A stretch of 64,000 nt of DNA, from positions 5,570,201 to 5,634,200 of the forward strand of contig NC_092670.1 in NCBI RefSeq assembly GCF_964355755.1. Direction: 5' to 3'. The DNA is from Antedon mediterranea. Taxonomy: Eukaryota; Animalia; Echinodermata. Shown piece by piece: positions 1-64,000 of the stretch. The first letter of the stretch is position 1, and the number at the start of each line of letters is the position of its first letter. The notes under the pieces were generated by a model that was given only the letters and a program-made list of their open reading frames with translations, ran no database searches and was not told the origin of the DNA. The translations under genes and the position numbers were made by a program.

Positions 1-303
1 TTCAGGATATTTTTAAAAAAAATTATATGTTAAAAGTACTGTAAAATGTATATGTAGGCCTAATGTAAAAAAATAAAAACTATCTAATCAATATGTTTAA
101 TTTTATTAATTATTATTATTTTTATTCTTTTTTTTATCATCTTAGATTAGGAGATGTCTGACTCACAAAAACATCATTCATCGGGAGGGACAAAACATAG
201 GCCTACAAAATATGAGCTAAGAGACAACCAAGAAAAACAAGAGGACACTAGGAGGAAGGAAAAATGGAAACCACCAGACAAGAAAAGCTATATAGTACGG
301 TAG
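1..303 (+). pseudogene. Truncated duplicate of the intron end and first ~46 codons of the DEAH-RBR helicase gene
   Basis: 1-292 aligns with about 22784-23060 (same acceptor TTAG|ATTAGGAG-ATG). ATG at 154 gives MSDSQKHHSSGGTKHRPTKYELRDNQEKQEDTRRKEKWKPPDKKSY, then homology ends and TAG follows at 301-303. Confidence 0.85.
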
Positions 304-1189
304 TGATATGACATTATCATGTCCATTTATAGACGCATCACATTTGTCACATAATATTTGATTTATTAGACAGCTTAAGACTGCCAGTAGCATAAAATAG
401 AAATGTTGGGAGCTTTCATTTGCTAATAACAGCGTGCGCATACGTTTTACGCCATTTATAATCGGTAACTGTCAGAACTAAGCTGATCGTTAAAGCCTGT
501 TTTCCTCTCGACGTTAGTCGGCGCTATCGTAACAATAATCGGCGATCTTCGTTTGAAAATGATCAAGTTGAAATAATAACGATAGCGCAAACATTTGATT
601 TCTAGCGTTGAACGTTGAACTTCTTTCTCGACGTCGTCGTAACGCGAATTCATCATGACGTTGAAATTGACTCGACGTGTAGCCTAGGCCTACTTAAAGT
701 GTGATAATTTAATTATAAATCTCGCATTGAATTGATACGGTAACCATAAAGCAGAAACAGAAAAAGACAATAACAACAAGTAACACTTTCTATATTTTAT
801 TTCTTTTTATTTAATAGTATAGGCCTATAGGCCTATATACTTTTATGTATCAGATACTGATAGTAAGTACGTTTTGACAAGTTCCAACTCACTTCGTAAA
901 CCAGTGCAGATTTTGCCTTTGGCCTACCGTATTTATTTGAATAAATGCTTGACGCTATTTTTCAGAAATAAGGTTCTCGACGTCCGTACGTAACTAAAGT
1001 TTATCGTAATGCTTGCGCACGCGCATATCGAGTTGCTTGCAAAGTGGGCGGAGCTTGTGACTTTGCATGCTGGGAAATAGCGTTAAAGTTAATTCGTTCA
1101 ACGTGCGCGCTCCTCCTGCGAAAACTCCCTATATTCTACGCCGCGTCAAAAATTGATGTTTTTTTTAGAATGGTTTTGCCTATCCATGA

Positions 1190-1487
1190 CAATTGTTATT
1201 AATAGGACGTAGTTATGGGATGTTTCGTTCCAAAATCAATCAATCGAACTTTATAATGTAGGCCTACTAGCGCAATATTCTTTGCCGCAAGTACTTCTGT
1301 ACGCTGTGCACATCGATATTTCACCGTAAAATGTGCAATTACATTTTTTTAAATATAAGAAAAAGTTTAAAGTATTTTCTTTCTCCTATAGTTTACATGA
1401 ATTAACGGAGACAAGTTTGACACAAATTGATCTGCATATCACGTGACTATAATCCAATGTCGTAACTCTTTATACATGGCTGCTCTG
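1190..1487 (-). mobile_element. Partial inverted copy of the adjacent MITE (forms a ~600-bp palindrome with it)
   Basis: 1190-1487 is a near-perfect reverse complement of 1496-1795, separated only by CCTTCAAG (1488-1495). Confidence 0.8.
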
Positions 1488-1495
1488 CCTTCAAG

Positions 1496-2310
1496 CAGAG
1501 CCATATATATAAAGAGTTACGACATTGGATTTAAGTCACGTGATATGCAGATCAATTTGTGTCAAACTTGTCTCCGTTAATGCATGTAAAGTATAGGAGC
1601 AAGAAATTACTTTAAACTTTTTCTTATATTAAAAAAATGTAATTGCACATTTTACGGTGGAATATCGACGTGCACAGCGTACAGAACCACTTGCGCCAAA
1701 GAATATTGCGCGCGCGTACGCTAGTACATTATAACGTTCGATTGATTGATTTTGGAACAAAACATTCCATAACTACGTCCCATTAATAACAATTATGTAA
1801 TATTTCAATTCATAATGCATGCTTTGACGACTAAATAAAATAATAAAGTGTCGTGGACATATTTGTTAATATATTGAATAGGTATGAACAATATTAAAAT
1901 AATAAAGGCAAATTATTACAAATGAAATGATGAACGAGTCTCTGAAAGTTTGTGTCAAAAACACACAGAGAGCCATATACTGTATAAAAAGAGGGGTGAA
2001 TTTGTGTGTTTTTTGTATTGGTTCATGCTTTGATGTATCCTGACTTGCATGTAGGCCCTAGCATTTATTCTTTTGTTATTATAGACACAATATATATATG
2101 TTACCAAATTAATACCATTAATAACATTATTTACTAAAATAAAAACGGAATCTAAGCGTTATTTCATTGACAACAAAATCTAAAAATAATGCATGGAACT
2201 ACAGGAAAACGCTATACAAAAGAGACGCGCGCGCCCTCAGCGTGCGAATTCTTTGACACAAAAATGGCTTCTAATTTTCAATGTCGTAACTCTTTATATA
2301 TATGGCTCTG
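1496..2310. mobile_element. Non-autonomous DNA transposon (MITE), hAT/P-type ends
   Basis: ~31-bp TIR CAGAGCCATATATATAAAGAGTTACGACATT; 8-bp TSD CCTTCAAG at 1488-1495 and 2311-2318; no ORF. Confidence 0.85.
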
Positions 2311-2479
2311 CCTTCAAGCATGAAATAGCGCCACCTTAAGTTATGACGTCGCATCAGGCAACAACCGGAATTTGAGGGATAGGCAGTTTGCTGCAGCACG
2401 TCGCTGAGGATATGCCCTACATATATTGCATTTTTACGAAAGCCTATTAGGGCCAACAAAAAAATAATATTGCTTTCAC

Positions 2480-3145
2480 AAATTCGAAATAACGAATTAT
2501 TAATTCGTTATTTCGAATTTATTTAAGTAATTTGAAATTTCGAATTAATAATTCGAAATTTTGAATTATTAATTCGAAATTTCGAATTATTTATTTCGTT
2601 ATTTCAAATTATTAATTCGAAATTTCGAATTATTAATTCGAAATTTCGAATTAGTAATTCGTTATTTCGAATTCATAATTCGAAATTTCGAATTAGTAAT
2701 TCGAAATTTCGAATTAGTAATTCGTTATTTCGAATTAATAATTCGAAATTTCGAATTAGTAATTCGTTATTTCGAATTAATAATTCGAAATTTCGAATTA
2801 GTAATTCGTTATTTCGAATTAATAATTCGAAATTTCAAATTAGTAATTCGAAATTTCAAATTAGTAATTCGTTATTTCGAATTAATAATTCGAAATTTCG
2901 AATTAGTAATTCGTTATTTCGAATTAATAATTCGAAATTTCGAATTAGTAATTCGTTATTTCGAATTAATAATTCGAAATTTCGAATTAGTAATTCGTTA
3001 TTTCGAATTAATAATTCGAAATTTCAAATTAGTAATTCGAAATTTCAAATTAGTAATTCGTTAATTCAAATTTTTAATTCGTTATTTCGAATTAATAATT
3101 CGAAATTTCGAATTAATAATTCGAAATTTCGAATTAATAATTCGA
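2480..3145. repeat. Left subterminal array of ~21-bp quasi-palindromic repeats
   Basis: About 30 units of TTCGAAATTTCGAATTA(A/G)TAA / TTCGTTATTTCGAATTAATAA directly inside the left terminus. Confidence 0.95.
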
Positions 3146-3210
3146 CCTCTGCCCTTTCTAATGACATCCCAACCATCCCGGATGACTTTAGCTAATGCAA
3201 TCTGGTCACC

Positions 3211-4573
3211 ATGCGTCCTGAAAACCATTGGATTAGATTATATTTCAATCGTAGCTTAAATTATCAAGAGATTATTGAAATGTTAGCAGAAGATCATGAT
3301 ATTTTGATAAGTAAACGAACATTAAAGCGAAGGCTGAAAAAAATGTGCCTTAGTCGAAGAAAACGGCATTCTGACGAACTGGAAGTCGCTGCGTTCATTG
3401 AAAGTCAATTACAGACGTCAGGGATGCTACATGGGTACAGGTGGATGCACATTCGTTGCACACAAAATGGGTTAAACATAGATAAAGAGACGGTCAGAAT
3501 AATTTTAAACCTTCTTGACCCAGAGGGTGTCGAAGCAAGAAGAAGACGACGACTACACAGAAGAATTTATCATGTACCTGGCCCAAACTATATCTGGCAT
3601 ATCGACTCGTACGACAAACTTAAGCCATACGGCATTTGTATAAATGGCTGTATAGACGGATTCTCTAGACACATAATATGGCTAGAAGCTTACTTTACTA
3701 GCAGCAATCAAAAAGTTATAGCCGGCTATTACGTAAATTCTGTTCGCCAAAAAATGGGTTGTCCAAAGTCTATTAGAACAGATTTCGGAACTTAAAATTC
3801 TATTGTTGGTCCAATGCAACAATTTCTTTGTAATGAGAACAGCAGTTTTATACAAGGAACAAGTCAGCATAATCAACGAATTGAGAGTTGGTGGGGCATT
3901 CTCAGAAAACACTTTACTCAGTTTTGGATGGACGCCTTTAAACAACAAAAGAATGACGGTAGATATGATGGAGGTCTTATAGACAAATCTTTATTACAAT
4001 TTTGTTTTATGAAAATTATCCAGGTAAGCAGTACAGCAATTACATTGTGTGCTATGCATTATAGTCCCCAAGTACGACAATTATAATAATAATTTGGGCT
4101 TTCGCAACAATTTGAAAAGCAAACAATATTAGCCTAGAATTAAATCACTCCTCTTTTATTTACGATATTGTTTTTTTTTTCACGGTCTAAACTGTCATTA
4201 AACTATTTGTTTTTACTGTACTGTATTATATTTGCCTTTTTTAAAGGATGAACTGGACACGGTTGCAAATGAGTGGAATGCCCATCGCATCTCAAAATCG
4301 AGAAATAGCCATGGTCCGTTTGGACGCCCGACATTGATGTACAATGTACCATACTTATTCGGGGGACAAGAGTGTATTATTCCCGTTGATGTGGCTAAAG
4401 TTGAAGTTTGTGAAAGTGAATCCATCTTCAAAAGCCAGATTCCATGCGATAAGGACGTGTTCGACTTATGTTCCATATTCTTGGAAGAATGGCAGCTATC
4501 GATGCCGAAAACATGTGATGAAGGTTTGCAGTTATACAGCAGTCTTAGAAATATGTTTCTTGACGTCATCTGA
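3211..4573 (+). pseudogene. Integrase-like DDE transposase (N-terminal HTH/Clr5-like region + integrase core), 2 exons, ~379 aa, with a premature stop
   Basis: Exons 3211-4023 (CAG|GTAAGC) and 4247-4573 (AAG|GAT), phase 0. Motifs WHIDSYDKL, IRTDFGT*N and NQRIESWW form the D-D-E triad. In-frame TAA at 3793-3795 where the inverted copy has GAA (Glu). Confidence 0.9.
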
Positions 4574-4899
4574 TCAAATGCCACAGCAAGCACGTGATAT
4601 CACATTATCATGTTATAAATCGTTTTTTTTTTATTAATTAATTGTCGCTGTGATATTATTTCCAATACAAAGTTAGAATTGCAACGAACACAATGTAATG
4701 AATACAATATAAACAATTATATTTATAGTATTATGTTCAGTTGGTGATGATCAGACAGAATTGTGTTATGTAGCTGTACAATACAGTAAAACAGATGTAA
4801 TTTAACAACAACATTTTGTTTATTGAAACTTTAATAACAGTATTTTATTTCTGAAACAATTACAAAACTGTTGGCTACTAAAATTTGATCATAATTTAA

Positions 4900-5246
4900 A
4901 GATATATTGTCCCCCTGAAAAAATATTTTTTTTAATTGTTTTGTTGAATATGTTATTTTAATGTCACATAATAGTTTTTCACTTTCACAAAAAAAGGGTC
5001 TGAAAAAAAAATTATTTACCTAAGAAAACTGTAATTTAAAGCAAATAAATGGTCAAATTGGCTGGAAGACAATGAGTTTTGGGGTAATTTAACTGTTTAA
5101 CTGTTTTGTCTTTCTATAGGTGAAATAATTTTTTATTCTCGTTTTTTTTTCTTATAGAAACAACTTCATTAAAACTGCAAAATGGCCTATTCAAAGTCAG
5201 ATTTAAAAAATCTTTATTCTTCATGATTTTGGGGGACAATACATCT
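4900..5246. mobile_element. TTAA-targeting MITE (Kolobok-like)
   Basis: TTAA|AGATATATTGTCCCCC ... GGGGGACAATACATCT|TTAA; same terminal family as 21505-22055. Confidence 0.8.
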
Positions 5247-8200
5247 TTAAAGTTTTCCAAAACCCTTGCCATTTATGATGGCTTCCTCCATTAGAGTTGT
5301 GAATTCCAATGGATCGTCATATCCACGGGGGAGGTGTAAATCCAACCCACATGTACTGGCTGTCGGGTAACCTCTCATCTTTCGCTCCTTACTAAAAAAA
5401 TTTATATGTATCTGGTTGCTAAAACCAAGAGGGGGAATTGAGTCAGCACCAGTAACAAATGTTAGGAAGTCTCCAAGGGATGTCTTGGTCTTTTTATCTA
5501 AAATGCATAAAAATAAAAATGTTAAACATTATGAAATAAAAAATGTATACTTTTTTCGTCTACCATTTACCCTTTCACCGCTCTTATTAGCATACTTTCG
5601 TTTTGGTACAAGGAATTACAAATAGGGTATAGCGGTATAGTTCTTCAAGGTAAAGTTTGTTCGTGAATACACACAACCTTGTTTCTCTCTCGAAGGGCTA
5701 TATTATATAACTGTAAGGAAATACGGTACTGTATCGTTTCGTTTCGAGCCCTGGGGGTACCTAATTTTACTTTGGATATTCATTCTCAGCCCGAAGGATT
5801 GGGGCGGGGGGTATCTCAACACCCCTCCCCTCCCCCCTGCATATAACGCCCCATCTAGAGTTTACTTTAGTTTACATTAAAATAAAGATATAAATACTGT
5901 ATACAATACCTTCCGACTCTTGTAAGAAAACCTCCAGACAATACACTGTGTCCTCCTCTTGACTTCGTAAATTGGAGCCTGCCTCTGAATATTCAACTGT
6001 CATTAGTGTCTTTAGTACTTGCCGTGTCAGTCTTTTCCCCTCCAGAGTTAAAAGTGGGACAAATTGGTTTGGGTAATCTCTTACATTTTCCCAAAGTACT
6101 CCCAATCCTTCAGTGAACTGTCGGATTTCACTATGTGTTCTAGATTAGGAGAAAATGAATGCACCATGTAAATTATAATCACAATTAGCAAATAAAATGT
6201 GTTCACATTCATACGACCTGTACAATAATTCCAAGCCTTGATTTAAAGTTCAGCAATTTTACAGAAGAATCACCCAGAGCAGCCGTCAACCGACAAATAA
6301 AAACCAAAGGAGAATTTCATTTGGATGGATTTCGATGGATTTTCCTTCACGATGCTTTTAAATCCTAATGCCAAAATGTTTCTCCTGTCCTGAACTAGAC
6401 TTAACCCCTTGTGATTTTCCTTAAGGAAATATGCATAATGATACCGTACTATTTCTTGGATTAAAAAGGGCTAGTAACTAATTGTTTACATACATACATA
6501 TCTATATCTAGTTTACCCGCGTCTAACACTGAATAACCATGTGCTTAAAATATATTATCATTATTAGGCCTGTTACGTTACCTGTAAAACAAAAAATGCT
6601 TTAACAGACTTGACACGACTTGTTGTTTTTGATTGAAATCCGAGTTATACAACGTCATGACTCCTTGATCTGCCGCCCAATCCGATAATTCATGTGAAAT
6701 AGTACGGTACTCATCCGTCGTTTGGCAATTTGCAATCTGGATAAAAAGATACTGTAATCAAATTCTTTACAAATATACAAAAATTTAATACAAATTCATC
6801 GTAAGCCTATTAGGCCTACACGTGTGATAAAAGACAATGTAGGTCTACACGTTTTGCCGCGTGTATTATAGGCCTATTAGGTTTGGGTTAAATAAGTTGA
6901 TTGTGGTTACTGTAGGCCTACGTGTTTTAAAAAATAATCAGACCGTAAATAACAAAATTTATGTTTAAAAAAATGTAAAAAAGAAATTGTATTAATTTAA
7001 CTTTTGCTATTTTAATAGTAAAAGTTAAATTAATAACATTTCTTGTCCCATTTAAAAATGTTATAAATAAAAAGTCCGTTAGGTAACGTATAGAATATTT
7101 TAACATAACACATATTCCCATAAGTTATTTGATGCCTTGTTGTTAGAATGGTAAACGAAAATCACTTGCCTTTGCTATCTTGCCTCGGACATCTATGTCA
7201 CACACACTATTAACGTCCGAAAATCCATTTGACTTTAACCCACACATTAGCTTGAAAAGCTCTGGTTGCAAAGTTGGTAAGCCCGGACCTCCATGCAATA
7301 GACTCCATGCAACGAAACTACCAGCCATAGCATATTTGCGTTGCTCTAATAGCTCTATGTTATGGGTAAAATTTTGTTTCCCCACTTCTCCTTCCAGCAC
7401 TCCCAACTGTTCGCAAACTGCTTTCATTAGTAGTCTATATAAATCAAAGTGCACAATAAGAATTATCAGAAAAGCGCAACCAGTATACATTGTTTAAAAT
7501 AAATATTGCTCAAAATGTTACTGTAACAATAAAATACACACATACATCATACGTGCGTATACACTGGGCATACGAAACCAAAGATACAAAAAAATACAAA
7601 AAGTAACCAACAACGTCCAAACCAAAAAGTATGAGAGATACGCCTTTGTCATTAACTAGATTTTTTGTCTACAATTGCATTCCGGCCAGTACCCCAGCCA
7701 AGTGCGAAGGCTTGTTTCGCACGGTTCAACATCCGTCAGGGGGTATCTGGAACCCGCCGTATCTGGAACCCGCCCCCGCCTGTTACGCCACTGTATATAG
7801 TGTTAATTATAGGGAGTTTTATAAAAAAAATTATACAAATAGCACTATAGTACATTGCAAGAATAATCACCAAGTACTAACAATATAAGACAATGTTTAG
7901 TTGAGCATGCACATAGATATCAGTAATGTGTCCAATAAAGGTCCAAACCTGAACATTTCTCTTGTAGGTCCTCCGGTATCCATAGCTTCTTCTCCAACAA
8001 ATTCGCATTGTACCTTTTTTCGGCAGTTAAAACCATCTTGCCCGTACGCGTATAGGATCGAACGTAAAAACCGTTTTCTGTGGCAAATAACCTTCTGATA
8101 TTCATCAACTTGATGATGTCTCTGGTAATTGGCGAGGATGTCCTTAATTGTTATATCTACTTGATCTTCGCACCTAAAATGATATTATCAACCGTTAGTG

Positions 8201-10457
8201 TTGACGATAAATCATTAATGTCTTATTTGAACTGTTAAAACCATTTGGTGGGGGTAGGGTTTTGTTACCAGACAAGTTACCATCATTCACAAATTAATCA
8301 GTCGAGTCTCGTACGTAGGTGTAGTATAATGACTACAACATTCAGCCAATTTAGGGTTTAACAGGGGGTGGGGGTGGTACAAGGTGGGGGGGGGGGGGTT
8401 GTTTGGACACAAAACCGAACCATGAACCCCCTTGGCTACAGGCCTGTTTAAGCGTCTCCTGAAACATTTGGTACACAAACCTTGTTTCCTGGGATTCCAC
8501 TAAACTATTTTTAATAGCTTGTTGTAGTTGTAAGTCTTCTTCATCGTCTGTATCGTCAGAGTCTGAACATAAATTCACATATGATGTATATGCCGACCTG
8601 TAAACAAAAATAAAATTAAAATTAAAAATCCTTAAAAGAAAGTTTATATGCATAACAGAATACTTCTCATACAAACGATCACGGGTAATGTTCGGAAAAT
8701 TTTAATCGTTGTTCGTCAATCACACCTTACACAGCATTGTGGCATATTTCGAATAATAAGTTTAACTCACTCATTTTTCGATTGACTGGATGTTGAAGGC
8801 ATATGCGATTGACTTGTCGAGACTAAATTCATCATTGAGTCAGTAGGTCTATCAGGTACCTGTAAATGGAGCAATTCATTATAATGCTGGAGTTTACTTT
8901 ATGAATATTGTATTATAAGTGCACGATGAGTTATTTCACCTTTCTGAACAAGTTTATTTACTACCAGAAAAGATGGACTCGGTCTTCTGTTAATTAACAA
9001 AAATGAATCACACTAGTATATCATTGAGTTGTACCACAATTATACAATGTATAACTTATGGGTTTCAATTACATTACATTTTAAATATTACCTACCTTAA
9101 ACGATACGGTTGGTGTGTCGGGCTGTACAAGTGGGCGTGTTGGATGGTCTATTTCTACCAACGGTACATCATTATCCCCGTCGTCGTCATCAGATGACTC
9201 GCCACTTCTCTTTCGTTTTACGGCTTCATCTTTTCTGCCAACTGGAGTGGTTTGAAGGTAGAACCTTAGAACTGCCATTTTGCATTCAGCATACAGCTCC
9301 CCAACGCTCATGTCTTTTTTCAAGGGATGTTGTCGAAAATCACATAGCTTGCAGTTGAATTCGCTTAGCTTTCCTTTAAATGACAGTCCATCCTTAAAAA
9401 ACAAGTTAGTGGCAATTTCTAACAGTTCATTATAATTTGTGGACTTTGGCACTATTAGCTGTCTTGTTCCTCCTCCTTTTTGTTTGCGAACTTGTTTGAA
9501 GCATTTTGATTCAGCGTCGTAGTCCAACCACCCTATATCGATTTTCCGATTTGTTTTTTGGGCATTTTTGTTCCCTAACAGCGTGCTTGAGCGCGTATCC
9601 CAAAGATTTCCGTCCTCTTCCACGTCCTCTTCATCGTCCCTTCTCTTGTTCAATTTTTGTTTGAGTTTTTGTAGAACTGTTTCTTTTTTACTTTTACCTT
9701 TGCGTCTTTTGTCTTTGCAAAATTCGCGTACAGCAATTCTGTCCCCAAGGAGAGGAATAATTACTGAATCAATCTGCAAAAACAAAAGTTGATTAACATC
9801 ATGCATTACATAGTCACATTAAGGGGTCGAGTGAACGTTTCAATATATTTGATTAGGCATACCAATGATTGATCTAAACATTAAACCTTTTAAAATGTGT
9901 GCGTACTGTGTAAAACATCGTGGCATGCAAGCGACCCGTATGTGCTACGTTAAATTATGAATTTTCTTAACAGATTAGGATAAATCATGTATATGTACAT
10001 ATATCAATTTTAATATTGATTAGATAAACACTACAACTATAAGGGAAACAGTTTATGGAAACAAAATTTGAATTTGATGTACGTTTGCCTTTTATTGGGT
10101 GAAAAACTTCAATATTTGGGAAAATTACAGATTTCACAGTACAAACCCCCTTTTTACGCCGCTTATTAGGGGGTTCACAAAAACCCTAAACATTCCCCCT
10201 CTCCCTGGATTCGCAACTGGGCGTCGTGTGAACGTTTCAACCTCATACAACAAAGATGCAGAATAGGACTATAGGCCTATATTAATCTTATAGAGGATAC
10301 AATATTTAATTACAAATATAATTACAGTATAATATTTAGTATTCCCATGATTTAAGCATCATAGACATTGTTTTTTTTTTACCTTTTCATCCCTCATTCT
10401 CTGTATGTACTCCTCTTCAATTCCTCGTTCCTCCATGTATTCATATAACTTATCCAT
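5247..10457 (-). CDS. HECT-type E3 ubiquitin ligase (G2E3-like HECT), 9 exons, 694 aa, transposon-borne
   Basis: Exons 10457-10383, 9773-9096, 8859-8771, 8597-8481, 8173-7949, 7434-7170, 6736-6582, 6139-5910, 5497-5247 join in compatible phases (2085 nt, no stop). HECT motifs FVGEEAMDTGGPTREMF, FLTFVTGADSIPPLGF, catalytic YPTASTCGLDLHLP and C-terminal GFGKL*. UIM-like EEDLQLQQAIKNSLVE in exon 4. Confidence 0.9.
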
Positions 10458-10839
10458 CGCCGTATCTTTCGTGAATTTAATGTAGGGCCTATGGTTTTAT
10501 TCCCCAGTAGAGCTTCTTGTACCGCCAACCGAATTAAGCCCTAATGATTGCACAAACAGACTTTGGTAAGCGAATGGCTACTTTTTTGCGTAAAAGTTGG
10601 AGGCTTCCCCACTATATTATCATGGGGTAATTCAAGTGTATAGCTATAGCGACTTTAGCCTAGTATAAAAGTACAGTTATTGGTTAGTAATATAACATTA
10701 ATGTATTCTATTTTTTAAAAACTTATTAAGATTAAATTAAGGTATGATTAAGTGTTAATGTTAATAGCTATCCGTAATGTGTGTACTCTCCAGTCAAAAA
10801 ACGGAATACACAGGGATGTGCCTTCGCTATTGAAATTTA

Positions 10840-11085
10840 CTGGGTGCTCAAAACAGAGACCTCGAAAACAAAGATCAGAAACCCGGGTCTCTGTTTTGGA
10901 GATTTTAAAAACAGAGACCCCCCACCCCCACCAAAAAAAAAACTTCTCGATATTACATTATTTAAGGGGTATCTGTTTTCCAGAAAATTTCGAAAACAAT
11001 CGAGAAAATCTCGAAAACAGATACCCCCCTATATAACGTAATATCAAGAAGTTTTAGTGGGGGTCTCTGTTTTTGAGACACCCTG
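10840..11085. mobile_element. Short palindromic MITE-like repeat
   Basis: GGGTGCTCAAAACAGAGACC ... GGTCTCTGTTTTTGAGACACCC with internal AAAACAGAGACC repeats. Confidence 0.55.
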
Positions 11086-13878
11086 AATTTACCATAACAC
11101 TTGATTGTTTTTGCAATTAAATTCACGTTTTGTTTTATATGTATTGTTTCCCAATTACTTATACTTCTAACAGTTATGAAATGACACTGTCAAATGTAGC
11201 AAATCTGTCAAATAAAAACTTGATTTCCGACGAGATAACACACATTTACGTGATGCGATGTATGAAATAATATGAAGCTTCCATGCCTAGTTATTTATAA
11301 TCCGACAATTATTAGTGGAGATAATTTTAAAAACCGTTTAAAAACAGTGATTTTAAACAAGGTCGCGTTTCGGGATGCACAACGCGCGTGTCGCTTATTT
11401 ACGGAATACAATTGATATGTGCCCCATTTGCACTCATTTAATATCCTTCATTGAAATGGGACATAACTTACATAAGGTTTCGATACTATAACTAACTAAC
11501 TAAGTTTTATTATGATAAAAGAAATATAGGCCTAACTTAATATCGGTATGCACGCACATGGTTGACGTTGAGTTGTGCTAAATTACGAATAATATTATAG
11601 TATTGGAATTGATATTATCGAATGAAATTATTAAGACTAATTCATTTAAATACGTAAAATTAATCAAAGTAATATTTATTTTGAAGGATAAATATGTATA
11701 CATATATTCTTTCTATTAAAGTTAATGTTAAAACTGGTCATACAGTTATTAATTGCTGACTATTTGCCATAGTCCTACAGCGAAGCCTAAAACTTTAAAC
11801 ATTCAACTAAAATAATATGTTAATTCATTTTCGATGATTGAGTTGAGTTCAACAAAAACAAAAGATAAAACGTACTTACTGAAATATAAAATATGCTGGA
11901 ATTTCACTGGAACCGTAGGATAAAACAAACTATTTATTTTGTAAGTTTGTATGAAGCAGCAATGGTGATGGAAATTAATCTTACGTATTTATAGTTTTAA
12001 TAAGTAATTGCTTAACCAATCAAATTGTCGGAAAATGATGTAAACCTAACATCAATCAAATAAGACAGTGAATTGGTTTTTATCAACCCGGCACTTTTTT
12101 GGGCATGATTCATGGTTTCCCTTCCATTCCATATTTACATTCCTCGTGGTTTATATCATGTCCCTTATTTCCTTGTCTTCATTTTCCACATGCTCTAATC
12201 CATCATATGCCTATGTTTACATTCCAAAAAATGACACTCATGGAATCACTCTAAACTTATGAGTTGATCACTTCTTGTAATGAAATAGATGCGATTTGTA
12301 ATTATATAATAATAAAATAACATCAGTACGTATATTGTTCGTTTTACTATACTAAATCTTCAATTTTCAACTATTGTACAATTCTTGATTTAAACTGTTT
12401 TGTTTTTACTTAGATGGTCTGTGATTAGTTTTTTTTTGGTTTAAACTATACCGTACTTTATCATCTAGGGGCGTATCCGGTGGGTTGGGTGGGGGGGGGG
12501 GGGGGGGATGCTGTCGTTCCCCCTTCTTTTTTCAATAAAACAAATTGAAATTGAAATTGAAATTGAAACGGTCGGCGAATCAAAATTTCACAAACTCACA
12601 TTAAGGTTGACACCCCCACCCCTCTTTATATTCATTGTTGGCTAATCTATCATCCCTTGTCATTAATTTAGAATGTTTACACTCTTATGTTTGACAATAA
12701 AGTTGAAAGTTAAGAAAGTATTGTCATATTGATTCGAATATCAATACAGTATCAAGGGCGGGTCTACTACCTTGTCATCTGCCATTTGGCAAGTCATTTA
12801 GCGTCTCGGACGTAAATTGAATCCGCCCCTGAGTATTGTACGTTTTGTATACCATTTGTTTGAAAAAAGAATCCGTGTACTATAGTAGGCCTACAGGAAT
12901 TTTTTTGAAAATGGCCAAAATATCACCTTTTTTAAAATACAATTATTATGCGATAATATTGCCATATGCGTATATTGTGTTATCAACATGTTATAGAGCT
13001 ATAGTTGCATTCCTCTATAATATTTTTAAATAACTGGTGCAAGACATAATCTGTCAGTCCATGGCAGTATTTTAAATATTAAATGTATCATATTATTTTC
13101 ATTGACAGAATATCGTAATCCCATAAACTCGTTATGATCGATGAAATCAACGGCTAAGCTGCAACGACTTGTTGCTATTGTAATGTATCAGAGTTATATA
13201 CAATTCCAATATTTAACGTTACCACACACCAACTGAGTTCAAAAATTTTCCCCACAAAAGTCCAGTAAGAAACTGACCAGATGTTTTTCATGAATACTAC
13301 TTGTAACCAATTAGCTCTCTAAAGTAACAGTTTATCTAACCTTAGAGAACTTTCCCATCGTAAAACAATTCAAGAATGACAGTTTTTAAGTAGAGAATTG
13401 ACAACGATATCCATCATTGAGATATACAATTTTTTCAAACTACTTTGTCTTGCCTGTACCTAGATCGTGGATCAACTAGGACCAATTTTATATCTAAGCT
13501 CAAAGACGATATAATGATGACATATGCAATGAACAGAAGCCGATATACCCCCAGTCTCAACAGAGCCCAGAGACACCTCACTGAGCCACTTCATCATAGG
13601 CACACCTACAGAGACACACCTCATTCACAACATCATCATCTATCATCACCGATCGACTGATACCCTGTAGTAGTATTTATCGTATCGTATCGTATATACG
13701 AACTCAATTGCAACCAAGCGAGTAAAGTCTCAATACCGGGCTCATCAGTCTAAAACGTCTCCAATTATATTACACTATATTTAAAATTGATCCATATAAA
13801 TTTAAAAACAAATGTATGTAAAGACGCCCTTAATCTTACTCTGGCGGACACTTTAGTTAAATACGATATTAATAATAA

Positions 13879-14541
13879 TTTTCTGAGAATGCCCCAACAA
13901 CTCTCAATTCGTTGATTATGCTGACTTGTTCCTTGTATAAAACTGCTGTTCTCATTACAAAGAAATTGTTGCATTGGACCAACAATAGAATTTTCAGTTC
14001 CGAAATCTGTTCTAATAGACTTTGGACAACCCCCGGGACAACCCATATTTTTTGGCGAACAAAATTTACGTAATAGCCGGCTATAACTTTGGGACTAGCC
14101 ATATTATGTGTCTAGAGAATCCGTCATTTATACAAATGCCGTATGGCTTAAGTTTGCCGTACGACTCGATATTCCAGATATAGTTTGGGCCAGGTACATG
14201 ATAAATTCTTCTGTGTAGTCGTCGTCTCCTTCTTGCTTCGACACCCTCTGGGTCAAGAAGGTTTAAAATTATTCTGACCGTCTCTTTATCTATGTTTAAC
14301 CCATTTTGTGTGCAACGAATGTGCATCCACCTGTACCCATGTAGCATCCTTGACGTCTGTAATTGGCTTCCAGTTCGTCAGAATGCCATTTTCTTCGACT
14401 AAGGCACATTTTTTTCAGCCTTCGCTTTAATGTCCGTTTACTTATCAAAATATCATGATCTTCTGCTAACATTTCAATAATCTCTTGATAATTTAAGCTA
14501 CGATTGAAATATAATCTAATCCAATGGTTTTCAGGACGCAT
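13879..14541 (-). pseudogene. Inverted, truncated, frameshifted copy of transposase exon 1
   Basis: Reverse complement of 3211-3909 with a ~19-bp deletion after DELE, a 9-bp deletion (GCI), a deletion after IIWL, a small duplication at MGCP and WHID changed to WNIE. Ends abruptly after GILRK. Confidence 0.92.
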
Positions 14542-14606
14542 GATGACCAGATTGCATTAGCTAAAGTCATCCGGGATGGTTGGGATGTCATTAGAAAGGG
14601 CAGAGG

Positions 14607-15105
14607 TCGAATTATTAATTCGAAATAACGAATTAAAAATTTGAATTAACGAATTACTAATTTGAAATTTCGAATTACTAATTTGAAATTTCGAATTATT
14701 AATTCGAAATAACGAATTACTAATTCGAAATTTCGAATTACTAATTCGAAATTTCGAATTACTAATTCGAAATTTCGAATTATTAATTCGAAATAACGAA
14801 TTATTAATTCGAAATAACGAATTACTAATTCGAAATTACGAATTACTAATTCGAAATAACGAATTACTAATTCGAAATTTCGAATTAATAATTCGAAATT
14901 TCGAATTAATAATTCGAAATTTCGAATTAATAATTTGAAATAACGAAATAAATAATTCGAAATTTCGAATTAATAATTCGAAATTTCGAATTATTAATTC
15001 GAAATTTCGAATTATTAATTCGAAATTTCAAATTACTTAAATAAATTCGAAATAACGAATTAATAATTCGAAAAAACGAATTAATAATTCGTTATTTCGA
15101 ATTTG
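14607..15105. repeat. Right subterminal ~21-bp repeat array
   Basis: Reverse complement of the left array with fewer units (~23). Confidence 0.95.
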
Positions 15106-15269
15106 TGAAAGCAATATTATTTTTTTGTTGGCCCTAATAGGCTTTCGTACATTTTTCTTGAGGTATTGCTTGTACCATTTGTTCGTGGGTATTTGTTTTC
15201 CACTGTAATTTCGCGTCAAGTGGCGTTACTTTTGTGTTTGTAACTCCCGCAAACCGTCATATAAATCTG

Positions 15270-16560
15270 ATTACAGTATTTCTTCGTATCGTGTGTGTGA
15301 TGAAGAGGAACGCGACAGCAGCAACTGTTGCCGTGTGTTTCGAGGAACGGGTGAGTGCCTAGCCCTGGGCCTAGGCGGTAGGCCTACTAGTACTAGACTA
15401 GAGAAAGGCTTGGATGGGCAGGACTTAACGTCGAAGAAACCTAGTCTAGGCGGATCGTTTAGGCTAGGCTGTCTTTTCAATTCATTCATGGTAGTTTTTA
15501 ACTTTTGTAGTCTAGGCTAGGCCTGGTTTAAATTAATGTTAAGCCTAGCTAGCTTATACTATAGTGTAGCCCTACTAGCTAGAAATAGAAGAGTGTAGCA
15601 GTAGGCTAGTAGTAAGCCTAGATAGTAAAATAGGCCTGGCCCTAGTAGTAGTAGTAGCAGGTAGCCTACTATACTACTACTACTAGGCCTAGTACTAGGC
15701 GGGATGAAGCAAGCAAGTAAATGCTAGCTAACATTCAATTATTAATCAATGTTATACATGTACATTTTAATTTATAAATACATTTTTACAATGTAAAAAA
15801 CAGTAAAAATACTGATTACTAAAAAGTTTAACAATATTAATATTTATTTTAACTTGTTTCTTGAAAGAAAAATGTATATAAGTTAAATTTTAATATTAAT
15901 GTACTAGATACTATATCTATTTATATCATAGAAGATTAATGTGACCATTGTAGCATCTCTTTTACTGTAAATAGTGTTATAACTACCTACTACTAGACCT
16001 ATAAAATAGATTGTGAAGTAATTATTGGTCGTGTTGTATTTAAAAAAAAAAAATTAATTATGGTATAATTAATATTCATATCATCATACTCGTTAGAACA
16101 AGTGCATAGGTGTGTTATTTGTATACATGTTGCAGACTTCTATATAGAATATTTTATGATTTTTTTTCTTTTTACCATAGGGTAATACAAATCTACTGTA
16201 CCAAAACACTTTCCTGACCTTGATTGGACTTGCAGTTGATAATGCCGTAAGGACTTGTGATTTTACCCAAGAAATTTAAATACATTTTCAGGTAAATGGA
16301 TTTATAATATCAAAATGTCCTACAATAAAACCTGGTGAATAAGAATGTTTAGTTTTATTTATATGATATTAAGAGAAACTGTTGCTGATATAATACTTTT
16401 GTTTTTTGGTGCTCAATCTAGTTCCTGGTTGACATTTAATATTTGTTTGTTCTTTTTAGAGTGTATGGTAGCTGAATTATTTTGTCTTCCATAGCTTGTT
16501 GGCTCCTTAACAAACTGCAGCATCTGTTGAAAACAAATTTGCAAAGATACAAAAATATCA
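15270..16560 (+). other. Candidate spliced non-coding or 5'-UTR exons
   Basis: Strong donor CGG|GTGAGT at 15350/15351 followed by a TAGGCCTA-rich tract; exon-like 16181-16291 (polypyrimidine-CCATAG| ... CAG|GTAAAT); further acceptor at 16459; no convincing ORF. Confidence 0.35.
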
Positions 16561-16699
16561 AGGTGCAAGATGTTGTATATTTGTCTGTTACACTAGAGTA
16601 TTATTTAATCGGGTCAATTTATGTACAGTATCTTTTATTCACATATTATAAATATTAATATAACACACTATCAAGGAAAAATTATTATTATATATATTT

Positions 16700-18375
16700 T
16701 GGTTCCATGTGATGAACACTAATAAAATCAAGCTTATTTGAGCAATTGAATGCTGTTTAATTAAACAGCATTCAATTGCATAATTGCATTCAATTACGTA
16801 ATTTCTGTGATTTTCCCTGAGAGCGTGTTTTTTAATTAAACAGAATTCAATTGCTTAAATAGACTTGATTTTTCTTGTTTGAGTTTACGTTAGTTCCATG
16901 TGATGAACACTAATAATTTCATTCAATAAAATTAAATTTAAAGGTACAGTTACGTAATTTCTGTGATTTTCCTTGAGAGCGTGTTTATTTAATTAAACAG
17001 CATTCAATTGCTTAAATAGACCTGATTTTTTCTTGTTTGAGTTTACTTTAGTCCCATGTGATGAATACTAATAATTTCATTTAATAAAAATAAATTTAAA
17101 GGTACAGTTACGTAATTTATGTGATTTTTCTTGAGAGCGTGTTTTTTAATTAAACAGCATTCAATTGCTTAAATAGACCTGGTTTTTTCTTGTTTGAGTT
17201 TACTTTAGTTCTACGTGATGAACACTAATAATTTAATTCAATACAAATAAATTTAAAGGTACAGTTACGTAATTTCTGTGATTTTTCTTGAGAGCGTGTT
17301 TTTTAATTAAACAGCATTCAATTGCTTAAATAGACCTGATTTTTTCTTGTTTTAGTTTACTTTAGTTCCATGTGATGAACACTAATAATTTCATTCAATA
17401 AAATTAAATTTAAAGGTACAGTTACGTAATTTCTGTGATTTTCCTTGAGAGCGTGTTTTTTAATTAAACCGCATTCAATTGCTTAAATAGACCTGGTTTT
17501 TTCTTGTTTGAGTTTACTTTAGTTCTATGTGATGAACACTAATAATTTAATTCAATAAAAATAAATTTAAAGGTACAGTTACGTAGTTTTTGTGATTTTT
17601 CTTGAGAGCGTGTTTTTTAATTAAACAGCATTCAATTGCTTAAATAGACCTGATTTTTTTCTTTTTTTAGTTTACTTTAATTCTATGTGATGAACACTAA
17701 TAATTTAATTCAATAAAAATAAATTTAAAGGTACAGTTACGTAATTTATGTGATTTTTCTTGAGAGCGTGTTTTTTAATTAAACAGCATTCAATTGCTTA
17801 AATAGACCTGATTTTTTCTTTTTGGAGTTTACTTTAGTTCTATGTGATGAACACTAATAATTTAATTCAATAAAAATAAATTTAAAGGTACAGTTACGTA
17901 ATTTCTGTGATTTTTCTTGAGAGCGTGTTTTTTAATTAAACAGCATTCAATTGCTTAAATAGACCTGATTTTTTCTTGTTTAAGTTTACTTTAGTTCTAT
18001 GTGATGAACACTAATAATTTAATTCAATAAAAATCAATTTAAAGATACAGTTACGTTGTTTCTGTGATTTTTCTTGAGAGCGTGTTTTTTAATTAAACAG
18101 CATTCAATTGCTTAAATAGACCTGATTTTTTCTTGTTTGAGTTTACTTTAGTTCCATGTGATGAACACTAATAATTTCATTTAATAAGAATAAATTTAAA
18201 GGTACAGCATTCAATTGCTTAAATAGACTTGATTTTATCTTGTTTGACTTTACTTTAGTTCTATGTGATGAACACTAATAAATTCATTCAATAAAAATAA
18301 ATTTAAAGGTACAGTTATACAATTTCTGTGATTTTTCCCTGAGAGCGTGTTTTTTTTAGTTAAATAACATTCAAT
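16700..18375. repeat. Tandem satellite, 157-158-bp unit, ~10 copies
   Basis: GTTACG marker recurs at 16949, 17107, 17264, 17421, 17578, 17736, 17893, 18050. Confidence 0.95.
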
Positions 18376-18568
18376 TAAAATCCCCATTTTGTAACCACCA
18401 TGAGTTCGGGTCCATTTAAACAAGCTGGGCAAGCTGTAAATTGTATTAATCCACTATGTATGTATGCGTATTGTTTGTATTACATAATATGCAATAGTTT
18501 TGTAATTAATCGATACCATTAATTCCAACAAACAAATGGTAGGGCTACTTAAAATTATTTATGTGGTC

Positions 18569-19259
18569 CATAGTTACCAACCGTCTCGCATCGTTCGGGA
18601 CGGTCCCGCATTTCAAGTGATTTTAATGAAACACGCGTTTAAACCTAAGTAGGCCTATATACGATGCGTTATCATTTTTTAACACAAGTTGAGAGGAAAA
18701 TGCATTCAAATTAATTGGTATATTTTAAAAGTATAGAACATTACACGAGTAGGCCTATTTATATTATTACATCATGACACATCAATAAAATACGTAATAT
18801 CAGGGAAAGTTACAATTAATGTGTCCGTGGTCGTTCGCCGTGACGAGGATGGGCCTATAACCACTTGACGTTTGTCATAATCGCAATTACACATGACATG
18901 ATTTTGTGTGCGTTTATAAAAGGTAAACCCAATTTTCTTGCTATTGGTTGGTGGATCAGTTCAATTTTCACCCTCCAAAAAATGTTTTCTAATAAAATAA
19001 ATTCATGAATCAGCATGAAAAACGTTGAATTAACAAAAAAAAGAGTAATATACAATCTAATAATATTTGCATCGTTTACCGTACCGGAATCAAGAGGTGC
19101 CATTCATCATGAATTTTACGTGCGAGAGTAATATTTCCGGCCATAGGAGAGTGCCAGTGAACTAAATTTGTTTTCGTCGCAAGTCGCCACGAGGGGGTGG
19201 GGGCTGTAAATACTTTGTGTCCGATCACGCATTTTAAATCTCTCAGGTTGGTAAGTATG
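18569..19259. mobile_element. MITE with 6-bp TSD (hAT-like ends)
   Basis: CATAGTTACCAAC ... GTTGGTAAGTATG flanked by GTGGTC at 18563-18568 and 19260-19265. Confidence 0.7.
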
Positions 19260-20017
19260 GTGGTCATCGTTAAATTGGCTGTTATTACAACAATTAAATA
19301 CTTTTAAGTATTTAATTGTTGTATTAAAATAAGTACAACAAAACAAACTCGCTTTAAAAATAACAAAAATTGCATATTTAACTTGGGACTTTTTTTATGT
19401 TTAATTTTAGGTTTGTTATATTGGAACAAAATTAGAGCAATAAAAAGAGCATGTTAAAAAGATGAATCTGAAACTTAAATTGAATTAAAACCGATTTTCT
19501 TAATAATCATACTTAGAGATGCAAATCATCAAAATAATATTTATATGAAATTTAAACACTTTAATAGCCTATGCATGTACGCCTGTGCCATGTTATGCTT
19601 TAAAAAAATTATCTAGTATAGTATGACCCGTGCCGGGTATTTTCTTTTTAATACCGTCGATGGAAAATTGCCTTGATCATTTTGAATTTATATCTCCATA
19701 TTTTGACCTCGTGTTATTTCTTGTATACGGCAATTGAAATAAAACCTTAAATCATACTTCAAAAATACACCGTAATTTATAAAAGTAGAAATGTGAAAGA
19801 AAACACGAGAGAGAAAAGAAAACAAACTTTACAGTAGGTTTCTACAATATACAGCAAATAGTATCTTTGAATACAGTTAAAATTCCACGGAATAAAATAT
19901 ATAGAGGGCAGCAATCAGGAAATCGTTTGTATATACCTGCAGTTTTTCAATATTTATTATAAATTTGACCGCAATTACCCACAGTAAAATGGAATAGCCC
20001 GTGCTATTCTTTAACAG

Positions 20018-20251
20018 GCAATACCTCAAGACAAATACAATATATTATGTATGCCTCACTCTCAGCGACGTGCTGCAGCAAACCGCAATTGATTTGAGGA
20101 AATAATTTGGAAATTCCCAAACGAACAAAACAGCAATAAAACTGACGTCGAAACTCTTCACATGACACATATCATGATCCCATTTTCCAAAATAAAATGA
20201 CGAAACACCTTTTTTTCTCTTGCCTCTAGTTCACCATCGTCCATACAGCAG
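20018..20251 (+). promoter_or_regulatory. Probable promoter and non-coding first exon of the helicase gene
   Basis: CpG-containing patch with TGACGTC, donor CAG|GTAGGT at 20251/20252 followed by a TAGGCCTA-rich tract; matching acceptor at 22913 just before ATG 22922. Confidence 0.45.
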
Positions 20252-21504
20252 GTAGGTTGATAATACTAATACAAAACAAGTTTTTAGCCCACGTTACCTA
20301 GCCTTTAAACTGTTATCGATTTAGTACTAGCCTAGCTAGTAGGAGGCTAGGCTAGGCCTAGGCAAGTTAGAATGGTATTGGTAGGCCTGGGCTATGTAAC
20401 ATTATTTAGGCTAGGCCTAGCTTGGTGCTGAGTGCTGATAGCATTACTATTCTAGCCTAGCCTAATACTAATAATAACAGTAGGGGCTTACAATGTTTTG
20501 TGTTTATATTTATGATTATTTTGTGTTCAACAAATTGCGCAAATCATTTAAATTGCGAATGACAAACAAATTGCCATATACTGTACCTATTATTCCTCCA
20601 GTTGAACACCAGTTGGAAAGGCCAGTTTCCAAACCAACTGATATGTTTCGCAGATTTTGTAAATTTTTTTCCCAGTTTACGGTCTTTTGCGGCACCTCCA
20701 AATCTGGTGACGCCAAGGAGACCGGCGTTTTCCCTTTTATTACGGACACAGTATCGTGTGTAAACAACATGCAACATAACATGCAAAAATAAGAATTACA
20801 ACCATGAATGAGAAAATTTGAAAAAATTGCAACTCTGTGACTGGAAATTGCACTCATCACTACAGTTATACAAGTGATATTTTATGTTAAAAAAGGTCAA
20901 ATTGATTATATAAATTAAAATAAAATTTTTTTAATTTCTGAGAATAAAATTGAATTTTTTGACACTTATCTTTTCTTGTTTTTTTTTTCCAATTTCAAAT
21001 TATTACCTCAGTAGATAGATTTCCCCATTCTTATTTTCCCTTCATAAAAAACACAAAATATTAATTTTTTAAAGAAAATGTTATTATATTCTAATACAAA
21101 CATGAGAATAACATTATTATATGTATAAGTTTATATCAAGTAGAAATATTTGAATTCGTAATTCTTTTCAAAAAAATAATTAATTAGCGAAACTTACCTG
21201 ATTGATAGTTTTGTGCTGAGGAAATGAAAGGAAAACTGTCAAGCAGGTTAGTTTCGCTAATTTGTTTATAGTTTTTTTATAAGAGTTACTTATTTAAGGG
21301 ATTTTTTTTAATTCCTATAATGAAACCATTTAAAGCATCAGTTATTGCATAACATATACTGTCTTAGGATAAGTTGTGTAATATGTATTTTGATTGAAAC
21401 ATTAGTAATTAATAGTATTTTGGTCATCTTTTTATAACCAAATTTCTATTATAATGAATACAGTATAAATATGTGTATTTCGAATAATTTGATACCAAAT
21501 TTAA

Positions 21505-22055
21505 AGATGTATTGTCCCTTGAAACACAAAAAATGAAAAAAAAAATATTCTAAATTTAAATTGGCCATATCAAAGTAATATTAAAGTTATTCACTTTAAG
21601 TCGAAAATTCGAGCCAAAAACAACAGTTTACGTAATGAACAGGTAAATTAATTAGATTACATTTCGTCTGAGAAATCGTCGCAAGCGAAAGTAAACAAAG
21701 ATTTCAAACCATGAGTATGCATTATGCATGATGCTAATTAGGATTGTTTACAACTCATCACGGTTGAGAAGGTGTTTTCACACAGATCGCGAGGAAGTTT
21801 TATGATTATGCATACAGAGTAGCCAAACAAGCGCGTTGCATTATGGGATATGTTTTGATTGAAAACTTTGACTGGAAGTCAAAGTTATTTTTTGAACAAC
21901 AAAACATCTGTATTTCGGTTAAATTATTTTTTTTTTTACTAATTTTTGGTGAAAGTTAATAGGCTAACTATTATGATACTTCAAAATGACCCACTTTTTT
22001 TCGAAATTTAAAAAAAAAATTTTTTTTGGGAATTAGTCAAAGGGACAATACATCT
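21505..22055. mobile_element. TTAA-targeting MITE (Kolobok-like)
   Basis: TTAA|AGATGTATTGTCCCTT ... AAGGGACAATACATCT|TTAA. Confidence 0.85.
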
Positions 22056-22921
22056 TTAAGTATCTACGTCCAGTACTTACAGAGATATGATGATGCCATG
22101 GTATGTGGGTCAAAGGTCAGAAATGACATTTATGATTTTTTACTAAAATTCTCTATTAGACTTAATATGAATGCATGCCTTCTGAACATTTTGAGACCAA
22201 AATTGACTTGCTGTGACTAGTGGTTGCCGAGATACAAGTACCTAATTATATTTGTTTATATAACCCTTGACCCTGACCCTTTGTAACATTTTTCAAAATG
22301 TGTAACAAATAACAAAATATATATTTCGAACAATTTAAGACCAAATTCAAGTGTCTACGACCAGTAGTAGTTACGGAGATACATACAGGCCCTGGGTCAG
22401 AAATGGCATTTGCAGTCATTTTTGACTAAAATTTCCCATTAGACTGAATATAAATATATACCTTTTGATCAATTTGAGATTACCTCACTGTGACCAGTGG
22501 TTGTCGAGATTTAAGAATCTATTGAGTGTTTGGTCTTACAACCTTTCACCCTGACCTTTTGACCTTTTGCCACATTTTCAAAATGTGTAACCAAGCCAAA
22601 AAAGATTGTTTGACAACCCTAAACCAATATCTGAAGTCAAATTCTCTGGACCTCAAAGTGCATACGAAAGTTGATCTAGCTACTAGAGTAATTCATGAAT
22701 ATCCAAAACCAGATGAACATTTTTAATCAAGTAGAAATATAGTTTGAAATAATTTTTGATTTAGCTTAAACTTGTGTTCAGAATTCAGGATATTTTGTTT
22801 AAAAATTATATGTGAAAAGTACTGTAAAATGTATATGTAATGTAAAAAAGTAAAAACTATCCATTATGTTTATAATTTATTAAGCTTTTTTTATTCTTTT
22901 TTTTTTATCTTAGATTAGGAG

Positions 22922-25900
22922 ATGTCTGACTCACAAAAACATCTTTCATCGGGAGGGACAAAACATAGGCCTACAAAAAATGAGCCAAGAGAAAACCAAG
23001 AAAAACAAGAGGACACTAGGAGGAAGGAAAAATGGAAACCACCAGACAAGAAAAGCTATAGACCAAACACAGAAGTTATAGCAGGTAGAAAGTGGACAAG
23101 GAGTAGCAGAATAAGCCAACAGCCTACTGGTGCCGCTAAACAAAAAGTTAAAAAGCCTACAACAGATGAAAGTAAAAAAAGCAAGTTAAGAGAACATTCT
23201 GAGACAAAATGCTGTAGTGATGTTAAAGAAGTCACAAGAAAAGAACATTATAAAAGGGAAGGAGGAAGCAAAACGAGCCAAAACCCCACTAAAGAAAGAA
23301 CAGAAATCAAAGGAAAAGCCACACATAAGGATTCTGATAGCAAAAGAAGTCATACTGAAGGTAAGGATGTCTTAAGCGGTCATGGGAAAAAAGACAAAAT
23401 AAATTCATCCTCATCTATTCAGCCAAAAAGTAACAAGCCTCTTACTTATAGTAGTAACACCAAAAATCAGAAAAAACAATATGATGGTAGTTTATGTTCT
23501 CATGATTCTGGAACTGTAAAAAAGCGAGCAACTGGTAATAGAGTGTTATCTGTCTCTAAACGTCATCCCAAAGACAAGAACATGGTGGAACAGCCAACTA
23601 CGATTTGCTTTACCGGTATTCAAGTATGTAAGTCACCTGATTCTCATGCTCAAATTGTAAAGTTGTTAGATGAAAATGGCATAAACTATTCGTTATTCAG
23701 CCTCTTAAAAAGTAAAACTGCAAAGCAATTTTCAGATATCAATTTGCAAATTAAATTTAGAGAGGAAGCCTATCAGTGCATTCAACTGATGCAAAAGAAT
23801 TTTAAAGTTAATTCAAGTGCTATCATAGGCATAAATGAAGAATTACTAACAAGTAATATCACTACCAAGCATGATATACATGGTCATCCCAAGGAAACAC
23901 CAATGTATTTCGAAAATGCAAAATGTCTTGAAATCGTTAATCTTCCACCAAAAACACAAGCGGCAGATTTAGGTGCATTACTGACAAACCAAGAGATATG
24001 CCAAGAAGAATTACGTAAAATAAAAATAGAAGAGAACAACAGAGCAGTGGTGTTGTACTGGTCTCGTGATTCAGCGATTAATGCTGTAAGAAAGCTTTAT
24101 GGAGTGTGTTACAAGGGTAGAATGTTAGATCTTCGACTATGTGAGGAATCTGCAGAAATTGAAGGTGCAATATTCAAAGACCTAAAACAAACTCTGATGA
24201 AGGAGATTGAAGAAAAAGTAGCTCCCATATTATCCAAGTGGGACGGAGAAATAAATAAACTGGAAAACGAAGTTACTAAAATAAAAAACAGTCGTAAACA
24301 TAATTTCATTCTAATTGACGAAGCCGAAAGAATCGAAGTTGAAAAACAAGGTTTAATGTTCAAACAGAACCAGTTAAAAAGGTTTACAAGTCAGTTGACA
24401 TTTTGTATTGAAAAGTTGAAACATAAAACTGAACAAGCAATCAACATAGAGACTGTTGGTATGATAAAAAATGAGTTATGTCGTGAAATCCGGAAAGCAA
24501 GCAACCCATTGCCTATATATGCATTCCGAAGTGATATTATAAACACAGTGTTTAGTGACAAAAACAATGCATGTGTTATTTTAGGAGAAACTGGGTCTGG
24601 AAAGAGTACACAAATTGCACAATACTTAGTTGATGCAGATTTCCTAATTCCTAGTGACGTCAAGATTAAGATCGCTTGTACACAACCTCGAAAAGTAGCT
24701 GCTATTTCTCTTGCAAAAAGAGTTGCTGAGGAATATGGTTGTGAGGTAGGAGAGCAAATTGGCTATAAGGTTGGCTCGTCCCAAAAGACCAGTTTAAACA
24801 CAGTTGTAACGTTCATGACCGATAGAGTTCTTCTTAATAGTCTTTTACAAGATCCAAAGCTTAAAGGCTATTCCTGCATTGTCATAGATGAAGCACATGA
24901 ACGTTCTATTGACACAGATATTTTAATCACTCTTCTCAAGAAAGTTTCTGCTCAAAGACCAGAGTTGAAAATTGTCATAACATCAGCAACAATTGATGAA
25001 AAGGTTTTTTGTAGCTATTTCAACTGTCCATACATGAAGATCCCTGGCAGAATTTTCCCTGTAGAAACAAAATTCATCAGTAGTACTGGCTTTAATATTA
25101 AAACAAACTATGTAAAAGAGGCCGTGGATATAGCTGAAATGATACATACAACAAAAAAGCAAGGTGACATCTTGGTATTTTTGACATCTGCAAATGAAAT
25201 AGAACGAGCTTGTGGAGATCTTGCTAAACGGCTTGGAATCATAGGTGATAATGGAAATGCTCAAATACTTCCTCTCCATGGTAAACTACAACCACAAGAT
25301 CAGTTGGCAATATTTAATGCACCTCCTCCTGGTAAAAGAAAAATAGTCTTTGCTACCAACATAGCAGAGACTTCAGTCACTATAGATGGTGTAAGGTATG
25401 TCATTGATACAGGAATGGTCAAAGAGCTTAAATTTGATGCAAAAAAGATTATGAGTTTGTTGGAAGTTACAACTATTAGCCAATCATCTGCTGAGCAAAG
25501 AAAAGGACGAGCAGGTAGGACATCCACCGGTGAATGCTTCAGACTATATTCAGAAAAGGATTATGATGAAATGGAAGCAAACAACAAACCAGAAATTTTA
25601 AGAGTGCACCTTGGAATGGCTGTTTTACAACTTCTTCAGCTTGGTATTCAAGATGTTAAACATTTTGAATTTGTTCAACCTCCTCAAGATGGTGCTTTGA
25701 AAGAAGCTTTGAAAATGTTAGTGTTTCTTGGAGCAGTTAGTGATCATTCTCATAAACTAACTGATCTTGGAAAGAAAGTAGCATTACTTAATTTAGAACC
25801 ACGTTTAGCCAAATTGGTACTGACGTCAATTGAGAATGACATAGCAGAAGAGGGTATAATTGTAGCTGGTCTTCTTGCTGCTGGTGGAAATGTCTTTTAC

Positions 25901-28900
25901 AGATCTGGATCAGATGTGGATAAACGCAAATCTGATGAATCAAAACTAGATTTCAGCAATGTACATGGTGATGTTTTTACAATGCTAGATGTCTATGATG
26001 AATGGAAACGACAGCCAGAGAAGAACGGATCAAAATGGTGTTTCAAAAAGAGCGTTAATGGAAAAACTATGAAAGTTGTGGCTAATATCATCAAAGACAT
26101 CAAATGTTCTCTGAAGACAAATAAACTGTTTGTAAGCAAAGATAAGATTGCTGCCGGGTGGAAGAATGAAATTGGAAGTCTGTGTTTGCGGAAGTTAATT
26201 TTTTCAGTTTATGCTCAAAATCTGTGTATCTACAATGGACATCCAAAAGCGGGCTATACAAACGTTTTTCAAATGAAGACCGGCATTCTACATCCATCCT
26301 CATCATTGAAATCATTAGATGTTTTTCCTGAGTGGATAGTGTACACTGAATTCAATAGAACAACTCAGGATTTTTTTCAGCATCTAACACCTGTTGAAAG
26401 TGACTGGATTTTTGAATATCATCCACAATTAGCAAACTCTATTGATATTACATCATTAAAGGATAATCAAGTGCATGAACTGAGGGTTGCTAGAGTTGGG
26501 CCAACACTTATGGGACGTATTATACAAAAAGGTGGACAGGGATTGAGAGACATTGAAGAAAATGTGCGTTCAATTAAAAAAGATGGTGCCTTTACAATGT
26601 TTTGTGCAATTGAATGTTGCAATAAAACTGGCACTATAGGGTTATTTGTTTCAAGAAGTGTAGCAGTTGAGGCAGAGGCAATAGTTCAACAAATTGTTGA
26701 TAGAGAACGTGATTCTTTGGAGAAGCAACAGCTTGAGGTAGCTATTGGTCACTCATCATCTGGTGTTCGTCAAGTTATTGGAAAAGGGGCTGAACCAAAA
26801 TTTATCTTGATGCCAGAAGATTTTCGAACACTAGAAATAAGTGGCATCCATGGAAATACCTTTGCAATTTTTGAAAACTGGCTAGAAAAAAACCATCTAG
26901 AAGAATACATACATGACAAATTGAAATTTTCTTCCCATAGCAAACAAGCCAGTCGGGGAATCTGGGGTAAGATTACATTTATTTCCCCAAAAATTGCAAA
27001 ATCAATACATCAGTGCTTTCCAGAGAATGACACTTTGAAATGTAAACCTGCTTGTCAAGGTATGAAAGAGCAAAATGGATTGGGACAGGAACTTGTTGCT
27101 ACTTGGAAAACTGGTGCATCAAAACAAATTGCATTTGTGAATTGTCAAGACACTGATGATGCAAATCGAATTAGGCGTGCACTAAATAGAACGATTATTA
27201 AAGGTTCAGCAATTACTTGCGATTTTAAAAGGAATGATGGAACATCTTTGTTTATATCAAGATTGAATGAAAGAGTATCTGAAGATGATATAAACAATGC
27301 ATTAACTGATTTGAATTTAGGAGCTACATGCAAAAGAGTTTCAATTCCACGGCATCCTCCAGTTAGTGAAAAAACAGATGTCCAATTTCGTGAAAATTTA
27401 AAAGATTTGCTGGTTGAATTTACTCATAGAGCAAAAATTGATGTGAGGTTTCCCCAGAGAAGGACTCAAAGATCTGAAGATGGTATTCCAAGAAGTAGGC
27501 ATGTAACAGCCTTTATAACATTGAATGGCGTACCAACTGAAACAATCAATGCAATTGTGGCTAGAGCTCTATTGTTACAAAGTAACGGTATGCATCAGTT
27601 GGCAATAAAACGATTAGTGAAATGTAGATTATTTTGTCCAGGATATGTATATCAAGTTATCGAAGATGATCTGATGTCCCTGAAGCACACAGCAGAGACA
27701 ACTTTAAAAAATGCACGTATTTGGATTAATGATAATAAAAGAGACAAGTCTAATAGAAGAGACAAGTCTAATGATATTTTGATCAATTTAGAATTCAAAA
27801 ATCCAGAAAATATGATAAAATTGCAAACGCAGTTTGTAAACCTGATTGATGGGAATAAGGTGCCCATTACCGGTAGTCGAAATGTTATCAAAGAAATTAG
27901 TGGTAACTATTTGCGCCAGTTTTTGAATAAGTGTGAGAAGAGTACAGGCTCACATGCATTTTATGATAGAAGAGAAAATCTTGTTAGAGTATATGGGACA
28001 GAACGTGCGGTACAAAATATGGTCGAAAGAATAAGTAGATTCATTTCAGAAGCAGAAAACAGCCATTTTGAAATTAGCCTTGGGGACTTTACCAAGGCTA
28101 AAGGCAGAGCTCTTCAGAAGTTACGCAAATGCTTTGGTCCTGATTTGAATGAATTAAAAAGAATGTGTAGTGCTGATTCTATTTCATACATATTAAAGTC
28201 TAGAATTATTGTAGTTCGTGGTAAAGATACTGCACATAAAAAAAGCCGCAATTTAATCAAAGACTGTCTTCGGCAAGCAGGAATAGAGTTTGATCATGAA
28301 GATGCTATACAAGAGGATGAATGTGGAGTGTGTTTGTCAGAGGTTGAGAAAGACTCCCATCGGTTGGAAGGGTGTGGTCATAATTACTGTAGAGAATGCT
28401 TGGTGAATTTGATGAACCATAGTATAGAGTCAAACGACTTCCCTGTTGTTTGTCAACGTGAGGATTGCAACCAGTCACTGTTTATGTGTGATATCAATTT
28501 ACTAACCAGGGATAAGGAAACCAAAGAGAAGCTTTATTCTGCCACCCTGGACACTTTCATTGCACAAAAGAGCAAAAATAGATACAAGTACTGTGTTACA
28601 CCGAATTGTACAATGGTTTATCATTTGCGAGGTGTGAAAGGCAAGTTGTTTGTCTGCCCTCTATGTAATCACCAGTTTTGTACATTGTGCAGAGTTGATC
28701 ATTCAGGAATGTCTTGTGGAGAGTACAATGCAAATAAGGAAACATGTGGAGTGATGGTTTGGGCCAAAAAAAATGAAAAAGATGTTAAAATTTGTGTAAG
28801 TTTACACATTTTATTTAGTATCATTGCATTTTAATGTACTTCATAGACCTGTAACAATATTATTTTTTTTAATGCCAACTCAGCCATCTTTTTCTAGAAA

Positions 28901-29398
28901 CTGATTTTATCACAGAAAAGGTACAATTTTAGAAAACTTGTTAAAGTGATCTGATATTTAGCCTATACTCTAAAAAACTTTTTTAATTTGTAATAGGGTG
29001 TTGTTGTAGAAACATTTAAAAGTTCAAACCTGATTTATCATCATTCAAAGTCAACCAAGATTATAAATACATTATTAGTACATAGAAATGAGTAACATGT
29101 GACATGAATCAGCAACAATAGGCCTCAACGTAAATTTTAAACTATTTTAACTATATAAATAAATACTTTATTAGCTTTTAGAAAAAGCTAAAACTATTTA
29201 GTTGCACTTCATATTTATCCTGTTTTATTTATTATTTTATAGAAATGTGGTGCTGTAATCGAGAAGACGGGTGGATGCAGGACCATGTGTTGTACCAGAT
29301 GTCGTATGTTTATGTGCTGGATTTGCTCTAAGGTGTTCCATGAAGTACAAGACTGTTACGACCATCTTGCTCAGGTTCATGGTGGCATTTTTGATTAG
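22922..29398 (+). CDS. DEAH-box RNA helicase fused to RRMs and a C-terminal RBR (RING1-IBR-RING2) E3 ligase, DEAH11/12-like architecture, ~2009 aa
   Basis: Exons 22922-28795 (TGT|GTAAGT) and 29243-29398 (TTTTATAG|AAA). Motifs GETGSGKST, CTQPRKVAA, DEAH, SAT, ATNIAETSVTI, QRKGRAGRT. RRM-like LEIVNLPP and LFISRLNE. RING1 CGVC..CGHNYCRECL, IBR CVTPNC..CPLCNHQFCTLC, RING2 KCGAVIEKTGGCRTMCCTRC..CWIC. Confidence 0.93.
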
Positions 29399-30884
29399 TC
29401 ATAAAATGTACTGTACAGCCTAAAATGTCCATAACTATAATGCCTGCACATTCCCCCTCCTGTGGGGCCACAAGATTTATTCCTCTCGCAAGCCAATATA
29501 TTATATCCATTTTTCCGGGAGCACAATATCTAGACTACTTCTAGAGTATAAAGAAATATCCCATCACTAGTTTTTAATCTTGATTTCTTTGCCTAAACTA
29601 GTAAAATTCGGTAAAACTGAACTGTAGAACTGTATTTTATGTGATTTTAAATTACTATTATTTACTACAGTACTAATAATACAAATAATATAATGTTATT
29701 ACTGTATTATCTATAATCACAACAATGCACAATTAATACTTTTAATATTAGAGAAAGTTGAATCTACAGTACTGTATTTCCAAGATTGTCAGTATGTCGA
29801 AAGAGAGGGCTCACTACTTGATATTTCGATTTTTATTTTTTTATTTGCGTTATCAATAAACTAATTTTTTTTTTAAATCAATAGGCATGTTCTGTAAGTA
29901 TATACATAATATGTTAATATAATATATACATATTGTGTGGACACTCGCGCGAACAAACAAACAAACAAAGCAAATACTATTATTGATCAAAATTCTATTT
30001 TGCAAAGTAATAAATAAATACCAAAAATTAATATTATTATACTGACCTCTCTGATACTTTCTAATATAACTGTATGGCTAATTATGCACATCTTATCAAA
30101 TCAATGCAACCTGCACTAGGGCTTCCGATGAAATTTATCAAATCAAGAATTCTTGTCTAATAAAAAATATTTTTTCATTACAAGGTACTTTACTTGTATT
30201 TATTATTACTATTATTGATAGTTTATTAGACCACTACCAAATTATATTGTAAACTATAAAGTATATTCTAGAAATATTTTACAAATAAAGAGTGTATATT
30301 AGTGCAAAATGGTACAAATAGTTTTTCTTTCACCAAACATTGGATTGTTGTCTCAGCTTTCACTGAATTATTAGATTTCACATAGTTGGATAAACGTTTA
30401 ATCAAATGGTATTGTGATACTTTTGTCTGTTTTTTGTGTATTTTTTAATGCAGCATCTCAAGTTATTTCCCAAAATATGAGGATAAGAATCGGCACATCA
30501 TGCATTTAATTATATCTAAGTTTTAAATACACTAATGCAATTCCAATTATACCATAATGCAACCTGTTTTAAAAAAACTGTCTTAAATGACTTTTAAATC
30601 ACAAAATTACAGTTTACATAACTTTAACTAAAACTGTACACTCGCTGTAATACTTTTTAAAACTATTTTTTCTAATATAAATGTGTGTCTTAAATGACTT
30701 TTAAATCACAAAATTACAGTTTACATAACCACTAATTCATTAATTTTAACTTTTGTACACTACTGTAATAGGCCTACTGTTCTTATAACTATTTATTTAT
30801 AATATCAATTTGTGGAGTTATTTATAACAACTATGCATTTATTTTCATAACAGCCAGTTATCTTAGTTACGTAACTCTGCACAT

Positions 30885-33800
30885 TCAATTGAGGGGGCTT
30901 CTTTGAAAGTATTCCATATCTGTTGCGGAATATTTTCCTTCTGCTTCGTGGTGGTGTGAGAAGAGAATGCACAATTTGTCATGCTTTCGAAATCCAAATA
31001 CATTGCAGAAAATATTCATATGACACATATTGGCACAATGGATGTAGGATAGAGCAGCTCCACTTCGAAAAACTTTTCCACCGATGTCGTTCGTAACTGA
31101 TGACCCAATTCTTTCAAATCGATTACCTAAAGATTAATAATGCAAAATCAACTTTAATTTATAATTTGAAAATACTATATATTTTAAAACTTAAAATTAA
31201 TTCACGTTTGCTTTTAGGATAGGCTCTATTAGTACAAAATACTAGTATTTAATAGTCCAGTGTAATTGATCAGTTCTTCTAAAACAGTGGACCTAATTTG
31301 AGCAAACTGTGTGAAGGAAAGTTTGTACTTAAAGTATTAAGTTAAAGGATACTTTGTCTTTGTATGTAAATTTAGGAGAAATTATGTGTTTTTGATTGAA
31401 GATTGGTCGATTCACAAAAACTAATTAGGATTCAGATTTAGTCGGTATACATAATTATTGAAGAAACAAGTTATAGGTCTTATACGTGTTCTATACGTGC
31501 ATACAGAAAACTGCTGTTTGTATTACCATATGGCCGGTCTCTTGCGGCCTTTATTTCCGATTCATCCAGAACTCGATCATAAACCTGGAGAGCAGCTACT
31601 CTTGCCTTAACGCCCTCACCACCGATCTTTATATTCGTTTCGTCAGAGGCCAGCTGCATTTGTGTGAACTCTATATAACCGATACTTGCAATCTCTCCAT
31701 TCCTCCAAAGTTTGACATTCTTGTGAACTCCATCAAATGTAAAAGCAAGAAATGTCCAGACTTCAGGCTGAAGGACATGAGCTCTTGTCAACTGTTGATC
31801 ATTGAAGAATACGGTTACTTCTGATTGATAAAGAAAACCATTTGTGTATGTTTGTTCCATTCGTAGTAGGACCTCATCGTTTCCAATTTCCACTATATCC
31901 CCCATTGAATTCAGGTAAGGGTAGATATAGAAAGCGACTGTCAGAGCATTTGTGCTAAGAACGGACACTGACAGTTCTAGTTTGGTGTCATGCTTCAACA
32001 ACAAACATTCGAACGTCCATGCGTCAACTGGATTTAGATTTTTTCGGAATTCTTCTGTGTGGAAGTATAAGATAAATAGAAAGTGTTGAGTCTCCGCTAT
32101 ATTTTTAATAAATATTAATCAACATTATATGAGAATTGTTTACCTATTCTAGATCCGGGGTATGCCAAACACTTAAATACAAAGTTCCGTTAAGCATGGA
32201 ACGTCATACAAAATGATAAGCCACACATCATCTGTATGATGTTCAGTAACCAGTGTTTTCAATTAGTAGCCGATGAACACAAATACGTTACGTCATGAGA
32301 TTTTACCGCTTAAAAATGCTAATTTTTTTAAGTAATATTTTTTTCCTACTGGGAGCTCAATAAAAATGCAGTTAATACTGTGCCTATTTTGGTTGCTTGA
32401 CAACGAGCATAGCGTAGATTTAGTAGGAACTATATCGATAATATCTCTTGTGAATTGAACTTGACGAGGATCTGGACATGATTACTGTAAAGCTATACTA
32501 ACGATATAACGAATCTGAATAGTGTACCTTTAGCCAATACAGATCTGTGTCAGCCTACTTACCCAGTGGACACGATGAATTCGTCACGGGTGTATCACAT
32601 TCTTCCCATCGTACTCCTGGATCTAAGGTGTAACACCATGGCCCATTCTCACCATCTGGATTTCTACAAAGGTTATGAAGGCCTAGGCCTTTTTCAGTTT
32701 CTGCACTAGTACATGTTTCTCTCGGAATGTGTGGAAATGTTGCTGACCAATTCTGACAAACTATACCGCTTCTTGTGATGGCTACCAAACCGCGGTAATC
32801 TTCTTTATTATCGGTGTGACTACACTCACCTTTATAAGATAAAAAAGAACCCAACACATGTTTGAATAATTTTGTAATATCGTCGACAAAAAGACAGGAC
32901 GCTAATTATTTTCAGTACCTCAACAACATCAATAACATCTGTACCCCTTTCACACAAAACTCTTCGGAGTTTTGCTTTTGGTGTGAAAGGGTATGAGTTC
33001 ATATACTGTATCTGCTACTAGCGTTACTTATTATATTATTTATATATATTTAATATAATGAGATAAAGTAATTCATAGTTAATATTAAATCTGAACATTA
33101 CAAAATGTTTTATTTAATTTATGGTCAATTAGGCAGTCAATTGGTTAAATTGACTACTGTTGATATTCGTAAAGTAATGATACATTCTATCGTAAATATT
33201 CTAGTGTAAGAGTAATTTATAGAAATCAACCGCGTTACTCATCAGGGTGGTTCTTGTATTTTTCACTGTATTTATGCCTACAATGGGTAAAATTATGGCT
33301 GCAGGAAGGGATGTAGGAAGATGGATGCCAAGAAGTTGTCGATTAATGTGTTTCTGAATGTACAAAGTTCAGAGATGTAATTTTTGCTTAAGAACATGTA
33401 TATTAACTTACTTATTTCAGAAACAAAATCAGGAATCAAAAATAATTTGGAGATTATTTTACTATGAATTAAAGCATTTATTAACAAATGAATTTATGCA
33501 TAATTTGTTGTTTGTTGCTAACGTTTTCCGTCTTCCGACATTACGCTTTCCACAATTTGTTTCCATTTTTCCTGTTTATGGCAGGATGGTTTGTTATTGT
33601 GTTAGTGTCTACTAGTCCTTGTAAGTCTTTCTTTATTTGATTCATCCAGTTATTTCTTGGTCTTTCTACGGGTCGTTTTACTTTCCTGTTAGTTTCCTTC
33701 ATTGTTTGTTTGATTTACATAAGGCTCAGAAGAAATGGACGAATAACTTAAAAGATAAACTATTAAAACTATCAAAAGACTTGATGTTAATAATTAATTA

Positions 33801-36800
33801 ATTATTTTATTGATTCCTTTTTCTTTCTTACCTTATCATAATGGACACAAATCCTGTATATCAACGTAAAATCTGTTTATAGGCATCATATATACCCTTT
33901 TAAAATGACAATAGTTCAAATACATGTAGCATGTCAATATAATCTGTATATATTGGTATTTGTTTAACATATATATTTTTCTATATTTGCAATATTTTAT
34001 ATCGTATACATGTCAATTTAATCTATAGGTATGTGTACTTGTTCAATATATATACTTCTATATATTTTTATATATTTGCAATATGTTATACCGTAAATAC
34101 AAATTGTAAGTAGTAGTTGTACTAAGATGACATCGGGTATGAAGCGTCTCACATACACACAGAGCCAAAATCGCATATTGGACTTGCACAGTGTATGGAC
34201 TCTAACCTTACGGTTTTCATTAAATATACCATTTCATGCTATCATTCTAAATAAACTTTCAACCTATTGCATTCCTCTTTTTTTCATTCCATCCATCTTA
34301 TCTTGGTGAAAAGGGAGGATACTACATTTTCCTCCCCTGAGTTTATAGCCTCTCTACTCGAACACAAATAAGAACACAAATAAGATAGTTTAACAAGAAA
34401 ATTTTAATCATGTATTTTACCGCCATTTTTCATTTCTACATTTTAATTAACATCGTATCTAAAATTTTTAATGAGAAAATATATGGTTAATACTGAATTC
34501 TGGCATCTTATTATGTAAATATACCAGTATTTTAACTACTCTAAACAAAATTACTTTTAATTGTCACAAATGTACTTATATATATTTAGTATATTCATCA
34601 ATGAGAATTTAAATAAACGTGAGAAGAACTCACACAAGACAAAATAAAACTTACTTATTTCATGGTCATATTCAGCGTACACTTTTATTTCACAAATGTT
34701 TATGTATTCTGCTTTTGAAGGTGGTAACCATAACATAACATAGCGTCCTATGATTGGCTGTTCGCAGACAACATCAATAATAGGACTCGTCACAACCTGG
34801 ATGTTAGTAACAGACATCCCGCACTTTTTCTCTTCTCTAACTTTATCACGGTGTTCACCAATTCTAACTTCTGCATCTTCCAATCGAAGATTAGAATCTG
34901 AAACTACATAAATCATAATAAAGTTGTTTGAACTTTGTCGGTTATTTTTTTCAACCAACGACCAATGCCTTCAACTATAACCCAATTGAATTGTAGGCCT
35001 AATTGACTTAATTGTGATTTGATGCATAGGTTCAAACGCTTTTATAGACAGGTGAAAGGTCGCTGTAAATTCCCACATGTGGCATAAAAGTATATGTATA
35101 CAAAACTGTTGAAACTCACTAGATTGAACACGGTTAATGATGGTTACGCTTGTAACGTTGTAGTTCTTTTGTAGGTCAATTTTGATCCATTCAGACTCTT
35201 GGTTTTCTGTTAAAAAATAAATTAATTAATATTTAAATTATTGCAATTGTCCTGAGATTTGTAATGAACAGAGTTACTGAAGCACTGTAAGTATTGGCCA
35301 ATACAGCAAAATTCTATTTCAAAGGCGCACATTGCGTGCAATAGTACGCACTATTAAACGATCGTTTAATAGCACTTTTTTTCCGTGTACGAAAAACAGA
35401 ATCTATTTTTCTATTCTATTGCTTTTGAAATACAACAGCGCCACCTATTTTGTACTTTCGTCGCCAATGTTACTGGTTTAGCGATGGAGTACATTTTTGG
35501 AGAGATATTATGTACTAATTTAGATCAAAAAGGCATTTAAATTAACTTTAGATCGTTTTTAGGATTTTGATTTATTAATAGGAACATCTCTACAAGACAA
35601 GGAGTCGTTGGAAAAAAACATAACTAGCCTAGATGGGTTCCAGTTGCCTGTCGAAGTTTCATATTGCTGTCTTTCAGCCTAGGCCCAGTAGGCTTGTTAG
35701 TATTAGGCTAGGCCTACGTTGTTTGGTCGTTTGCCATTAATTGTACCATTTCACTCATAAACATTCATTATTTGTATATTATTATACAATGCGGGTTTAT
35801 GATTTGAATGAGAATATGATTGCTATTCATTTATCGAGGAGGTTCCACCGATCTTGACATTTTGGGCTCGAAGTTTAACAACACACACTATCAGTTTTCA
35901 ATGGCGCAACAGTCACTGCTTCGCGTTGAACATCAGTTTTCTTTTACAGTAACGGTACAGTTAAATTGAACTGATAAATACGGCATTGACATAATTAAAT
36001 GGAAAATTCTTAGGCACAATGTGTTGTATAAATGAATAATACAATAAGTAAAATCTTCATTCTTATCGTGTGCCGTTTCTCAATCTCAATACACCGAGTA
36101 CAAAACAACGACAGCAAGTTAATTCACGTGTTCAGGGTGAACACTTGAAACATATTTATAACCGGTATGTAGGCCTATTTACGTAAATATCAAAAGTAAA
36201 GTTATTTAAACATAACGAAGAGTAATGATCTAGCGCCATCACAATAAAATGAACGGCATCCGAAAGGAACCGATGGAAGAACTCACGTACGGAAAAACAA
36301 TCTCGAACCACATGAGTGATATGGAATGCGCAAACTCGAACAAAACGTGAATAGAAACAATCTCGAACCACGTGAGTGATATATGGAATGCGCAAACTTG
36401 AACAAAACGGGAATAGAAACAATCTCGAACCACATGAGTGATATATGGAATGCGAAAACTCGAACAAAACGTGAATAGAAACTATGGTATTGTATTGGAA
36501 ATCAATAATAATGTTTGAATGTACAACAACATAGTAATCCTCGGGCCTATAATATGTTTTATAGTCCAAAATAAGGAAGTCTAGTTCCGACCTGGTAACA
36601 TAGGCCTGTTCAGATCTACAAGATCTGTTTAAATGGTGATTTCTCCAAATGAAATGCCAATGGTACTTTACCGTATATTAATTATCACAATTTCCAATAA
36701 AATATTTTATAATATAAATTGTTCAATAATACTGTAACCTCCAAACTGATATTGAATAAATGTGTCAACTTACTTTGTTGACCGAGCATGATGTATATCC

Positions 36801-38214
36801 AAATTGTCTATAAAACTGTCTTGGGAGTTAGTTAATTATGAATGATTTTATGTTTTTACTTACGGGAATGGAAACACTTGTGGCTGTTTGTTATCACTGT
36901 GTAATCATCTCCGTTAGTTGCTAACTCGGGTACATATTTTGGACCATATACAGAAGATGAATCGGCAGGTTTTTTGTATGATAGATATGCTGTGAAAGCC
37001 ATAAAAAATTAATTCTAGTGTAAATGATAACTAACTATTTTGATGTGTTCTGTTTTCTGTTCTGTACAATTTATTTAAAATAAGTTTTACAGTTGTTACT
37101 GAATATACTCATTAAACTGTATCACATTTTGAACAAAAAACCTTTTTTTATGGATCACTAATTATAAATAAAAACTGCACAAGCGCAAATTCGCAAAGTT
37201 ACCAGCTTAAGCTCATTGCAGATGATGTCACAAATTTGCATAACAAAAAGGCACACGACGTGAAAACTGTCGGCAAGTGACGGTCGATACCAATCTCTTA
37301 AAATCGTTGTCTCAGGTTTTATGAAAGAAAAATGTATGTTTATCTATTTTTATCGTCGATCGTTTGTCCTATAGCAGCCCTGAAGCAGAATATTTATTTA
37401 TTTATTTGATTTCCTTGTATGCTTTTGTTTTTTGCTAATTATTGGTGCAATTTTAAAAATTATTTTATTAATTTATTTTATTTAACCACATCTTTATTAA
37501 GAAATTCAAAATCAGGTAAAAGACAAATATTGTGGTTCTATCTTCATAAATACAAAAAAAACAAAGTTTTAGTTTAGCGAAAAGATCGATACCACCTAGT
37601 TTTAAATTAAGTAATTGTTAGAGAATATTTATTTCAATTGGTAAGTTATTCCATATTTAGCGCCTGCAACTTTAAACGAATAATTCATCTTAATAATGGC
37701 ATTGTATGGTATTGTAATATTTAGGCGTTCTACTCCATGTATTAAGTGGGTATGAATATCTCCATTCAGCTCAATTTCGTTTAATAATATTGTTGGTGCA
37801 AGGCCGTAAACACATTTATTATAATATTAAACAAGCAATTGAATGAAAGTTAAACTGTTCACATAAACGCAAATGTTTACTTTATAATTAGCATGATTGC
37901 ACTGGTACAATTTGTTATTAATTTGTATTTCGAAGTTGAACAACTACAAAAGAAGAAGAAAAAAAAAAAGAAATACTGGTTCGTGTAGATAATTATTTTA
38001 ATTGACCAAAATAATGAGTTATAACGAATCTTAACGTAAAAGATGCTCGATGTTTAATATCGTGTAACCAATATACAAACCTAAGCCATCATTGTTGAAA
38101 TATTTATTTATTTATAAATATAAATGAACATTCTTACTTTAACAAAAACTTACATGTTTCTGTGTAGTTTAATAACAAAATCAATATTAGTACTGATACT
38201 GATACCATCGCCAT
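30885..38214 (-). CDS. Secreted mosaic protein: signal peptide, F-type lectin (fucolectin/F5-8-like), Kringle, LamG/pentraxin-like, PAN/Apple; 517 aa
   Basis: Exons 38214-38154, 36989-36864, 35206-35120, 34897-34655, 32829-32563, 32054-31527, 31126-30885, all phase-1 introns, 1554 nt open. Motifs KPADSSS..CFHS..WIKIDL..NR..GRYV..CEIKVY, Kringle YRG..CQNW..NLCRNPDG..PWCYT, WTFLAFTFDG, CANMC..C..C. Confidence 0.87.
36290..36482. repeat. ~61-bp tandem repeat, ~3 copies (intronic)
   Basis: AAACAATCTCGAACCACATGAGTGATATGGAATGCG repeated three times. Confidence 0.85.
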
Positions 38215-39324
38215 GCTCGTAATGCTATTGTGAATATTGTACAGTTCCAACTAATTTAGATATTCCTTTCCGTCAATATCAGTAGAAGTAATGCCGTAAA
38301 GTTAATACTCTTTCCTACAAAAAAAACCCAATAGATGCACTGTTTAAATAACAGAAGTATAAACCTGACTCCAAATAACGAGAGGCAAGCCATGATTCAA
38401 CGTTTCGATCTTTATTTGATCATTCTTAAAAAAATATATAAGTTAACAATAACTAATAACTTGTAATACTCGACCTCGAATGCTTTTAAGCTTTGAAAAG
38501 ATTTTTAAAAATGTACTGCCTTATGCATAATAATCTCTTTTTACAGTAATCGTCATACCTTGTTTTTGTAGTCGATTTCGTTTTGAAACGTTTTACTTTT
38601 GTATAATTGTTTGTTTACAGAATACAATGGTATATTTCAAAATTATCATACAAATATATACACCATTCGTTTTGTTCATTATGTATTTTAATAATTAACA
38701 GTATTGATGCTATGGCCGAATAAACTAAATCAAAAGATATCATAATGCAATGCAATAATGCAATATTTCAATGCTTATTCGTAGATGGAGACAATGATAC
38801 CATATATCGCGGTGGTATCTTTATTTAAAAAAAAAACAAGAACATATAAAAATACAAAGGCAGCAACAAGTGCTGAATTTACGTATTTTTTACACGAAAA
38901 AAAAGAAGAGAATAAAAAATTACACAATTAAAATAATTATATTAAAGGTAAAATGTATATAACTATATATGTCAATAAAAAATAGGTTGCAATTGGTGAA
39001 CCCCAATATTTAGTTGTTTACTTACTACTATTTTCTAATAATTTTAATAAATACAGGACGGGACTATTTTTAAATCTTTCAGTTTTTGCGACAGGGATTT
39101 CGTATTTCCTTTTATTCCTAAGTTGCATTGATGAAACATTTTTTTGATTTTGATAGTCAGTGATTAAAACATTCATTTTCCTTCCTTTTTTTCAAAACCA
39201 TGCTCATAAATAACCATATCGGCCTATGTAATATATATATACACACAGTGTCTTAACCGTTGAAATAAGAAAAAATAATATACGGTACGGCACGTGACAC
39301 CTATTCACCAATCACGTGTATGTT

Positions 39325-40562
39325 TATTTGATTTGATTTGATTTTATTCAGGTTTCAACATAAAATTTCAAGACAAATAATAAAAATACAAAATGAAACA
39401 AGCAATGAAGAAACCAAGGATAGCCCATAAAGTAAAAAAAAAACAACACTTATTTCCAATGTGGTCCTATTACGAATACGAATACGAATAGAACTTTATT
39501 GCAATCAAACGGAAGATTGAAGTTTAACAAAAGCGTTTCACTCAGAAATATAAAATGCAATATAAAAATAAAAAAAAAACATTTAGAAAGGTAGAACATA
39601 CAATCAAGAAATTAAAACAAATTTTCAATCAAAAATTAATACTTATAAAAACTATATACATATATATTTACAATGTTAAAAACAAGTTTAACTGAAAACA
39701 TCAGAATATTGATATAGGCCTGCAGTATAAAAATTTAAAAATTTTAAAGATTTTTAAAAAATTTAAAAAATTTCAAAAACTTCAGACATTTTCAATAATA
39801 TTTACACACAATGGTATGGAAGGGTCGCTGAAAACAGAACACTATTATTATAAACTAGAGCGACAAAAACGGTAAAATTACACATACGAGTACACAATAA
39901 AAAAAATGGCAAAGAGAAATAGACTTATAAAAATACGATACACTAAAAAAGTGATGACTATAAATAAATTAATACATGCAATTATATATTTGTTATAATG
40001 GTATGAGACTCGATAAGTGCGTTTTAACAGCATGTTAAAAAATATCTTATCATTGTTAATACATTTTATGTCATTAGGTAGATCGTTCCAGGCTTTTATA
40101 CCACGATAATAAAAAGTGGTATTACATTTACCAATTGAAAAGGGTATCCTATAATTTAACTGACTATTTCTCGTGTGGTGGATTTGGTAACTATTTATTC
40201 TTTCGAAATGGGCAGCCATATAAGGTACAGAGTAATTATAAAAAATACGTAGTATTTCTTATAGGGGGGTTATAACCTGGAATAGACATAATATTGATAT
40301 CAATAAGATGCCACAATCTCTGAACGCATTCAAAAAGAAATTGCAAACATATTTAAATAGGAAGACTAATGCGATTATTTATAAATTCTTTCTTTTGTAC
40401 TATTTTCTTTAAATGTGTATACACTGTATTATTTGTATACATATTATTACCTATCACGAACTGGTGGAAGAACACTTTTATTTCATGGTGAACGAGTTTT
40501 ATATTTTGTACTATTGTATTTTATATTTTCGTGAAAAAATAAAGATTTCGATTGATTGATTG
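39325..40562. mobile_element. Cluster of 3' fragments of CR1/L2-type LINEs
   Basis: ORF remnant 39878-40219 (HHTRNSQLNYRIP..TFYYRGIKAWNDLP) resembles the C-terminus of the ORF at 55943-58321; short-repeat tails (ATTTG)n, (TACGAA)n, (GATT)n. Confidence 0.7.
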
Positions 40563-43086
40563 AATCACAATTTTACCGGTACTCACTTTGTTTTACCTTT
40601 ACTCCTCTGCAAATAAACTATATGACTTTGCCAACCCGTATGACGTAACTATACACAACTGACATGTTTTAGAGCCAATTATCAAGCAAAGAACGGTAAC
40701 TGATGCACGCATTGCTTTCACTAAAGGTCATCTTCCAAACTACAATCTCCGTTCTATAAATTCCGCGTATCATACATTTTGGTTTTATAGAATATCGATT
40801 ATTCTGTCTACCAATGACAATAAAGTGTACTGTATAAATGACTCTAATTTTAGTTTTGCGTCAATAATTTCCATGAATTGAACCCAATTTACAGATTAAT
40901 TTAAGATAAGATAAGATGAGATAACTTTTATTGATCCTCAAAAAGGAAATTCATTGCTCGTCATAATAACAAGAAAACACAATAAAAACAAATATAAATA
41001 TTTGACTATTAATAGCTGTAACAAAATCTCATAAACCCTCCGTTCATAGATTGTAGTGTTGTTGAGATTGAATGACACTGATTGACGGTAACATAAGCCA
41101 AAGTTATTAAATTTCATTTGTTTTATCGATCTTCAAACATACATATTGGGGGAAAAATAGAAATAGACAATCAACTTCATAATTTTTTCCATTTATATAA
41201 AGCACCAGTTAGTTCGATTTTTGTATTTCTACCATGAAAAATAATATATTCGGACTTTTTTGTATTCATTCATTCATCATTCATTAATTTGTTTATGTCA
41301 AGCCACTGTACAATCTGTTTTAATTACGTATTTAGTTATAAATTAATATTATGCAGATTAAAATATGAAATAAACAGGTGTCGTCTGCAAGTAAACGTGT
41401 GTCAATAATTAGTAACATTAACAATAACATTAACATAAAAGAAACAATGTAGGACCAAAGACAGACCCTTATGGGACACCCCAAGTAATTGGGAGTGAAG
41501 CGTGGTTCCCACTAGCGACGCAACGCAGCGACGTTTTGATGCAAAGTGCTGTATTCAGTGGGACAGCCAGTCGACAAATCGTGTCAAATTTCGACTCGGA
41601 GAGGGCGCCCTACTTTTCTAATTTAGTTCAAAATTGCTAAATTTTAGGGTGTTGGAAAAACACAATATTTGTAAATTTAGCTAATTATCGGAAAAATATT
41701 GTTAGTGAAATAAATTCATAAATGGTTTTAATATATTGTCATGTAAAATTAAATGTATTTGAACAAAACGATAATCTGTAATTTAACAGCAAAATCAACC
41801 AATGTCTTTTTTCCGAAATTGTACCCTAGAAAATCATTAAAATAAAATATTTAGAAAAATTGAACAGTCCTGAATTTAAAATCCCTGTTAGAAAAATTAA
41901 TAATCTACAGAATACGATATTAAGATAAAAAATTCGGTGGTTGGGATGCAGCTCCGACTATTCAAACTAAAGGTACCACTATTTGCTCCATCGAAAACTA
42001 GCGAAACCGCCATTTTGTAAACACATCGTCATCGTGTTTATGAATTTATTTATAGCGAACGATATACGCGATGTTTATAATTGTCCGCGTATAAGAATTC
42101 ATATAAATAATACATTCCAATACAACGTATATTATTACTTGTTTATTTATCACAGTATACATTTTAGTTGAGGAATATTTATCATAACTATTATAATAGC
42201 TTTTATACGAGTCCGAGGCCTAGCCCTATTAGCGAGCGATTGTTCCAGGGGCGGAAAGTCACTTAGTGACGTTGTGATCGGGCGCGTCGGGCCTAGCTAA
42301 TATTAATAATATGACCTAAGCGGCTAACAAGAACTGTTATATACTTGCTTAAAATTGTTTTGTTATTGATGAACAAACAAGCAATTAGATTGAATAACAA
42401 ATTATTTATTCATTTTTTTTGGGTAAAAACATGTACAAAATAGTAGTATTGTAGCCTATAATATAAATTAATAGTAATATTAAACTAATACAGTATTAAT
42501 AAAATATAAAATAGGCCTAACATACAATAAATATTCAATTTTTAAGGTCTACCACATGACAATAACATAATTTACAGAGTATAGTGTAGTAGGTTTGCAT
42601 TCAACATAAATATTTTTATTGTAATTCATCTAAATCCTCTGCAACATACATATATATATATATATTTGTAATTCAACATTTTGTTTTAAATAATTAAATT
42701 ATAGTTTGGGTATGACAATGTCGGTAGGTACCGGTGTCATCTTTTTATCCACTTCACTCTCAGTTTGAAGTCACAAAGACAAAGAACTCTGCATCATCAA
42801 CGATTCCTGAAAGTGTCAGAAAAAATAATAAATATTATTTAAAAAAAATTGTAATGTCTGGTTGTATATATAATTATGACATAAAAGTAAGGCAAATGGA
42901 AGCTGTATTTTATTAATTAAATTACAGTATTTACTAGTATTATTATTTATATAATCTAGGCCTACTAGTAGCCTAGCTAGGCATCTATTGAGCCTAATAA
43001 ATCAAATAATAAATGAAAAATAAAATAATAATATTAATACTGATTGAAAAAAAGTATTTTTTTGGGGGGATCAGATCACCAGGCTA

Positions 43087-44303
43087 GGCCGGCCGCGATT
43101 TTTTTTTTCGTACATAAGTTGGGGACCCCATCATGAAACGTCACAAAATAAACATGAATAATTCATCAGTTAAATTTTCTTGTTCCGTGTGCACCCAAGC
43201 GTATAGCAACAAGAAGTGATTACACAAGTGCGGTACGATTCTAGGCCTATCTCCGCTGATTTCATAATAGAATAGCGGAGTTTTGTGTGGATTGTCGAAA
43301 TAATCAGCCTTTAGTTTATGGTGTTTTTAATATAGTTTATTACTAAAGAATTACGTGTTAAAATTATAGTTTCTATTGATACTATTAGGCCTAATTACTA
43401 GTCTCTAAACCCCTGTATATTCTAGTAGTAGTAGCTGTGTGGGTGTGTGTGACTTGTGTCTTTGGGCTATGTCCAATTACTACTTAGTTTAATGTTTTGC
43501 CTAGCTGTCGATTAGCCTCGACACATTTTGCATAGTGGACGTGTGTGTGAAGAAGAGTGCGCGAAGGCAATCACGTGAATTGACCTAGAATCCTAGGCCT
43601 ATTATTGTAGAAAGAATCGTATCGCAGTTGTTGTTCCGTGTGCACCCAAGCGTTCTTGGACATAGCCCAAAGAAAGCTTAGACCCACAAGAATAAAGAAT
43701 GTGTATAATTTGTGTACTGTATTTTTTTAATTCTGCTATCAATTATCAAACAATATGCAATGTACTCAAAGGAACTTTAAAAATGCGCGTATATGAACAC
43801 ATGAGATGGGAAGATTTGACCCACGAGAATAAAAAATGTATTTTTGTGTAATGTTTATTGTTTAATTTTGCTGACTTATTACTCGGATTGTGTCATACCA
43901 AAGATAGTGTAACTATCTTTTGGTCATACCTAACACACACACACGTCACACACATCCACACAGCTACTACTAGAATAGACATGGGTTTAGAGTCTAATAA
44001 TTAGGCCTAATAGTATTAATAGAAACTATAATTTTAACACGTAATTCTTTAGTAATAAATTATATTAAAAACACCATAAACTAAAGGCCGATTATTTCGA
44101 CAATCCACACAAAACGCCGCTATTCTTCAACAGAGGAGATAGGCCTAGAATCGTACCGCACTTGTGTAATCACTTCTTGTTGCTATACGCTTGGGTGCAC
44201 ACGGAACAAGAAAATTTAATTGATGAATTATTCATGTTTATTTTGTGACGTTTCATGAGGGGGTCCCCAACTTATGTACGAAAAAAAAAATCGCAGGCCG
44301 GCC
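43087..44303. mobile_element. Foldback element with ~380-bp inverted arms
   Basis: 43087-~43460 is the reverse complement of ~43930-44303; TSD not evident. Confidence 0.8.
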
Positions 44304-44508
44304 AGGACCAATGATACTCGTAATCAGTACAACTTAACGACTATCGGATCAGCATCAACACAGTACAACACACGTCTCGCTATCGCCTATATTGACACAC
44401 GTGTCTCGCGTTGCCGAAACCACGCTCACAGCTAGAAAATGTACCTACCTTTCGAGGCCTGAGAATACATCAACACATTTTGAACAGGATAGAAATATAT
44501 CATACTCG

Positions 44509-45721
44509 GGCGCTAATGCAGTTTCGTACCCACCCCTTAAAATTACTCAAAATCTTCATCCAACCTACTCACGAGTTGTCTACAACATTCTGCAATCATA
44601 AAATTGTAAAAAATCGATAATTTTTTATTTAAAACTATTTTTAATCAATTAATACTGAGCACCCTTCGGAAATACATCGCCAGCTTAGCTTCCCGAAAAT
44701 CATCGCTAGGCCTGCCGATAAAAGTACGGAGGCCTCACAGGACATTAACTCTATAGAGTAAACAGTTGCGTTCTATAGAGGGCGTAGTTACTAACGTTTA
44801 AAGCACGCACCAAATAATTATAATTTTCATTATTTCCGACATGCGTTTCGTATTTTTAATAAAGAAAAGAAATACTATACAATTGCTGTATTCATCATTG
44901 TGGGTATCATCATAATTATGTTATGTTTTTAATTTGTTCTTTCATTTTACTAGTAGAATTTCACACAGAAAAGAAGATAAATATGGAACTGCTGACTCTT
45001 GAAGATATAAGTAGGCCTACTGACCAATTTTCCTCTGTTTTAGTTAATTTTACATTATGGTTTGTAGGTCAAATAAATAAATAAAAAGAATTAAAAAGCA
45101 GAAAGATATAATTTATTGAAATGTAATGTACAGTAATACAATAATTATAATAAAAATGTTTTCCATCAATTACTAGAATTTATTTTACTTCTGCTGACAC
45201 TGAATACATCATTTCATGTCTATTCATTAATTTATTTCAACAATATTTTATGAGGGTGGTCCATCCAGCCGAAGCTGATCATTAGGGACCCTTACAAAAA
45301 ATATAATTTGACAAGACAATAACACACAACATTCAAAATAAATAGAATTCAACATAATTAAACACAAAATATTTCTTTATGAAAAAAACTTAAAATCCGT
45401 TTCACGAGGAACATGTAAAAAATATTTTATTATCGCCATAATATGATCATATAACAGCGTCCTCTATAGATCGATGCCCTATGAGGCCTCCGTACTTTCA
45501 TCGGCAGGCCTAGCGATGATTTTCGCGAAGCTAAGCTGGCGATGGATTTCTGAAGGGTGCTCAATTATTAATTGATTAAAAATAGTTATAAATAAGAATT
45601 TATCGATATTTTACCACTTTATGCTTGCTGAATGCTGTAGACAACTCGTGAGTAGGCTAGATGAAGTATTGAAATCATTTTGAGTAATTTTAAGGGGTGG
45701 GTACGAAACTGCATTAGCGCC
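44509..45721. mobile_element. MITE with ~240-bp TIRs and 8-bp TSD (Merlin-like GG..CC ends)
   Basis: CATACTCG|GGCGCTAATGCAGTTTCGTACCCACCCC ... GGGGTGGGTACGAAACTGCATTAGCGCC|CATACTCG. Confidence 0.85.
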
Positions 45722-46821
45722 CATACTCGATTAAACTAATAGGCCTATTATTCTTGATAAAACAATTGATTATAATTTTTTTAATTTGTTGGGATGCACC
45801 TCCGACTATTCAGAAAATGGACAACAAAACAGTAGTCAAATCGTACCACATTTATAAATTTCACGAGTCCCGACTTCAGTCGCCGAATGTATTGTATTAG
45901 CTTCGGTTTCTTTGAAGGAAACCGATTGGTTATTCAATTATACTTATTAGGAAATGCTTTTACCATAATAGGTAATGTTGGGCGGTTCTTAAATATTCAT
46001 GAGAGCTTAAAATAAAACAGCACTTATTTGCTAGGCGACGAACAATCGTGGTTTCAGTTTTCAACGATAGGTGGCGCTTCAAAATCGTCAATGCGGAAGT
46101 AAGTCGATTTTACACGATTTAACGGTCAAAACGCGAAGTGGCTTTCCCACTGTATTGCGTAATCACAAGTGGAAACCGACGAAACATCTAGCTTCTCTCT
46201 CACTATTTGTAGTTTTATAACTATAATATTTATATGATTACAGATACGGTGAAACAACTCCTACCGTGTGCATCACTTTGCCTAGTTGTCCCTCTATTTG
46301 CCTAGTTGTCCCTCTAGTTGTATAATACGTCTATGCACATAACTTGATTTGCATATAATTTCAGTCACTTGGTTTCTTCCTTTTGTTATTGTTTTCTTTT
46401 GTTCCGCTCAGTAGCAGTTAATTAGTAGAGGAAGAGGCACCATTTGTTTTTACCAATACAGTAGGCCTACTGCAGTATAACAATACAATACCAGTCATTC
46501 AACATATCATTGGATTTATGTTACTTTGCTCAGGAGAATGTATATACTTACAGGACCTGTGGATTTATTTTTCTTGTTTGGATTTTACTTTTTTGATATG
46601 AAATTACTTGAATTGAAGATTAGAAGAAGATAAGAAGGTATTTGTTTTATTTATTCTTACTATAGCAAATGTCCTGCACTGTACCTACTGACGTAATTAC
46701 ATAAGTTATATTATGCTACAAGTACCATTTTAAATCATTAGAATTGGATCATTTGCTAGTACTATAATTCTAAGTATTTAATTTTGATAATGTGAAGATC
46801 TTGTTGTCGTTGTCGTAGTAG

Positions 46822-47250
46822 TAGGGACTTTTAGATTTGAGTGAACGTGAGCAAAGACCACGTCATTGGCGATTGTTTCTCGTCGACAAATATAGAAATT
46901 TTTGACGTGCCAGTATGACATAATGACCTTGAGATCATATCTGATCTTGTAAATCTAGTAACGCTTGTCCGTGGACCTATTCCATCGTACTGTTTGCAAA
47001 TAATTCACACTTTGCAAATATAAATACTGAAATTCAGTACATTATCAGAAAATCATCGCGAGATCATTTTCCGCCATGATTTTGGTAAATCTTTGCAGTG
47101 TTAGGCCTATACCTCCACTTGTACCCATATCAGAGATCGAACGCCAAAATGCTAGAACAAGTGCTCAAGTTTTCCAGTCGACGTGCCAGTCGCCAAACGC
47201 ATGCACTTACCATAAATGACTTCTTAATATAGTAAATCTAAAATTCCCTA
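46822..47250. mobile_element. Small MITE inserted in a GTA/GTC microsatellite
   Basis: TAGGGACTTTTAGATTT ... AAATCTAAAATTCCCTA. Confidence 0.65.
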
Positions 47251-47520
47251 GTGGTAGCAGTGGTAGCCGCAGCCACCAGCCATAGAAGTATTCGTTATAG
47301 TAGTCGTAATAGTCTTAGTCATCGTAGTAGTTGTAGCAGTCTTTGTAGTACAGTAGTAGGCCTAGCAATAGTAATGTAAGTGCTAGTATAAATAGTAGTA
47401 GTAGTCGTATTGATCGTAGTCGTATTTTCCGTAATCGTCGTTGTCATAGTCCTCGTAGTAGTAGTCGTCTTTGTATTAGTCGTAGCCGTCGTAGTAGCTG
47501 TCGTTGTCGTAGTCGCCGTG
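47251..47520. repeat. Degenerate (GTA/GTC)n microsatellite
   Basis: Trinucleotide low-complexity tract; explains the poly-Thr ORF 47319-47531. Confidence 0.85.
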
Positions 47521-48737
47521 AACGCTCCCATGTTATTGTCTTGATGGTATAATCTAAACTATGTTTGTTCTTGTAATATATCACGCATGCCATGTGTATT
47601 GTAGTATTTTACTCATTAAATTCATTTGTAAACATAGAGCTACTTAAAAAATGTTCACTTCAAACATAAACAGTTTTATTGTAACAACAAACTCAAAATA
47701 AAAACATTAGTTATTGAATGACAATGTTTAGTGTAAAAGGCCAGGATAATTATCGCTATTGATTTGTTTCTATATGTAAGTGGGGTTTTGGTTGTGATTT
47801 ATAGTATAGTTTTTTACCAAGTGGACAGAATAATTGAAATAAACTCATTAATTCATTGTCGTTTCAAATACACTGATCATAGTGAACGTTTACGGTAAAT
47901 GCTGAATTGAATAGGTGTTAAAGCCAGTATTAAACACAAATACTATGTTGGTTATTAAGTCAAAATAACAATATTTATATACCTAACAAAACAAATCTTT
48001 AATATTGTTGATTGTAATTTATACACTTAAAGGAGAAATCAAAATTTAAACAAGGCCGGTAATAAAATAAGAACAAACATGAAGCAAATCACTAATAATA
48101 GGTGATCTGAATGTCAAACATTGAAACATTTTTATATATGAGGAGAAAAAATACTAATAGTGAAGTAGCCTACACAAAGCACATTCGTTGTTTCAAATAT
48201 GTAACCGTAAGAAATATCGCAATAGGCCCATTTATTATTTTTTTAAATAGTTTGTGACCTTAAAATCGACCGAACACATTAGAAAAATTATCTTTAAACA
48301 TATTCACTACTTTGGTTTATATCAATAGTAGTATAAGAATATAAAGCTTATGCAATCATAGAGAAGCATATAATCTTGGAGTTTAACGTTAACAGAGAAG
48401 GAAGTTTTTTATTTGGAATGTTTTATTATTTCAATGTAGCCTAAACTTTTAAACTGTACTTACGGTCCCTCCTCACATCGCATCCAAATTCTGCCTGGCA
48501 CACCGAGAACATTATCGTGGTGATAGGTTCAGTGGTAAAGAATTTGATCGTTCACATCAGAATTGTACGATTTGAATCCGTACTGAATTCGAAGCGATGG
48601 ATCAAGAGAAACAGATGTTGTTTATTGATTAAGTGAAACGTTACGTTACTTTTGACCAATCAACAGTGAGCATGAATGATCTTGCGTCACAACGTCAAAT
48701 TCGTGCTCGATGTGAAAGCACGCTCAACGCTCGCGAG

Positions 48738-48846
48738 TTTTTAGTCGCGTGGAAGCGACTCTATAGTTCACTATGTCGGTCGGTCGGTCTGTCTGTCTGT
48801 CTGTCTGTCGGTCTGTCTGTCGGTCTGTCTGTCGGTCTGTCTGTCG

Positions 48847-48877
<31 letters not shown>

Positions 48878-49575
48878 GGTCCGGTATCACTATGCGTTTT
48901 ATCGCTTTATGACCTTATCTTGATATCAGTTTAATCTAGCTAAGTCAATTTTTCACAGAATATTCCTTATGGCCAGGAATCGATGTGGTTATGTTTTCAC
49001 GGTGCGCAATAAAAAATTACGCGGTCTACGCACGATTTAACGAAATCACGTTTGTAATCATATCTTAACAACCATGAATCACAATTAAATAAAATTTGGT
49101 ACTCATAAATTTCAGGGCATAAATCATCATATGGCAATACAATTACGTGCGTAGCGCATGTAACGCATGCGTAAGCGCGCTAAAAATTTTCAAAATTTAT
49201 TTTCGATGAAATAAGAGTACGTTTCAGGCAATTTTAAGCGTTTACAAAATTGCCATGAGTGCGCAGATTTTTGCGCACGCACTGTGCGTTAAATGTTATT
49301 GCGCACTGTTCTTGCCCGATTTCTGTTTTCTTGACTTACTTTTCAACTCGCAATTACGTTATACGAGCACGTCAAAAGTGACAGGCTACGCACGTGTAAA
49401 TTAACAAAATATAAATGTTTTTAAACATGTCAACATTTTTAAACATGTTCAGTAATTTCGGTCAGTATAGTTCACTATGTCGGTCGGTCTGTCTGTCTGT
49501 CTGTCGGTCTGTTTGTCTGTCGGTCCGGTATCACTATGCATTGTAGCGCGCGACTTAATGGCTGTTGGCCTTGTT
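48738..49575. mobile_element. Non-autonomous element with (CTGT/CGGT)n microsatellite, DINE-1/Helentron-associated-like
   Basis: Starts TTTTTAGTCGCGTG..CGACTCTATAGTTCACTATGTCGG-(CTGT)n, ends GCGCGACT..GGCCTTGTT; internal duplication at ~49466-49520; relative at 63480-63570. Confidence 0.6.
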
Positions 49576-52561
49576 TTTTCTCAGGGCGCCTCACCGAAAC
49601 CGATTGCGATGTGAAAATCGCTTTATTACCACGCGACTTTTAAAGTAGCTGTTCCTTTCAAAATTGTAGTCTCGGCCATGTCATCTGTAAATAAAAAAAA
49701 GTATTACTAAAATTATAATTGTACAGTATATATTTCTATAGATCTCTTTAGGTTGCTAATTTTATTCAGATTTATTTAAATAAACACTAAATAAACACAC
49801 CGTTTATGCGCGTATGCCCGACCACCTTTAACAAAAATGAAGCTTAATTTTGAAGTTAACACAATTATTGCTGAGCCTTTTGTTTTGGTTTTTTATTGTA
49901 ACTCCATTTAAAAAAGAAAGTTTAACTGATATCACATGCTTTGAGTCGTGTCTCCTGGGTACAAAACCAAAAATAATCTATGGACATAATAATAAATAAA
50001 TACAGTAGTCCTAATTGTGGTGGCTAGAAATTGTAGGATATTCTAGTAAATTGCTCGATATGTATTTTTATATAACACCTAGACAAATTCCTGTCATTTG
50101 ACTGAAGGTTTCTGGGTCACATGGTGTGTAATAGTACGTACTATTAAACGATCAACTTTTTTTTTCATGTAGGCCTACCAAAAAAAATTTACAAACAATT
50201 CATTGTATTCCAATAAATTAATACAAATCATACAAACGATCTTTAGGTATTTAAATTTGTTTTGGTCTAAATTAGTACATATGTTTTGCTCTCCAAAATG
50301 TTAAGTCTGATCGATTGTCTTTTTCAATGTTATTGTCAGGGAAGAGCGAAATTCACTCTTTCCTGTTATCGTTTACTAGCAATTATACCCGCCCCAGGGC
50401 GGGTTTTAAAATTAGTTTAAAGCCTTCTCAGTACATAACACCCGACGCCAGTAGGCCTGCTTCCCTATATACTGACCAACCCCCACCCCTCTTCAATAAA
50501 ACCCCACACTCTTTTTTAAAAACAAATTCTTCCCAGTACAAATTCAATTCAACTTCAGCTTCAAATTGAGAGGGTATACATAGCTACGATAGGCCTATGG
50601 TTTAAGTACGTTGTAAACTGTGTAAATAAATAGGTTTCATATTTGCTGATAATTAAAATATCCATCCAAGCACAATCAACAAACCTTAACTCCTCCCCTG
50701 GACAAATGTAGTAACTTTTCCTATTACAATTCCAATCATATAGGCTACTTCATTACGCCAGCATTTTCGATCCTCCTCCCACTTCAAACACACCCCAGAT
50801 ACTGGGTGATGTGTTTAAGAAGGTTCCAATACAAATTATGTTAGCCATCACCCCCAACCCATAATCCCTCAGTGGCAGTTTTCATAAGTAGTTTAAAACA
50901 TTCCCAATACAGTTTCGGTCTTGGTGACAGGCCTACATCCCCACCCCAAACTCCCAGCCCATTTCCAGAGATAATTTAAATACTTTAACATTTTCCAACC
51001 ACTATTGCGATCATTTTGATACCCCATGGTTACATGCAGAAACAGACATTTGTAAAACGAATAAACATTGAAAGTGGGCCATTTTGAGCATGCATTGTGG
51101 CCCCTAACTTGGATCCTAGATGGCGGATGATGTTCAAATATAGTAGTAGAACATGCAGTAACAGTAAAGAACGTGTATATGTTCAGACAGGAATGGATGT
51201 CTGTAATGATACAAACCAAGAGACCGATACATAGCTGGATATGGTTAAAGTACTTTGCTAAATGTGTAAATGAATAGGTGTCATATTGGTTAATGATTAA
51301 AATATGTATATCTATATCTGATGCACTGATGAAGGGCTAGTGTTGCCCGAAAGCTCTGTTAACTTTTCTGGCTGTTTACTTTATCGTTTTGATTTAGCTT
51401 TTCGCTTTTATTTTTGTATCTCCATTGAGATCCAGCCACTGATACCCACAGCATTGTCATTTTTTTCAGTAATTTGCCTTTGGATTTATATCTATATCTA
51501 TATTTCCCCAAACGCCTTCCTGAGGATAAATCAAATACTGTAAAACTTTTGTAGTATAATTTTACAATTCGATAGCCTACAACCCCGAGCCCTAGAAAAA
51601 ATGACATCACAAACCACCACACCACCACCACATTCCCGGTACAATTGCGGTCATTTTGATACCCCATATGTAAGATTATGTGCAGTAACAAAATTTTGTA
51701 TAACGAACAAACAAACAAACAGACAGACAGACAAACTCTCTCACTTATAATATAGATAATTATGTCACATCTATGCAAAATTTAGACGGCGCTATTTAGA
51801 AAAAACTTTTTGTTTTTGTACATAAAAGCATAATAAGAGCCAATTGATAATCACAATTAGATATCATTCGTTAGGTAGAACTAATATCGAACGACAAATG
51901 ATGCACAGTTAACCAATCAATGTCAGGAATAAAACCAGGTGTGTTAAAATATAGCATAAATGCTTACCTGATGTAGTTACTTTTAATGTTGAATCAGTAG
52001 GATGAGAAGATGAAATGGAGCTGACATTCGTGTTAATGTTTTCTATTTGGCCTGGTCGATGATTCCTTAATTAGTGTAAAATAGATAATACATTTTATTG
52101 TGTATTCACATTAGATCATTAATAAGCTGACTAATGAAATTGAAAGTATAGTTTATTATCCTTAAATTATCACTACCGAGTATGCGACATAACACAATGC
52201 TATTGTCGTGAAAATATTTGTATCAGGCATGTTGTACTTGAAACTTGAAACTCGCAACTTATTGTGTGTGGGTATATGTTACTACTGTTTTATGTTCATT
52301 TTCAAAACACATCTATCTATACTTGAATACTAAAATTGACAAATACGACATTATGATGATAGAGTATTAGCCTATATTCATAGTTTTTCTAATGGATAAT
52401 GATAACTATAATAAATTTGTCTATACTAACCATTTGTATAATCCCAAAACGAACAAAAAACACATTATGATAAAAGAACAAATCCCAATGACTGCGAATA
52501 CAGTGTACGAGTTCAGAAGATCACTGGGTGACCTTTGTTTTTCCGGCGATGAGCCAAAAGT

Positions 52562-52852
52562 GTCACCGGGTGTGGCTTGTTCTTCGTCACCGGGTGTGGC
52601 TTGTTCTTCGTCACCGAGTGTGGCTTGTTCTTCGTCACCGGGTGTGGCTTGTTTTTCGTCAGCGGGTGTGGCTTGTTCTTCGTCACTGGGTGTGGCTTGT
52701 TCTTCGTCACCGAGTGTGGCTTGTTCTTCGTCACCGAGTGTGGCTTGTTCTTCGTCACCGGGTGTGGCTTGTTCTTCGTCACCGGGTGTGGCTTGTTCTT
52801 CGTCACCGGGTGTGGCTTGGTCTTTGTAATCGGGTGTGGCTTGGTCTTCGTC
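52562..52852. repeat. 24-bp coding minisatellite (~12 copies, DEEQATPG)
   Basis: GTCACCGGGTGTGGCTTGTTCTTC tandem units in the stalk exon. Confidence 0.95.
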
Positions 52853-54799
52853 ATAATATGTTGTTTTCATCTTGGCAGTAGTTATCATTTCTTCCTCTTC
52901 GCCGAAGATGTTCCCTAAAATAAAAGGTTAAAGCATTAATAGGCCTACTTACAAACACTTTAATGATCAAACATCGCTGAACTATATAAACATTTAAAAT
53001 ACAGTGGAATTATTTTTTATGTTAAGTTATTTATTGTTATATAATTATTCATAATATAAATACAATAATATTGAAGTGTAACTAGAGACACTGTGTTCAA
53101 TAGAACATAAACCCATTCATATGAATTGTGTGACCTTTGACCCTACGCTTTTAATACTTCATGAATTATACTTTTGAGTTTCAGCTCGATCGGAGCATTT
53201 TTTAAAAGTTACCTTGATCTTTGACATCGCATGACCTATGCCTCCTCGATATCGGATTTATACTAACCGTATCCTCAGGATTGTTTCCCCCATTTCAAAC
53301 TCGATCACAGAAATTTGATAATGTTGAGATTTTACCTTCACCTTTGATCTTGACGATCTAAATCGTTTAATCTTTTACTGAGTTGCACCCACTCACACCA
53401 AGTTTGAAGACTCTACCCAAGCTTCAGCTCGAGCGGAGCAATTTTTACATTTTGCCTTTGACATCGCATGACCTTGCGTGGCGCCCTCCTTGATATCAGA
53501 ATTATACTAACCATATCCTCAGAATTATTTTCTCCAAGTTTCAGTTCGATCGGAGCAGCAATTTGAAAATGTTTTCGCGTTCGTATCTAGAAGGCGTTTT
53601 AGAGATTTGAAAGATTCATTTGAAAAAAAAGAACTCTGTCAACAATAATATTGTTTAATTCCTAATTTTTAAACACTATTATATATTTATAGATTTCTAT
53701 ATCTATTAAATTTAAAAACCTAATGTTATTCATTTAAAAATTTAACTAATTAGCTATAGTTGTTAGGATGTTAGTCGTGGTTGTTAGTTCTATTGCATCT
53801 GCAAAGTAAAATAATTTGTTTTCATTTTTATAAACCTGAAATATTTTCATGGTATACTTATTAGTATGTTTTTATTATTGAAATAAAAGTCTCTAGGGGC
53901 TAAATTGTCCCACCCCGGCAATTACACGTTACATTCGGCGAACTTCCTGTTTTTTCTAAATTAGCAGGCCTAGATATCTAGAGCAACAATTCGTGTAATC
54001 ATTTTAAAAACGTTATACGTCTACGATGCGCTGTAGGATTTTTAATTTACACTTACCAATTGTTGACGTAGGGTAAGCCGTTTGAATTTCTGTTACATCT
54101 ACATATTAAAATCAAACATTGCATAATGTTAGTAAAATAATGTTAATATAATGGCTGTTAGTGTTACTAGTAGAAATAGATAATAAATACTTCAATAAAG
54201 TGTCTATGATGACTCTTTTTTCGACGATAACGCAATGCATGTTGGGTTTTATTTTTCTGAATGAATTGCATTCTGTTTCTTTAAAATTGCGTGTTATTTT
54301 GTTTGTTTGTTTATTAAATTTTCCACACACATCAAATAATTCAGTTGTTCATTTTAATAAAATATAGATTAATAATATATAATTAGATTAAAAGAAACAT
54401 GAGTGTGGATGGAGGTCAAATAAGTTAAAGAATTTTAAGGCTGACTCCACTATTATACCTTATTATTATAAGTATAAATATGTGATAAAAGGATAATAAA
54501 AAAGTAGAAGAAAACATGAGTTAAAAAATAAATAGCAGAGTAGTATTCGGATTGGATACAAAGCAAATATGCATATGAAAATATGTAAAATCATGGCACA
54601 TATTATAATAACAATATAATGGAAATGTAATCGATACATTATTTAAATTTTTTCTAAATTTTTAAGCTATGGTATTAAATTGCTCACAGTACTTTACCTC
54701 CACCAGAACAAATAACACTAGCATCTTCACCATGTCCGCAGTTATGTACCGTAAGTCCGACATTGTGGCAGCTTGTAATATCGGTTTCATATCCATAAC

Positions 54800-58912
<4,113 letters not shown>

Positions 58913-60195
58913 TTAATCACATATTGTACCCCATTCCCATCCGTCGTAGACTTCAACTCGTCCCTCGTTGCCATTTCTACCACCGACAAGTCTAATATGT
59001 TCTGTAATGAACAATAAAACATGTAAATGAAAGACTGTTTTTTTAAATAAAAAGTATAGTGCGCCACTGTTTTAAGTTATATTTATACTCTATTACAATA
59101 TACTACGGAGATTTTGATAACGTTTTATACATACTACTGTTGTTCACCCTAATTTTCTCCGTCCTCCAATTGTTGTGTATGTAAATATGCACATGTTTAG
59201 TATCAATATAATTTCAAAAGTTTTTACCATAAACATTTGTTTACTCGCACGCTAATCGCACAAACAATAATTTAAAAAAACTACTGTACCATTTGCAAAA
59301 ATAGATACTGGTAACATCCAAGTAAACTTCAAAAGTACAATTAAGTGCATGTTGAAACAACAAAAAATCCAAGAAAAATGGTCCAAGAAAAAACAAGTAT
59401 TATTTTAAACTCGATTTTCGTGTGCAATAAAATAATACAGTTTGGTTGTTGTGCGCACAACGCTGGTACATACTATACTGTTTGTGTATGTAACAAATGG
59501 GGAGTTTATAACTATAATTAATAATGACCTCATATTAATGTTACCGTTTTTTGTCTCCCAGCGATAATATCCCTCACTGAGAAGTAAATACGATAACTTC
59601 CTTCAACCCTGCTGTAGGCCTACCATCATAAAAAGAAACAATAGGCATCGCTTTTCTCCATTTGCCAAATACCTGTCCCACGTGACACGCAGCTCCAACG
59701 CTGTATTCATTTCTGCGTGGAAGAAAAAAAGGAGAGGCAAGATCGAAGCAACCGTGACTACAACAACCAACATTTCGATATATTTAAAATATTTTATTTA
59801 TTTATTTTTTTAGATTCTGGCTCAGATAAGAAAATCACTTTTTTCCGCGATAAATACAGGTTTGAAAGAAAAGTATGACAATCTATTATAATAAATACAT
59901 TTTATTATCTATTATGAACGTTGCACTTTTTACATAATGTTGATTGTGGATAGGTTCCTGTTTGTCTTACATAAATAAGGATGCTTTGTAATAACTTAAC
60001 ATTTTAAATAATTCAGCAAATTTCACGCCAGTCGATGATTGTTTCGCCATATTCTACCTCCTACTACACTTGTGTTTTTGGAGTATGTGTGTATTGTAAT
60101 AAGATGAAAGTATTGTAACACAATACACAAATGTATAATTATAAAAATGTGTTCTCCATTCGTCTTTTTGTCAATTCCACCTTTCATGTCTTTGT

Positions 60196-61832
60196 GGGTC
60201 TGTTTCTGCTGCATAACGCAATTTAACCGGTTATTTTAAAATAGATTAAAAATAGATAACAATAACAAGACCGCGTTTCTGCTCAATTTGTGCTCCGAAA
60301 TAACCGGTTAAATCTATGGGTGGTCGTCGAGCAAAACGTCATCATTACCCAAAATGCAATACACTCAGACGGAAGTAGTAAGTTGGCTGTTTGTTTACAT
60401 CGACGTCGTCAGTAGGCCTACACACGTGTGTATATCGCCGAACATCTCAAACATGTTAAAATAATAAAATGTTCTCTACAGGTCTACAACTTTTGTTTTT
60501 TGTAAAGCCTACTTTTACTATATCGCTAATAAAATTAATTCTCATGGCGCCTTCAATAACATGGGGAGGGTCGTGCAGCGCCCGATCGCGCCAAGGATAA
60601 TTTTTATCTAGCCTAAAATTCCTCAACAAAGGCGATGATGATACGGCCCTTCCCACGTGAACGACTGTTGTCTTTCGCGAGCGCGGTCCTACAAAAAACC
60701 AAACGGAAACAAAAACGAGACTTAGAATGTTGCAATACCTACCAAACGAGAGTAGATAATTGTTAATTAATTATGAAACGCCAACTTTTATAGCAAAAAT
60801 CGTCCGAATTTATGTTAAAAATGACGAGTTTAGCCACAAAAACTTAAATCAAACGAGAGTATCCAAGTCATAGAATATCGCACGCACATAGTGCCTTTAA
60901 TAGAATAATGAGTATTAAACATTGTTTCGTATATTTATGTACTAACATAAATAATAACACATTTCTATGCTTAATAAAATCATATTTAATATATTATCAA
61001 AGGCTCTCATAACCTTTGTTTTCGGTCGATGTAATGTTTTTCTACAAAAATTATATAAAACGATCAAATTAAGATTGTTCATTGTTCTCCTATTTAAGGC
61101 ACTAAGGGCGTGCCTTAAATACGCTCGTTTGGATTAAGGTTTTGTTGCTAAATTCATCGTTTATAACATAAATTCGGATGATTTTTGCTATAAAATTTGG
61201 GTTTTCATAATTAATTAACCATTATCTACTATCTTTTGGTAGGTATTTGCAACATTCTGAGTCCCTTTTGTTTCCGTTTTGGTGTTTATATATGACCATC
61301 CATACCCTTCGCGAGCGTGTACTAACGCCTCAAATTGCTTAGCTTGGGTAGTCCCCGGAACTCCACCCCAAATTCCTCTTTTACTTTCGCAAAAATGCTC
61401 TTATTTATTATCTGTGATTCTTTTCTATTGCCTGCCATCCTTCCCCGTACTTTCTCTCCCCCCACAACTGAATAACATATCTTGTGATTTCATTCATCCA
61501 CATACATGTTCACTTCTTCGTTCGACTGTCAAAACCACGAGGAAAACACACACCGTATGCGACGGTATCTGACCCGGGGTCACAACTGTCAATCAAATAA
61601 CCGTTATTTCGTGTTGCAGCTAAGAATTGCTCAGCGATAACCGGTTAAACGGCGTTCTAACACCGATTTAAATTGGTGTTTTTAACCGGTTATTTTGCGC
61701 TGCCTTTTAACCGGTTACCACAAATATGTCCTGTTTCTGCTGCCAAGAAAATGGAGTTAATTTATTCACACCGATTTTAATTTATTCACACCGATTTTAA
61801 CCGGTTATTTTTTATGCAGCAGAAACAGGCCC
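60196..61832. mobile_element. MITE with 3-bp TSD (PIF/Harbinger-like)
   Basis: TGT|GGGTCTGTTTCTGCTGCATA ... TATGCAGCAGAAACAGGCCC|TGT; subterminal TAACCGGTTA repeats; internal inverted repeat ~60700-60830 / 61150-61280. Confidence 0.75.
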
Positions 61833-61886
61833 TGTATTACGTCACTTATCGTCAAAGTATTCAATTAGAAACTTTATTTTGCTGCT

Positions 61887-62071
61887 AAAGCGTGGTTCCC
61901 GCTAGAACGCAACGCAGTGACGTATTGACTCAAAGTAATGTATTGGGTAATCACAAGTGGGAATCAAATGTTTAATTTCACGTAGGCGGGGGCAAAAACA
62001 ATTATTGGAAGGTCATGTTCTTACGTTGCGTATGTTGCGTTACGTTGCGTCGCTAGTGGTAACCAAGCTTT
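61887..62071. mobile_element. Short MITE
   Basis: AAAGCGTGGTTCCCGCTAG ... CTAGTGGTAACCAAGCTTT; same family as the interrupted copy at ~41498. Confidence 0.75.
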
Positions 62072-62731
62072 ACTATCATCAACCGTTTTGTGTCCAGATT
62101 TTTACCAGACATTTAAATATAGAGATTTTATCTCTTTTGAATATTTGTTTGTTCAGTTTTAATTTATTGTGTTCTAACAATAACACTACTCATTGTTTTA
62201 ATATAACTAAATATGTGCTTATTCGGCATTTATTTTATTAAAAATTACTTCTTCTTCTTCGTATTAGGAGCCAAGTTCAGATGTGAAGACTCTGCTCCTC
62301 AAACTCTGTTTTGCTAGCTCTAATTACTGTTATTCACATTTCTATTACTTTTTAATAATGGATGTTTTTATTGTTTTTAATTAGACACTTACGCGTTATG
62401 TGAAAGATTAATTAATGATTAATGTCTTACATTACATACATTTTAAAATTTCTTGTACAATAATAATAGCACACTAACTAGCACTTTGTTTGGTTAATTC
62501 AGTTATGTCTAATACAACCATAGTTATTTTATTGATTTAGATATTGAAATCATAATTTTTCTGCTATCTTTGGAGATTTAAACTCAACTATCTTTCAATT
62601 TTACGTACTTTCTCTAACAACCAATTAACAGCCCCGCAAAAGTACTCAATAATTACAATGTTACATTTTCACGAACCACACAATTCTGAGGCAATTTTTT
62701 TTAGGCCAAGGTAAATAACATTGACAAAACT

Positions 62732-64000
62732 TTATTGCCACGCATTCCTTGAAGCTGGTCGACTTTCTTCTTGCAAGCTGGACGCGGTGAACAAACGATT
62801 TAATGAGCCTGTTAACGTAAAAGAAACAATGTATGGTGGTTATAAGCTGTAATCAGAAGCCTAGCTTTACGTTCTTTTACTTCTTTTACTAAGTTTATGT
62901 TGATAACATCCATCTTAACTTCAACTCAGCACCGAACCCTCTTTTCTTTATAATGTTAAGACGTAACGTTACGGCGAGTTGCGTTGAATTGACAGGATTC
63001 AACGATTTTACAGGAAAAGTGGGTAAAAATTAACGTTAAGAATCATTTAAATCTGCAATCGTTGAAGATGAACCAAGTTCAACTCAACTTTACGAACGTT
63101 AAAACCAATCAAATGATCCATCAACATCGACTGATACACTAGTGGGAAGAATATTGTTGTCCGAGTATTTTATTTTGCCTGGTCGGTTATACATTTAACG
63201 CAACTCGTCGTAACGTTACATCGATTGAAAAACAGGCTTTATGTTTGGGTAACCCTACAGCAGAACTCACAAGGAAACAATTACTACTGTATTTCGTTAG
63301 ATATTTTGGTTGCCTACCTGATGAATGTGAACTTGATCCATCAACATCGACTGATACACTAGAAGGAAGAACATTGTTGTCCGGATATTTTATTTGACCT
63401 GGTCGGTTATACCTTGTTCATTTGAAGAAAATATGTAAATAAAAGTTATTCTAAAAACTACATCACAATGCTATTTAATTCACTATGTCGTTCGGATGGT
63501 CGGTTGGTCGGTCGGTAAACACTAACTCAAATTGGAGCACACGACTGCAGCCATGTATTTGGCCTTGTTTATTTAAAAAACAAAATGTCAGTCGGCAACT
63601 AATTAGATAGATGGAACATTATTCCCGCCAAACATTACGATACAAATAAAGCATAATAAATATGATAAACACAAACTTACAATTTGTATACTGCAAAAAC
63701 AACAACAACTGCAACTGCAAAACAACATATTCCAATAACTACAAACACAGTGTATTGCTTTTTATCATCGTCACTGTTTTTTTTTTCCTCATTTGAATAA
63801 AGAGAAACATCTGCGATTTCCATCTGAATAGCAGCTTCAATGCTCTCCTTTTCTTGTTCAATTGAAGTTTTTACAACTTCAGATGGAATGTATTCTGAAA
63901 TAATTATAACAATGCAAGGATTTTCTTCATAATTCTCAACTCTTTTTTTTTGTGATGTTTCTCTAAAAACCTTTATACAGAACATTTCGTAACTTGATCA
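62732..64000 (-). CDS. 3' exons of a paralogous type-I membrane protein (stalk + TM + cytoplasmic tail); continues beyond the window
   Basis: Exons >=64000-63681 (YTVFVVIGICCFAVAVVVVFAVYK), 63412-63318 (YNRPGQI..) and 62808-62732 (..AWQ*) mirror 52914-52431 (YTVFAVIGICSF), 52065-51968 (NHRPGQI) and 49684-49626 (..AW*). Confidence 0.75.

What the first reader, a model, noticed from the sequence alone, without database searches (positions are those of the whole stretch)
2435..15149. DNA transposon encoding its own intact HECT E3 ubiquitin ligase, convergent with an integrase-type transposase
Seen: perfect termini and a 6-bp TSD bracket two intron-containing genes arranged tail to tail. The HECT gene is open over 9 exons and keeps the catalytic Cys (PTASTC) and the terminal Phe at -4 (GFGKL), so it looks enzymatically competent. 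The ORF track misses it because it is split into small exons. Known: IS3EU-type elements have TAY..RTA ends, 6-bp TSDs and a second gene; I am not aware of a characterised function for a transposon-encoded HECT ligase. Inference: a two-component mobile system in which the ligase degrades or modifies host silencing factors, regulates the transposase, or marks target chromatin. It could also explain dispersed G2E3-like annotations in animal genomes.
Basis: partly seen in the sequence, partly recalled or inferred. Interest (0 to 1): 0.9.

Follow-up and report, generated by a model that had tools for sequence, protein, structure and literature searches.

The report
Transposon family carrying ubiquitin ligases
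This jumping gene, likely from a feather star, carries a gene for a predicted ubiquitin-tagging enzyme facing its transposase gene, and the same pair sits beside most related transposases from other genomes, so these elements likely bring their own tool for removing proteins, although this copy is damaged.

Summary
The element is real: TAC..GTA ends, a 6-bp duplication (CATTTT), and an empty site in three other sequencing runs. It is an IS3EU/GingerRoot DNA transposon. The HECT gene is open over 9 exons and keeps its Cys and -4 Phe.

An unbroken transposase model sits next to a ligase model at another locus of the closest named species.

The pairing is a family trait. Of 71 distinct related loci from metagenomes, 21 carry a HECT gene, all downstream and convergent; 20 of 28 with at least 2 kb downstream. 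The ligases are modular: SAM, ubiquitin-like domain, and in 4 loci a FAF1-like p97 adaptor.

Most likely mechanism (inferred, untested): ubiquitin/p97 removal of proteins at the transposition complex; anti-silencing is the close rival. No paper searched describes the pairing; Repbase was not readable. This scan noted the same pair before in two sea-urchin windows.

The parts
2429..2434 (.). Target site duplication, left copy (CATTTT)
   Evidence: empty site in X5, X6, X8
2435..3909 (+). Left inverted arm: TAC end, 75 bp perfect terminal match, 21-bp minisatellite (about 2474-3145), 5' half of transposase exon 1
3211..4023 (+). Transposase exon 1 (Clr5-like HTH, rva_4 DDE core), with in-frame TAA at 3793-3795
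4247..4573 (+). Transposase exon 2
   Evidence: joined model matches the 379-aa P0297 at all but 6 positions
4900..5246 (.). Nested high-copy miniature inverted-repeat element, AG..CT ends, TTAA on both sides, inserted at the ligase stop codon
   Evidence: sequence; inverted ends; very high contig depth
5247..5497 (-). Ligase exon 9: HECT C-lobe, catalytic Cys motif, -4 Phe, stop
5910..6139 (-). Ligase exon 8 (HECT)
   Evidence: a related contig in X5 joins 5497 to 5910
6582..6736 (-). Ligase exon 7 (HECT)
   Evidence: joints in X5
7170..7434 (-). Ligase exon 6 (HECT), followed by a GC-AG intron
   Evidence: X5 joint ends at 7170
7949..8173 (-). Ligase exon 5 (start of HECT N-lobe)
8481..8597 (-). 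Ligase exon 4: SIM-like and UIM-like stretch (motifs recalled, not called by Pfam)
8771..8859 (-). Ligase exon 3 (disordered linker)
9096..9773 (-). Ligase exon 2: rest of SAM domain (36-bp in-frame deletion near 9757-9760) and ubiquitin-like beta-grasp domain
10383..10457 (-). Ligase exon 1 (ATG, first SAM helices)
   Evidence: same residues open P0124
10458..13878 (.). Non-coding interior upstream of the ligase, with nested repeats; no second terminus or minisatellite remnant found
13879..15149 (-). Right inverted arm: second copy of the left end with a truncated, frameshifted transposase 5' half; GTA end
15150..15155 (.). Target site duplication, right copy (CATTTT)

Best explanation
This is a damaged copy of an IS3EU/GingerRoot DNA transposon from a widespread animal lineage that carries, opposite its transposase, a gene for a predicted HECT ubiquitin ligase, which likely tags proteins at the transposition complex so that the host p97 unfoldase would strip them off the DNA. 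Shown: element boundaries, empty site, both genes, the lesions, the convergent pairing in 21 other loci, the kept catalytic Cys. Predicted by structure models: SAM, ubiquitin-like and HECT folds. Inferred: this copy is non-autonomous and was moved by transposase from an unbroken copy; its right end is a second left end; the ligase is active in intact copies; the most likely substrate is the transposase left clamped on the strand-transfer product, by analogy with ClpX acting on MuA. My odds: family-level pairing 0.9, active ligase in intact copies 0.8, own transposition complex as main target 0.4.
For: Pairing: 21 of 71 locus clusters, 20 of 28 with at least 2 kb downstream, 8 of 9 with at least 5 kb; all 21 downstream and on the opposite strand; none in 53,457 upstream bases; Pfam HECT in 21 of 21, 17 at or above the curated cut-off. 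Inverted subterminal repeat arrays enclose the pair in L011, L031, L040, L044; L040 and L011 end in GTA, L031 starts with TAC. Consecutive accessions for transposase and ligase models on same-length contigs at two Antedon loci. Selection: L063/L065 HECT dN 0.009, dS 0.165 over 101 codons; 16 other pairs have saturated synonymous sites and dN 0.33-0.59. Cys kept in 23 of 23 printed tails (17 by pattern, 6 by eye). Deep co-inheritance: transposase clade of 11 all carry HECT type A, clade of 10 carries 8 type B. FAF1-like helix + UBX inside the ligase gene in L011, L019, L035, L045; that module stimulates p97-UFD1-NPL4 disassembly of a ubiquitylated helicase complex (PMC9377798, abstract). MuA stays bound until ClpX removes it (PMC5357137, passage).
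Against: No activity or substrate data. The ligase is not obligatory: L050 is a complete 2.9-kb element with ends and duplication but no HECT; 8 of 28 loci with at least 2 kb downstream have no hit; three distant relatives with 10 kb downstream have none; fungal IS3EU carry TET/JBP and alpha-kinase genes instead (PMC12730594, passages). Ligases are swapped between transposase clades (L031, L040), and pairwise identities of the two genes do not correlate in 12 loci (Mantel rho -0.04, p 0.54), which argues against a tightly matched pair. The UBX module is absent from this element and from the 310 proteins held then. The clade split is one event, so its Fisher p (0.0002) overstates. Only the best 80 of 422 confirmed loci were examined.
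Confidence: 0.5

Rival explanations
1. Anti-silencing cargo: the ligase ubiquitinates host chromatin or silencing proteins (for example SUMO-marked or Polycomb-type complexes) and so keeps the element expressed or its ends open; the transposase is not the target.
For: Modules fit chromatin and SUMO/ubiquitin handling: SAM like BICC1 and tankyrase (Z 7.8, 61 of 63 aligned), ubiquitin-like domain whose top rows are Polycomb ULD/RING1B domains (Z 9.8, 9.0; tied with ATG5, ATG12 and others); SIM-like motif in 8 of 41 linkers against 3.7 expected (p 0.03). Fungal IS3EU carry TET/JBP genes proposed to counter methylation (PMC12730594, abstract and passages). Ligase swaps between transposase clades suit a host target.
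Against: The SIM pattern was written after seeing the window's motif and the excess is small. The Polycomb rows do not stand above other ubiquitin folds. An untargeted ligase would also free rival elements; no DNA-binding domain was found in it.
Confidence: 0.3
2. Self-limiting switch: the ligase destroys surplus free transposase and caps transposition to spare the host.
For: Fixed convergent layout in 21 of 21; a ~90% related HECT contig in run X5, spliced at three predicted introns, has depth 369-647 where neighbouring intron DNA has 3-28 (X5 is only guessed to be RNA and contig depth is a poor measure).
Against: A brake acting in trans is hard to keep under purifying selection across many lineages; the p97 adaptor suits extraction from complexes more than disposal of free protein (inference).
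Confidence: 0.1
3. One-off capture of a host G2E3-like gene by a single element, with no role in transposition.
For: GingerRoot elements capture gene fragments (PMC6839031, passages). This copy is decaying. A related HECT transcript of unknown genomic home exists.
Against: Same side and orientation in 21 of 21 loci whose transposases are 39-77% identical among the 12 compared; purifying selection; no G2E3-type zinc fingers.
Confidence: 0.04

Closest known systems
[quoted passage not shown]
   Same: TA..TA ends, 6-bp duplication, integrase-like DDE core; 49 of 70 residues identical by eye to the first part of the IS3EU-1_CGi core printed in the supplement; two coding genes (PMC10853768, figure legend passage).
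   Different: Second gene identified here as SAM-UBL-HECT ligase; none of four IS3EU/GingerRoot papers searched holds 'HECT' or 'ubiquitin' in its main text. This copy has 1.3-1.5 kb arms that include transposase sequence; GingerRoot repeats are 100-150 bp.
Fungal TET+ IS3EU elements (PMC12730594)
   Same: Enzyme cargo; an alpha-kinase gene in the orientation opposite to the transposase.
   Different: Cargo is TET/JBP dioxygenase and alpha-kinase, not a ubiquitin ligase.
HECT class IV: G2E3 and GL-Metazoa families (PMC3673628, section 16)
   Same: Highly divergent HECT domains; databases name the relatives 'G2/M phase-specific E3 ubiquitin-protein ligase-like'.
   Different: Mammalian G2E3 has zinc fingers and a non-functional HECT domain per that paper; these proteins have SAM + ubiquitin-like domains and keep the Cys. 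'transpos' does not occur in that paper's main text. Whether they equal GL-Metazoa was not tested.
Phage Mu MuA / ClpX (PMC5357137, passage)
   Same: Works-like only: a DDE transposase that must be removed from the strand-transfer product by an unfoldase.
   Different: Mu relies on a host unfoldase that recognises MuA; here the element would supply the tagging enzyme, and in some lineages the p97 adaptor.
FAF1 coiled-coil + UBX p97 cofactor (PMC9377798, abstract)
   Same: Profile of three element-borne segments hits FAF1 chains at E 5.4e-12 over helix and UBX.
   Different: Fused to a HECT ligase inside a transposon; seen in 4 of 80 loci, not in this element.

Membership tests
IS3EU/GingerRoot | TA..TA termini (TAY..RTA) | tested here: met
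   TAC at 2435, GTA at 15149; definition from PMC10045372 passage
IS3EU/GingerRoot | 6-bp target site duplication | tested here: met
   CATTTT both sides; one copy at the empty site in X5, X6, X8
IS3EU/GingerRoot | IS3/integrase-like DDE transposase of the IS3EU type, without HHCC | tested here: met
   PF24764 + PF14420; motif match by eye to IS3EU-1_CGi and IS3EU-1_DR cores; invariant D, D, E columns
IS3EU/GingerRoot | Placement in the IS3EU clade by a tree with Repbase reference sequences | not testable with these tools
   Repbase entries were not available as tool sequences; only supplement passages were read
IS3EU/GingerRoot, autonomous element | Unbroken transposase frame | tested here: not met
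   TAA at 3793-3795; right-arm copy truncated and frameshifted. An unbroken 379-aa model exists elsewhere (P0297)
HECT E3 ligases | Bilobal HECT fold at the C-terminus | tested here: met
   PF00632 E 3.7e-12; model of P0274, Foldseek E 3.7e-12 to Smurf2, then AREL1, HUWE1
HECT E3 ligases | Catalytic Cys in the C-lobe and -4 Phe | tested here: met
   PTASTC and GFGKL; Cys kept in relatives, Phe at -4 in type B, often Met or Ile in type A. The -4 Phe rule is recalled.
HECT E3 ligases | Ubiquitin thioester and transfer activity | not testable with these tools
   Needs an assay
G2E3 orthologues | N-terminal PHD/RING-like zinc fingers | tested here: not met
   No such Pfam family in P0274 or P0124; N-terminus folds as SAM + beta-grasp
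GL-Metazoa HECT family | Clade membership in the published HECT tree | not tested
   Reference sequences not fetched

The most novel reading that the evidence does not exclude
A large branch of IS3EU transposons in aquatic animals encodes its own ubiquitin-and-p97 remodelling kit (SAM, ubiquitin-like, UIM-like or FAF1-type UBX, HECT) that disassembles its own strand-transfer complex: a self-encoded eukaryotic counterpart of ClpX acting on MuA. Many 'G2E3-like' genes in fish and invertebrate genomes would then be transposon genes.
Probability: 0.3. Interest if true: 0.9.

Novelty: new variant of a known kind. Interest (0 to 1): 0.66.

Why it matters
It names the second gene of many animal IS3EU elements, a superfamily whose structure and function one 2025 paper calls largely unexplored (PMC11934779, passage). 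It shows that a class of divergent 'G2E3-like' HECT genes travels inside transposons, which affects counts of ubiquitin-ligase families in fish and invertebrates. If the ligase acts on the transposition complex, it gives a two-gene system for testing how eukaryotic DDE enzymes are cleared from DNA after insertion. If it acts on host silencing proteins, it is a new kind of transposon counter-defence.

Tried and rejected
No whole genome is held for this window, so copy counts in its own assembly could not be made. Contig depths (transposase 5' part 115, ligase 5' part 29 in X1) hint at more transposase ends than ligase genes, but the tool says depth is no copy number; not used. No RNA holder was listed on record; X5 is only a guess, though it shows GT..AG joints in the host gene. 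A transposase splice joint was not among the listed joints (221 not shown). The ESM Atlas did not answer. Viral contigs: 63 pattern matches, none confirmed. The reverse test (transposase beside each HECT gene) could not be run: the ligase alignments had no stretch conserved enough for a DNA scan, and the one metagenome scan went to the transposase. Prokaryote genomes: 9 loci, all in metagenome-assembled genomes, read as host contamination (inference from introns); 1 of 9 has a convergent multi-exon HECT (L082). No HECT-bearing locus held both ends, so no duplication could be tested there. No native right end or internal minisatellite found in the window. Single-sequence search of P0275 against PDB: 0 hits. 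SIM enrichment weak and pattern-biased; UIM-like pattern in 1 of 38 long relatives. Polycomb RAWUL identity of the ubiquitin-like domain rejected as unproven: tied with other ubiquitin folds. P0274 is not counted as independent: it equals the window's ligase apart from model ends and may be this locus. Paper search for five terms on strand-transfer-complex disassembly: 0. The Kojima 2019 review is not held.
Full report
1. Observation. The element runs from 2435 to 15149, begins TAC, ends GTA, and its ends are identical for 75 bp. CATTTT flanks both sides. Contigs of three runs (X5, X6, X8; two organism codes, two studies) join window 2399-2428 directly to 15150, which is the empty site with one CATTTT. 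In run X1, three contigs continue the terminus into flanks other than the right flank here; one may be this element's own left flank. So this is a true insertion, absent from at least one chromosome in other samples.

2. The ends are not plain short repeats. The arms are 2435-3909 and 15149-13879. Each holds a 21-bp minisatellite and the 5' half of transposase exon 1; 734 of 753 aligned bases match, and the right arm has three deletions and one insertion. No other terminus or minisatellite remnant lies inside the element. I infer that the right end is a second left end. Contigs of X1 and X5 both run exactly 127 letters past 13800, which is 30 letters past the last arm-specific difference at 13897. 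I infer that both samples carry the same interior-to-arm junction, so it is not an assembly error; the letters themselves were not shown.

3. Transposase. Two exons (3211-4023, 4247-4573) give a 379-codon frame with Clr5-like and rva_4 domains. Codon 195 is TAA, between the second Asp and the Glu of the DDE triad. The right arm and contigs of X1 and X5 have G at that place. An unbroken 379-aa model of Antedon mediterranea (P0297) differs from the window's frame at 6 positions, this one included. This copy is therefore non-autonomous. The search found 1692 relatives at E <= 1e-20 among 1848 candidates; named ones among the 120 listed come from echinoderms, molluscs, fish and a beetle. The closest named are from Antedon, so the host is likely a feather star (inference).

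4. Ligase gene. Nine exons, 2085 nt, 694 aa, no stop, one GC-AG intron. A contig about 90% alike in X5 joins exons at 5497/5910, near 6139/6582 and 6736/7170, the last three predicted introns; it is a relative, not this copy. Structure models give a SAM domain (BICC1 and tankyrase SAM, Z 7.8, 61 of 63 aligned, rmsd 2.3-2.5), a ubiquitin-like beta-grasp domain (best Z 9.8, 80 aligned, rmsd 2.3; many ubiquitin folds tie) and a HECT domain (Foldseek E 3.7e-12). Exon 4 holds a SIM-like and a UIM-like stretch (recalled motifs; Pfam calls neither). Against P0124 the window lacks 12 SAM residues, which cover most of two short helices of the model. A miniature element sits at the stop codon, which is kept.

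5. The pairing is a family trait. These fall into 71 clusters. HECT hits by downstream length, for the 57 clusters whose transposase 3' part is seen: 0 of 19 under 1 kb, 1 of 10 at 1-2 kb, 6 of 9 at 2-3 kb, 6 of 10 at 3-5 kb, 8 of 9 over 5 kb; 0 of the other 14. All 21 hits are downstream and on the opposite strand; none lies in 53,457 upstream bases against 159,359 downstream. Pfam confirms 21 of 21, 17 at the curated cut-off. Inverted repeat arrays enclose the pair in four loci. The L040 end resembles the window's end. In Antedon, transposase and ligase models carry consecutive accessions on same-length contigs at two loci, and family members lie on contigs of five lengths. One Patiria ligase sequence is encoded by at least two named loci, with a third at 90% or more. 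The N-terminal region has 1083 clusters at 50% identity; of the 150 best, 38 are 540-999 aa long and 36 of these have a HECT domain, one has a kinase.

6. Evolution. One close pair gives dN 0.009 and dS 0.165 for HECT; 16 distant pairs have saturated synonymous sites. Trees of 21 loci split transposases 10/11 and HECT C-lobes 8/13, both with strong support; the 11 all carry type A, the 10 carry 8 type B (this element among them) and 2 type A (L029 left out, its HECT piece is short). So linkage is old, with swaps. Within 12 loci identities do not co-vary (crude local identities). Four type A loci carry a FAF1-like helix plus UBX between the ubiquitin-like and HECT domains; three built the profile, L045 was found by it at E 2.7e-26. 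HECT is not obligatory: L050 is a complete element without it.

7. Mechanism. Shown: a transposon-borne HECT gene under constraint, with modules for ubiquitin and p97 handling. Inferred: intact copies make an active ligase. It must act where it helps its own element. The simplest route is the transposase bound to the end repeats. DDE transposases can stay clamped on the insertion product; MuA needs ClpX to be removed (PMC5357137, passage). FAF1's coiled coil and UBX lower the ubiquitin threshold for p97 disassembly of the CMG helicase (PMC9377798, abstract). I therefore rank removal of the transposition complex first (0.4), anti-silencing second (0.3), a brake on transposase third (0.1). The swaps and the HECT-less elements count against the first. 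Binding was not modelled here.

8. What is known. IS3EU/GingerRoot is defined by TA..TA ends and 6-bp duplications (PMC10045372, passages and supplement passages). Seen: PMC12730594, PMC11934779, PMC10853768, PMC5638112, PMC2837046, PMC5357137 as passages; PMC6839031 as abstract, passages and section 21; PMC3673628 as passages and section 16; PMC9377798 as abstract. PMC5638112 lists G2E3 among protein matches of unclassified repeat candidates in a fish, without linking it to IS3EU. Searches that found no description of the pairing: IS3EU (62 papers, 30 listed); HECT + transposase + DNA transposon + terminal inverted repeat (7 papers); GingerRoot (13); G2E3/HECT/expansion/transpos; transposon-encoded + E3 ubiquitin ligase + transposase (8); IS3EU/GingerRoot/HECT/ubiquitin ligase, any two; IS3EU + ubiquitin (2, titles unrelated). 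Most were judged from listings only. Repbase, Dfam, the Kojima 2019 review and most supplements were not seen. The Repbase name IS3EU-1_CGi_2p suggests that a second protein is on record there, and it may be annotated as HECT.

9. Earlier notes of this scan describe the same pair in two sea-urchin windows. I tested the pairing myself; the docking claim in one note is unchecked and not used as support.

10. Verdict. Observation partly confirmed; member of IS3EU/GingerRoot; a ligase-carrying variant not found in the papers searched; this copy is damaged. Interest 0.66.

Noticed in passing
window 2340-2434 and 15150-16458: The element sits inside a transcribed host first exon or promoter region: an X5 contig spans the empty site, and GT..AG joints run 15349-16180, 15489-16180 and 16289-16458. 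The insertion may disturb a minor upstream start of that gene.
   Followed up: partly
window 22919-28834 (+): Single 1971-codon frame with DEAH helicase, RRM, KH and RING/IBR domains, DEAH11-like; its start is duplicated at window 1-292 at 91-94% identity.
   Followed up: partly
window 54972-58321 (+): LINE-type element with PHD finger, endonuclease and reverse transcriptase in two overlapping frames.
   Followed up: no
window 31480-32905 (-): Exons with laminin G/concanavalin-like and kringle domains.
   Followed up: no
window 16695-18340 and 52490-52921: Tandem arrays of 157-bp and 24-bp units; the 24-bp array is open in several frames.
   Followed up: no
window 1400-1700: Large imperfect palindrome in the left flank, seen in the sequence; probably another miniature element.
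   Followed up: no
P0141, P0159, P0176: The same N-terminal region occurs with a protein kinase in place of HECT (P0141), and a short part of it matches repeats in very long proteins, one with SEA domains.
   Followed up: no
P0300, P0310: Fish HECT relatives of this type carry PF07177 by precomputed Pfam, a further N-terminal variant.
   Followed up: no
L081, L082, L087: Intron-containing IS3EU-type sequence, one with a multi-exon HECT gene, inside a bacterial metagenome-assembled genome: likely host contamination.
   Followed up: partly
run X5, window 5247-7170: A spliced contig of a ~90% related HECT gene at high depth; its genomic home (another element family or a domesticated copy) is unknown.
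   Followed up: no
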